In this document: in pieces, positions 1 to 64,000 of the stretch
Layout of the letters: every line of letters begins with the position of its first letter
Position numbering within the stretch: the first letter of the stretch is position 1
Source of the DNA: Schmidtea nova
Taxonomy: Eukaryota
Length of the DNA stretch: 64,000 nucleotides
NCBI GenBank assembly: GCA_044892505.1
Contig: CM097884.1
Coordinates: forward strand, 35,278,001-35,342,000
Direction of reading: 5' to 3'
Notes under the pieces: generated by a model
What the model was told of the DNA's origin: nothing
Database searches by the model: none
What the model saw: the letters and a program-made list of their open reading frames with translations, nothing else
Program-made: the position numbers and the translations under genes

Positions 1-92
1 ATGTTTGGGAAGTTGAAGATTGTTCGAGATTTGAGTTTTTAAGTGTTTTGAAAGCTGAGAAGGAATCTTTATGTTGTGGTCATTTTCAAACC

Positions 93-560
93 ATGAAAGA
101 CTTTGAAAATCAAATCGATCACATTCCACAAGAATGGTTTTTTGAAGGAAATGGAAAGGGTTTAGAAATATGGTTTAATTCTGACGACAATGAGTGGAAT
201 TTGCGATCCATTCCTTAAAGATCCGTTGTTGAAATTCTTGACAAAGTTAATTGCTAGATCATTTCCAAAATTTCCAATGATCATATGGATTCTTATGTGT
301 TAAGTGAAAGCAGTTTCTTCGTATCACAAAAGAGAATAATCATAGAAACTTGTGACACATTTCTATTAAATGCTTCGAAATTGATATTGGAATTCGGCAA
401 ATGTTTAGGGTTTCATGAATACCAGATATTTCACTCACGTCGACGATTTGAATATTCTGCTTGTCAGATATTGGTTGCTCAAGACTTTTGATGAAATTGA
501 TCATTTCGATACTGTTGCTAATGTCAAATGAAATGCCTACTCGTTTGGATCGACTCATGT
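93..560 (+). pseudogene. AMD1: S-adenosylmethionine decarboxylase pseudogene (N-terminal part)
   Basis: Frame 3 from ATG 93 reads ..WFFEGNGKGLEIWFN..LRSIP*..VNC*IISK..DSYVLSESSFFVSQKRIIIETCD. This matches the SAMDC motifs FFEG.EKLLEVWF, LRTIP and YVLSE/SS (autocleavage site). In-frame stops at 216-218 and 255-257; frameshift near 488, after which DEIDHF..AYSFG resumes the similarity. Confidence 0.8.
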
Positions 561-943
561 GACACTGATAATGACATGCGCTTCTTCGCATTTGATGAGT
601 GACAATTTATTCACTGGATTTTCAATGACAGTTTCTATCAACTTATTTAATGATATTATGGTATATATATATATATTTGTGTTTGTCATCGGAAGTTGTC
701 CGCCAATTAAAGTTTCTTTTTTTGAATTTGTTTATATTTTCTCTCAAGCCTTGATCAACTGGCCTGGATCAAACATTGGTAGCAGAGCGTGGTTCCCATC
801 GGGGGACCACGTACTTCTTGGAACATGGGCAATGCTGTTCTGGCTATCCAGCCAGAAAAAGGTACATCCTTTTAATTTTTATTGTGATTCTTTTGAACAT
901 TTCTTTGGTAATTGTAAAATTTTGTTTTTGCCCTTTGTTGTAG

Positions 944-1090
944 CATTCCTTACCCGCTATATTGAAATATTTTTTGAATAGGGATAGGGGTATTTTAAGG
1001 ACGAAAATAGGGATATATGATAAAAAGATAAGGGGAACGGATGGGATTGCAGCGGTATTTTCGAATTTGCTCTTTGAGGTTTATGTAAAC
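944..1090 (+). pseudogene. Possible non-LTR reverse transcriptase fragment, continued at 2919-2960 after the hAT insertion
   Basis: Joining 1090 to 2919 gives the open peptide [37 protein letters not shown], resembling the LINE RT motifs G.PQG..LS.LLF..Y.ND and Y.DD. The similarity is weak and judged by eye. Confidence 0.35.
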
Positions 1091-2910
1091 CAGTCATGCA
1101 CAACCTTTTCAACGCTGTGGGCCGCATTAGAAAATTATTGATTAGACAATCACAAAAACTAGAAACAATTATTATTACATATATACTTTATTTCAAAAAC
1201 AAGGAAATTCACATTCAAAATAATTCAAAATATATTAGTAACTTAATCAAAAACAACTTAATTTTAATGTGATTTTTGTGGTTGCATATTAGATGCTAAC
1301 TTTTTTACATCCGGAGTAATATTTGTAGTAGCTACCTTTACCACGGCGTTTAGATTTTCATTTGTAAGTCGGTTTCTTTGAATTGATTTATTCAACTTCA
1401 TTATTAAAAAAGTTTGCTCACAAATGTCTGTACTCCCGAATAAACTTCCACAAAGCGCAGCATTTTCTCGTATATTTGGAAAGTTTTCTGTAGGAAGACA
1501 TTTGTAGAAGTTCATTAAGTCTCCTTCCTTAAATTTGGACTTCAATTCTTCGTTGGATTGAATGTCAATAAGCTCAAGTTGGAGTTTTGATTCAGAATTT
1601 TCATGTGATGCTTCGAAAGGATTAGCAAATGTGCTGAACCGTATTTTGTACCGGTCAAAGTCTTCAAATCGTTTATTGAAAGATTGCTGCAGTTGTTCAA
1701 TATAAATAACATATTGATTACTGTTCATCTTGTACTTTTTAAATATTTCATCGCAGTTCGAAAAGTGACAGGTATTATTATTGACTATTTGGGAATGGAA
1801 CAATGATAACTTGATTCGAAAAGCTGACACGTCACCATGTAATTTCGTGATTAATTGACATTTTCCTTGAAGTTTTAAGTTCAGATCATTTAAATGTCCG
1901 GATATATCTGTTAAAAATGCGAGATCATAGATCCATTTTGAATCTTCCAAATAATCCACTGGCTGACTTTTTTCATTTAAAAACATTTTAATTTCTTCAA
2001 TAAGGTTAAGGAAACGTAGCAGAATTTTGCCTGTACTTAACCAACGAACTTCACTATAGTACAAAACATCACCATATTCGCATTCAATTTCATTAAGAAA
2101 TTCCTTAAATTGTCTGTGATTTAATCCATGTGATCGGATGAAATTTACAGCTTTCACAACTTTTTTCATAACATGGTCGAAACCCAGATTTTTGCAAATT
2201 AAATTTTGTTGGTGTATAATGCAGTGATACTTCATTAAATCAGTATGTATTCCTTTTTATTTCATATGTTCGGATAAAAGAGTAGTCATACCGATTTTAG
2301 GACCAATCATTGAAGGAGCACCGTCAGTCATTATACCAGAAAGCTTTGATAAATCCAAATTATGCTTCTGCATGCAAGATAATAATGCCTGCAATAAATC
2401 CGATCCTCTTGTTTGGTCTTTCATTGGATAGAGTTCGAAAAGATCTTCAAAAATCTCATAATCTGATGTTTTACAACGGGCATATATACACAATTGAGCA
2501 ATGGAAGTTACATCGGTAGATTCATCAACAGCTAACGAAAAATTGATACAGTTTTTGAATATTCTTGAAAATTTAGTCACGATATCAGCAGAAATATCGG
2601 TGATACGTCGTTGTATTGTCATTCGGTTTAAACTTAGTGCTTCAAATTTCGAGTTGCATTTTGTACAACATAATTTTTTTGATGCTACGATTAAGCAGTT
2701 TTTTACAAAATCACCATCGGTATACGGTCGAGACGATTTTGCTATTAAATTGGCAATATCAAAACTTACTTCAACTGCTTGCTCTGCAGATTCATTGCTC
2801 TTTTTAAATATATCTTGTTGTGCTTGTAATAATTTGACCATTGAAGTAATTTATTGTGTTCTTAAAGCACCAGAATACTTTTCATTAAAATCAGAATGCT
2901 TACTTTGAAA
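1091..2910 (-). mobile_element. hAT (Buster/SPIN-type) DNA transposon, 5' end deleted
   Basis: Terminus CAGTCATGCACAACCTTTT..GGGCCGCAT at 1091. The 8-mer ATGTAAAC (nnnTAnnn, Buster-type TSD) sits at both 1083-1090 and 2911-2918. There is no TIR at the right end. Confidence 0.88.
1264..2908 (-). pseudogene. hAT/Buster (GTF2IRD2/EPM2AIP1-like) transposase with in-frame stops
   Basis: ORFs 2257-2841 and 1264-2235 share one frame, separated by a single TAA (2257-2259). Motifs: LAVDESTD, MTDGAPSM, HCIIHQQNL, EVRWLSTG, FGSTDICEQTF. A further TAA lies just upstream of 2841. Confidence 0.92.
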
Positions 2911-3176
2911 ATGTAAACGATATTGTAAACGATATGAAAAATTTAAATTTGACTTGTTACCAGGATCGAAAGGTTAAAGAAATAGACAAAGGGGGTAAGG
3001 TGCGAGAGGAAAGTTTAATTAATGTAAGGGAGGTGATAGGTGGAGTGGCTTGGCCACAGGATATTGGAAAAGAATGTTGCCATGGACCCCATCATTCTTT
3101 TATATTTGGGAATAATATGGGTAGAGAAGGTGCTCGTTATAGGTATCCGCATGGGGTTAGGCGATCGAGAGAGGTA

Positions 3177-3403
3177 TGGCAGATATTTGTGAAGACTTTG
3201 ACAGGGAAAACTATTACTATTGAAGTGGAAATAATTGACACAATTGCGGACGTAAAAGAGAAAATTCAGGACAAAGAGGGAATACACCTAGTCAACAAAG
3301 GCTTAGTTACCATTGCAAACTATTAAAGGAAGGAAGTAGACTGAGTGATTACCTGATACATGATGAATCCACTATTCATCTATCATTGAGATTGTGTGGA
3401 GGG
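3177..3403 (+). pseudogene. Full-length ubiquitin-like domain fused to Gag (one 1-nt deletion)
   Basis: [38 protein letters not shown][fs][37 protein letters not shown]. The span is 227 nt, i.e. 76 codons minus 1 nt, with about 51/76 identities to ubiquitin by manual alignment. The second half is in frame with the Gag ORF. Confidence 0.93.
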
Positions 3404-4660
3404 AATGGTGAAGAGGAGGAATTAGAGGAAGGATTGAGAAAGAAGAGGAGTGTCAAGTATAAATTGACGAGATTAAGAAATAAATGGATGAACGATATGC
3501 TGGCAGAAGAAGCATCACATGTGCTTGATGAATATCAGGAAGCAATGGAGAGTGCCATAGAGAATTTTGAAAGACTGTTGGATATCAGCAGAAGATTAGG
3601 AAGGTCAGATACAACAACTGTGCTAGAAGCGGATTTAAAAGAGATTGAAGAAAAGAATGATAAGGTGGAAGAGCAAATTTCGTCAAAGGCCAATCAGTCA
3701 GTAAGGTCGAATGACAACAACACAATTAAAGAGGTAGGTGGGAATGAAACAAAGAAAAGACTAGATAAAATGCAGAAGATACGAATTCAGATATTTGATG
3801 TACAACAGAAAGAATACGAAAGTTGGAGAGCTGCTTTCCATGCTTGTGTTGATAATGCACATGGTGAGGATGATGAAAAGATGTTACACCTTCGATCGTA
3901 TCTGAAAGGTGAACCATTAAAGTTGATCGAAAATTTAGGATTTTCTTCAACCGGTTACCAAATGGTAAAGGAAAAGCTCGATAGAAGATATGGCGGTGAA
4001 GAACGAAATTATTTAGCGGCTCTTGAAGACATAGACAAGTTCCGACCCGTTCGTGAAAATGAAATGCTAGAAATAGAGGCATTCGTTGGATTATTAGAAA
4101 CCCTGGAAGTTAGAATAATTAGTATTAGACGAGAGGACGAAATGAAGAACAGTTATTTATTGAAAAGATGCCTGCAGAAACTACCCAGCTCGCTGTTATA
4201 CAAATGGAAGAAAGATTTTGAGGAGGAAAAGGTAACCGAGTGTATCCAAGATTTAAGAAATTGGTTACAAGATGAAGTCGAGCTGTTAAGGTCAACCAAA
4301 GAAACACTTTATGGAGTTGGTGATGACAATAGAAGAAACGATTGGAAAAGGCAGGATGGGTCGTCAAGAAACCTTGTAAATCTAAGACAAGGGAACCGGA
4401 CGCTTGTTGGGCAAGTAGCGGATAAGAATGATAACAAGGCAAACATGCCAAGAAATGAATTTTTGGGCACAAAGTTGAAATGTTGGAAATGCAAGGAAAA
4501 TTGTTATTTGGATCAATGCAGAGAATTTAAAGAAATAACGCCCGCAATGCGACATAAACCAGTAGGAGACTGGAAGTTATGCTTCAATTGTTTAAAGACG
4601 AATCATTTGGCATCGGAATGTCGAAAGGCTTCATTTTGTAGGAAAGAGGGCGTAATCTGA
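3404..4660 (+). CDS. BEL/Pao Gag (DUF1759-like core plus Cys/His knuckles)
   Basis: Open frame of 424 aa with KMLHLRSYLKGEPLKLI..GYQMVKEKLDRRYG, CWKCKENC..DQC and CFNCLKTNHLASEC. Confidence 0.85.
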   Translation, partial: NGEEEELEEGLRKKRSVKYKLTRLRNKWMNDMLAEEASHVLDEYQEAMESAIENFERLLDISRRLGRSDTTTVLEADLKEIEEKNDKVEEQISSKANQSVRSNDNNTIKEVGGNETKKRLDKMQKIRIQIFDVQQKEYESWRAAFHACVDNAHGEDDEKMLHLRSYLKGEPLKLIENLGFSSTGYQMVKEKLDRRYGGEERNYLAALEDIDKFRPVRENEMLEIEAFVGLLETLEVRIISIRREDEMKNSYLLKRCLQKLPSSLLYKWKKDFEEEKVTECIQDLRNWLQDEVELLRSTKETLYGVGDDNRRNDWKRQDGSSRNLVNLRQGNRTLVGQVADKNDNKANMPRNEFLGTKLKCWKCKENCYLDQCREFKEITPAMRHKPVGDWKLCFNCLKTNHLASECRKASFCRKEGVI

Positions 4661-4716
4661 AACACAGTACCCTACTTCATGTGGATCAGTTAGAGTCTAA
4701 AAGGAAGTAGAACACA

Positions 4717-5880
4717 TTGATGTCCGCTACGAAAGATGATTTGATAACAAGAGAGCAAATATTTCTAAGCTTGAGGACCATACCAATCTATCTTGAGCAT
4801 GGAAGAAAGAAGATTAAAATTAATGCGCTTTTAGACGATGCTAGCTCTATTAGCTACATTAGTCAGAGTATTGCTGACGAGTTGGGTTTAAAATGGAAAG
4901 AGGAAATAGTTCCTGTGAGCGTCATCGAAGGTGACATTCAAAATATGACAACAAAAATAGTCACGATGACGTTAATAAGTTATGATCAGAAGATGAAGAA
5001 GGAGTTTACAGCGTCAGCCGTAAAGAGTGTAACCGGAGAAATGAAGGTAATTAATTGGGCAAAGGAAAAATGGCAATGGGAGCACTTAAAGGATATATGA
5101 TTTCCAATGCTTGATGAACAACAGGTGGTGCATGTTCTTATTGGAGCCGATTATTTAGGGTTGAAAAGAGAGTTGAAGGAAGTGGATGAGAAGATGAATG
5201 AACCTATTGCGAGATTAACGCTGTTAGGTTGGACCTGTGTTGGTAATACGCCGATATGGAAGATGTGGAGTCACCAGAGTAATTTTACGCGAACTTTCTT
5301 TGGTCAGGGAGATGGATTGGATGAAATTGGGCTAAAGGAAGTAGAGTTTTCAAGAAACAATATGGAAATATATGATAGGACTAAAGGCACGTTACGAAAG
5401 GTAGCCGGAAATTATGAAGTGAGAATTCCATGCAAATCGTCACCAAAGTTATTACCGGACAGTGGGTTTATGGCTGAGAGACGTCTAAAAAACCTACAAC
5501 GGAAACTAGAAAACGAAGGAATCAAAGAGGAATATGAAAACATTTTTGAAGATTATATAAAGAAAGATTATATAACAGTTGTTAAAGAAGATCATATAAA
5601 AGATAAAGAAAATGAATGGATTTTACCTCATTTTCCAGTAATAAGACGAGATAAACAAACAACAAAAGTTCGAATTGTTTTTGATGCAGCGGCAAAAAGT
5701 GGTGGAAGGGCGTTGAACGATATAGTGGAGAGTGGACCTAAGCTACAGAACGAAGTGTTCGATTATTTAGTAAGATTTCGGAGATATTCTGTCGCATTAG
5801 TTTAGGATATAGCAAATATGTACTTACAAGTTAAGATTGCTCCGGAAGATAAACCATATCACCGGTTTTTATGGAAAAAG
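4717..5880 (+). pseudogene. BEL/Pao protease and reverse transcriptase N-half
   Basis: All in frame 1, with stops at 5098-5100 and 5803-5805. The similarity ends at HRFLWKK (about 5880), before the catalytic YxDD. RNase H and integrase are absent. Confidence 0.88.
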
Positions 5881-5967
5881 GATAATATTGCTGGTAAAAT
5901 GGTTGACAACTTTAAGTCTGTCGGTATTGCAAGCGAGAATTAAATAAATACTACTTCAAACGAATTA

Positions 5968-6732
5968 GTGCAAAAATTAAGGAAGGAAATTGAATCTACA
6001 ATGGTTGTGGAAGATGAGCAGGCAATGAGTGAAGAAAATACTGAAGAAAATTGCATTGTCGATGAGAAAATTGTGGAAAATATTAACGATATCGATGAAA
6101 ATTGTAAAATTGAGGAAAATAGCGGAGAGAATGTCATTAATGATGAAAAGATGGAGCAAGAAAAATTAGAAAGTTCGAATATTAATAAAAATGACAAAAT
6201 AGATGAAATGTCTTTGGGAATTGAAACTATTTCTCAACAAGTGCAACAATCTGTTGAGTTTCAGCAGTCACTCCAAAATGCATTTGAAACAAGTAAAGAC
6301 AAAGGTGAAAAACTCATGGGAGAATTAAAAAATGTGAATTTGATAAATGAAAATTTAAACGATAAAGATGAATTCAGAAATAGGATAAAAATCTTGGAAT
6401 TAGAAATAGAAGATCTTGAAAATAAAATAAAAACGACCGAATTAGAATATAAAAGTGAAATTAAAGAGTTAAAAGTAAAGTTAAAGAATTTGGCTGAAAC
6501 TGTTGAAACGTTATCAGTGGAGATGGGAAATGTAAATGACATTAACGATAAATTGGAAACGGTGATTTTAGAAATAAAAATGTCCATATGTGTGAGGGTG
6601 AGTATCCAGGATAGTTCAAGAGGATTATTGGTCAAGGAAAAATTCAGGGACAAAAATAAGTATTGGCCGAAATGGAAAAATAAAGTTAAGAATCAGAAGG
6701 TTTGCCCCCCTAGAGATGAATGGGTCGGTTGA
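5968..6732 (+). CDS. Acidic/coiled-coil ORF (254 aa) in the same frame as the truncated pol
   Basis: E/N/K-rich, with heptad-like RIKILELEIEDLENKIK..EIKELKVKLKNLAETVETL. A single TAA (5941-5943) separates it from the RT frame. Confidence 0.5.
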   Translation: MQKLRKEIESTMVVEDEQAMSEENTEENCIVDEKIVENINDIDENCKIEENSGENVINDEKMEQEKLESSNINKNDKIDEMSLGIETISQQVQQSVEFQQSLQNAFETSKDKGEKLMGELKNVNLINENLNDKDEFRNRIKILELEIEDLENKIKTTELEYKSEIKELKVKLKNLAETVETLSVEMGNVNDINDKLETVILEIKMSICVRVSIQDSSRGLLVKEKFRDKNKYWPKWKNKVKNQKVCPPRDEWVG

Positions 6733-7369
6733 TCTGCTAGAAGGGATCAAGGCTTACTTCTATCTGAGTCTATGTGTGCGTAGCATGAGTGAAGTCGCGT
6801 CCGTGTGTGCTTTTATAATTTAATTTAGTTTTATTCGCGGAGTAAAGGGGAAAAGGGAGACTTAATGCTAAAAAGGAAAATGAATAAGAATAATAAACAC
6901 TTGGGGTTGACACAAAGGTGTCAAGAAGGGGGGTATGGTGATTTCTGGATGTACTATCAAACCACTATCAAAGATTTTGATAGCAGAAAACTGTTTGCAT
7001 GGAATACACAAGTTAAAGAGGCGTTTATTTATTAAAAGGAGCTCTAACAGAAACACATATTCTTAGTTTACCAATCGACAGCGGTGATTTTATTTTTGAT
7101 ACAGATGCTTCTAACAACCACATCGAAGAAGTTCTCTCTCAAATTCAAAATGGAGAAGAAAACGGCTCAAAATGCATCACAAAAGTCCAAAGCAAATATT
7201 TTATAACTTGAAAAGAAATTTTGGCTATCTATACATTTGTTCTAAAATATAAATATTATGTTTTCGGTAGAAAGTTTATCGTTTGAAATGATCATTAAGC
7301 ATTGAAATGGTTTTTAATTTGGATTCTCCAAATACTTCACAGTTTTGTATTTGGAAAGTAGAATTAAAA

Positions 7370-9480
7370 GTTTATGACATGGAAATTAAATACTGATTTG
7401 GAAAGGAACATCTTAACGCAGACGTACTGCCCAGAACCGCATTGTGAACAATTCCAAATATTGCACTCGGATCCACAAAAGAAGCGTAATGTAAAAATTT
7501 GCAATGAATTATGCTCAAGATCTGAGTCAAATCCAGATTGCCAAAACGGGAATTTTCAAACTCTTTCTACTGACATGAAAAAAATAATCAGATATAAAAA
7601 AAACTTAGAATTCTAGGTGATTTATTATACACTTTTAATAATAACATCTATCGTGAAGTGTTACCAGTTAAAAAACGAAAGAATATGATAGAAAATTTTC
7701 ATAAGCAACTAGGACATGTTGGTGTGGAAAAGATGTGCAAAGCAATTCAAAATGAATTCTTTTGGCTAGATATTCTAAGTGATATCGAAAAGAAATATCG
7801 CTGTGTACATCTTGTTGAGGTTCGTATAAAATGGTTCAACGTGATATGAAAGTGCTCGGTGATACAATTGATAGATTACAATTGATAAATAAGTACAAAA
7901 TTAATTAAAAATTTGAATTTAAAAATTGACATATCGGTAGGGGGTGGGTGTGTGCAAACGGCAAATGAAGAGACGAGTACGAGTACGAATATGATAAAAA
8001 ATATCAATGGGGGGTCCCTAGAAAAAGATATTCAATAATTAAAAATCAGTTAAAAATTAATGAATAATTTATTAGTTATGTAGAAAACACGTGTCAATTG
8101 GAAAGCCAAAAAAAGGAAAACCCGATATAAAATCTAATTACCGGAGTCGTAGGCCAAAATAATTGAGTTATAAGAGACAACGATCATCTCAATTCTGCGA
8201 AAATCTAAGTTTATAAAAGAATAATCATATTGCATCCCTATTGTAAAAATTTGTTTGAAATGTTGACGCTATGAAATTGCTATAAAAAGATTAACAGAGC
8301 TGCTGTAAATCGACAGTTTGGTCAAAGTAAAAATTTATTCGGGAGTACGACACATTTGGTAAGTGAAGAGAGTTCGATTATCAGAAATCTAATATTAGCA
8401 AATCAAAAGAGTATTAAAAAGGGCGATCTACACTTGGTAGACTTAACCATATCGCTGAAATAAAAAGAGTGCGGAGTGTTTTGCAGAAATTTGAAATTGT
8501 ATTGATTTATAGTTTGTAAATTGTGGAATGTAATAAAAGTTATTGTGTTGGGTTTTAGTGATTTGTTTTTCTAGTAGCACGAGGAGTGAAACAATAAACC
8601 GACTTAAAATAAATAACCCAAAAATTTTGTCAAGATTCAAACGATAAAAAATAGACGAAATAGAACTCCGCTGCAAAATAATCAGTCATTTCAAATGATT
8701 GCCATTGATATCACCGGGTCTTTTCAAATAAAAACACGTGGAAACAGATATATTATCGGCAATTTAGATTATTATACAAAATATGAATGCCTGATTCCAC
8801 TAAAATATATTTCTACTAAAGCTGTGGCTAACACTATATGGACTCAGTGAATTACAAAGTTTGAGTGTCCGGGATATGTTCAGTCAAATAATGATTCAAA
8901 TTTTATAAGTAAACTTATTGAAGTATTCAGTATGAATATGAGAAGTAAAAAAGGTTTTTCAACACCGAATTTTCCACAGTGCAATGGGTTGATTGAAAGA
9001 CTATAAATAACTGCAAAGAAGATAATTTGCAGTGGTTTAAAAGAAAGACGATCCAACAGTTGAAATGAAATATTACCAATGATTGAAATGGGAATCAGAA
9101 GTAAAACACAAAAGAGAACAGGATATTCTACATATAAGATTTTGTTTGATCTCAAATTAATAAACCTTTGAGTGTTGATATCACATATGATGATTTACTT
9201 TTAGAGCGGTGGAGATTATATATGAAGACAATTCAAATTGAGGCTTTGAAAACCATCCAAAACAATCAAGAGATTCAAAAGATGAATTATGACAAAGGAA
9301 GAATATCTGATGATATTGAAATTGGCGATTAGTGGTGGTTTGAAGAGAAAGTAACCAAAGTTCCAATTCAAAATATTATCGTCCTTTTTCTATTAAAGCA
9401 GTCATTAACAAATGGACTTATCTACTAAGAAGAAAAGATGGAAGAACGCTTCAGAAAAACTTCAACCAAGTAAAAAAGGA
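7370..9480 (+). mobile_element. Ty3/Gypsy pol remnant (integrase), heavily decayed and interrupted
   Basis: FHKQLGHVGVEKM..FFW (integrase Zn domain, 7690-7790). FQMIAIDITGSF..GNRYII..DYYTKY and PQCNGLIERL (integrase core, 8690-9005). Many stops. Confidence 0.72.
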
Positions 9481-10946
9481 TACCAAATAATTCAAGAAGT
9501 GTTGAAGCACTGGAAACAAGCGAGGGGATTGTTTTAATATCAATAGAAATTTTGGATCTTGATTTAAAATTGTTAATTTAATTAATCTATTATAATTTAA
9601 ATATAAAATATTCACCTTTTACAGGATCCTAGAATATTAAAATCAGAAATACCAACTTCTTGCGAAAATAAATAAAAAGAACCTTAATAAGGATTTTTAT
9701 CCTCGCCAAGTTCCCAAATCCTATGTTAAGTAGTGAATATATCTCAAAGAATTCAAAAGAGATATCAAATAAAATAAATTCTTAAAATAACATTCGGAAA
9801 CATTTTACCAAGAAATAGAGACTGGACGCTGCCAAAAAGTTTCCACAGATCAATTAATGTAAATGAGAGAAAAATGAGAGAAGCGCAAACAAATTTGAAT
9901 GAATGCTAGTTAGTAGTAAATGATGTTCTTACAAATAAAATAATTTAAATAAAATTTTAACTACTCATACACCATCAGAATCAAACTCAACGCCTGTGAC
10001 TAAAGAAGTAAAAAGAGTAAGTCAAGTCTGAAGAGAAGACGTCAGCATAGTCGTCAGTTAGAGACCAGGATATTAAAGAAGTTCAATGCTCAATTATTAT
10101 TTCTGAAATCATTAACAAACGAAGAATTTATTGGCAACTTGATTATCTCATAAATCGATATCTGTGCATTAAATGTTTATTAGGTATAATGGAATGTGTA
10201 TTTATAGTTTTGGTGATGATATAAGGTATATATATAATAATGAATGGTGCAGCCAAACTCAAGAACTTCCATCAGCAGGTAGAACCTGGAAAGCAGGGTA
10301 TGACCAAGGATTAGTTCTGGAAGTAGAGCTTAACTGGTACATAATCGAGGAACGTAGCAAAATTTTCTTGATAGTGTTAAGTGAGAGGAAACCCATGGAT
10401 AAACAGTGAAAGAAATTTTTAATTGAACGAAACACACAAATATGGAAGAACTTAAATTTTAGAATAAATTCTATATACTAAAAATAAAATATTATTGGAA
10501 AAGTACACTCATTTTATAAATTCCTCTACTTCTACTTTAATATTTAATATTTGTATTAAAAATAATTTGTATTATTTTAATTTTATAAGCTGTGCATCTA
10601 ACAAAATTATAAATTTATTAGTTCCCAAGAATTACACTTCAGATCATAGAATAATATTTTAATTAAACGATGAAATTATTTTAAATAATTAAAAATTACT
10701 GTTTCGTTTTCTGATAAATGTGTATTTGAGCATACTTAATTGTTAAAGATTTACTCTTTTGAAACTTTTTAATATACAACATATTATAATTTCTCAAAAC
10801 AAATAAAAATTTAAATATTTATGTCAAAGAAAATTTTGAAAATTACAATAGCGATTTTATTGTGTGTTAAGTTTGCTTTAATTTCATAATAATAGCACAA
10901 TAGCTAACATGCTGTATTTAAATGAATCGTTTTAATATTAATTACA

Positions 10947-10979
10947 TATAAATATTTAAATTTAGGAAGTGAGTCATTT
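10947..10979 (+). promoter_or_regulatory. Candidate core promoter of the ERM gene (TATA plus Inr)
   Basis: TATAAATA at 10947-10954 and Inr-like TCATTT at 10974-10979, about 29 nt apart and about 11 nt before the ATG. An overlapping GGAAGT/TGAGTCA lies at 10965-10976. Short motifs in AT-rich DNA could be chance. Confidence 0.4.
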
Positions 10980-10986
10980 TTTCAAA

Positions 10987-13900
10987 ATGTCTAAAACAGT
11001 AAATTATTTTTTTATTGATTGTAATTTTAATTAATTTTTTAAAAAATTATATTAGATTGCAATTAAAGTTTCAACAATCGACTCTGAGTTAGAATTCTCA
11101 GTGGCTTCAAACACTACCGGCAAACAACTATTTGATCAAGTCTGTCTAATATATTAATAGAAAATAATTTTTATTTATTAATAGGTCGTCAGAACGTTAA
11201 ATATTCGTGAAATCTGGTGGTTTGGTTTGAAATTTATTGACTCAAAAGGTTTAACTTCATGGTTGAAGTTGAATCGAAAAGTAACTTCACAAGATGTGGG
11301 AAAAGTTTACCCATTGAAGCTGCAATTCTGTGTGAAATATTACCCTGAAGATGTCGGTGTTGAACTGATTCAGGAAGCAACACAACGTTTGTTTTATCTC
11401 CAAGTGCGCCAGGATATATTAAATGGTGAAATCTACTGTCCACCGGAAACCTGCGTTCTTTTGGCTTCCTATGCTTGTCAGTGCAAATATCTGGATTTCA
11501 ATGATACGCTTGTTGCTAACAAAGAAGAATTTATCTACAAGGATAGATTGTTACCGCAAAAGTTTATATTATATATTACTTTCAAACTAGTATTTATTTG
11601 TTGTTATCTCCCGACAGGATAATCGATCAACACGGAATGACAAATGAGCAATGGATTGACAAGATCGTTATGATGTATAAATCTCACAAAGATATGCTAC
11701 GGGAAGACAGCATGCTTGAATATTTGAAAATCGCCCAAGATTTAGACATGTACGGTGTAAATTATTTCGAGATAACTAATAAGAAAGGAACCGAATTATA
11801 TTTGGGTATTGACGCACTTGGATTGAATATTTATAACAAGGATAACAAGTAATGATTTTTTTAAATTGATTAAATTGTGTTTTTGATAAAAACTTAAAAT
11901 TTAAATTATACATTAATAATGGATTATTAATCAATTTGTTTATGTTGAACACTATTTTAATAATTGTTTACTTTGTGTGTCTGAGACAGATAGTTCATAT
12001 TATCATTATTAATTACATAGTTTAATAGGATTTTATTAGATATTAAATATAAGCCAGCTTTCAAAGCTTGAGGTCCATCTATAATATAATCAGTTTATTT
12101 CAGTTATTTTCCATTTTTAGTACAAGATAACAATTTTAAACTAGAGACCGTTTTTCTCTATAAGATAAACAAAATGTTAATGAAACAAAGAGCGCCCCAA
12201 AACGTCAATTAGCGTTATCCGCAATGAATGTATAACGTGTTTTTGATCGAAAACATCTTATAATTGACATAATTTCTATTAATATATCGTATTTAATAGT
12301 CAGTGTGTTTATATTGGATATTATATTGCTACTTGTTTATATTGCGAGAGGTAGTTTATATTATTATTAAATATATAATTTAAAAGCAACTTAATAAACA
12401 CTTGATCATATAACAAGTCGAAATGCTAATATATTTCAGTTATTTTCATATTTTAGGACTAAATCAATATTTTTATTGGTGGATAAATTTTGATCTAGTC
12501 TTAAAAAATAAAATATCTGAAATTGAAAAGGACAAATCAAAAATGCTAATGACCAGATTAAAAAACAATTTCAAAAATAAGATAGTATACGAAATGGCAC
12601 GTCCAATAATGATAATTATAAGCACGCTGGGGATAGCGAATCAAAGGACGCTCAAAATTATTATAAGAATAATTAAATTGAAGAAAAATGATTACATTTC
12701 CAATATCTACAGAAGCGATCTTTGAAAGGAAGTTGTCACTTTATAAAATTAAAATTATTTGTCAAGAATTAAAAAACTTCCATGTAAATTTCACATAAAA
12801 TTGGTGCATCAAATGAACAAAAAATTATTGATTTTGTTATTTTTTTGATGAGAATTTATTTCTACATTGAAAACTGTCAGAAATTTTGGGCTTATTAACA
12901 CACTTTTGCTATGGTTAGTATTTTGCTAACTTTCCCACGGAGTCGAAGCATTTTTATTGCTTGGTATTACGTAATGTTATTTAGAATGTGTTTTGGAAAA
13001 TATTGATAAAATTTTATATTTTTTACGCCAATTGGCTTACTACTTGTCGCTCCGTGATAGAAATGAATGTAGATAGAACACGCACAACTTTTCGGGTTTT
13101 CGGTACGAATTATTTTCTTAAAAATGAAAATTGACTCGAGGAAATGGAAAATAGATATTAAATAGCCATTTCTCATAATAGCGCAATCAAACACAAAATA
13201 TCACCTCCTAAAATACTGATAAAAAGAAGGAGTATTCTGAGAAACTGGAAATCATTTTTAGAATAAGAAAAATCGAATGAAACATTGATCGGCGTGGAAC
13301 GCCAATTGGCGTCATTCCTAACCAAATCGTGTTATTGATCTATCAGCCTATTTGTGAAATTATATGTCTAGTAATGTAATAGATTATTAATCAATGTGTT
13401 TATGTGGAACGTTATTTGTTTATCTTGTGTGTGCGTGTGAGAGAGATACAGTTTATATTATTATTATTATTATTAATTACATCATTATAGTTGCTAAGTT
13501 TTATTCTGCCGACAAACAACTTAAATTAATTTATTTTATTTAGATTAACTGCTAAAATTGGATTTCCATGGAGTGAAATCAGAAATGTGTCTTATTCCAA
13601 TAAAAAATTCTCAATTAAATCTACGGATAAAAATTCATCGGTAAGCTTATGTTATTAATAAAATCAATAATAGTATTTCTGTGGGAGGTTTTTAGCAGTT
13701 TTCAGTAATAAAGCGTTTAGATTTTGAGGGTGTAACACATGTGAATGTGCGAATCGTGTAGTGGGCTCAATTTAGGGCCTTTCAAGAGCATTTCGTTACC
13801 GGGATTATTCTAAATCCCCGTAGTCCCCCGAATGTTCTTTTTTTTAAAAAAAAAAGTATTTGAATATATTACGTTAAAATTTTTTTTTTTAAAATTTTTG

Positions 13901-16900
13901 AATATTGATTTTTTTAGTTTTCACATTTTTTCAAAGTGTAAATAAAAATTTTCAATTTTTCTCAACGTTAATTAGTTGAGCACATCGTGCTGCACATTCC
14001 CCCCGTTGAAAATGTTTTTGTATCACGCGCGAGGTTTTTTGCAGTTTTAGATTTTGAGGGTGTAACACATGTAAATATACAAATCGTGTAGTGGGCTTAA
14101 TTTAGGGTCTCTCAAGGGGCATTTCGTTACCGGGATTATTCTAAATTACCCTAGTTCCCCAAATGTTCTTATTTTTTAAAAAATTTTTTGAATATTGATT
14201 TTTTTAGTTTTGACATATTTTCAATGTGCAAATAAAATTTTTCAATTTTTCTCAACGTTAATTGGTTGAGCACATCGTGCTGTACATTCCCCTTTGTTGA
14301 AAATGTTTTTGTATCACGTACGAAAACACAAGAAAAAGGAAAAAAATTGAAAAATTAAGTTTGTTTTAACTTTCTTTCTATGTCTAAAGAAACTTTTTTA
14401 ATTCGGATATTCGCAAAAAATGAGCGCTGTTTCAAGACTACTTATTTCATTATCTCGTCCCATTGTCTTTAAGCTATGTTTGCTGAAGGAAAATTAAACC
14501 AAACATTAATTTGATATTTTGTTACCGGGATTATTTAAATGTTCTTTTTAAAAAAAGTATATATAGTATAGCTCTGTATGATAGTTTACATTGGCATATT
14601 AAATTATCATCATTATAGGGGACCTGGGTGTGCTGGGTCAGACCAAACCAAGGGGTAATATATAATCAATTAAGTGGAACCTCATTAACCTGTTTATAGG
14701 AATGCTAATAATATATTTTTTTTAATTCTTAAAATTAGGGCGGTTCCGAATCGCATTAAATTCCTCTGACCACGCCAATGTTATCGAATATATCTATTTA
14801 AATTGTTTAACATAATTTTTAAAAAAATCAAATAAACATTTATTTATTATTGTATGAAAATATTATGGTAAAAAATTATTTGACAGAGGCCATCAAAATA
14901 TTGAAACAAATAATTTTAACACTAATAATTAATTTATGTTATTTTATGCTCAATTAAATTATTTTTATTACAATTATTTTTTTTCTTACGATTCTTGAAT
15001 TCTGCTTTATAAGTAAAAATATTTCCAATTATTAATTATAAGTTAATATTTGAAATGGAAATATTTTTTCGTTGTAAATTATTATTTTTTTACATTTATC
15101 ATAAATAAATTTTTGCATTATTCATATTATTAAAATTTCAACATAATTAATTAATGATATTTATTATTATGAAAATATTATGGTAAAAAATTATTTGACA
15201 GGCCATCAAAATATTGAAACATATAATTTTAACACTAATAATTAATTTATGTTATTTTATGCTTAATTAAATTATTTTTATTACAATTATTTTTTTGAAT
15301 TATTCATATTATTTAAATTTCAAGATAATTAATTAATTCTATTTATTGTTGAATTCTATTTTTTCAAATATTTTATTTAATAATCTGTATTGATTTATCA
15401 CTGTAAAATGTTTTTTGAGCACACATTCGTTTTTATTTATTACGTGACTGATAAACGCATTGTAACTAATATGTATGTGATTTTCATTTAAATAATAACT
15501 TTATTAAAAATAATCTTTAATTTATTAATTTAATTTCGTTGAAAATCACTTTTTTATGTCATAATTGAATATTGATTAAAAACTAAAATATTAATTACAA
15601 TTTTGATATAAAATAAAAACACGGTAACATAAAAAATTAAGAGTGGAACTAATTGAAATCACCCAATAAATTAATCGTTTCGGTATTTAAGCGAATATTT
15701 TATAAATTAACTGACTGTACTAGCCGACTTTGTCTAGGATATTTACCATCTGTATATATTGACTAAAAATTCCACTATTTCAATGAAAAAAATTGAAAAT
15801 GCACTATCAAATTAAATCATCACAAATTTTTAATGTGATTGGTCAAATTCATTTCCACCTGTGATGATAATGGCAATATTGTGTCCTAGAAATAGTTACG
15901 GTAACAGGAATTTCAAATAAAAAAATTTGCAAATCTTACGATTCTTGAATTCTGCTTTATAAATAAAAAAATTTCCAATTATTGATTATATGTTAATATT
16001 TGAAATGGAAATGTTTTTTCGTTGAAAATTATTATTTTTTATTACATTTATCATAAATAAATTTTTGCATTATTCATATTATTTAAATTTCAACATAATT
16101 AATTAATTTTATATATTATTCAATTATATTTTTTCAAATATTTTGTTTAATAATCTGTATTGATTTATCACTGTAAAAAGTTTTTTTGAGCATACATTCG
16201 TTTTTACTTATTACGTGACTTGAAAATAATAACTTTATTAAAAATAATCAATAATTTATTTGTTTCATTTCATTGAAAGTCACTTATTTGTTATAATTGA
16301 ATATCGATTAAAAACTAAAATGTTAGTTACAATATTGATATAAAATAAAAACACGTTAACATAGAAAATCAGGAGTGTAACTAATTGAAATCACCCAAAA
16401 AATTAATCGTTTCAGTATTTTAGCGAATATGTTTATAAATTAACTAACTTTGACTAAAAATTGAAAAAGTCTTATCAAATTAAATCAATATTAAAGTGGT
16501 TGGTCAAACTCATTTCTAGGATTTTCAAATAAGAAAATCTACGCAAATTTCACGATCATAGAAAACTGACCGAATTCTGCTTTATAAGCTAAAATATCCC
16601 CAATTATCGATTATATGTTAATATTTGTAATAGAAATGTTTTTTTTGTTGAAAATAAAAAATGAATGTAAAATTTTCACACGACTTGCGATGGATTTTAA
16701 ATGGGACTCATTTCGGACAATATGACAGAAATATACATCAATTCTCCATTAATCACATTTATTGCAATTAAATTAGGGGGGAAATAAACTCCACATTTTA
16801 AATTAGATATAATATTTCATAAATCTGACCTAGAAAATTTGATATTTGATATTGATTTATGCCTCTTAATAAATTCCAAATGAAAACAAATTTATTTTTA

Positions 16901-18045
16901 ATCAACACTAATTGACCAAATATTCACTTGTGATATTTTTCTAAATAACAATTCCGATTTCAGCCAACATTTGATTCAATATCTCTAATAACTTTATTTT
17001 TACCGATTATAATTTATTTTAATATATCAAACAAGTTCAAAGTTCGAGTTTGTTTTATTTAATTTTATTTTTTACTAAGAATAATGACAAAACATTTAAT
17101 TTTCAGAATTTTGTCTTCATGACTAAACATTCTCGAATAAACAAAGCAATTTTAAACCTTTCAATGGGCAACCATGACTTGTATTTACGAAGGAGGAAAA
17201 ATGAAACAATCGAAATGCAACAAATGAGAGCACAAGCCGAAGAGGATAAAAAGGCGAAATTAGACAGCAAGTAATGATAAAAGAAACTCCCTGTCAGCTG
17301 CTGATTAATGTCCCGTCGTTTTAGAGACAAAGTCAACCAAGAAAGACTCGCTAAAGAGATTGTGGAGAAAAAACTAGCGGAATTGGAATTGATTCTCAAA
17401 GCGTCGAATGAGAAAAACGAAGAAACCCAGAAGCAACTCGAAGAGTACGAGCGTAAAATCAGAGAGCTGGAAATCTTATTGGAAGAATCCAACAAGCAGA
17501 AACAAGATCTGGAATCAATGCATGAGAAATTAGCCGCCAATAACAAAGCGTTAGAAGAAGCGCAGAAAACCGTCAGCGAAGACTACGAGAAATTGTTGCA
17601 GGAAAACGAGGCGATCCAGTCGGAAATCCATTTGAAGAATTCCGAAGTCCAACAGAGCGCAATGGAGTTATCGATTAGACAAGCGGAACTGGAGAAGCTG
17701 CGGTTGGAGCGAGAAGAGCTGGAAATCAAAGCCCGGCAATTGGAGGAGATCGCCATTGAGAAGGAGAACAATCGCGAAGAAGCTCACAATTTCGAATTGC
17801 TGGAAACCGGCGATGACCGACGAGAAGAAAACCGAACGACAACGCTTTCCGGTAACAAAGACCTTCAGGACCAATTGAAATGCTTGGCCAATGAATTGGA
17901 AGAAAGGAGACTCGAATCGAAACTCGATCAGACGGATATGATTCACAGAGAAAATCAACGCCAAGGACGGGATAAATTTCAAACTCTTCGTCAAATTCGA
18001 CAGGGTAACACTAAAAAGCGAGTCGATGAGTTCGAATCGCTTTAA
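10987..18045 (+). CDS. ERM: ERM family protein (moesin/ezrin/radixin homolog), 7 exons, 561 aa
   Basis: join(10987..10998,11056..11139,11185..11561,11618..11848,13544..13640,17107..17270,17325..18045) = 1686 nt, all GT-AG, open throughout. It contains the FERM domain ([37 protein letters not shown]), a helical region and the ERM C-terminus [26 protein letters not shown] with the regulatory Thr. Confidence 0.97.
11920..13485. repeat. Pair of ~110-bp direct repeats bounding an insert in ERM intron 4
   Basis: GATTATTAATCAAT(T/G)TGTTTATGT(T/G)GAAC...ATTAATTACAT occurs at about 11920-12025 and about 13380-13485. Confidence 0.55.
13686..14320. repeat. Tandem duplication (units of ~345 and ~290 bp) in ERM intron 5
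   Basis: GAGGTTTTT.GCAGTTTT..AGATTTTGAGGGTGTAACACATGT...GAAAATGTTTTTGTATCACG is repeated at 13686-14030 and 14031-14320. Confidence 0.9.
14830..16640. repeat. Patchwork of overlapping local duplications in ERM intron 5
   Basis: About 14835-14975 recurs at about 15165-15300. About 14976-15150 recurs at about 15935-16110, with a partial third copy at about 16570. About 15340-15720 recurs at about 16110-16450. Confidence 0.8.
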
Positions 18046-18377
18046 AAACGGCAATAACAATATAATTTTATTATTATTATTATTGTGCTTGTGACGGTCC
18101 GGCTCAATTATTATTATCGATCGACCTTGTAATGATTGCAAATTTATTGATTAACTAGGATTGTGAGTGTATGTGTGTACGTGTGTGTGTGTTTGCGCGT
18201 GGAGCGATTTTTCATGATTTTTCATTCGATTTTACTTCCGATACTTTTTTAATGTCCGTTTCAACAAATTTCTAAGTCTCTTTACAATATTACTGTTATT
18301 ATCATTATTGCCGCCTATTTCTAGTCAAAGGATTTTTTCAATAAAATATATTGTTTTTAGTAGCTGGTCTTAGCTTT

Positions 18378-19204
18378 ATGTTTTTTGGAATTATTAACAT
18401 TTTTAACTATTATGTCTATTTTTATCGGTGACAGTGATTATGTAATATATATATATATATATATTTTCTGTTGAAAATGATATAAAAAATATAAATATTT
18501 TTAACATTTGTTTTAATTTGCGGAAAAATATATTTTTGTATAAATAAACAATAAATAATAAAATAGTAAATAATTTGAAAATTGATAAAGTAAAATGGGA
18601 AAACGTTGTTAACAAAAAATTACATGAATATGATTTCAAATAAAAGATAAAAATAACAAAAGGTAACCTGACTCGAAATAACAAAAAATATATTTTAATG
18701 TTTTTTGGAATTATTAACATTTTTAACTATTATGTCTATTTTTATCGGTGACAGTGATTATGTAATATATATATATATATATATTTTCTGTTGAAAATGA
18801 TATAAAAAATATAAATATTTTTAACATTTGTTTAATTTGCGAAAAAATATATTTTTTATAATTACACAATAAATAATAAAATAGTAAATAATTTGAAAAG
18901 TATATAAATAAAAAAATAAAATATTTTTAACATTTGTTTTAATTTGCGGAAAAATATATTTTTTTATAAATAAACAATAAATAATAAAATAGTAAATAAT
19001 TTGAAAAGTGATAAAGTAAAATGGGAAAACACTGTTAACAAAAAATTACATGAATATGATTTCAAATAAAAGATAAAAATAACAAAAGTTAACCTGGCTC
19101 GAAATATCAAAAAATATATTTTAATGTTTTTTGGAATTATTAACATTTTTAACTATTATGTCTATTTTTATCGGTGACAGTGATTATGTAATACAGTGAT
19201 TATG

Positions 19205-19264
<60 letters not shown>

Positions 19265-20150
19265 ATAAATAAACAATAAATAATAAAATAGTAAATAATT
19301 TGAAAAGTGATAAAGTAAAATGGGAAAACATTGTTAACAAAAAATTACATGAATATGATTTCAAATAAAAGATAAAAATAACAAAAGGTAACCTGACTCC
19401 AAATATCAAAAATTATATTTTAAAGTCATTTGACGATAAAAAAACAAATTTCGGTGATAGTGATTATATTATACAATTATATATTTTTGTAGAAATGATA
19501 TTAAATTTATATATTTTCGACATTTGTTTTAATTTGCAAAAGAATATATTTTTGTTTAAATACACAATAAATAATAAAATTGATTTGAGGATTTGAGGGC
19601 ACAAAATAGTAAATAATTTGAAAAGTGATAAAGTAAAATGGGAAAACGTTAACAAAAAATTACATGAATATGATTTCAAATAAAAGTTCAAAATAACAAA
19701 AGGTCGTGTAATGTTGATAATCTGACTTGAAATGTCAAAAAAAGATATTTAAAGTAACTATTGACAATAAAAACGGAACAAATATAGGTGATAGTGAATA
19801 TGTAATACAATCATATATATTTTTCTGTAGAAAATGATTTAAAAATATAAATATTTGTTTTAATTTCCAAAAGAAATTTTTTGTTTAAATATACAATAAA
19901 TAACATTTAGAAATTGAATTGATAACACAAGATTGAGGATTTGAGTGCACTTAAAATTGTAAATTATTTGAATAGTAATAACTTGAGACCAGATTTTAAA
20001 GTAAAATGGAAAAATGTTGTTAGTAAAAATCACGTGAACATAATTTAAAATTTAAACTAAAAGTAAAAAAGGTCGTGCAATGTTTATAATTCGATTTGAA
20101 ATGTTAAAAAAGATATTTTAAATTCACTTCTGTAGATATAAACAGAACAA
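18378..20150. repeat. ~320-bp tandem array (about 5 units) with an internal (TA)n
   Basis: The unit start ATGTTTTTTGGAATTATTAACATTTTTAAC occurs at 18378, 18698 and 19124. Two more diverged units follow. (TA)n is expanded at about 19207-19260. Confidence 0.9.
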
Positions 20151-22213
20151 ATATATACATGTCTTTAATAATTAATTTAACGCGTCGGAAACATCGTCAA
20201 CAGTATCGTCGTATTATACACTTAATTTCTAAAAAATAGGCGTTTTTGTGGATGGAAATTTTAATTACTTAACAGCTTCTTGAATAGATATTCACTTTTG
20301 AATGATCAAACATTGTTCTCTGTTACATTTCATCTCTTTTTGTTGTTATTTTGATATTTGAAAAAAATTGAAATATTAATAATAAATAGCATTACTCGAT
20401 ATAATATTTTGACCTCTTAACACCGAACACTGCAAATTTGTGACGTACATTTTCACTTATATGCACATCAGAAAAATATATTTTCCAGCCATCGGCTGAA
20501 GTAGTATATTTAGTACATTCCTATCTTAAAACATAACCATTACATATATTTGTTATATGTTTTTATGGAAAAAAAATCTTTTATTAATTAATTAAAAATT
20601 AAAATTAATTAATTCAGATGTTAAGAGGTTAACTTAGCATTTTTAAAAATTTTTTTAGATTTTAACACAACAAATAAATCGCATTGAAATAAAACAGTTA
20701 AAAGGCTTAAAGTATTTTAATGAAGGGAAATTTAAATACAAACGGTTTTGTTAAATTCACTGCGTCAAATAAAATCCGTATCCCCTGTTTTAAGTGGACA
20801 ATAAAATTTTAGAAATCAATCCAATTTACACAATTAAAATTGACGTATGTTACACTTTTGCCAGATTAATTCATCATTTTCAGTTCTTGAAAATCCGGGA
20901 TTTAGTAATAATAATTTTATGTTTATATTTTTTATATCACGATTTAACATTCACGACCCTAAACGGAGTACATTTGATTCCTTAAACTTTTGTTATTAAA
21001 ACCATTTTTGGTGTTGATCGTAAGCGGTTCCTATGTAATCTTTCGCGATAGTGGAAATATTCAAGTTTAATTCAACAAATCAGAAATATATAATGATAAA
21101 ATGGAATTTTATTTTATAGACTATCAAAATTTAGGGTTGATTTGTATTCAATCTTGGTTTTTGATTCAATTTTCGAGCTTCCGGTACTCAACAGTTAATA
21201 TTCATTTAAAAGTATTGTTACCATTCAAATTATATAATAAAATGTATATTGATTAATCAATCAAAATTATTTAAAACTCTTACAGTTGTTCCATTCCACA
21301 AAAATTTTAAAAAAGCGAAAGATTTAAACGTTTAATTATTTTGAAATGAAACAATAGTTAATTGCACCCAAAATGCCACTGTAACCTTGCAATATAAATA
21401 TTTGTGTCGAAAGTGTTAATTTTTCATTAAAAGTTGAAATATTATGTTTGTTTACATTTCCAATATTCAAACGTGACATAATGCACGTTAATTCCGAGGA
21501 AGCTGTGATAAAGTCAATGTTGCTCTAAGGAAAAGTAAACCGATATTTGATGCAATAACTGATATTCTTGTGCGCATGGTGTTGAATCATTCCTTCTGCT
21601 CGTAAAAAAGGTATCTCGTTTCTTCGTTTGAAGTGCATGATTCGAACTATTTATTTGAAATTTTTGAAATCAACAAATTGAAATAAAATATGCAAGCTAG
21701 ATTTAACAGCATGCTGTCATAATTTTAATATTGGACACTTGCTTTTAAAATGATCAAAGAATGAAGACACATACGTTCTCGGTCAATGACCAATTTTTGA
21801 AACAAATTCAAAACAACTTTTTACATAGTTTTGTTAATTAGCGAAACGTGAGAAAACCAGAGATAGAAAAAGTCACCTAAAATGATTTATGGATTGTATA
21901 AAATATTTGTTTAAAAAAATGAAGTAAATTGATCATTCTCCATATATATTAGAAGAAGGAATATTGATATGGATCAAAACTCTGTGCAATGTACTTAGTT
22001 AATTAGAATGACCATAAAGTTGGACATTCTAATTAATTACTACTTATATGTTATTGCAATTTTTTATAAATATTTATTTATGGCTTTTTGTTTAAAATGG
22101 AAAGTAGTTAATGTACAACTATTCAATAAAGATTCAAAGACAACAAAAAATAAATTGATTAAAAACTTGAATTTATTCTGTTGGTTTGGTGTGGACATCT
22201 ATGTTCTCTACCC

Positions 22214-23130
22214 AGTGACCTAGGGGATGGATGCGACTCACACCTCACCATAAAAACGTATCTACTCCACTCGTACACCCATGCGCATTCACCTGATAAC
22301 CATGTTGGAAGTGTGTACGATGGCGAGAGGCTAGGGAAGAGGCTAGCCCCTTCGCAAAGACTACTCTGCACTTTACTCTCTTCATCGGATTCTAGCGGCC
22401 GTTAGAATGTCTTACGTCTTTGTCATTTTAGTTATTTGTATTAACACCCTGGGTTTCCCGGTGTTTAATTAATTCCTGATGAGTGCAAACTTTACTTAGT
22501 TATTTTATTAATTATACCCTTATTGTCTCTTATGTTAATTGACGCTCAATTCAACAAAATTCTGGGAGAAAATACATTTATTAAGTATCACAATCCTCTG
22601 TCTCAGACGTACAACGGGAGGACCTCCACCAATAATTTCAGATCGTTCATCTCGTTCAGGCGATCAACTTGCTTCTCCAGCTGTTGGTCCCACAGTTTTT
22701 TTGGCGCTGTTGTTTATCTTCAATCCGTTTGCGTTTATGTGATATTGTTTGAGGCACCGGATTCCTTCTGGAGTATTTCGTCCGTACCGGTTCCCACGGA
22801 ACAAGGGGTCGTCGCACTATCTGTCCATCGCTGTAAGGTGAGAGGTCTAATGAATGCCCGTAACTCGGTCTCGACAAATGACCAGGTGACCGAGTGAAGA
22901 CATTTCCGCAATTCTATTTTGGTTGCGTCAAGCTCGAGCTGCAATTCTGCCGTAGTCCTATTGGCTCGGGCCATGCTCATGATTTGTGCCTTCATTTGTT
23001 CCAGAGTGAACGAGCTCCGCCTGAATTGCTAATTTGGGCTCTCAATTCTCCTATCTCCCCTTCAGCTCTCACTAGAATCTTTGTGATTCTTTTTCTGCTT
23101 CACAGTTCATTTGGCTCGATGGCATGCTAG
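22214..23130 (-). other. GC-richer segment of unknown origin, possibly a decayed retroelement ORF1/gag
   Basis: Sharp rise in GC relative to the flanks and short overlapping ORFs with coiled-coil-like (AELQLELDATKIELRK) and basic (HKRKRIEDK) stretches. No diagnostic motif recognised. Confidence 0.3.
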
Positions 23131-23659
23131 AAAATATTTTATTATTAATTTAAATCTCCAATTGTATAGCTTTGTTAATAATGAAGGCTGATAAATGTCC
23201 TCGTCCCTTTCTAATGATTAAAACCTAAGTTCGACTTATCAATAAAATGAAACGAGTTGTCACACAATACATTTATTTGATTTATTATATCAGTCAATGC
23301 TCAGCGTGGAGTTCTACGCAAACACTCGCCGTATTTGCAGTATCTCTGCAATAGGCTTTTCACATAGGGCGGTAGTGGAAAATAGTCCCATCTTCCGCTT
23401 TTGGCTCTCTTGGAGTAGTCAAGTGGAAAAGACCAATGTCAATCAGAGTTTTTGAAATTTCGATTGGGGTCGCGGTTTCTTATCCTTGGTGTTGGGCAAA
23501 AACTGAGATTTGTTTAAATGGCGTGGTAATACAACAGGTAGCAAGCGCGCAAGAAGTAGATTTGGAATTCTGTGGGCCAAAAGACCAAGTACAACCCAGT
23601 AGCAGCAGAACACATAAAATAATCGATCAAAACACGTTAAAAAATTGAAACAAACAAGA

Positions 23660-23900
23660 GCGCATTGAGTGTTTACTTGAAAAACACATGTATAACGTCA
23701 GAACATCAATTGTGTAATGATATGACACATTAGGAAAAATTAACATCTTTTCGGGAGGAAACTTTCAAATTTTAGTGCAGAAATTCAAAAAATACGAAAG
23801 AAAATTGTTTTGGTTAGAAATTGTGATAAACTAATTAAATTGGGAAAAACTGTGATTTAGAAATGAAACTTTAGATCCAAAATGAATTATTTAGAGTTTA
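23660..23900 (+). mobile_element. Possible Helitron PIF1-helicase remnant
   Basis: LGKINIFSGGNFQILV at about 23730-23775 resembles FGGK..L.GGDFRQILP, and is preceded by ERIECLLEK. Confidence 0.35.
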
Positions 23901-24049
23901 TTTAAAATTTTATGCAGGAATTTTGCGTAGAATTATTGAAATTAATTTTCAAGAATCGGAAAAATCCTTCTAGAACAATTTGTTTTAATACATCAACGAA
24001 AATAACAATTTGAGCAACTATATATACCGCCATAAAAATGGATTTCATC

Positions 24050-24135
24050 AGAATTTGCGAGAATTTTTTCGGAATTTTCAGAATTTGCCAGAATTTTGCA
24101 GAATTTGCTCAGAATTTTCCGGAATTTTGTTGCTA
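24050..24135. repeat. ~10-bp minisatellite (AGAATTT(T)GC-like)
   Basis: About eight degenerate GAATTT(T) units in tandem. Confidence 0.7.
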
Positions 24136-25079
24136 AAAATTTTGAAACGTTTTTAGCAGTAAAATTTTTAAGAGAGAACTTTGCTGTAAATCGTTTGAGA
24201 GAATTCTCGGAAGACGAACCACTCGAAAGATTTTTAGAAATCGTATCCGAACTAAGCGGAGAAGCTTTTTGATTATGTAAGAATCAAGAATTTTATGTTA
24301 TGAAGGCTAGCAAATCATGCCCTGTTACCCTGCCGTAGGTATTCTGATTTGATTTTCATTTTAATTCGAAGTTTGATAATGTGTTATCTTATGGTAAAAT
24401 ATGTAATGATTATTATATTTTTTTCTATTCAAGTTTTATTTTTACTTTGATCATATTTTCCCACAACCTAACATACTTATATTGATATTCATTTATTTAT
24501 TTATATACATATTTATATTTTTTTATTTAAAACCATTTCCATACGTCTGACGATGATTCACTAGTCGTTGTATAGTCATTAGTCGCTTTGGTGAATCATC
24601 AGTTCACTGGAGTCCTTTCAGCGTTCTGATCCATTTTTTCATCGAAGTGAGCACAGACATCCAAAAAACGTTTCATCTCATGGATTGGTCAAGCGCAAGG
24701 TCTGTTCAAAATAATTAACGTCTAAAATCCTATTACATTTTTTTGAAATGCGATATGGTATTCAATATTATTTATATTAAATCACATAGCTCTCACAACT
24801 ACATAAAAATGCGAACATATTAAAATGAATTGGAAATATTCATTCGTCTCGTCAATCGCCTTCGCTTAATAAAAGTCATCTTTACTTCACTATGAAAGAA
24901 TTCGCAAAGTCGATCGGAAAGTCAAACGTATAAAAGCTCATAAATGACCACTCAAAGAGCAGTCAAAATGTTATATTGAATTAATCTTACAGATTATGCT
25001 CGATAATAGTTCGTTGAATTTTTACTCGAAATCGTGAACATCATTGATGAAAACTTCTAAGAAAAAATTCAAGAAAAAT

Positions 25080-27850
25080 TTAAATGACAAATGGAAACAA
25101 TTCTAATATGTGCGCTATAAGAAGAGAATCATACGCATCTATTGCAAATAAATGTAAATTTAACAGACGTCCGCTAGAGAGCACGACAGAGAAATCGAGT
25201 TATGGATCAGCAAGACCCAAAAATAATCAGTACGTACCAATAATAGAGGAGGATAAAACTGAGAACGAACGGTATTTTAAAGGACGAAATGGTTTTTCAG
25301 AAACATAAAGGAAGATTCCAACAGCATCACTGAAAGATATAGCCAGAAGAATTGTCAGAAGAATGACAATAAGTCGAGAACGACACCAACACCAGAGAAA
25401 TTAGCTCCTGATCAGTGTTTCTGCTGTGGAGAAAGAGGAGATTGACGTTTTGAATGCCCAATAAAAGATAGATGTCTCATTTGTGGTAAGGAATGCCTTC
25501 GATTCAGAGGCTGTTATTTATTGAATTATAGAAACAATTACAAGAAAAGAGTAGCATGTAAATATGAAGAAAATCTTACAAATAGCAACAACAAAGACAC
25601 CGAGCATGCCTATAGTAATTACGATGAAAGGATACAAAAGTCAATGGACAAAGCAAAAAACAGAGACGACCCCATTGCTTTCCTTTCGTCAGTGGGATCG
25701 GCACAATAGAGAAGAGAGAGAATCGAAATGAAGTCTAGAATCTGAAGATGTAAGAGACGGATGATAGAAGAAAGTGGAGTAAGATTATTTTGAATGGAAC
25801 AGAGATTGATATGCTGTGGGACTCTGGAGCATCAGTGGCAGTGATGAGCAAGAGCAGTTGGACAAAAATGGAAGACCAAAGCTGACAGTAAGTAATACCT
25901 CATTTTGTGGAGTGTTTTTATCTAGTTCGTAAAGACCACCAGGAGAAATGACGATAGAAGCAGATTGGAATGGCAAGAGGAGAAAAATAAGTGTGATTGT
26001 AGTTACAGACATACGGCCGAATTTTAATGGTGGTCTACACACGATGGAAAAGTTTGGAATTCAGCTTGTAGAGATCAATAATATCGAAGCATCACTGATG
26101 GGGAAGACATCAGAATTCACAACGAGAAATGAAAGTGCTGGAGATGTTGGGGAGTTGTAAAGACGAAGATTTAGAAAGACTTATACTGAAATTCAGAGAA
26201 ATTTTTATGGCATCAACCCTTGACTTGGAATTCACCGAAATGGTAAAACATGAGATGGATATAACAGGAGATCCAGTTAGAATACAGCCCAGAAGACAAC
26301 CAATATACCTGGAACAGAAACTAAACGAGTTAATTCTCAACTTACTGGAAGCAAAGGTCATTAGGAAATGTAAAAGTGCATGGAACGCACCGCTGGTGAT
26401 AATTGCAAAGAAAGACAATTCCATTTGAATGTGTGTGGACTACAGAGGATTGAATGCCATTACAAAAAAGTGTCGTTTCCAATGCCAGATAATCGATTCC
26501 TTTTGGATTGCCTGGTAGATTCCAGGTATTTTACTTCCATTGATCTAGGACATGCCTATTACCAGGTCGGGATGGCGGAAGAAATACAAGACGTCACAGC
26601 TTTTAGTACAAGGCAAGGACAATTTTGCTTCAACAGGTTACCTTTTGGACTGGCAACAGCGCCAACAACATTCCAGAGGATGATGCACTCAGTGCTATAA
26701 GGAATATTGTTTAAAGGAGTTGTGGTTTACCTAGACGATATATTGATTTATGGAAAAGACAGAAAAGAACATTATTTACGGCTAGAGGAAGTATTTAAAA
26801 GGATACAAATAGCATGGTTGAAGATGCGATATTTTTAAAAAAGAACTGACATTTCTGGGACTCACTGTTAGTTCCAAGGGGATAAAGACAAATGACAAGA
26901 AGATAAAAGAAATTAAAGAGGCAGAGATACCGACATGCGCTAAACAATCGAGGTCGTTCCTGGGTATGACTACCAACTACAGGAAGTTCATAAAAGATTA
27001 CGCAAAGATTGCTGAACCGTTGTACGCAGCCACTTCCGGATGCGGGAAAATGATTAATTGGTCAGAAGATTGCAATAAAAGTTTTGAATTGCTTAAAACA
27101 AAATAATGTGAAGCCCCAATCCTGGATTATCCAAGAGTAGAGGATAAATGTATTCGGGACACAGATGCCAGTTTTGGAGCCAAAACCGATTATAACTGCT
27201 TAAGAAAGACGGAAAGAATGTTATATTAGTACAATTTGACTACACTAATACATTAGTCAAAGACATACATACAGAAATGTGTCATATTGGAGTGAAGAAA
27301 TTAACAAATTACATGAGCGATTTATTTTTTTGGCCGAATATGCAAGGAACAATTCAAAGCTGTTTAAGATCATGTGAAATATGTTGTAAACGGAAGATAG
27401 TACAAGAGAAAACAAATATACGACTGATACCGATAATGAGTTCAGATTTCTTAGAACAACAGGTTGTAGATATAGCCCACATGAAATCTCAAGGAAGTTA
27501 CAGATATTTATTAGTTATTATTGACAGTTTTAGCAAGATGGTTAGTCTAACTGCACTGGAAAGACAAGATGAGAAATCGTTGTTCAAAGCCATATTAGAG
27601 AAGTGGATATATAGATATGGTAAACCACGAAGTCTTTTATCAGACAAAGGTAAGAATTTCGACAGCATGTTCGTGAAGACATATATAGGAAAGTTAGGCA
27701 TCGAACGACACCTGAGCTCACCATACCAACACAAATCGAATGGGCTGGTGGAAAGGACTATACGAACAGTCAGAGACTTATTAACAACTTCTATATTCAG
27801 TGGATTAGGGGAGAAAAATTAGGTAGATTTACTCTCACGTATATAATTTT
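25080..27850 (+). mobile_element. Ty3/Gypsy retrotransposon, decayed gag-pol with an internal deletion
   Basis: Zinc knuckle CFCCGERG..ECP (about 25410). RT motifs SAWNAPLV, CVDYRGLN, IDLGHAYYQ, RLPFGLATAPTTFQR and YLDD (about 26730). RNase H start DTDASFG jumps to integrase (HIGVKK..FFWPNM, VDIAH..IIDSFSK, SDKGKNF, SNGLVERTIRT). Confidence 0.93.
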
Positions 27851-28037
27851 GTATCAATGCGACATTTTTCATTTTGTGTGTTAAATAAAGTACGCTTGGG
27901 GTCAGAGAATTAATTGGTAAATTTAAAATTTCACTAATAACTCAATAACCAACAATACATATAAAAATCAGACTCAGCCTAATCATTACCAACTTCTTTG
28001 CATTAATTCATATTTGTGTTACTAAGTTTTTCAGTAT

Positions 28038-28570
28038 TGTTGGGCTGGTAGAAGTGAAATAAAATATTTGTTTTAATGCGCTGTAAGATATATAGTAACT
28101 AAAACAGACGAAATAAAAAATCACAATAATACATAGAGCATTTTGTAGTAAAATTAGCACAAAAGAATATAGAATATTAAAAAACAAATAGTAGGCATAC
28201 GAACCGCATTTCATAAGTCGGTCGAGGTAAGGATAAAACGATATAAAAGTTGCATCTCAAGAGAGCACATAATTTGAGTGCAAGTCAGATTAACAAACGA
28301 AAGGCCGCATGAGAATTGAATGTTGTAGATCATTGCTAATAAAAGCATGATTGAAGAATGAAATTAGTATATTTAAATAGAGAGAATAATCTATTAAAAA
28401 TTAAAAAAGAAATTCCCATTAAAATATCGCAAAAATTGCAGAAATAAGAACAGAAATAGAAAAGATTCGATCATTTAATCAGTTACCGCACGCAAAATGA
28501 CGCCATATTAGACACACATTATTTAATAGAATTAAAAATAAATATTTAGAAAATAAATTATAAAATTTAT
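28038..28570 (+). repeat. Dispersed LTR-like repeat, copy 1 (copy 2 at 31776-32320)
   Basis: Both copies start TGTTGGGCTGG and share CATACGAACCGCATT..ATAAGTCGGTCGAG, AATTTGAGTGCA.GTC and GAGAATTGAAT..GATCATTGCT. They are clearly diverged. Confidence 0.7.
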
Positions 28571-29539
28571 TTTACGGGAAAAAATGTTCGGAGGAAACTG
28601 AATTCCATTAGTTTGGAAGCAAATGTAAACATAGCATGTAGTGACAAGGAAAGAAGTACACTCAAATATTTGAGGAATACATCAAATAAAAAGTAATCAA
28701 CAGATACATAGGTAAAAGTTAATTAAAACAAAAATAAAATTGAACAAATTGCAAGAAGTAAAGACGAGAAAACACAAACAAAACAATTTAACAAATAACT
28801 CATAAAAGAATTAGATAAATATAAAAATTCAAAAATTTTCAAATAATTGTCTTAATTTTAATAGTATAAATGTCAAAATATAAAAATAAATTGTAAAAAT
28901 TAAAATTAAAGTAACTAAAATTTGCGTAAAATATAAAATTTTGGTAAAAATAAAATTTATTAAAGTAATAGATAAAATTTGATACATTAATAAAAATTTA
29001 TTTTATTAAAAAGAAAATTTTACCCTTTATATAAATTTAATTAAACAAAAAAAAATTTAGAGCAGTTTGTTTTACTGCATCAATTAAATTAAAAGACCTG
29101 AAAATGGTTTATATAGTAATGCCATTTTCAGTAATTAAGAACTCTGTTCTGAAAAGTGAACACTTTTGGAAAACACTCGTGTTTTGAGAATTTTAAAACA
29201 CTTGTTTGAAAAATAGAGCTTTTCTATAAAAAAGAGAATATTTGGAACAACTCTATCGGCGAGCATCGTTATTCAGATTATTGGAGGGACGGCATCATTC
29301 TCAGCATACTAAGTATGCCAGTTTAATGTTTTGCTTATCCTAATTCATTTTTTATTTGGCACCGGCTCATACCCCGGCTGTCTATGTTATATTATTGCTC
29401 CATTGATGAAATAAATAATTTAAAATTCAATCGACTTTCGATGTGCGAATAAAATGTTGCAAGCATAAAATAAAATGAAAACTGATTTTTGTTTTTCTTT
29501 ATCTCCCGATCTATCAAATTGCTAAGTCACTGTGGGATC

Positions 29540-29660
29540 CCAGATTGTGGACAAACAAGTTTGGAGTAGATTCTCCCGAGTAGTCCGACCCCATGCTTTC
29601 AACGCGGAACCCAAGTCTGGCATCATACTATACGTAAATGTCAGAGAACGGCTGGATGAG
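29540..29660 (+). pseudogene. Possible non-LTR (RLE-type) C-terminal zinc-finger remnant
   Basis: PDCGQTSLE*ILPSSP resembles CP.CG..SLEHILSSCP, followed by WHH in another frame. The match is weak. Confidence 0.3.
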
Positions 29661-29845
29661 CATCCACAGGATTGTTATATTAAATTGAATTCTTCCTTAA
29701 TTAACGTTTGAAATTTTTTAGTGTTCAAATTAAAATCTTCTTTAAATATGAGGAACAAGCATGACATTGATTTGAGTTTATGATGAGAAAAAAGAGGAAA
29801 GTGAGATAAGTGTTATACGACAAGCGAAATATAATCGATTGGGTA

Positions 29846-29886
29846 GCACCTGATGAAGAGAATTAAGTTCTCGAAATACATTGTGC
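29846..29886 (+). ncRNA. Minimal type I hammerhead ribozyme, copy 1
   Basis: GCAC-CUGAUGA-A-GAGAA(UUAAG)UUCUC-GAAA-U-AC-A-U-U|GUGC. The core is intact, with a 5-bp stem II, a 4-bp stem I and a minimal helix III. Predicted cleavage after 29882. Confidence 0.72.
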
Positions 29887-30800
29887 AAAATATATATTTG
29901 GATTTGCGTTTGTTGTTAATTATTTTAGTGCCATGCTTGTTGTGTTATGTATTAAAGAAAGATAATAATCCGTCAGTTGTTCCGGTATTCTGTGAAAGTT
30001 TGTCTAGGAAAATGTTTGTATTTAATTTTTATAATTCTAAATGTATAGAGTTTTATATTGTCAAATAAGTATTTCGATTTAATGATGAGGTTTACACTAT
30101 TCTATTCTTATTCTATTGTTTATGAATTAATTGATGTGATTTTTGGCGATTCTAAGTTTTCTGTATTGTTCTTTGCTCTGTTCTCGTTTATATTTTCAAA
30201 CGTCATGGGTGAAATGCCACATATATTGGAAAAGACTGCCCGTCTTCTCTGTATTCGAGTTTCAGAGCGGAGTCAATTAATGGGATTTAGCGTTGTTTTC
30301 AGTCATATCGTTTGTTTGTGAATATGTGAGTGTGAGAGTTTTGAATCCGTGTGTTTGCCTCATTTTTTGCGGTTTAAGTAAATTAACTGATGTGGCTGTT
30401 GATGATGTTTATTTTCTTCTTTTGATTTGTGTTCTATACTCGTTTAATTTTTCAAATGTCATGGGCGTAATGCCACATACTTTGGACAAGACTGATCGTC
30501 TTTTCTGTACTCGAGTTTTAGAGCATTTTCAATTGGGGATTATGGATTTCGTTTTCAATCACTCTGTTGTTTATAAATATGAAAATATTTATAATATATT
30601 CTTAAAAAAATATTTTTTTGTATAACAATAAAAGAATATTATATTTTTAAGATTAATTTATTTAAATTAAAAATTTTTTAATCGATTTAAATTTTTTGAC
30701 TATAATAGAATTTAAAATATATATTTTATTTTAAAAATTAATACTAATTTGTTCGAAAAAATCGATTTATTTGATTTATATTTGAATGTAAGATTGGGTA

Positions 30801-30841
30801 GCACCTGATGAAGAGAATTAAGTTCTCGAAATATATTGTGC
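30801..30841 (+). ncRNA. Minimal type I hammerhead ribozyme, copy 2
   Basis: Same as copy 1, but helix III is the perfect palindrome AUAUAU. Predicted cleavage after 30837. Confidence 0.78.
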
Positions 30842-31585
30842 AAAATATATATTTGGATTGGCGTTTGTTGTTAATTATTTTAGTGCCATGCTTGTTGTGT
30901 TATGTATTTCTATAATATTGTTTTGTTTAGATTTTTGATGATTAAGTATTTATGAATTCGATAATAAATTCAAATTACCATTCTACCTTGACATAATAGA
31001 AAAATAAATATACCAAACATTGTTTGTAGACAAAAATGCGATTTAACCAATCGAAATTACATTATAAATAAAGAAAGAATAAAATAAGCCCAAATCATAT
31101 ATTTAAATCAAAACTTATGACAAAAGTTCCTATAAAAGTTCTCCAGCAATAAAAGAAACAACAATTTCCAATAATCGTAAGAATTGTAGGAAAATTGTCC
31201 CAGCCCAGGTGAAAAACGAAGATATTTCCCAACATCTTAAAATAGGAAATAAATCATTAAAATTTCTATAATAATAAAAAATACCTACGGTTTAGAAAAG
31301 CATGATGTGGCTATAGTATCAGAAAATTTCTATAAATTATATAATGAGTAGATCAATAAATAATCAATAATTTTATCATGATAAATTCACTCTACGATAT
31401 TCTAGAGACACTCACTTTTCTTTTCTTCACATGAAAACACCTTGATTAATCTTACACATCTTTATTAAATAATGTAAAACATCTAAAATTGAGATCTTAT
31501 GAAATAAATCCATGACCCGTCTTTACTTCTTACTGTCATAATTTTTGAATAATTGAATGAGTTCAATTCAACCTTGAGTAATTTA

Positions 31586-31774
31586 ATAAATTAATAATTA
31601 AGTAACTAAATAAGCCTTTGCTGCAAAACAATTTTATTAAGTGAGAAAATTTTCGATTATAACATAATCCTCGTATTTTATTTTATAATGGAAAATTTTC
31701 TCACTTAATTATTAAGTCTTAATAAAATTGTTTTTGCAGCAAAGGCTTATTTTGTTACTTAATTATTAATTTAT
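31586..31774. mobile_element. Foldback/MITE-like element with long imperfect inverted arms
   Basis: ATAAATTAATAATTAAGTAAC.AAATAAGCCTTTGCTGCAAAAACAATTTTATTAAG..TGAGAAAATTTTC is mirrored on the right arm. TA dinucleotides lie at the ends. Confidence 0.8.
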
Positions 31775-31775
31775 A

Positions 31776-32320
31776 TGTTGGGCTGGCGAAATCGAAAAAA
31801 AAATTTGTGTTAATTTATATTCAAAAGGGAACAAGTTTAAAACGCACTATAAAGCATTACGCAGTAAACTATCGCAAAAGAAAATAAAAATAGTAAAGTA
31901 TAATAGTAATCATACGAACCGCATTCGATAAGTCGGTCGAGATAAAGCTTAAACGATAGAAAAGAGGCATCTCAAAAAACAGCCCACAATTTGAGTGCAG
32001 GTCGCATTTACACACGAAGGACTGCACGAGAATTGAATAGGGAAGATCATTGCTTGTATAAAAATAAAGCAAAGCATGATCAAGGAATAAAATTGACATT
32101 AGACTAAAGAAAATAATTTATTAAAAATTATAGGAAAAATCCTCATTAAAATATCAGAAAAATAACAGAGGTAGGAATAAAAATAGAATTCAATTAAAGT
32201 TGATTGTTTTAATCAATCAATAAATGTACGAAATCAAGGGACACACACATCATTTATCGGAATTAAAATCAAATATCTTAGAAATAAACAAATTAAATTA
32301 TAAAATAAAATTTACAAAAA
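31776..32320 (+). repeat. Dispersed LTR-like repeat, copy 2
   Basis: Homologous to 28038-28570, with the same shared blocks. Confidence 0.7.
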
Positions 32321-32623
32321 ATTAAATAAATAATCGTTTATTGAAACAAATAAATTGAGTTTCAATCATAATATAATGGAAAAATGCGTGAATGTCAGTC
32401 TATTTAATATAAATAGACGCAAAAAATCAGTTGAAAAAATTTTTTTTTCTATTCAATTTAATTAGTTGGGAGCTAGCAGAAATATTAATTTCAATTTCGT
32501 CAGACAGTCGCGTAGGTGAGTAACTTTGTTTGGTGTATGATAATTTGTAATGAACATCGTATTTAATCAGGTTATGTGAATGGTAGTCAATAAATATTTT
32601 GAATCATCCATTTTATGATTAAT

Positions 32624-33137
32624 TGTGGGTAAACCCTCATAACAGCCGGGGTAAAATCGATAAGGGCACCTCCTGATGGTCTCGCGACCTGATGGGCAAT
32701 AATTGGCCTCTTGTTCTGACTTGAACCAAATTTAGGTGGAAGAAAAGGGGATTGCAGGGACTATTCATCGTTTTGGTGAATTAGTTGAGAATGAATAAAG
32801 GTAGATTGTTGATAGCGGAAAGTAATGGATAACTGAGATATAATTAAGCGATAGGACCGAAAAGAAAGCAGATGCGTAAGTCCTTCTATCGAAAGCAAAG
32901 ACCCGAAAGAGAGAATTTAGTGATGAATAGTTTCGGGAACGGAGCTTACCTGCTCACTAGATTCTTGCCACCGTGTACAGTACCAACATAGTTACTTGGG
33001 GAATAACTATGGGTACGCGTGTGTGGTTGAATGATATTTATGTTGCTGTATGGGTTGTATTAACCCCTAGAAATCGTTAATAGCTTTTACAACAACACCC
33101 ATGCCACCCAATATAAATTTGGGGGCTCAGCCGGGAT
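32624..33137 (+). mobile_element. LTR followed by a tRNA-Pro primer binding site
   Basis: TGGGGGCTCAGCCGGGAT at 33120-33137 matches the canonical Pro PBS TGGGGGCTCGTCCGGGAT at 16/18. The preceding ~490-bp GC-richer block starts TGTGGG. Confidence 0.65.
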
Positions 33138-33708
33138 GAAAGTGGTTTTTATAGGGAAAAGAGAATAATAAACATAAGAGAGAGTTTAGCTGTATACCCC
33201 CAGTTGGGATTGAAAGCGATTTTATGGGTAAAAGCAATAATAAAAGAGAGTTTGCGTAAGTAGTAGGATGTGAGCCCGCCAGACATAGGTCAAGACCCCC
33301 CTAGAAAATTTCTTTTTATGTAGGTCAAATTTTATGTATGTCAATTAGGGGTCATTTTAAGGTCAAATTTTTCCTTTGAGATATATAAAATATAATCCCA
33401 TGTGTGTTAATATATTTGCAAGCGGTAAAATAGTTATATTAGGTTTAAAAAACAAAGACTATTTAAATATAGTTGATAATATTATTACCGATATAAAATC
33501 AATTATTGAAGATAAAGCCTTTGTTGATTTCATATTATCGTGTGACTCATGATTGCATTAAAGATGCAAAAGAAATGCACGATTCTGATTGGTTCAGTGT
33601 GTATTTCGATAATAAAGACATGTTATACATACTCGAATCTGATTAGTTGATTGTGTGTTACTTTGGTATATATAGAATGAACATTTTTCATTTATTTATA
33701 ATTTTACA

Positions 33709-34349
33709 ATGTGTCTCCGATCAACTTTAATGAATTATGGTAAAATTTTTATTTTACTATTTTTTCATTTTTATAATTTTTCATTTTAGATAAATTGATG
33801 TCCGCACTACTAGGCAAACTGGAGGAGATCTACCCAAAACTGATGCCGAAGCTGACATATACCGCACCTGAGCTGTTCCCATGCAAGATTCAATGTCTGA
33901 CCGGGATCGATATTAACCAGGTCTTGCTAGATCACTTGGCCAATCGGGATGCTGAATTGCCATATATGGCCGAGCACATTCTCTGTGCGTATCAATGCGG
34001 ATATTGTACAGATCAAATCCAAAAATTTCATGTCTGGGTGCTTCGAAATGCACTGAAGGAATACGAAGTAGAATCAAAAAGATTGGAGAAAGTCGATGAG
34101 GAGTATGAGGAACCTAAAGAAATATGGCCAAGTTCAACACCAAATTCGTCTGATTGCCCGGCTATTTCAAATAAATTAACGATGGATCAAACACTGGACT
34201 GTGACAAATCTATGGATTATAATGATTGTCCACCAACTCTCGATGGACCATATCCGCTTCAATGCGAAAACTCTATGGAATCACCAGAATCTCCCAATTG
34301 TGAAGAATGCCATCGTAAGGTTGATGATGATATCGACATTGCAGAATAA
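33709..34349 (+). CDS. Orphan protein, 196 aa, 2 exons
   Basis: join(33709..33739,33790..34349), with a 50-nt GT-AG intron that keeps the frame. Upstream ATTGG box and TATA-like TATATATAG; AATAAA at and after the stop. HILCAYQCGYC motif and an acidic Cys/Pro-rich tail. Confidence 0.6.
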
Positions 34350-34918
34350 ACAATTTGTGATTTAATCGGTGTTTTTATTTGAGCAATTATTTGTAATAAA
34401 TGTTTATTATTTTCATTTTAATGTATTATTATTTTTATGGGTTATCATATAATAAATGTTTTATCATTGTTATTTTAGTTTTTTCAGTTTTTATTTTTAT
34501 TTTGTTTTTGAGTTATTTATTAAGTTTTAAATAAGTTTCAAATAATTTTTATTTAACTTTTGAAATTAAATAGGTTTAATAGTAATTTTTATTAAGTTTT
34601 AACTAAGTTTTATTTAAATGAAATAGGTTTAATAGTAATTTTTATAAATAAATATATTTTTAATAATAAATACATATTAATCAAGTAATTACAACAAAGA
34701 CATGCATTACATAAACAGTTTCAAAAAAATAAACATACATGTATAATTTATACACAACAAAGACATGTAACAAAGACACACGTGTAACAACAGCGACATG
34801 CATGCAACAAAGACATGCATAACATGTGCAATACAAATTCACGATTTTGATTGGACAAATGCATTACTCATCACTATAAATACAAAGACATTTTTAAGAT
34901 ATTGTCACAATTTATAAA

Positions 34919-35275
34919 ATGCCAGCACGTAAATCAACTTATGACATCAGTGAAGAAAGGAAAATCAATAATGAAGTGAAACAAGTACAAATGTATTACC
35001 ATTACAAAATATATTTCTTGATACAAGAAATACCGTTTCGTTTGTCGTATCCAGTGAAATTAACAAAGTCTTTGTATGACAATTTAGCTGCAAATCTAAG
35101 TAAAGAAGATGTTGTTGCACTAAATAAAGTTTTATTCAAAATCAATAACAATTTAAGTTGCAAAGAAACTATATGGATCAACAATCGAAAAACCCGTTTC
35201 CATGATGCTTTCCAATCTATCGAATACAAGGATCAAGAAAATTGGTTTATTACCATAATCATTCAAAGGATATAA
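34919..35275 (+). CDS. Orphan basic protein, 118 aa
   Basis: ATG in AAAATG context, with TATAAATA at 34875 and ATTGG at about 34849. No family recognised. Confidence 0.45.
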   Translation: MPARKSTYDISEERKINNEVKQVQMYYHYKIYFLIQEIPFRLSYPVKLTKSLYDNLAANLSKEDVVALNKVLFKINNNLSCKETIWINNRKTRFHDAFQSIEYKDQENWFITIIIQRI

Positions 35276-35849
35276 AATCGATACCAAAGATGTTATAACT
35301 CCAATTTGGAGAATTGACAGTGCACGATATGCATAAATGTTATTTAATAAATGTTAGTAATTTCAATTTGAGTTTTTGATTGTTCGAAATTTTATAAGTC
35401 TTAAAAATTTTTTTATATATTTTATTATTATTATTAATATTATTATTATTATTATCATCAAACAGATTTTGATGACCTACTTTTTAACATAGAATAATTT
35501 TAAAGTTTTTATATTTGACCTATATAATTCTGCCATAGAAAATTATCTATTTGACCTACTTTTTCTGACATAGAAAAATTGTTCGTGACCTACTTTGTTG
35601 ACCTTAAAGTATCCTTAATGTACTCTTAATTCTGACTTTGAAAAATTTCGAAATTTATTATTAACCTACTTTATTTTTACATAGAAAAAATTTTAGAAAA
35701 TATTATTATTGACCTACTGAATTTGTCCTCATCATGACCTTAAATTGACCTACTTAATTCCGATAGAGAAAATATTTTAAATTTATTATAACTTTGAATA
35801 ATTTTATATTTGACCTACTTATTTCTGGGCTATCGCGTCTAAATAAGTT

Positions 35850-36450
35850 GTTTTTCAATGAATAACATCATTAGAGTTGGAATAAACAGTACATCAGTAA
35901 ATACCATAAAAATGGGGAAATGCATTGTAATTCAACGAATAACAGCGAAATTAAAAACAGGTTGTGTTTCAGTGAATAACATCAAAAGTGACGAAACTGC
36001 ATCAAAAGTAATGAGAACAAATATATTTCAGTGATATACATCAAAAGTTGGAAAAATCATTGTTTTTCAGCCACTAACATTGAAATTTAAAATATATGTA
36101 TTGCTTCAAAGAATAGCATCAAAAGCGAGAATGTGTATTGCGTGTCAATGAATAATATGAAAACATATGTGAATAGTATCGAAAGTGAAAGTATATGCAA
36201 CATTTCAGTGAGCGCCAAAATTGAAAGTATGTGTTGCAATACAGTGAATAACATCAATATCCGAAATATAGTGGAGTTATTAACATCAAAAGTGAATAAA
36301 TGCGTCGATGGACAATGAATAACATCAGAAGATGAAAAATACTCATCGTGTTACAATGAATAGCACCCGCGGAAAATTTAATCGAGGACACAATGATTAG
36401 CACCCGAAGCCATAGTGAAACGAAAACACAACCAATAACATCATATTTAA
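35850..36450 (+). repeat. Degenerate ~36-39-bp tandem array, probably a decayed coding repeat (SVNNIKS-like units)
   Basis: Recurrent core CAGTGAATAACATCAAAAGT with variable linkers. In-frame stretches read SVNNIKS, SKNSIKS, SMNNMKT and TVNNINI. Confidence 0.7.
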
Positions 36451-37277
36451 TAGTTGAAAGAACAGACAAGGAAAAAACGAAATACAGCGTATTTTCTAGA
36501 AACTATGTCTAAATCAATGAATGGAAGGCATTTATTGCAAAGAACTGTGCATTCATCTGGTTATTGAAGGATAACGTTAATGGATAGTAAAGCGTGAGTG
36601 GATAAAAGACAAGGGCTTACAATTATTAGGAATATTATATAGATAAATGGTTGAATAGAGAGATGCGAGAAGGGAAGTGTATTTGAATAAAACGAAAGGT
36701 ATATTAGCCAGAAAGTTGAAAGAGAAAGGATAATAGTTAAAAATAACCAATATAAAAGGATTATTTACTGAAGAGAAGAAAACTTTAAAAAAGATAGTAA
36801 TAGATCAGGAGGTAACCAAAAAGCAATCCAGTTTAATAACAGAAAGGATGAGGAGCAGCAATCGAACTAAGCAAAAGTAAAAGTTGAAGCACCAGCAGCA
36901 GTAAATGACCAGAGAAAATACACCAACTTAAAACTTATCGGACAATGACTGCGTTACCAAACGAAAATAAATCAAGATCAAAGGCGAATTGAAAACAACA
37001 GATTTGACGTCAAACAAGTACATATCGAAAATATTGCCGAGGACGACATTTGAAAGAAACCACAGAGAGAAAAGCACAGAACGTAATAAAAGAAAAGCAA
37101 ACCGGAAATTAAATCTATCAAAAACGGATGGCATGCCTACTTAAAAGATAAATTCGACGAGAAGGAAAACAAGTTTAATAAAGTTAAGCGGGAAAAACAA
37201 ACAACAGAAAACATGGTAAACAGAGATGAATAGTAAAGTTAAACGAGACAAACGAAACCAAAAGTAAAATCGAGTAC

Positions 37278-37343
37278 AAAGACAATCAAAAGACAATCAG
37301 AAGACAATCAAAAGACAATCAAAAGACAATCAAAAGACAATCA
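37278..37343. repeat. 11-bp minisatellite, six copies
   Basis: (AAGACAATCAA) six times with one variant. Confidence 0.9.
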
Positions 37344-38058
37344 TTTTATGAAAGTAAAACCAGATGGAATTTTCATCTCCATTTTTTGAATGATCAAAAA
37401 AACTTCATATTCAAAAAGTTATATATAAAAAGTTAAGAGTTGACAAATTTAAGAGGATCTTTCGAGGTAGAAAGTTATTAGACGTATAAGTCCTTATATC
37501 GACAGCAGAATGGTCAAGCTGGGAGTAGGGTTAACACAGGTGCTCATCTGCCGACTTGCATTCAGCTATCGCATACAGTACCAACGTGTATATGGAAAAA
37601 TATTTGGAAAAGTACAAATTAGTTTACAAACGAGCACCACATAATTTTTCAAGTAAAAAAGACAGTGTCGAAAATTTGTGTTTAATCGAGAAGGTATTGG
37701 CTTCTTGCCTGAAAAAATGAAAATAAAGATAATAATAAATATTAGATAAAAGGTGAAAAAGATAAAATATTTGATTGATAATTATTAAAATCAAAATAAA
37801 AAAGATTTTGATTTATCCCTTTTAAAAATTTGGTATTATTCTTATATTCAAAGTGGAATAGAACAAATAGTGATACCCGTTGAATTCGGATGTGACATTT
37901 ATAAATTAATCTGAAAAATTTTATAAACACTTGAAATGATAATTTATTACGTTAGCACATGTCATTGAACGAAAGTGAAATTTTGATTCAATAATTGATA
38001 AGAACCGACAAATCAACCAATGTATTCATGTGCACTATTTCGTAGAAATCTAAAAATC

Positions 38059-38541
38059 ATGTTTAGGAAAAGTTAACCAATTGATAATTTAATTTGAAAT
38101 AATTGACAAAAATGCACTTTAGAAATCGATCAAGTCAATGATGGCACCGTGATCGAGTTGAATACCTTTTATTCTTTCAGGAGGCAAGCTGATTTTCTGG
38201 ACACGATAGAGGAGAGCATTTTTGGCAGCAAATTCAAGAACAGGGACTGCCATTGTGAATGTGACATTTTTTGGATGGACGATAACTACAGCACCTTTAA
38301 TTTGATAACCGACGACTCGAACTATTTTGAATTGACCTATTACGATGAATTTAATGACCATGTTAATGAAGAAAACTTGGAATATCAAGAATATGACGAC
38401 GACACAGACGAGTTATTTCATTTAGACGATGACCTTTCGGAGATACGATTCAGTCATTACAAATATACTTTTGATCTTTATGATAATGTTTTCGACAATA
38501 ACGATGACAACAGCTGTAAGTTTATTTTACACTGTAATTAA
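38059..38541 (+). CDS. Orphan acidic protein, 143 aa, 2 exons
   Basis: join(38059..38071,38123..38541), with a 51-nt GT-AG intron that keeps the frame (MFRKKIDQVNDGTVIELN...). CCAAT lies about 40 nt upstream. The protein is D/E/Y/F-rich with a CHCEC motif. Confidence 0.45.
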
Positions 38542-39011
38542 TTAAAATTTTCACCTCATTTTAAATATATATTCTATCCATTAAAATCTGTAATCTCCTT
38601 CACCTTTTGATCTTTTACTAATCCATTTATTTTCATACATTTAGATAAAAGATCAAAAATATTTATTTTGTTTTAGTTACAAATTTTGGCACTGAATTTT
38701 TCAAGTTTTTTTATGAACAAAAAAAATTAGGGTTGAAAATTTGTTTGATAAGAGAATAAAAATATTTTTTGATCTATTGTCTATAAATATGAAAATCAAT
38801 AAAATACAAGAAAATTAATTAGACTTGTTCTGCTATACAATTGCTATGGTCTCATAAAAATACGATCACAAGGAAAGTATGCATGCCGTTTTTATTCATT
38901 TTTTTGTTCATTAGACGTGTTTTAAAATTTTCTAAAAGTTGGCTTTAACATATTTGTAAGCTTATTTAAAACGGTGTCATTGTTATATTACAGTCAGAGC
39001 ATTGTCTAAAC

Positions 39012-39221
39012 CAGGGGTGTCAAACTCGCGGCGCGCAATGAACATTTTTGTAACTCGGCCAATATATCGGCACAAAATATAAAATAACAAACCGACGCAG
39101 ACAAAAAATAATACAGATTGAATTCGTCCGATGTTTTTTTCTTATTAAAAAACAATGCGATTTTCTTTGCGGCCCACCTTGATTGTTTGGCCCAAGTTAG
39201 TTTTTAAGTTTGACACCCTTG
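39012..39221. mobile_element. hAT (Buster-type) MITE, 210 bp
   Basis: TIRs CAGGGGTGTCAAACT and CAAGGGTGTCAAACT (14/15). TSD GTCTAAAC / GTCTAACC (7/8, central TA). Confidence 0.9.
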
Positions 39222-39339
39222 GTCTAACCCAGCCGTGTATTGATATAAATCACTCTTTAACAACTCCATGACCTAAGGTGGAAATAAAGAACACAGAGCT
39301 TTTATTTTTAAAATACATATAGACCGACATAAGTATATA

Positions 39340-40500
39340 TTATTTTCTACATATGAGTCATGTTGCTTCAAAAATTTTTACCAGCGCTGAAGGAGTTCCA
39401 GAAAATAATTTTGAAGAAATCCAGGATGCATTTACAGAAGAAATTCTTAACCGTGAGCTCTAAATCTTAGGCCCCAGCGCATGATTTCTCTCTTCAATGC
39501 TTCTTTAAATGTCGAAAAAGGTAGTAGTCACTAAGTGCAAAATCAGGAATATAAGGAAGGCGCTCGTCAAAATATAATATTATCTTTTCATGTTTCCAAC
39601 AATTTCTCTTTTGGCTGTAGTTTTGAAAGGATTTCGAACCAATTATCAATCAAATCCATTTCACAAATGTCATGAGATGGAGCATAGCATTCATTTTTTA
39701 GCACAGTTACTAATGCACCATTTTCAGAGTAAAGCACAATACTAGAGATTCGACCCGACACATACAATAATAGAAATGAAACATGATTGTATTTTAGAGT
39801 TGTTAGACTTCACAACGACAGTTGAAATCTGTACAGCAGGATGGATAACCAGTATATTCTAAAGTATTCTCTAATTTTTAGAAATCAATACTCAAAATGA
39901 CAGAAAAAACAACAATTCTTCAACTTTTAATAAAATCACAAACTTCTTAAAAAATACAATTTCAAAATTTCCTTCATTTAGCAAAATTACATTGAAATAT
40001 ATAAACAAACCCTAATTAAACATAATTTCTAAAAAAATCCTTATTTTACAAATTTCATTTTTTACAGAAAAGATATAAATATCACAGCACAAAGATAAGA
40101 AAAAAACATTAATTTTATCCATAAAGATTTTATTAATCACAATTGACCAGTGGTCAAGAAGCGTCAAATGTCTGCTAATTGTTATGCAAAAACAACAGCC
40201 GAATCTCTGCCTGTTTTCTCTTCTTTATTCTAACTGTTGCAAAATGATCGCTGTAGTACTTGGCATTAATCTTAATCAACTTGTCAGCGAAGTTAATATG
40301 CACAACGCCTTTGATATCGAAGAAGATGAAATTTTCCTGTAAGTGACCTTATCTGTCGTTATCAAAAAACTGATTTAAGACTTTTTCTGAATGTATTTAG
40401 CCAGTTTTTTATAGTTGATAAAAATGGAGTATACTTTTGATAGGTAGTCAGCAGAACTCGTAAAGTTCACCACTGGTTTCCTTCAGAAAGATAAAGAATT
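39340..40500 (-). mobile_element. mariner transposase remnant in pieces
   Basis: TIKNWLNTFR, FFDIKGVVHI..INAKYY, LFLHNN and LPYIPDFALSDYYLFRHLK (compare PPYSPDLAPSDY.LF). Confidence 0.65.
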
Positions 40501-42569
40501 TTATAACACTTCAATATTAGATAAGTAAAATCATGACTTTGACAATTTTTCAAAACTCTGGCATCATTTTGATAAAAATAACAAAGTAAGACAAACTTCA
40601 TTTTTTAAAAATTTATACCTGTATGGATACTTTAAAATGAAAAATGACTAAGTTATTATTTTTAATTCTATATTTAGCAAAGGACTTGTTGAACGTACCA
40701 CGTATATTCATTAGGAAGTGGTGTCTAATTCTCACTCATATATTCAGTGGTTTCTCATTTATTAGAAAATGATGGTATACTATAGTACTGGTTAAAAATT
40801 ATTGAGAATTTAAGGTCATTTAAAATTATGTATTCTGGTCTGAAAAATGATTGTAAATATCTATTTGACAATGATATTTTTGAAAATTTGGCTAGTTAAT
40901 CATTTGCCGATGACAAATATAATAAAACCTTATCGAACTACAATTTTGTTGACCTATGACAAAATTATACGTAAATATGAGATGCGTAAAAAAGAATTAC
41001 ATATATTAGGAGACTTATTTGCTTACTTAAGTTCATTGACTAAAGTGTTTAGAATTCCATATATATATATATGTTTAAACTTGCCTAAATTCGTATGAAA
41101 ATGCATCTCCCATATAACGCTATTTCCTATTACGCGAAGCACATACCCCTTATTATACATGAGTCTACTGCATATCTAAGCGGGACATCTCTATGATTAT
41201 CGCAATATTCATGTTATATAGAAGAGTTCTGCTGATCGCTACAGTAAACCATGAAGACAATCCATCTCTAAAATATTATTTATTGTTTTTATAGTGAAAG
41301 TCATTAATTCTGGGAAATTATTATGTTTATCTCACATTGAGTATTATTTATTATTTCTATTAGATTCCAGTGAACAAAGTGATTATTGTGGAATTCCAGA
41401 AAAATATCTCAGAAATATGTCAGTTACCTCTAGAAGATCCTTATGCGTTCCTCACAAAACTATTACAGGAAATAGTGACATTTATCGTTTGTACTACCCA
41501 CTCTACGAGCCATAGATTATTTTACTCCTTATCTTGTGATTTTATTCATATATTTATAAAATTATTAACAAATAATTTGGTTGATTCATAGGAATAAGAT
41601 GTACATGGGTCTCACTTTCCTAGATAACAGTGAGCCCAACAATCCATTTTAATTATTTTATTTATTAAAAGATTTTTTTCAGTATTTATTCCTTCTGACA
41701 GCCAAGGTATAATTTGTTAAAAATGTTACATTCTGAGCAATGAATCACATCAACTAATTCACTTAAAAATTCGCTGGGATCACTTTTTATCCTCTCACAA
41801 TCAATAATCATACTAACTATCTATAACTCCTTTTTATTTCCTGGCATAAAACCACAATCTATTAAAAATTCATCATTGTTTAAATATCTATTTTTAGATT
41901 TCAATTCTACTGTTCATTCTTCACATTTCTCTTTTAAACTAGTTTTAAATCTTTTACGCAATCATAGGCTGCACAAAGATAACTAATTGCACTTTTATCA
42001 ATTAACGCATGCTAACAAGATTTTCAGTTTTGAACAATTATTCATTTCTGATTTATGACAAAGATCTTGTATATGTTTTGTTTATATAGTTTGAACAATC
42101 ACACACAAGGGTTTATACTGTATTAGTCTCAACGCTTGAAACATTTCAGGTTTGAGCATACAAGTAGTTTTTTAGCCAACTTGTATAGGTTAATACTAGT
42201 TACCATATCCATAGTAACTGTAATTGATTGAATCTGAATATCCTTGATTTTATATTGTAACACATTTAAATTTAGATGTTTGTTAGATCCCATTATTATT
42301 ATATTTCCAACTTTTAAAGAATATTATAAAGTATTTGCCACATCTATTCACAATCTGTTGAAGCTTCCAACTTCAATATTCGAAATCTCATTTATATTTA
42401 ACAATATATTATGAAAAAAATAAAATATTTCCTACACAAATTCATTTAATTGATTGATATAAACAAAACCTACATAGCTTTAATGGAAGTTGGAAAACTT
42501 TGTTTGTTTGTAAATTACTAAAATCAAAGCTATTCAACTTTAAATTTAATAAGATATATTGTATTTAAG

Positions 42570-43035
42570 GTGCTGATGAAGAACATGAATTACTGCAATC
42601 AAACTTTTGTAAACAGATATCTTCGATATCCTCAGGCGATAACTTTTTACTTCTCGCCCGTGGTACTGTAATATTTTCAATTCTTCCGGTTTTTAATATA
42701 CATTTATGATAGAGCTAACACTTTTTACATTCAAATCGTATTTTCCCCCGATATCTTTAATTGGCATCCCCGAGTGATATTTTCCCACCACATTTCTCTT
42801 TGTTCTCGAATCAATGTTTATTCTTGTCCTTCTATTAACATTTTGAGAAGCATTAACATCAAAGTTTCCCGAATTTTCGTTGTTTAGTTGCATGATGATG
42901 GTCATAAACAAATTTATATTTGGATTTGGATTTAACTTATTTTAAATGGATTTAACTTATTTTTAAATGGATTTAATTAATTTTTAAAAGGATTAAGTTG
43001 AGCTTTAAAAGGATTTAAGAAGCTGAAAAACCCTG
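42570..43035 (-). mobile_element. Tc1/IS630-like element, 5' fragment
   Basis: HTH-like RNVVGKYHSGMPIKDIGGKYDLNVKSVSSIINVY*KTGRI. The minus-strand terminus is TA|CAGGGT at 43035. ~21-bp subterminal repeats lie at 42925-43015. Confidence 0.55.
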
Positions 43036-43079
43036 TAAAATAGTTAAAAGATAAATTTAGTTAAGTCACTTAATGAAAT

Positions 43080-44600
43080 GTGATGTTATCATATACGATG
43101 ATTTGTATCGAGAATCGAATAAAAAAAGAATTTAATTTATTTACGAAAATCAGTAGACATGTTGGAGTCACAGTTATTTTTATAACTGAAAATCTAATCA
43201 AAGAACTCGTAATTTGAACGTACTATATTTAGTTGTTTTCAAAAATACAAGAGATGTAACTATTATTAATTTTCTTTCAGGACAAAAGTATCCGAATAAT
43301 CTTAAATTTTTTATAATTGTATTTAAATATGTTACGAAAGAACCTCACGCATATATTTTCCTTGATTTTACCCAGAAATGTCCCGATAAATAACTTGTTA
43401 AAATTGATGTTTTCAATAAAAATCGGGCTATGGTTTATAAATAAAGCTGAAACTCAATATAATAGTAATCATGTATTTAAACGTCCATGTTAAAAGTTCG
43501 AAATTGGTAAAAGAAAAGTTTGTAAATGTTTCAAAACTCAGAAAAACTCTCAAACAAACCTATTAAATTCACAAAAAAACCAGTATTGACCCATTGAAAA
43601 ATATTCCAAAATAAATCTCATATCTCATAATATTAAACCAAAATCAAAATCAAAACATGGTAAAACTGAGCCAATTCATAGCAGTTTCCCATTCTTCACT
43701 GCTTTAGTAAATGTCCGAAGTGTGAAAAGTATGAGAATTTTACAATTATTTCCTAATTTTGTCATTGATGATTTACTGGATATTCTACTCAAAATAGTAA
43801 AAGGCAATATTTCTTTAAGTAATTCTAAAATATCTATATTGAAAAAAACATAAGAAACCATAACTTAGTATTGTTAATACAAAATTTTGTAAAAAAATGC
43901 GTAAAGTCATACATAAAAAACATTGGGGGTTTATCGGCGCATTCTTACTTTAAAAACTATCTTAACTGGGTGGAGTAGGCTAAATCAGAAAACAGTCACA
44001 GGCAATGAGAGATGATAATTGATTAGCCAATTTTAATCTAAATTTCAGGTATTTTTGCTGCAATCGGAAGCTATAAAAATGTTTAGGGATTGATAATATG
44101 TTAATTTACAAACTGATTTTGGTAAAAATATTTTACAATGGTAAAGTGAAACAAGTTCTCAATAAACACAACATAAATCACCACACTGCATTCTTAATAC
44201 AATGCAACCCATGTTGAACGATTTATCAAATATTGAGAGAAAAACTCAAAACGTATTTTGTGCATCAAGGTAATAAAATGGATAAATGTTTTGTCGCTAA
44301 TCATATATAGTTACAATCATTCACAACATAGAGGAATAGAGGGATTAAGAACTGTGGATATTTCTTTAAAAAGTCATATTGAATTATGGATTTTTAAAAA
44401 AGGAAAAGTTAGAAACCTAAACATAAAGTTGGTGATCATGTTAGAATATCCAAAATTAGTGCATCACCATTCATTAAAAATTTCGATACAAATTGGAGTG
44501 ATGAAGTGTTTGTTATTACAAAAATTATTATACTAAATATACTCCTGTCATGTATGTTATTCTGGATTACGAGTAGAAGGTATTTCATATTAGAAATACA
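43080..44600 (+). mobile_element. Polinton/Maverick remnant: packaging ATPase, small basic ORF and integrase, all decayed
   Basis: ATPase: VIIYDDL..LFTKISRH..VIFITEN..VVFKNTRD..GQKYP..TKEPHAYIFLDF. Small ORF: DDLLDILLKIVKGNISL..LKKHKK..GFIGAFL. Integrase: LQTDFGK..YNGKVK, YSYNHSQHRGI, KVGDHVRISK..NWSDEVFVI. Confidence 0.85.
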
Positions 44601-44979
44601 CTCTTTATTAAAAATAAAATAAGCGAATATTAAACAATACTTCAAATTTTGATATGTACATACGTTATACGGTTATATGTTCTATCATATCAAAATAACT
44701 GAGCTGAAAAGTCTTCACAATTTTTAAATATATTTTCGATGATACCTGTATCCCCCCTGTTTTTTCCAACTGAACACAAAATTACGGAATAATATTAATT
44801 TCAAGTGTTAGGAAGGAAATAAAAACTGCAAAAATTTATTTAAAATTAGAAATAAAACATTTTGATCGATTTATCTAGATCAAATCTGTTGTTACACGTA
44901 ACAAACACGATACATTCAATGTACTACAAACTAACATGTTTTCATCAGTATTGTCTGCATAATCTTTGATTTTTTACAC

Positions 44980-45350
44980 CGTGTTTCACTGAAACATCTC
45001 ACATATAATAATCAGTAAACTTATACTATAGAAAATTACACACCTACCTGTATCTTATTCATTGCTGTTTTAGTCAAGTATCATTTATTATGTTGTAGAA
45101 AAAGAGAGAAAAAACATAATCACACACAAACGCAAAGCATAGAAAAAACAAAAGTAAACTTTCAAATGCGTTAATTGTTTCATTCTATAGTCTCACACAA
45201 AATTTTAATCATCAGAAATATTGAAAATTAAAATTTTTTTAAATGAATTTGAGGAATATACTTTGAGTTTTCGTGAAAATGATGAAATATTATCGTAAGT
45301 AATATAATTTAAGTTATAATAAATTTTTATTTTCACAGAATTTCAGAAAA
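44980..45350 (+). repeat. Dispersed repeat, copy A (copy B at about 61275-61660)
   Basis: Shared blocks TGTTTCACT, CACACACAAAC.CAAA.CATAGAAAAAACA and ACTTTGAGTTTTCG.GAAAAT.ATGAAATA, followed in both by a 43-44-nt GT..AG segment. Confidence 0.7.
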
Positions 45351-45579
45351 TATAACCCTTTTCTTAATCCAATTGAAAGTGTATTTAGCAAAATCAAATG
45401 CAGTTTACGGAACACTTTCTTACGATTCAATGTCTTTCCAAGACAGAATTTTTTTGGTGACAAATGCTCTCGAAGACGAATTAAATAAGTATGACTATAA
45501 AAAATTAGAATATGTTTTCATATATATTCGCCAATTATTTCCCAAATGTTTTCAAAAAATAGAAATCTTTGGAGATTAA
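45345..45579 (+). pseudogene. Tc1/IS630-like transposase C-terminal fragment
   Basis: KYNPFLNPIESVFSKIK matches PYSP.LNPIE..FSK.K. A frameshifted tail ends FPKCFQKIEI. Confidence 0.6.
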
Positions 45580-46639
45580 TGTATTTTATAAATAAATTTT
45601 AGTTAAAAATGAAATTTTACTTTCTCTTTATTTAAATAATTCTAAAAAATCATAAACATTTCCTACAAGTATTTAGAAATTAAATAAAAATAAAGTTGTT
45701 GAAAATAGACAACCTTTTAAAGCTTTTATAGTAATCTCATATCATTATGTAATCAAAGTAAGAGCCTTAAAAGTTTTCCTAATAAATAAAATTACCTGAA
45801 AGTCATTTTAAAATTGCTAATGCCAAAAATTAAAAAAAAAGAATAATAATAACTTTGGGCACGTCACACTCACGTGTATTATAGGTGAGAAACGTCAGTG
45901 AAACCCGGTGCATGTTGTGATTTTGCGTATATTATTTAAATATAGGGTAATTCAATTTTATGTATTTTTTAAAATGCCTATTTTTATAATTAATTATATA
46001 TTGTGATAATAATAAAGTTTCTGAACAAATTTTATTTATGATAAAAGGCAATATCCTGATAAAGTTTAGTTGGCAAAATAGTCTTTATAATATGGTGATC
46101 AACTTCATATATAAACTTTATACTCTAATAATGGTTAGAATCGATTTTGGGAATCAGCTGAAAAATAGTCCACGTGAAGAGACTGAAGTTGTATTGATTG
46201 AATTTTAAATTCGTTTTTTTGAAGAAATCTTCTTGCATCATATTTTGAGGAAAATTAACTGTTTATAAATCTTAATCCAAAAAATTTGTATTTTATTTCT
46301 TATTTTAAATTTTCAACAAATTAAAAATAATTCAAATAATTTAATTTTAATTATATAGCCTTTTTTGAAGAACGGAGTGTATATCGATAACAATTTAATG
46401 TCAGTAATTGTAGATTGGAACATTTACGTAACAATATATACATAAACTAGCGAAGGAATCTAATGTTGAGTAATTTAATTTTATTATAGTTTAGTCAGGA
46501 TCAAGTGACGTGCTCTGGTGGGAAATAAATACTGAATTTTATTTTTATATCAGTCATCATCGTTAAATCCGTACACGAGTTTGACTTATTCTATGTTAAA
46601 AATTTTATTTTTGTTATTCTTTTTAATTAGTACACTGCT

Positions 46640-47900
46640 ATTAGATTTTAGTGTAACTATTGGGTATGGTCCTAACAAGGTTGCATATGATGAACTTCGC
46701 TTTTTGTAACCCAGAAATGGTTTGATTTACGTAATGCAGAGGGAATATAGGTATTTTGGTAAGTTGAAGTGTTGAACGAAGTCTTTTTACCAGTTTGTAA
46801 AACATGCACAATAAGAAAATAGTTTTCAACTTTTAAAAGATTCGCTGATTAATGCTTCTCTCCGTAGCATTGATGTAAACTCATTTTTCGAAATAAAAGC
46901 TGATGCTTCTAATACTGATTTCGTTGCAGTTTCATATAAAATAAAAGATCCGTTTGCCTACTTTTGAAGATCTCTTTCTGCTTAGGAAAGAATTAATCCT
47001 CTGTAGAATTAGAAGCTTTAGTCGTAGTAAAAGATGTTGTCTCTCCAGAGCAAAGGCGATTCTCAGAAATCAATCTTTCGTAAGAACATCCACTGACTTT
47101 GTTGTTTCCAAGTTTCCGACAATAAATACATGATGATAGTGGTGGATAAATTTTCTAGATTCCTTTTTGCTTTCGCATACATTGACATATGTGATTCAAC
47201 CGTAATTTGCAAACTCTCAAAATCTTTTACACTTACCGGGAATCCTGATTCAGTCCATAGTGATTAAGGCTCGCAATTTATGTTGAAAGAGCTATGCAAT
47301 TTTCATGGCAATATCGACATCTCTTACACTAGAACCACTCTTTACAAACCTTGAGGAAATGGAAAATATGAGCGCCACAAAGATATAATATAGACGTCAA
47401 TCTTACTAGCATTACGGACGAAAGATTTAAGCTAAGCCTCCGAGAAAATATGTTGTCAAATGTTTTACAATCAATGAGTTCGTTAATTAACACTCGCATA
47501 AACTTCACACCCCATGAAAAGATTTCATTCATGTGGTGAACTACTAATAGTTAATCTCATCCATCTTGACTAGAAATGGGCAATTTTGCTCAGCTACGTA
47601 GATAAGACTGGCTTTATAAAAGGGGCTTTTTTTAAAAGAAGTTAAAACTTTAGATGTTAACCCCATCACACTTTTGCTTGTTTTCCTGTAAGTAAAGAAG
47701 ATTCCGTAAACCTATGGAATTTAGCTCCTTGTCCAGTAACGCCTTAAGAAGAAGACGTATTAAATTTAGATACAGAAATAAACGGATCGCTTCAACCAAG
47801 TGATTAAACCCCTACCAAATGTTTCACTGGAGAATGATTTAATCTGAATGTCCATACGATATCTTGACTTCTTTCGAGGCTTGCAAGAAGAGGAGAGTAT
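46640..47900 (+). mobile_element. Ty3/Gypsy pol remnant
   Basis: FQLLKDSLINA..IKADASN..FAYF*RSL..ELEAL (RNase H). IVVDKFSRF..NPDSVHSD*GSQF..GNGKYER (integrase). A purine tract AAGAAGAGGAGAG lies at about 47885. Confidence 0.75.
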
Positions 47901-48184
47901 TGCGATTTTATGTTTTTGTTTTAATATATGTTAATTCAATTTTATGTATTACTAAAAATGTTTATCCTTTAAAATTATTTGTATATCCTATTATGAATTG
48001 TATTTTAGACTAATAAATCTTACTGAAGACTTGGATTTGTCATTTTCAACAGTTTAAAAGCAGTTTTTAATAATCTGAAAATTTAATCAAAATTATAATC
48101 TTTGTGAGAACGAATAAAGAAAAATGAATAGACATATTTTAACACAAGACTTCTACATTGAGCCAAAGTGACTGCTAATATCTA

Positions 48185-48784
48185 TTATTCAATCATTTCC
48201 GGGTTTAAATCTGTGGTGGTTGACGGAATATTGCGATCTATCGAGTCCAGTATATAACAGTCTTCCTCGGGTATTCCATCTTTAAACAATTCTTGGGATA
48301 TTCTTCGTAAGTCTAAATGAAGACATTCATAATTCTCGGGTTTCAAATTGCCCATAACGTCAATTTCAAAATCATGAATCGTCGGTGATAATGGAGGGGA
48401 AAAAGATCCAGGAGTTAAAGATGTGTACTGAATATCATCCGGTCTACTAGGGAGTTTTTCTGGAGTTGTTGGTACTGAGGTAGGATTGCTATTTAATGAG
48501 AGATTATCGTAAAGCATATCACATGGTATTTTTAACTGCATATCACTGGCATTTGTAATGAGTGTACTCAGCGATCCATGCCGGCTAGACAAGGGACTTG
48601 AGGATGGATTGGATTCGACATTTAGATATATTGATGATTCTTTACAATTCTGGATTGATTTAATTTGATTTAGGAGTTTACTATGTTTATTAGTTTGCTG
48701 AGAATATCCATCAGATTGCAATTTAAATTTCAACTTTTCTTGGAACTGCTGTTGCCCAATTCTTAGCTTTTCAATCCAAGTGTT
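48185..48784 (-). CDS. Probable last exon of an unidentified host gene (Ser/Pro-rich, 199 codons)
   Basis: Polypyrimidine tract plus CAG acceptor at 48785-48787, then an uninterrupted NTWIEKLRIG...NPEMIE*. A 45-nt intron (48785-48829) and a short upstream exon are plausible. No transposon motif. Confidence 0.6.
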   Translation of the reverse strand, partial: NTWIEKLRIGQQQFQEKLKFKLQSDGYSQQTNKHSKLLNQIKSIQNCKESSIYLNVESNPSSSPLSSRHGSLSTLITNASDMQLKIPCDMLYDNLSLNSNPTSVPTTPEKLPSRPDDIQYTSLTPGSFSPPLSPTIHDFEIDVMGNLKPENYECLHLDLRRISQELFKDGIPEEDCYILDSIDRNIPSTTTDLNPEMIE

Positions 48785-49377
48785 CTGAAAGAAATAATTA
48801 TAAAAAATTTAAATTATTCATTTATTTACAAATAATAAAGTTAAGGTTGATGTAATATTTGATACAAATTCAGACTAGTCTCAGGCTTATTTGGCCTTCA
48901 TCAATACCATGTAAGAAAATCGATTGCACATATGATTAAATCAATGACATGCAATTAGACTGATATTTTGACAAAATCACTACCATATCACATTGAATAT
49001 CAGTGATGTACCACTGAAATTATAAATATTTTATTAATTATTTTTTATTTATGCATTTTTACCAGTTAGAAATTGATCACTTTTAAAAAGAACATTTAAC
49101 ATTTAAACCTAGAGTTTAAATGGTTCTAAAATAATTAATAAAAGCGAATAGTGAATTAAATATATAGTGAATTAAAAATTATTTATGAAACCACTTGCAA
49201 TCGAAGAAAGTTTATGTGTAATTTAAGAATATAAATTGAATTTTTGATATTTTTTAAAAAAGCCCCCCCCCCCTTTTTTTTTCGGAAGAAGAAAGTGAAG
49301 AAATATTTTTTTTTCAAAAAAAGACATATTATTTTAGCTTTATTCAAGAGTAAAAGTAATAACTAAGCAACTTTTTA

Positions 49378-49780
49378 TTAAGAAATAAAATACAGAACAG
49401 TTAGTAATCTGTACAAAATATAGAAGAAATGTTTAAAAAATATTTTTTCTATGAACTTCAGTTTCAAAAATTCAATTTTTCTCGATTTTGAATGAAGTTC
49501 CTCCATCAGTTTTACAGCACGTTCAGCAATTTGGTTATATCTGGGAATGCCAATTGATGACTCTTCGACTGACCTATGCTTCTTTAAACACTTAATTACC
49601 TTCTTGCATTTTATATTGTTGAGTGAGGTAAACAGTTCATTGAAGGATGCTTCATTGTAGTGTTGCGAATGGAACCAAGCATTTGCCCATTCGTAGCAGA
49701 TGAAGTCGCATGCTGGAGCGAGGATGCTGCGCCACTCTGGTATCAGAAATAATGCTATAACAGCATATATTGCACGTGAG
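49378..49780 (-). pseudogene. hAT-like transposase C-terminal fragment
   Basis: PRYNQIAERAVKLMEE resembles the N..AER.VKL motif of hAT-related transposases. Confidence 0.4.
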
Positions 49781-49876
49781 TTTACTGTATATCTACTAAA
49801 CTGATCAATTATGACAACAATATATTTCATTTTCCTAAACGTTTCTTGCAAAGGCCCCCCCACACATATATATACA

Positions 49877-52255
49877 CAGTTGAACTTCCCTAAGTCGAAT
49901 AACCATAGTTCACTGAAAAAAATTCGAGTTATAGAAAATTCGAGTTATAGAAATAATAACTCCAAAATGTGTATAGTACACGTTAAACAATCTACTGACA
50001 GTAAATATGTACATATTATGAGTATCTATAAACAAAAAAATAACATTACATTATTATTTATTGTTTTATAAAACATTATATTTTTAAAAAGTCAGTAATT
50101 TTTGTTTGCCTTCCATTAAACAATTCTTTATTCACAAAGTTCTCTAAAGTTGATAACGCGCGATACACCTCGTCTGTAAGATTCGTTTTTGAACACAAAT
50201 ATTCACTACACTTACTTAAAAAATAACTCATTTCTTTGTTTGTAGGTGAAATCGGCACTGTAAAGGTATTTTGGATGCTAGAAAAGACATTTTCATTTTC
50301 ATTTTCATTTTCATTGTCATCTTCATCTTCATCTTCCTCTTCGTGATTTTTAGTCATGTTTAAAATATCGGAATCTGTTGGATAGTCCACTATAACTCCG
50401 TCTTCATCTACAGACAAAAAATCACCAAGAGACACTGTATTGCCGACATTTTGTTGATTATAAATGTCAAACACGGATCTCAATTCTGACAGAGGCATAT
50501 CATCTTCTTCACTACAATTTCTTTCGCCGTGTTATTTGAAGCCAGCCTTTGTGAAACAATTTTTTATGGTTGCTTGCTGTACATCGGTGTTCCACGCTTT
50601 CGACAAGTTTGTAATAGCATCTCATAAAGTAATATTTCCCGTCTGATTGTCTTCTTCTAAGGCAATTAAAGTTTTTCTCAGAATTCTTGTTCTATAGTGC
50701 AATTTCATATTGTTGATAATTCCTTGGTCCATAGAATTTTGGTGGGAGAAAAACTACACGAATCGAATTAAGCTGCTTCGTAATTTTTGAATGTGACGGA
50801 CAGTTATCCACAAACAGCAAGATTTTACGTTTTTCGGCATTAAATTTCTTGTCTAAACTAGAAAGCAATTCTTCATAAACTGCGCTTGTCATCCAAGCTT
50901 TTTTGTTGCTTCTGTATATCACTGGTAAAAAAACGTTTTCCTTTGAAGCAACGCGGATTTTGAGGTTTTCCAATGACCAACAGTTTTAGTTTTTCGGTAC
51001 CACACATATTGGCTCCCACCATGACGGTGATTCTTTCTTTGATGTGCTTTCCGCCGAAGCACTTGTTATCTTTAAAGGTTAACGTTTGATCAGGCAAATA
51101 TTTAAAAAATAAGCCCGTCTCGTCCGCGTTAAAAATGTCTTTTTCATGATAAGATGCTATAATTTCCGGTAAAATATTGTTGCGCCATTCTTCACAATTA
51201 TGTTCATTAACATCTGCACTTTCACCACACACAACCTTTTGAATAATATTATGCCTCTTCTTAAACTTATCTAACCAACCTACACTGGTGACGAAATTGG
51301 TGTGTCTCAGACTCGCAGCAAAATAAAGTGCCTTTTCCCTAATAAGTAGGCCAGACATTAGTACATTCTTATCCCGAGCAATTTTAAACCATTCCAAAGT
51401 AACTTTGTCAATGTCTTCGTAGGTACAGTTTTTGGAACGTTTGCGATCAGTAGAAACACCATTTTCGACCTTCTTCATAATTTCTTCGCTGTTTTTTATA
51501 ATTGAAGAAAGTGTATTTGGAGGAATCCCAAAGTCTTCAGCAATCACTTTTTTCTTTTTAATACCTTTATCAACTTCACTTATCAACCTCACTTTGTCAG
51601 ATAACGACATCGTATTTAGTTTTCTTTTTTGGCCACTCATATTTGCAATTACGGCAGAAGAAAGAATGTGTTTAAACTTAAAAATTTGATTGATTTATAA
51701 CTCTTTTACTATAAAAAATTAATATCTATATAAATCTCCCAGAAACTATTATATTCAGCAATTATATTCATACAATAGCATATTAAAAAAACGAATGGAT
51801 TTAATTTTGTAAATTCTTTATCTAATAACCAGTTCATCTATTATTTCTTTATTTGTATGCAGAAACAAAATTTCTGTGAAATTATATTATTTTTAATGCG
51901 ATTACCTATTATACTTACAGCTACATATTTGTTAATAGCTCTCGTTATTACAGCCAATAAATACTTTACAATTGGTTTATGTCAACAATATTTGGAGAGA
52001 TTCCTAACAATAAAAAGAAATATACATTTTGGGAAGTACGCGGTAAAAAAAATTCGAGATATAGCGATTATTTTATATGTAAACTTTGACCAAATTGACA
52101 AATCTTTACTTCGAGTTATGGGAATATTCGAGCTATGGAAATTCAAGTTATGGAGCCTAATTCATATGGAAAATGCTATCTAAACGTATGAATATCTAAA
52201 GAAATTCGAGTTATATTAATATTCGAGATATAGAAGTTCAAGTTATGGAAGTTCA
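49877..52255 (-). mobile_element. pogo/Tigger DNA transposon with a frameshifted transposase (50076-51640)
   Basis: CENP-B-like HTH domains, FNADETGLF, KERITV, LLFVDNCPSH and MDQGII. TIRs CAGTTGAACTTCCCTAAGTCGAA and TGAACTTCCATAACTTGAA, the right tip replaced by (TA)n. Frameshifts at about 50960 and 50735. Confidence 0.92.
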
Positions 52256-52517
52256 TATATATATATATATAATTTCGAAAAAAAATATTTCGTTTAAAAT
52301 TACATAAAATCATTATTTAAAATTATTATTATTTATGTATATATGATTTTTTTACTTTAAAAGGTGTAATTCATTAGCATGAATTGAGGTAAGACAATTC
52401 ACAGAATAAATTCTAATTACATATATAAAACTTTTATTAATTGATTATAAAAATGAAGCATGAACATTTTGCTTGATATTCGCTGTAAAAATCTGTTGGT
52501 TTCTTTATAATTGAATA

Positions 52518-55073
52518 CAGCACTGCGCAGTTTTTAATATACAGTTGTGATCGAAAAAATATAATTACATCCAGTTAAAAGATGCTTTAAACCGAATTCC
52601 CATACTAAAATAATTATTTATAAGGAAAAAATAAATTTAGTTTTTTATGATAAAATTCTTTAAACATTTTATAAAGATATAGCTATAAAAAATTACAAAT
52701 AGCCTTTAATCGATAATGTAAGTCACCGTAGATCTTCTGGATCTACTTTCATAGTACTTATTTTTAAACTCAATGTACGACTTTCTAATTTCAATTTCTT
52801 AAAAATGCAACAAATTATCTAGTTTTTTGAATGATAATTTACAGATTCAATCGTAGATGCTTCCGATATATCGCAAATGATTTCATCGAGACAAAATAAG
52901 GATTCATCATAAATAGGATCATCTTTCACCACACAGTCTGGATCAATAAATATATCAAACAAAACTTCATTTTCATCTTTTTCTAAATCTGCATTCTGAA
53001 GCTTCTCTTTCATTTTTTCAAACTTTTCCCAACAATTCAAATATGTCCCGGGAAGAACTTTATTGATAGACTCTCTTATCCAGTAACATACTTCTAGCAA
53101 TGGCAAAGTACTAAAACAAGATTTTATTTTCGCACTATTATCAATTATCATATTTGTAACAAAGTTATTGACATATTCAGAATACTTAGACTTGATATCG
53201 TTAATTATACCTAGATCTAGAGGTTTAAGATCGATGTAGTATTAGGTGGCAAAAATAACAGTTTCACGTTCGAAAATACACCAACCTCGTGACCGTTAAA
53301 ATTATCGCATAATATTAGGATTTTTCTATCCTGTTTAATCATTTCGTCATTTAGATCGTTTATATATTTCAAAAAAATATCTTTGGTAAGCCACGAATAT
53401 GTGTTGTTAGCATATTTGAGGTTGTAATTATCTGGTTTCTCGTTTTTAAAAGCCCTGGGGTTTTTGCTTTTTCCTATGATTAATGGCGTAATCTCATCAC
53501 CGTATTTATTAAAACACAATAAAAGAGTAATTCTTGTTTTATCAGTTTTTATACTTTTTCTATCATCTTCATCCCTCAGAATGTAACTTCTTCTACCAAA
53601 ATTCTTGATATATAGACCAGTCTCATCTAAATTGTAAATATCTTTTTCATCATAATATTTCTTTATAGCTTCAAATTCATCAAAAAAGTCAAGAATCTTG
53701 TCTGTCATAGCAGATTTTGCCTCTCCGCAAAGGGATTTAAATGCCACATTATATCGCTTTTTAAAACCTCTTATAAAGTATGGTGTGATGTTCACACGGC
53801 AAGATGGTGTTATTGATTTATATCTTTTGCCAATGATATTAAGTTCTCCATTAAAACATTGCCGCCTGCATTTATATTGATCAATGTTCAATAGCTTGAT
53901 TTTTGCAGCTTTACATAAATTAAAAGTATCCATTGTTGGATCATCACTTTCCAAGTTTAAAAGCTTAGCCGAAGATTTGATTGCTGTTCTAATAACCTTT
54001 TGTGATACATTAAATTCTTTTTTGATGTCACAGAAAGCCTTTTTATCCTTTTTATATGCTTTGGCAATTTCTCTTTTTATTCTTTTGGTCAGGGCCGTAA
54101 CAAGGGTGGTGCGAGCGGCGCAGTCGCACAGGGCACACACCTGAAAGGGGCGCAAAATTGGGATGTAAAATCTTTTTAATGTTACCAAAAAATAAAAAAA
54201 TTATCAAATGGCATGCCCGTAAAAAACGACACCCTATCTAGCCTATTTTTAACATTACTGGTTCGACTGGTCCATTAGCGTGCCTTCGTAAGTGTGTATT
54301 TTGGAACGTTTGACAAGTTGATAAAGTGTGTCAATTAAAATTTATTTTGCAAATTCTTTGAACTATGATAACATTATTGACGATTTTGCATCATCAAAAG
54401 CTCGCAAAGTTTATATTAAATAGGTTTGAATAAGCTGGTTATAGAATATTGTTTATAAAATCTTACAACTCCATTACTATACCAGCTAGCTGATGATAAA
54501 AATATAAGTTTCATTTTGTAAAATTTTAGTCCACAAAATTGGTTCTTGTCATTTTTTCAATTAGCAACAAAATTTTAAGACCCTTACTACCTATTACAAT
54601 AGCTGGAGATGAATACATAGTTAACAATCTTAACATGAACATTATAATTATTATAGTAGACTGTTTTGAATTCGCGTGCTGGGGGCGCCAGATATGTGAA
54701 CAGCACAGGGCGCAATAATGCCTTGTTAGGGCTCGCTTTTGGTGTAAGTTTTTCCTTCTTTCTTATTTAAGTCCATAATGAAGATTGTCTTAATTTTTAA
54801 CAAAAATTGATTTTTATAGGTAAATATATACTCTATTAAATTTTAAGTAAAATAATGCCTTAAAGTTTTAACATGCCCTAAAATTTTATTATAAATCGCA
54901 GAATTGCTCGAAAATATTGCTTTTAAAAAATAAAAACTAAACGATATATAAAATTATTTTATTCTTTTTGACATCATACAAAATTTTAATAGTGAAATTC
55001 TTTTCTTACAAGATAAATGCCTTAAAAATTTAACATTTACAGTCTATTTATGTGCCCTAAATATCGCACACTA

Positions 55074-55076
<3 letters not shown>
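52518..55076 (-). mobile_element. Second pogo-like transposon, interrupted by a hAT element
   Basis: Transposase from ATG 54776 to 52819: YNLDETGL, DKTRITLLLC, LILCDNFNGH and FLPPNTTSIL[fs]PLDLGII. Termini TA|CAGTAGTGTGCGATATTTA (55076) and TA|CAGCACTGCGCAGTTTTTA (52518, 13/19). Confidence 0.88.
54090..54735. mobile_element. Non-autonomous hAT element, 646 bp
   Basis: Perfect 8-bp TSD CTTTTGGT (54082-54089 and 54736-54743). Imperfect TIRs CAGGGCCGTAACAAGG and CGAGCCCTAACAAGG. Confidence 0.9.
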
Positions 55077-55110
<34 letters not shown>

Positions 55111-55113
<3 letters not shown>

Positions 55114-56394
55114 TCTCAAATGGCTCATTTGCTGATAATTTTATCGTTTCCTCTTTTGTAGTTGATGTTACTACCATTACTCTTTGACACGGCTCACATT
55201 CTTAAATTATTTCTTTTACTATTTCTTTAATATTTTTCATATCGTAGTTGTTTCCCATATACAATGTCATTTATTCGACTCCTGCGTGAGAAAGTAAACT
55301 GTGAATTGTCTTTATCACCTCCTGGCGTTTATCTTCAGGGATCCATATTTTCCTTTTCTTTGTTTTCACTATACCGTTTCCCAGAATAAACTTCCATGAC
55401 ATATCTCGAAAAATCTCTTCTTTTATTTGTCTTATCTCTGTCCTAATTTCTTGCCATTCGATCTTTTCATTGTTATCTATCGCATTAATTCTTCTGGTCT
55501 TTAGCTTACTCTCCTTTAAGTCTTCATGTATTAATAAACATTGTGTGCACGTTCCACATGCCTTCCTTGATAATATATCTGCGTTAGTGTGTTTTGTCCT
55601 TTCTCTGTATTCTATTTTTATATCAAAACTACTGAGAAGGTTGATCCAAGTCTGGAATTGTGCTGAGATCGACTTCTTTGTCTTCAACATGAATGTGATC
55701 GCTTTATGATCTGTGAGTAATGTAAATTTTCTCCCGTACAGATAATGATTATAATTTTGGCAAAAAATAAAGAACCGCTAATAATTCCTTTTTCATTATG
55801 CAATATCCCTTTTTGTGGTTGTTCATTGCGTGCGATTCATACGCTATAATCCTTTCATTTCCCTCATCGTCTAACTGTGATAATACAGCGCCGATTGACC
55901 CAAAACTGGCGTCTGTATCTAAAATAAACTCTTTATTGACATCGGGGAAACCCAATACTGGTTTTGACGTCAACGCCTCTTTCATCTCGTAACGCTCTAT
56001 CGCAATTACCTGTCCATACTAGTTTCTTTTCTTTATTCTTCTAGTGATCTCGACTTTTCTGAGTAATCTTCAATAAATCTCCTGTAATAATTACATATCC
56101 CTAGGAAGTTTCTCAAACTCTTGATACATTTTTGTCTTTGTAATGATCGTATTGACTCTGTTTTCGCTGGGTCGGTCTGAATACCCTTTTCATTGATGAT
56201 GTGCCCCAGGAACTTAATCTCCTTTTTAAAATGTGGAATTTCTCCGGATTAATTTTCAAACCAGCTTTCCCTATTCTTTTTAATTCGTCCTCCAGAACTT
56301 GATAGTGTTCATTGATTGAATTTGTGAATATTAAGATGTCGTCTAAGTAAACTGCCGTTCTTAGAAACCAAAACAAATTCTGATCTATAGTCAT
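55111..56394 (-). mobile_element. Ty3/Gypsy pol remnant
   Basis: VYLDDILIF (RT), PVLGFPD..FILDTDASFGSIGAVLSQ and TDHKA (RNase H), HSLLSHAGVE..CEPCQ (integrase Zn domain). It is cut off at the (TA)n at 55077-55110. Confidence 0.9.
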
Positions 56395-57101
56395 ACAATT
56401 ATTAATATGAAAGTTATTGATTCAAAAAAGAGGCCAAAGATGAAACCATAAGATAATTATGATTGTAAAAAATAAATCAAGTAAAAATTATTAGAGTGCC
56501 ATAAAATGAGCAAATAAATTTTAAAAGTGAAATATTCAAATGTAAGTCAAGTAAAACTAAAAAATTAAAATTAAAAATAAAATTAAAAAGCATCAAAAAT
56601 TAATATTTTACAGGAAAAATTATGAGTTGGTTGCAAATAAAAAGTTAAAGAAGAATTATATAATAAAAAATTCATGTGATACCCAGGTAACGGTATGACA
56701 AAAAAGAAAAATTAATTAATTATCGAAAAATATTTGTTTAATCCCTAGTTTGTCAGCCACATTAACGGTTCACGAGACTGATGCTTAATTAAATAATTGT
56801 TCCTTTTCATATTCATTATGTGAACAGTGATTGATTCTGTGAATTTGTTATATAAAAAATAACTTTACTATTTGTTAGGTTTTGTGCTGTGCAACGAAAG
56901 GGACGCGAGGAGTCAGGAAAACAATATCCTACCAAAACATTTATTTATAAAACCCCAACAAAATTAATGAAAGTTTTAAAACAATGGAAAGCCAGTCAAA
57001 AATGCTATATATTATATTTATTTAAAAATTATATTTTTTTGTGATTTTAAAAATGTTAATTGAGAAATAGTTTAAATTATGAGAAATATTGAAAATTTAA
57101 A

Positions 57102-59500
57102 TGTTAAATAAAGAGGTAAAAATAGAAAAAAAAATTTAATAATAAACATATTAATTAAATGCAATTAAAATAATGAAAAATTATAAATACCCAGTATATT
57201 GTGTTGAATAAATAACTGAAATCTTTTTTGAGCAAATTTATATATTTGTCAATCTTCTTGAAATTTGTTTTAATAATATTTTGTTATCTATAAATCCTGA
57301 GTATAATTTAAATTTGATTTATAGGAGTTATAAAAAGAACAGTAACACTTATATGGCGACCACACAAACTTTGCCGAACAGCCAAAAATATATATGAAGT
57401 TGGTCAAGATATCCAAAAATTCATTGTGGAAATGGAACCTTTCTTTGAGATATTAAATATTGAACAGCGTTTGCAAAATAATTTTGTTATCGCCTTTTAT
57501 TCTAGAATAACTAAAAAAATGTATAACGAAAAAAAATACGAAGATAGATAAAGTTAAAAACTAATGAAAACATTCCATAAGCCCTCAAAATTTATTAAAA
57601 ATTGGGGGAAATTATCGAATTCCACAAGAGGGGTAGAAAAAGCCTTGAAAATTTGATAGAAAATATTCTAAAACAAAAAATAGATAAAAAACACTTATGA
57701 AATTACTTTTATTTCAAACATTGAACAAGGAAATGAAATACGATTTAAAAATCTAAGATACTAAGTATTTAGAAAAAATAAGAAACAAAATTCAAAAGTA
57801 CAAGAAAGAATAACTTGATGAAAATAACAAATTAACGACAGTTATACACAAGAAGTCATTTGCAGGACTGTTAAATTATAAAATAATCAAAACTAGGCAT
57901 TGAACAAAAATAATAAGTAAACGGACAACCAAGTTGTGAAAAGAAGTATAGAGTCAATCCAGCTCTAGTTTATTCAGATTGTGAAAAAAATTATATTAGA
58001 CACAGATGCAAGCTTTAATAAAATTTGATCAGTCTTTTTTCAAATACAAACAATGGCAAAGAAAAAGATATAATCTATGGTTTCATACAAGGGTAATCAC
58101 AAAATATTGTATTATATGAAAAGAATCTATTGCTATATATCTATTTTGTAAACCATTTCAAACATTATTTGGATGGCAAACGATTAATCTTATGAACGGA
58201 TCATAAAAGGATTAAGTTTATGATTAAAATCAAGAAACCGATGAGACCTCAATTTCAAACCTGGATGAATTATTTAAGTAGTTTAGATATTGACTTACAG
58301 TACAGAAAAGGTGAAACACATACGAATGCCGACACGATCTCATGAAGTGAATGTTCATCACGTGTTCATTGTTAAATGACACGCTCTCATCTAAAAATAG
58401 AGAAATTAAAAACAAAAGTATTGCCAATGATGATTGGTGACGAAGAAATATATGGCAAAAAGAGTCAGACGAAATAAAAAATACACTCAATGGAGAAACC
58501 AGTAAAATAGGACAAGTCCAATTTTTCACGGATAATGGAATAGTAAAATCTGAAAATAATAAGATATGGATATCAGAAATTAAATGACAAGAAATTTTCG
58601 AAAATTATCACACGAAGTTGTCATGCGGGATGTAGAAAATTGGAAAATTATGTATAAGTTAATTTTGCTATGAAATATATGAAAACTTTGATAAAATATA
58701 TTGTTCAAAGCTGTGAAAACTGTCTAAAAAGGAAAGTGTTTATAGAAAAAACAAAAAAGAAAACTAAAATCACCAAAGAATTTAGAAATATTTGAATCCA
58801 TTTTCGTAGATTTTTGAAGAGCAAGAATTAATAATAAAGGTAGAGGAATGAGTTTTGAAAGTACGCAGGAGAATTATATCAGAAATAAGAGTCACAAATT
58901 AATTTTTCAAGTCAATTTCATTATTAATGAACAATTTGAAGGGCAGTTTTGACAATATGAGATGCACTTTACATAATTTTAAAAGATAAATTGCATAAAA
59001 ATTGGGAAAAAATAATTATTGTAAATCAATTTATAAAACTCCAACTGAATTAGTGTTTAGGAAAAGGATTTTTCTGGAATTGATAGATGCAAATGCAAAA
59101 CAAATCGAAAAAAAATTAATAACAGCTTCAGAACGTTCAAGGTAAGGTACCTTGTGCTAGTAGAGAAAGATATTCGAAATAAAAATGGCGAAAAACATCT
59201 AGATCCAGCAGAAAAAAAGACATGAAAGGAGCTTCGAAGTATAATTGGAAAATGGAAGAATTTTAAGAACAAAATTTGAACAGCAAAAACTTTTATAAAA
59301 GAGAATAATGTGAGAGGTAAAAATAAAACAATATTTTAATATTTAAAAAATTAATTAAATGCAATTAAAAAAATGAAAAATAATTAAAATCCAATATATT
59401 CTGTTGAATGAATAACTGAAATCTTTTTCTGAAAAAATCAAATATTTTTGAATTAAACTATTGAAAAAAATAATAACTAAAAATATATTATAATTACCTT
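57102..59500 (+). mobile_element. Ty3/Gypsy element with both LTRs, internally deleted
   Basis: 5' LTR TGTTA...TAACA at 57102-57347, then PBS-like TGGCGACCAC at 57354. IILDTDASF and TDHK (RNase H) and integrase remnants follow. A purine tract precedes a homologous 3' LTR from 59309, recognisable to about 59450. Confidence 0.8.
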
Positions 59501-60731
59501 TGAATTAAATCTTAATCATAATTTTTTAAAATATTTTCATTTTATTATTTTTAAAAAGACTTCAGATCAACTAGATTTTTCAGCAAAGCTTTTTTAAATG
59601 TGTTTAAATAGGCACTTTAAAAAAGCTTTGTCAAAAGTTCATGTAACTTTAATTTTCTAAAAAAAATATTGGTCTATAATTTTAAAAAAAAATGAAAATT
59701 TCTAAAATAAAATCGAAAAGATCAATGGTGAAAATAAGAGATGTTAATGATATTCAATTTAAATATTTAACTTAACTTGAAATTAAAATTTTATTTTAAA
59801 ACTTATAAAAATAAATAATAAATAACGTATAAAATTTAAAGTTATCATTTCATTAAAAGCGTTAAAAATAAATTTTTAAAAATGAAATATAAAATGTCAT
59901 TGTACAAATTAACAAGAGAAATTATTGAAAAAAAATTACATTTTGACAAAAGTAATTGATTAAATAAAATAAAATATTTTTAGATTTTAAATTCCCATGG
60001 TTAATAAATAATTATTTTTATCAGTGAAGCTTTAATAAATTAAAAAAAAATTATTTTAAGTAATTATATGAATTTGATTTAAATTATGTTTCACTGAAAA
60101 TATCCTTTAGCTGCTCATATTAATTCTTGAAATTTGATTAATATTTGATGACTTCACTCATGCAATAGAAGAATTTCTTTAATTACTTAGATTCAAAAAT
60201 GTATTTTGATATAAATTAATTATTATATATGATTTTAAGATTGAATTAATAAAAAGTTTAAATTTTAATCTTTAAAATTTAAAGTTTAAAATTTAATCTT
60301 TTTAACCTTTGATCTTTGTTCAATTTCATTTATTTTCAATTTATTCAGAAAATAGAAAAAAAACTTTCCCTCTTATTCAACAAAGTTTTGGCACTGTCTG
60401 GTTTCTAAAACAGTACCAAGAATTTGTTTTGGATAAATGAAAAATATCTTTTTTGATTAATTGTCTGAAAAAGATAATAAAAAGGAATAAAAGAATACTG
60501 TTATACCATACGCAGATGTTGTTCAATTTTCTAATGTCCATAAATTTAAAAATATTACCGAAGTCTATAATTATGTTTATATATACTGGTTTAAGAATTA
60601 TCATTTTTCTAAACCAAACAAATCCTGGCGGAATAAAGCTTTTATAACTAAACCAAGTGAAAATTTAATATAAATTTTCTTGATAAAAAAATTTATGGTA
60701 TTAGTAAGATTGTCGTTAAAAATCTCTCGTT

Positions 60732-61027
60732 GATATTATTATTATGATTATAATTATTATTATTATTATAATTATTATTATTATTATCAATAATTCCCAT
60801 AATGATGACTATAGATCAAATTTTTTTATAAACAATAACACAATATTTCGGCATATTTTTGAAATAGTGTGTTATTGTTTATAAAAAAAATTTTGATCTA
60901 TAGTCATCATGGGAATTATTGATAATAATAATAAAAAAAGATCAAAGGTGAAAAAAGATAATTATGATAATAATAATTATAATAATAATAATAACAACAA
61001 TAACAATAATAATAATACTAATAATAA
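60732..61027. repeat. Long near-perfect hairpin (core 60775-60933) embedded in (TTA)n/(AAT)n
   Basis: Arms of about 75 bp (ATCAATAATTCCCAT..GATGACTATAGATCAAATTTTTTTATAAACAATAACAC..TATTTC and its mirror) around an 11-nt loop. Confidence 0.88.
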
Positions 61028-61274
61028 ATCAATTCGATACAAAACTTCATTTGGCCAATAGAAGCCTAAAAATGAAAACTAAAAGAATACACACAAACAC
61101 ACACTTGCACACCAAAATATAATAAAAAATAAAATTACACACACAAAAATAAATGCGCACATCCCACACACATCACAATTGATCAATAACTTGTTGGGAA
61201 TAGCAAATATCTGGCATTAAAAAGGCAAACCACACAAAAAATAAATCAGAATAGGCCAAAGTGTATTTTTACAC

Positions 61275-61660
61275 CATGTTTCACTTAGAAAAATCACCTA
61301 TATTGTAAATAAAATCAATAAATTATAGTATAAAATTGCACACTTACCAGTACGTTAATCATTGTTGTTTTACTCACTAAATGCATTTGTCGTAGAAAAA
61401 TAGATAGAACGAAATAAGCACACACAAACACAAAACATAGAAAAAACAGATGCAAACAATTTTTAAGATGCCTTAACCGTTTTAGTGGGTAAAAACACCA
61501 AATTATATTTTAATCCATGCAATTATTAAAATTAGAAATGACAGATGGGATTCTTTAAAGTGTTTCAAAACAATTTACTTTGAGTTTTCGGGAAAATAAT
61601 GAAATAACATAGTGAGTACCATATTTTAAGTTAAAAAAATTTATATTTTCAAAGAATTCC
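61275..61660 (+). repeat. Dispersed repeat, copy B
   Basis: Homologous to 44980-45350. Confidence 0.7.
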
Positions 61661-61852
61661 GGAAATTCTTCACTAAAACTATTACGTTTTGAAATAACGA
61701 AAAAGTAATAAAGAATGAATTATTTTTAATTATAAAATTATTTACTATGTTCCTAGCCTTTCAGATATTTAATGTACGCCTACCGATTACACAACATTTG
61801 AAACCCGAAAAAAATGTTCAAAAATCGTAAGTTGCAATAATATATATATATA

Positions 61853-61999
61853 CATAGTGAATATGGGTAATCCGGACACTTTTATTTGAAAATTATTTGA
61901 GAAAATTTGAGATTTAATTGAGATAATGATTTGAGAAAAGGCTAGAATAAAGAGCAGATAAAAAAAATAAAAGTGTCCGGATTACCCATATTCACTATG
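61853..61999. mobile_element. 147-bp MITE with perfect 35-bp TIRs (Tc1/mariner-pogo type)
   Basis: CATAGTGAATATGGGTAATCCGGACACTTTTATTT at both ends. The left flank is TA after (TA)n and the right flank is TT. Confidence 0.92.
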
Positions 62000-62399
62000 T
62001 TTTTAACAAATTATTAGATTGTGATAGGAATTCTCATATTGACAAAGCAATATAATAAATGCCATATAAAATCGCCTTGATTACTTTAATTTGGGATGTT
62101 CACTTGGATTAACAAAAAATCTCTTTCAAAAATATATCTTATAAATATAAAAATAGTCATCTACCAATGGCAGAAAAGATGACTGTAAGCCTCAGAGATT
62201 AGTGTTTCATAAATAAAATTTTGCTAAAAATTATTTCAACTTACTTTGTAAATAATTCCAAAAACGTCTTTACAAAATTATAATTTCCAACAAAGTAACT
62301 AAAAAGTAAAATTGTAAAACATAGATAATCTTTTTTTTCTTCAATTCATCATAATTATCCAAGAAATTCTTCCCCACTGCTACGGAAGTGTACTACGAG

Positions 62400-62750
62400 G
62401 AAGCCTTACCAACATTCATGGAAGTGATGAAACCGGGATCATTAGAGAGCTTACAAATCCGAGAACCACCCAATACTCCTGTCTTCAATATTTCATTACT
62501 CAGCCCAGGGCGGGTTTTGCATACGTATTTAAAGCAGTCACCATCTATTTCAAAGCATTCACTAACTTCTAAAACAAACCAAATTTAATGTGAAACTATG
62601 GCAATATGACCTTCAGCTTGTCAAAGAGTAGCTCATGGATAAAATATCTTAGTAGACCAAAAATCTTTCACCCTATGGTTTTTCTTTGTCGTGCTATTCC
62701 ACATGTATATGAAACAGGAGTGGCTGGTATATCAACTTTCTTGCCAGAAT
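62400..62750 (+). pseudogene. Possible non-LTR reverse transcriptase remnant
   Basis: Q.RAGF, VTIYFKAF and SWIKYLSR loosely follow the order Q.GF, D.SKAFD, WI.S.L..R. The match is weak. Confidence 0.3.
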
Positions 62751-64000
62751 AAAAATTTCAAAGGAAAATATAATTAACGAAAATGGTAATTACCACGCTA
62801 AGCGATATTAATATATTTTTATTTTCATTTTTTCAGATAATAGATTAAAATTATTAATAAAAATAATTTTCAGTCAATGGTGAAATTCAAAAACTTTATT
62901 GATAAATTTATTATTTAAAGTGAAAAAAGATTTTTATTCTCACAAAACGTTTTTATTTTATTTTATTTTGTTTTATTGCAAAAAAATAATTCCTGTCACT
63001 TGGCAACGCTAACCAATGCTAATAGAACAATTTTTTTTTGAAAAAAACAAAATTTAATTTAATCAATTAAAATAGTCATTTACAAAAGGTGCAAATAAAA
63101 ATTTTGTTATTAATTAAGACTTCAAAATTTGATAATTACTTAAATTTAAAAGGGAAATAATCACAACAACATTGCATGTTAAATCCATGAATAAATTATG
63201 AAAAATTGCAATAATTAAAATAAATTTATGAATTATGTAGAATGTTATCAGAGAATTTCTATTTGCATGAAATCTTGTTTTACTCATAATTAATTATTAA
63301 TAAATTTTTTAATTAATCACAACAGATTTCAAGTGAGAAAATTTGCTTGACCACTGTAAAAAACAAATGGAGACAATTATTTTCATAATTTGTTTTAATT
63401 CTCACTAACTTTAATTTAATTCTGGAAAAAGGAAAACTTCATAAATTAAAATTTACAATGATTTCATTTGATAATAAATATATTTTAATTTTTTAGATAT
63501 TTATTAGGATATTGCCGTTTTTTTCGCTTTTTAAGTATTTTATTCACTTAATACGGAAATTCATTTTGGTTAAACCCAACTTTGTTTTTTCTGTTTTTTA
63601 GGACAAGATAATATTTAATTTTTAAAATATACTTGAATATTTGATACAGACTTTTTCAAGTGTGCATTCCCCTAAAATTTGTGTACCTTTGTAAAAAAAT
63701 AAATTTGATTAATAGTCTTTAAAGTGAAACTTTTTGAAATAGAAAAGAAAATCAAAGATAATAATGTTTGTTTTTAGGTTTATGTCTGAGTCTTGACTTA
63801 AAATTTAATTAATTATTTTTTTAAAATAAGAATTAAGAATAAATTTGGAGTTTGTTTAAATATTTTAAATTAAGGTTAATTTGAGAAATTCAGGTTTGAA
63901 ATTAGTGATTGTTTATTTTTTATATTTCGTATGTAAATGAGTGGTTATCAAGATAAATGCTTTTAGATTGATGATGATTATAACAGATGTTTTCCTTCTC

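Follow-up and report, generated by a model that had tools for sequence, protein, structure and literature searches.

An internal ubiquitin domain between a cargo-loaded leader and Gag in a clade of BEL/Pao retrotransposons

The window analysed here, a stretch of 64,000 nucleotides from the genome of Schmidtea nova, contains a dead, decayed copy of a BEL/Pao retrotransposon clade in which ubiquitin lies inside the polyprotein, as a spacer that separates Gag from a long leader loaded with cargo. The domain is probably a cleavage module for host deubiquitinases (DUBs), predicted to free Gag from a variable, translated leader. An earlier note on this DNA had proposed an old capture retained under selection in active lineages, and this is upheld by the spread of the domain through a clade, by the ratio of non-synonymous to synonymous changes (N/S) among shared variants and by young sister families.

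Structure of the window element

The window copy has the following features (position, strand, description).

1-775, plus: 5' LTR, whose start lies about 110 bases ahead of the window; it matches two sister-copy LTRs at 86-87%
777-794, plus: primer binding site, an 18-nt complement of the host tRNA-Met 3' end
795-1089, plus: first part of the leader, 82-93% to two sister-copy leaders
1090-2924, minus: inserted DNA-transposon fragment with long minus-strand frames, interrupting a leader that sister copies have in one piece
2925-3176, plus: second part of the leader, open in the ubiquitin frame, with in-frame ATGs at 2934 and 3117
3081-3094, plus: second tRNA-Met box, decayed in the window, complementary to the anticodon arm and read as YGP in protein
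3177-3403, plus: ubiquitin-like domain lacking Met1, with a frameshift near codon 37 and the ending L-R-L-C-G-G
3404-4657, plus: Gag, with a helical N-terminal region, a DUF1759 capsid region (about 3794-4219) and zinc knuckles
4660-5886, plus: aspartic protease and first part of the reverse transcriptase (RT), with stops; Pol breaks off
5887-6730, plus: acidic and coiled-coil segment, common to Pol-deleted (non-autonomous) relatives of both families
6858-6954, plus: 3' end of the internal region with the purine tract, 88-94% to other copies

The 5' LTR terminates in CA just ahead of the primer site and holds, at about 90-530, a decayed fragment of S-adenosylmethionine (SAM) decarboxylase; the LTRs of two sister copies match Pfam SAM_decarbox at 1e-23. 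In the polyprotein frame of sister families the primer binding site translates to GSRAW. The 1.8 kb minus-strand insertion that splits the leader is presumably of hAT type; neither it nor the acidic and coiled-coil segment has a Pfam match. Pieces related to the insertion occur near other loci. Profile matches (Pfam) fall on ubiquitin at both sides of the break, then on DUF1759, a zinc knuckle and, weakly, the aspartic protease. The copy is also damaged by a break between Gag and protease (about 4645-4660), by stops in Pol and by the loss of Pol at about 5886, and a 3' LTR was not found beyond 6954.

The assignment to BEL/Pao made in the earlier note holds. Gag has DUF1759 and zinc knuckles, and a relative of full length (L031-L033), 7.8 kb long and with LTRs that are 96.4% alike, shows the order Gag-PR-RT-RH-IN with Peptidase_A17, which places family A, the family of the window copy, in BEL/Pao. 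The Pol order PR-RT-RH-IN with a Peptidase_A17 region is also present in family B, a sister family described below. LTRs running TG..CA, a primer site, a purine tract and a short target duplication, as expected of BEL/Pao, were all found; one copy (L128) has identical 878-bp LTRs, a 5-bp target duplication and a tRNA-Met primer site.

In Pol-deleted derivatives (L120, L127, L179, L181, L047; window 5887-6730) the acidic coiled-coil segment terminates Gag/protease in frame, and such derivatives of both families appear to outnumber complete copies. Directly after the element, at about 6955-9500, the window contains decayed Ty3/gypsy-like RT-RH-integrase remains with an Integrase_H2C2 match at 7643-7846, and the stretch 13882-20074 has several families of AT-rich repeats, dispersed and tandem, whose units measure about 100-430 bp.

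The ubiquitin domain of the window

The 76-codon ubiquitin-like domain reported earlier is present at 3177-3403 as 227 nt, one base short, and its LRLCGG tail does run into Gag at 3404 without linker or stop. The estimate that about a third of its residues have diverged is also sound, as 22 of 73 comparable residues are unlike host ubiquitin (X at the break). Its supposed N-terminal position was mistaken. In-frame codon 1 is TGG (Trp), and Met occurs there in none of 46 family copies; the ATG at 3176 lies in another frame, and the ubiquitin frame itself continues open upstream, where it has ATGs at codons -81 and -20. The 1-nt deletion placed at Asp39 maps instead to about 3284-3286 (codon 37), and Asp39 is found in 0 of 46 copies. 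Nor are the changes mostly conservative, since I44S, G47C, V70S and R74C are among them. Residues 44, 47, 70 and 74 belong to the surfaces read by ubiquitin-binding proteins and most DUBs. At the junction Gag begins with Asn, as in 44 of 45 copies, and lacks a Met of its own.

Structure prediction for an unbroken natural copy gave a beta-grasp fold (pLDDT 85-91; TM 0.93-0.96 to ubiquitin) ending in di-glycine in frame with Gag, and the GG junction is predicted as a flexible loop. The 50 matches listed by a fold search are all to ubiquitin, with none to confirm the capsid fold.

Copies of family A and selection on ubiquitin

Searching the genome with the junction gave 1552 candidates, 40 of which were scored, and found copies 87-100% alike; a second search reached an older subfamily of family A. 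LTR pairs are 95-98% alike in the younger group and 89-92% alike in the older. In a search with Gag only, ubiquitin was directly upstream in all 30 of the best matches from the genome, and some of these loci carry a second, decayed ubiquitin. In L162, L168, L170, L172, L173 and L178 an older, decayed ubiquitin-like domain stands upstream of a second domain that is host-like. The reading frame is open across the ubiquitin domain in 14 of 27 younger copies. The older group retains Ile44 in 18 of 19 aligned copies and is set apart by a compensated frameshift at about codons 51-57.

From 60 fetched loci, 10 refetched places and 3 near-duplicates were removed, leaving 47 distinct copies. The search for further copies that had been proposed thus shows that ubiquitin is not a one-off: these 47 copies, the sister families and the public relatives refute a single retrocopy insertion, and the distinct genomic copies likewise exclude an assembly chimera.

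Variants of the ubiquitin domain shared by three or more of the 47 copies comprise 25 synonymous and 30 non-synonymous changes, against 24 and 99 among private variants (p=5e-4; p = 7e-4 without codons 49-58). Private variants behave as neutral, with N/S about 1. For shared variants in ubiquitin N/S is 0.34-0.45 and not near 1, the value that had been named as telling against selection; it is similar to that of the N-terminal part of Gag and indicates weaker constraint than on the capsid (0.21-0.30). The ratio for ubiquitin between subfamilies is 0.56. Inherited variants in family-A ubiquitin show moderate purifying selection, and recurrent mutation can mimic shared variants.

Upstream of ubiquitin, no protein-level constraint was seen on codons -45 to -1 (p=0.27). 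In-frame leader ATGs of family A are found at -44 in 43 of 45 copies and at -20 in 41 of 46. In the window-type leader, as far as copies were checked, the primer site and ubiquitin are in different frames, and read-through from the LTR therefore does not apply to every subfamily. The window subfamily has drifted, losing Ile44, Val70 and Arg74 and retaining Arg72, and is now decayed; the canonical DUB-reading surfaces (Ile44 patch, Arg72, Arg74) are incomplete here and complete in family B.

Young sister families

A Pfam ubiquitin search of the genome gave 2605 candidates, of which 150 were scored. Host repeats (polyubiquitins, UBA52, RPS27A) account for 14 of these; of the other 136, 78 lie in open frames of at least 1000 aa. 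Sixteen of 17 ubiquitin loci examined belong to family B, whose LTRs are 99.6-100% alike where both are covered. A single frame leads in this family from the LTR through the primer site, cargo, a polyubiquitin tail and ubiquitin to Gag; the upstream, second polyubiquitin tail is decayed and the Gag-side tail intact. Leader cargo includes an Hsp70 fragment and a further piece that we take to be glutathione-reductase-like. Ubiquitin of family B agrees with the host at 71-72 of 76 residues, and its Gag is 40% identical to that of family A. Two complete frames, of 2290 and 2343 aa, come from copies with 99.7-100% LTRs, and no env-like gene was seen in these two full-length frames. The in-frame leaders of eleven family-B copies are a biased sample because the copies were picked for long frames; among unbiased ones two of three are in frame.

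A 26-base pattern has 363 exact matches in the genome. All three pattern loci fetched, which were picked regardless of frame, have family-A Gag (80-85% to the window), an LCGG tail and a host-like ubiquitin body, and all are open from LTR cargo through the primer site to Gag; each carries Hsp90 cargo, joined in two by FKBP or TPR cargo. The sister subfamily that combines family-A Gag, LCGG tail and host-like body has at least 363 copies. As the pattern loci carry LCGG, the tail with Cys74 is found in a lineage of high copy number whose open frames are long.

The YGP box is intact in most sister copies shown and in 3/3 family-B loci checked. It was observed (window 3081-3094; L120, L126, L128) to be complementary both to the primer tRNA-Met, at its anticodon arm, and to itself. 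It may be a second primer-binding or dimerisation site, the complementarity to tRNA fitting as well as a self-pairing hairpin.

Other observations concern the wider set of loci. One locus (L086 / L147:6691-7911) has an Hsp90 piece, a polyubiquitin tail, ubiquitin ending LLGG, a stop and a short coiled-coil, and is possibly a third, truncated family. Elements occur in head-to-tail arrays with 4.5-5.6 kb spacing in several places (for example C1:323388335-323402188 and C1:34767878-34782984). From G000:C1:510090089 onward (L141), tRNA-Met genes are repeated in tandem every 458 bp, and a 22-nt tRNA end pattern has 1031 matches genome-wide. Broken, polymerase-like frames at L120:77-2418 resemble, we assume, a protein-primed B-family DNA polymerase of Polinton type. 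Four sequencing runs from one study, their kind unrecorded, show a step in depth across ubiquitin, which is a lead to a further subfamily and uninformative on expression.

Captured host mRNAs and refreshed ubiquitin

Cargo in the LTR varies by copy and includes SAM decarboxylase (window type), a RAD23-like UBL with eIF3L, the start of calmodulin with HECT, and FKBP-TPR. The host eIF3L gene was located, and the LTR pieces cleanly lack its GT-AG introns: two are missing in L133, and one in L051, where a deletion spans the other. The eIF3L cargo, which alone was covered by this test, was thereby shown to have been captured from spliced mRNA, and in lacking host introns it has the mark of LTR-mediated retroposition. 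Several pieces (calmodulin, RAD23-like, eIF3L) include a putative host start codon. There are about 100 eIF3L fragment copies to one host gene, and LTR cargo of this type could inflate gene-family counts in annotation. The LTR-side cargo with FKBP and TPR domains (L179:760-1500, L181:574-1200) presumably recalls the piRNA co-chaperone FKBP6/shutdown.

The upstream ubiquitin tail matches a host polyubiquitin repeat at 39/39 nt in L086 and at 97% in L179 and L181, and along the domain the identity to host ubiquitin repeats declines from the 5' to the 3' side. In family B, codons 1-26 almost coincide with one host repeat (22/26 codons), and codons 27-76 differ from the nearest host repeat by 23 silent and 4 amino-acid differences. 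These sequence comparisons show that the ubiquitin body has been refreshed by recombination with host polyubiquitin-like sequence in a mosaic replacement.

Relatives beyond this genome

Among long proteins, a search with the Gag region gave no match, and one with the ubiquitin region gave 11 matches, none with BEL domains; both negatives are weak because an RT-RH query later found the clade. Among the best 120 of 2078 proteins from that query, seven have ubiquitin before Gag, all within the top 26, and an eighth public ubiquitin-bearing relative is a cluster member. Cargo in some of these includes Hsp90, kinesin with Sec23/24, and a TRAF-finger. In a quick, midpoint-rooted tree of the best 60 of the 120 matches, with 50 rows lacking ubiquitin and the window-family row filling 49% of columns, the ubiquitin-bearing public proteins, three N-truncated ones and three rows of this genome form one branch (SH-aLRT 99). 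Two of the N-truncated proteins still show L-x-GG, and one is without the Gag start.

In an alignment of 13 rows, L73, G75 and G76 are the only ubiquitin columns without variation. Identity to host ubiquitin is 24-80% in the public rows and 24-95% over all lineages. Position 74 carries R, Q, L, F, K or C, with R74 changed in most lineages, and the Ile44 patch is lost in other lineages as well as in the window subfamily. Pro after GG is absent in 11/11 lineages; the residue there is Met, Ser or Gly in 8/11, Gln in one public lineage and Asn in both families here. Met follows GG immediately in 4/9 public junctions, which suggests that ubiquitin was fused at the old start of Gag. The primer-site reading GSRA[WC] is present in 4/8 ubiquitin-bearing proteins (first 800 aa) versus 0/113 others (first 400 aa), and the YGP box (YGP[QRM]) in 5/8 versus 1/113 over the same lengths; the leader is therefore in frame in several lineages.

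Proposed function and alternatives

The reading we prefer, that ubiquitin is a module at which host enzymes release Gag, would work as follows. Translation would start upstream, either in LTR cargo or, in the window subfamily, at the conserved leader ATGs, and a host USP-type enzyme would cut after Gly76. The N-terminus of Gag would then be uniform whatever the leader contained. Captures by template switching would cost little and accumulate, because cut Gag keeps the same N-terminus regardless of the leader. The earlier note had suggested a host-cleaved leader, a folding aid or a decoy; host cleavage remains the best option, as a prediction, and the notion of an N-terminal leader was wrong. 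According to the available text of PMC10611586, the Arg74 equivalent and the surroundings of Ile44 restrict Fubi cleavage to few USPs. Given these limits and the loss of Ile44, Val70 and Arg74, cutting of the window variant is uncertain.

Ubiquitin could instead stay attached to Gag, as an aid to folding or solubility, as an ESCRT or late-domain substitute, or as a decoy for ubiquitin-binding proteins. The predicted fold is retained, young families restore a host-like body with Ile44, and the change of R74 in most lineages may slow cutting. What the clade holds invariant, however, is the L-x-G-G tail and not the Ile44 patch, and the loss of that patch weakens the late-domain and decoy ideas of the earlier note for the window subfamily. 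Family B moreover has the host-identical tail LRLRGG, and a ubiquitin fusion with such a tail is expected to be cleaved; nor was an env-like gene seen in the two full-length frames. We regard permanent attachment as unlikely. Cutting might also serve to expose an N-degron or to set Gag dosage, and not to shed cargo. Asn and Gln are destabilising N-termini, and the Asn after GG in both families here and the Gln of one public lineage agree with this, but Met, Ser or Gly in 8/11 lineages do not, and we think such a purpose quite improbable. Polyubiquitin mRNA is abundant, and ubiquitin could be a neutral passenger recaptured repeatedly, as the recent recapture seen in L086, L179/L181 and the 5' codons of family B and the capture of other housekeeping fragments might suggest. 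Yet other cargo changes between lineages while ubiquitin always adjoins Gag (30/30 and the whole clade), the silent differences of family B codons 27-76 outnumber the amino-acid differences, and GG is invariant. The passenger reading is largely refuted by the selection and clade results, and we give it very little credence.

A broader version of release by host cleavage can be put forward tentatively, as a possibility that we doubt. In this clade-wide 'capture and cleave', Gag without a start of its own would borrow starts from the 5' ends of LTR-captured mRNAs and release the cargo as ubiquitin fusions, some of which would act on host silencing or protein quality control. Candidates are Hsp90, Hsp70, the FKBP-TPR co-chaperone fragment, and HECT and RAD23 pieces; they might act as protein decoys or as a source of small RNA against the host gene.

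If host cleavage is the function, this retrotransposon lineage leaves a polyprotein cleavage to the ubiquitin system of its host, an arrangement kept over deep time and a stable counterpart to the short-lived insertions of pestiviruses. It would also offer a reason for the tolerance of hundreds of in-frame captured host codons. The elements are strong exon-shuffling vehicles that fill the genome with housekeeping-gene fragments (over 100 eIF3L pieces, about 2600 ubiquitin candidates), and these are a trap for gene annotation. Their natural L-x-G-G ubiquitin variants, from 24 to 95% identity, form a test set for the requirements of deubiquitinases.

Comparison with known systems

No description of a BEL/Pao element with ubiquitin before Gag was found in the literature searched, which included the available text of PMC6431247, PMC9289625 and PMC3118150; Repbase, Dfam, GyDB and most subscription journals lay outside its scope. 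The closest described group appears, from a by-eye RT comparison, to be the Flow superfamily of BEL/Pao (de la Chaux and Wagner 2011, PMC3118150), which includes Repbase BEL1-I_SM and was published without ubiquitin. The elements share with it the order Gag-PR-RT-RH-IN, DUF1759, Peptidase_A17 and DUF5641, and the RT resembles, by eye only, that of the planarian Flow family NC-63 in the supplement of that paper. Its classification uses PR, RT and IN; the word ubiquitin has 0 occurrences in its main text, and such text as is accessible describes no translated cargo leader.

Giant Ty3/gypsy elements of the Burro/GYPSM1 type also carry extra host-like domains, including a SUMO-like one, in an LTR-element polyprotein, but they belong to the gypsy superfamily, with Gag N-terminal and the extra domains downstream, and no ubiquitin-GG-Gag junction is described in the available text of PMC6431247. 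Host precursors such as UBA52, RPS27A and Fubi-eS30 (PMC10611586, as far as its available text goes) similarly have a GG-ending ubiquitin or UBL before a partner and are cut by DUBs; these are host genes with the UBL N-terminal, whereas here its position is internal and its carrier a mobile element. LTR-mediated retroposition, in the available text of Tan et al. 2016 (PMC5131818), shares the template-switch capture of spliced host mRNAs and the multi-gene mosaics inside LTR elements. There the chimeric retrocopies lie in discontinuous elements, while here complete young elements carry the cargo in their LTR and leader, in frame with Gag-Pol and ahead of a ubiquitin spacer.

As a cleavable spacer, its likely function here, ubiquitin is known from pestiviruses and was not found in print for retrotransposons. 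Cytopathic pestiviruses, from the text available in PMC8310069 and PMC13517609, likewise have captured host ubiquitin mRNA in a polyprotein in which host hydrolases set the downstream N-terminus, and their inserts sometimes also have additional host sequence upstream and an N-terminus that is cut short. In those RNA viruses such insertions recur and are short-lived, whereas in these retrotransposons the module is fixed in a clade, has diverged to as little as 24% identity and precedes a capsid protein.

Follow-up and report, generated by a model that had tools for sequence, protein, structure and literature searches.

Penelope-like elements (PLEs) of the EN-positive type carry minimal hammerhead ribozymes with an extra nucleotide after A9, a long stem II, a short stem I and a palindromic helix III (PMC4209133), and PLEs insert as partial tandems with an inverted arm and a 30-40-nt tail (PMC8557442, PMC3846280); for an anole PLE, two internal start sites and cleavage at ATT have been described in vitro (PMC11167929). 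Cleavage by the minimal PLE hammerheads is weak, that of dimers included (PMC4209133), and in the anole PLE cleavage is protein-dependent and dispensable for insertion in vitro, no RNA ends having been found at the site (PMC11167929). Metazoan non-LTR retrozymes are non-coding units that each carry a type I hammerhead and occur as dimers to long arrays (PMC7229834; bioRxiv 10.64898/2026.07.22.740005); self-paired folding has been described for retrozyme circles (PMC7229834), and among nine Xenopus retrozyme dimers cleavage was reported in one and none in eight (bioRxiv 10.64898/2026.07.22.740005). Putative non-autonomous Chlamys PLEs, for example MRC1, combine pseudo-LTRs and multicopy head-to-tail insertions with similarity to autonomous families (PMC8557442).

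The stretch analysed here, hereafter the window (64 kb; G000:C3:35278001-35342000, where G000 is its own AT-rich assembly of 1.25 Gb), contains one insertion of what is almost certainly a protein-free, high-copy, non-coding deletion derivative of a PLE, which we call family A. Like the non-LTR retrozymes it is non-coding, has one type I hammerhead (of the minimal form) per tandem unit, forms dimers to multimers at many loci, is low in GC, has a self-paired predicted fold and co-occurs with PLEs; its units of 955-963 nt contrast with described lengths of 150-450 nt in most cases (the preprint extends this to 972), its hammerhead is PLE-type rather than canonical, it keeps ORF relics from both PLE ends whereas the preprint's retrozymes are PLE-similar at their termini, and it is known here from DNA sequence, its circle being predicted. 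With the EN-positive PLEs (PMC4209133, PMC11167929, PMC3846280) it shares the hammerhead architecture outlined above, partial tandems, an inverted 5'-truncated arm, a 30-nt tail and ATT-rich targets, but it has neither reverse transcriptase (RT) nor open frame and its endonuclease segment is duplicated and frameshifted. The likeness to the Chlamys elements extends to the features listed for them; those, however, belong to an N-terminal-endonuclease clade without canonical hammerheads (PMC8557442), whereas family A comes from C-terminal-endonuclease families with hammerheads. Unlike the plant-type LTR retrozyme, with its type III hammerhead, true LTRs and 4-bp target duplication, family A is type I and shows no visible target-site duplication at 29837-30908. 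By every feature testable in sequence family A appears to be a non-autonomous PLE, one that would work like a non-LTR retrozyme. The class is known; new are the ORF relics, a doubled constrained box and the strong fold. Where the PLE descent and mobilisation of animal retrozymes have so far been argued from co-occurrence and terminal similarity, family A retains pieces of the ORF from each end together with the scars of PLE insertion, and shares its genome with three intact high-copy candidate helpers.

The insertion (29837-30908; + strand, as are all element features below) comprises one 955-nt unit and a 117-nt terminal overlap, or pseudo-LTR, as judged from its repeats and from flanks that are contiguous in relatives of the target repeat. 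In order, it consists of a first minimal type I hammerhead (29846-29886), an internal copy of the post-cleavage region and tail (29887-29953), a relic of the PLE ORF N-terminus (29954-30124, ~125 nt shorter than in older subfamilies), a GIY-YIG relic (30167-30282) frameshifted by one extra base, a second GIY-YIG relic (30423-30538) that is an old duplicate of the first with the identical extra base, an AT-rich 3' untranslated stretch (30539-30800) predicted to pair back onto the unit's 5' part, a second minimal type I hammerhead (30801-30841) and a post-cleavage end region (30842-30908) whose short end lies near 30878 (+41) and long end at 30908 (+71), with 30879-30908 as the PLE 'tail'. Each GIY-YIG relic contains a conserved box (30199-30263 and 30455-30519), and the same three-way RNA junction is predicted for both. 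The target, for which no strand is assigned, is an older dispersed repeat split into a left part (29000-29836) and a right part (30909-31600); in relatives at ~80% identity the two halves are contiguous, ~26 nt apart; the empty-site reading is inferred from these diverged relatives. GATT is common to target and element at the 5' junction. The older repeat family surrounding the insertion (28151-28575 and 31866-32322; 29000-31600) occurs twice in the window, ~3.7 kb apart at 77% identity, and at least 40 times in G000.

The first-pass annotation had proposed a tandem pair of self-cleaving minimal hammerheads delimiting a retrozyme-like 955-nt unit. The pair is real: two 117-nt direct repeats (29837-29953 and 30792-30908), 98% identical and spaced by 955 nt in the window, differ at two positions only (29879 C / 30834 T; 29905 T / 30860 G), and each carries a full type I core in the order GCAC, CUGAUGA, A, stem II, GAAA, U(A C/U A)UU and, past the cleavage point, GUGC. 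In the first copy, stem I pairs 29846-29849 with 29883-29886, the core spans 29850-29856 and stem II 29858-29872. H17 lies at 29882 in copy 1 and 30837 in copy 2, with cleavage predicted after each, in agreement with the positions proposed earlier. The proposed 5-bp stem II needs a small amendment, as its five Watson-Crick pairs are followed by a sixth, U.G pair closing a UAA triloop; helix III has two pairs. A minimal-hammerhead descriptor matches at these two places only in the 64-kb window (29850 and 30805); 300 simulated 64-kb sequences with matching trinucleotide composition gave two hits, a chance expectation of 0.007 per 64 kb. The two ribozymes do not form a stand-alone pair: the unit is non-coding, hammerhead-delimited, PLE-derived and of the retrozyme kind, and the repeats are the pseudo-LTR overlap of a single insertion. 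The checks suggested at that stage included an Rfam search, a genome copy count and covariation in stems I and II. The Rfam search gave no hammerhead match at the gathering score or at E up to 10, presumably because helix III is missing, whereas copies number in the thousands and both stems covary across families (see below).

The palindrome AUAUAU, noted earlier in copy 2, proved to be the family norm, being present in 72 of 76 ribozymes from 40 loci picked without regard to that position, and hammerhead 2 has the family consensus. The AUACAU of copy 1 is a private change (C at 29879) that breaks the palindrome, and the predicted helix III duplex is weakened accordingly, from -2.6 kcal/mol between two consensus copies to +1.1 kcal/mol between copies 1 and 2; in isolation, the minimum-energy fold of the ribozyme is not the active fold. 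Only 46 nt of the element lie upstream of the first cleavage site. With so short an upstream part and the weakened helix III duplex, the copy at 29837-30908 would be expected to be a poor source of monomers, and it is probably a dead-end daughter.

Across G000, a 30-nt piece of the ribozyme core has 6,545 exact matches (reversed control, 0) and a 32-nt body piece 2,732. Copies are scattered over all three large contigs; their 5' ends vary, inversions occur and two 3' ends are fixed. They form a succession of subfamilies from 71-74% identity up to near-identical copies, the older ones (71-90% identity) with an additional ~125 nt close to where the body starts. The largest array seen contains 32 ribozymes at a period of 963, with 22 of 31 units identical, the first unit truncated and the 3' end full. 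A short direct duplication marks the 5' start of this array (G000:C2:372268500-372298750; L125-L128), and its 3' end is followed by a tandem repeat of a different, AT-rich kind. At another locus (L243:150-910) a family A body is joined without interruption to the 3' part of family C, both having the same orientation, which is either a nested insertion or a template switch.

The unit carries no protein-coding capacity: its longest ATG frame has 79 codons, the relics are broken, antisense frames in the body are short ones only, and the single RT plus GIY-YIG ORF of an autonomous PLE is absent, no RT segment being found in the unit. Its origin can nonetheless be read from the relics. The GIY-YIG relics are 76-80% identical in nucleotides to intact family B and about as close to family E, and the N-terminal relic of an older subfamily matches residues 132-184 of family B (36% amino acid identity, E 3e-5). 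The unit thus reads as a ribozyme and tail, followed by the N-terminal and the two endonuclease relics and closed by the AT-rich 3' stretch; its body is, by its sequence matches, a decayed PLE ORF and not an unrelated sequence. Three intact families were found in the same genome: B (903-codon frames that match RVT_1 and, weakly, GIY-YIG; period 2698), C (period 2544; split frame in the array sequence read) and E (850-codon frame, period 2876), C and E being related at 57-61% amino acid identity. By their domain order and the absence of a Cys-rich linker, both read by eye, they are candidate members of the Penelope/Poseidon clade, which is defined by a C-terminal endonuclease with no Zn-finger-like linker (PMC8557442) and by RT phylogeny. 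Families B and E both fit as helper by end geometry and neither is a close parent; outside the relics no close intact parent was found among the best 150 matches of each search (GIY-YIG, family B, family E), identity being ~59-68% in nucleotides, and since the searches list those best 150 matches a closer, rarer parent family could be hidden. Measured from stop to stop, the family B frames (L135:342-3053) are 903 codons long; they reach into the start of the next unit, and the hammerhead is within the open frame. The family E hammerhead (L247:1186; L225:870-960) combines the core CUGAAGA with a 6-pair stem II and ends GAAAUAUAUC. The post-cleavage regions of families E and A have a common TTGGCGTTT...TGCCA motif.

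Family A shares its double 3' ends (+40/+72) and AAT targets with the intact PLE families of the genome. In a sample of 40 loci, drawn with a preference for pairs from the 100 exact matches that come first on C1, the 76 ribozymes comprised 33 at short ends, 31 at long ends, 11 internal and one truncated; of the 64 terminal ends, 33 fall at +37 to +45 and 31 at +68 to +87, mostly 68-78 nt past the cleavage site. An AAT/ATT microsatellite then follows 32 of the 64 ends, a bias towards AT-rich targets, and 22 of the 40 loci consist of two inverted arms, one finishing at the long end and the other at the short end, a share inflated by picking pairs on purpose. Family B behaves in the same way, with 18 of 38 ends at +38 to +47, 15 of 38 at +65 to +81 and 21 of 36 followed by the microsatellite (a few loci overlap), and family E ends fit the double-end and target pattern by eye. 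The tail and ATT preference of families A and B match those described in PMC11167929 and PMC8557442. PLE ends belonging to different families often face each other across AAT microsatellites (L225, L014, L156/L187, L058), which suggests repeated insertion into each other's ends. Two further ideas were rejected. Different inherited alleles in internal versus terminal repeats (L001-L030) proved to be ascertainment, as those loci had been fetched with copy 1 as query; the idea was dropped because the 40 position-blind loci carry neither copy-1 allele. A hairpin spanning the short 3' end, seen by eye, is broken in the youngest subfamily.

The hammerhead itself recurs across these families. A loose core pattern gave 12,697 matches against one for its control, in three families with different stems II. 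In a hand-picked set of 14 representatives, drawn from four families, 92.9% of cells are paired and nine of 12 pairs show two-sided change, whereas slid pairing controls reach at most 63%; relatedness of the sequences inflates the shuffle test. Within the non-coding lineage, conservation of the ribozyme as a whole does not significantly exceed that of the body (4/38 versus 86/612 positions differing, p 0.37); the core and stem I positions alone differ at 0 of 23. The family A hammerhead is likely a self-cutting RNA motif.

We give slightly better than an even chance to a model in which the non-coding PLE derivative is copied in trans by the RT-endonuclease of intact PLEs, most likely from a hammerhead-excised circle. 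Tandem source loci would be transcribed and cleaved, dimerically or with the assistance of a protein, via the AUAUAU palindrome, and ligation would give a self-paired circle of 955-963 nt. A helper protein, from family B or from family E, would bind this circle, the doubled junction of the GIY-YIG region probably assisting, and would nick ATT-rich DNA; copying would start downstream of the junction, at a distance of 40 or 72 nt, and by continuing beyond one unit would leave the 117-nt overlap found at 29837-30908. Directly supported are the descent from a PLE ORF, the loss of RT and frame, the PLE-type insertions, the covarying stems and cDNA read-through of the cleavage site.

The 5' ends of near-full arms bear on the template. 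Nine lie at +6 to +105, one within 5 nt of the cleavage site and 11 at -6 to -89, and 37 further arms (14 distinct contexts) extend beyond -89 upstream; the ends are evenly spread. A linear template cleaved at its 5' end is disfavoured because such RNA would give a pile-up at the site, and the absence of a pile-up leaves a circle or an uncleaved multimer. On balance we lean, by a little, towards a circular RNA template. The other reading, plausible but in our judgement on the improbable side, keeps the element and the helper and makes the template an uncleaved linear multimer from tandem loci, with the hammerhead as scaffold or rare cleaver and no circle. Read-through of the cleavage site and internal 3' starts fit it equally, long arrays exist as possible sources, and unprocessed RNA was the dominant substrate of the anole PLE in vitro (PMC11167929). 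Yet the catalytic core and palindrome are kept in four families with covarying stems, and subfamily alleles are common to the repeats within most single insertions. The strong self-paired fold, typical of circles, likewise counts against a linear multimer: the unit is predicted to fold at -236.5 kcal/mol (z -8.9 and -9.3), compared with z -1.4 to -3.8 for the last 955 nt of families B, C and E and about 0 for the flanks. Subfamily changes showed no excess of pair-keeping over this long-range fold (23 of 39 kept, 18 expected). Subfamily majorities seemed to fold more stably the younger they were (z -1.5, -5.0, -7.4; young unit -10.9; eight shuffles each), a trend that was not relied on because a majority built from six decayed copies is noisy, z is ~0 for single old copies and the same span in the window gives -5.5.

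Besides ribozyme and tail, family A points to a second cis element, inside endonuclease codons; sequences kept by a non-coding parasite can map the poorly known cis requirements of PLE transposition. Where B, C and E encode the same residue, the codon itself is identical at 12 of 13 positions within the GIY-YIG core versus 134 of 346 elsewhere; the core is the sole run of 11 invariant codons (scan-wide permutation p 0.009) and holds five of the 10 invariant G/C-ending codons. In family A, the two 65-nt boxes, with limits set from the B/C/E result, differ at five of 124 positions between the oldest subfamily majority and the young array unit, versus 86 of 612 in the remaining body (p 0.0006); the slower divergence holds for G/C and A/T positions alike, and a similar gap was seen earlier with BLAST-defined limits. 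A nucleotide-level constraint on the box is thus well supported at the sequence level, and the two conserved segments likely help family A to borrow the copying enzyme of its intact relatives.

Whether the box acts as RNA or as DNA is a separate matter. It could serve as DNA, as an internal promoter or enhancer for the next downstream unit rather than a protein-bound RNA structure, a reading that we regard as possible but unlikely. The box is mostly invariant, none of 18 pairs in the two box hairpins shows two-sided change, local folding is modest (z -1.3 to -2.9), and the upstream partial copy has been proposed as the site of PLE promoters (PMC3846280). RNA structure is favoured by the prediction of an identical three-way junction, a closing stem with two hairpins, in B, C, E and both relics, by the extended structure, in which 94% of cells pair over 28 pairs (two with two-sided and 10 with one-sided change, a weak covariation signal), and by the frame-breaking extra base, which is predicted to pair a former bulge. 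Only tentatively do we suggest that GIY-YIG codons hide a protein-recognised cis RNA element, and that the parasite shed coding, doubled the element and evolved a rod-like circle that out-competes its helpers. As part of this joint reading, family A may, with similar doubt, be a stepwise record of the birth of a retrozyme, from a 2.7-2.9 kb parent through ~1.08 kb to 0.96 kb. The literature covered, with Repbase and most subscription papers outside its scope, contained no description of family A or of a cis-element in PLE endonuclease codons. That family A is instead a dead PLE fragment spread as a satellite by recombination, with ribozyme and boxes as unselected relics, is very improbable: variants common to several units of the 32-unit array are as expected under unequal crossing-over, but the insertion anatomy (dispersal, variable 5' ends, inversions, two 3' ends, microsatellite targets) largely refutes it, and the subfamily succession and slower change of the boxes also speak against it.

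Other features of the window include an inverted pair of 95-nt stumps (31580-31774; 89% and 78% identical) of another PLE family (L052; 856-aa frame, period 3136). When intact, that family carries a Cys-rich linker and a variant of the minimal hammerhead in which position 3, opposite G8, is U. An ezrin/radixin/moesin-type gene, recognised by matches to FERM and ERM_C, has exons at 11185-18045. Broken retrotransposon and Tc5/pogo-type transposase pieces occur at 2889-6732, 26099-27822, 50876-54200 and 55274-55777, the retrotransposon pieces including ubiquitin beside DUF1759 and a protease, RT and integrase, and RNase H. Lastly, short diverged direct repeats of 21-36 nt, in up to six copies, are clustered at 35490-36335.
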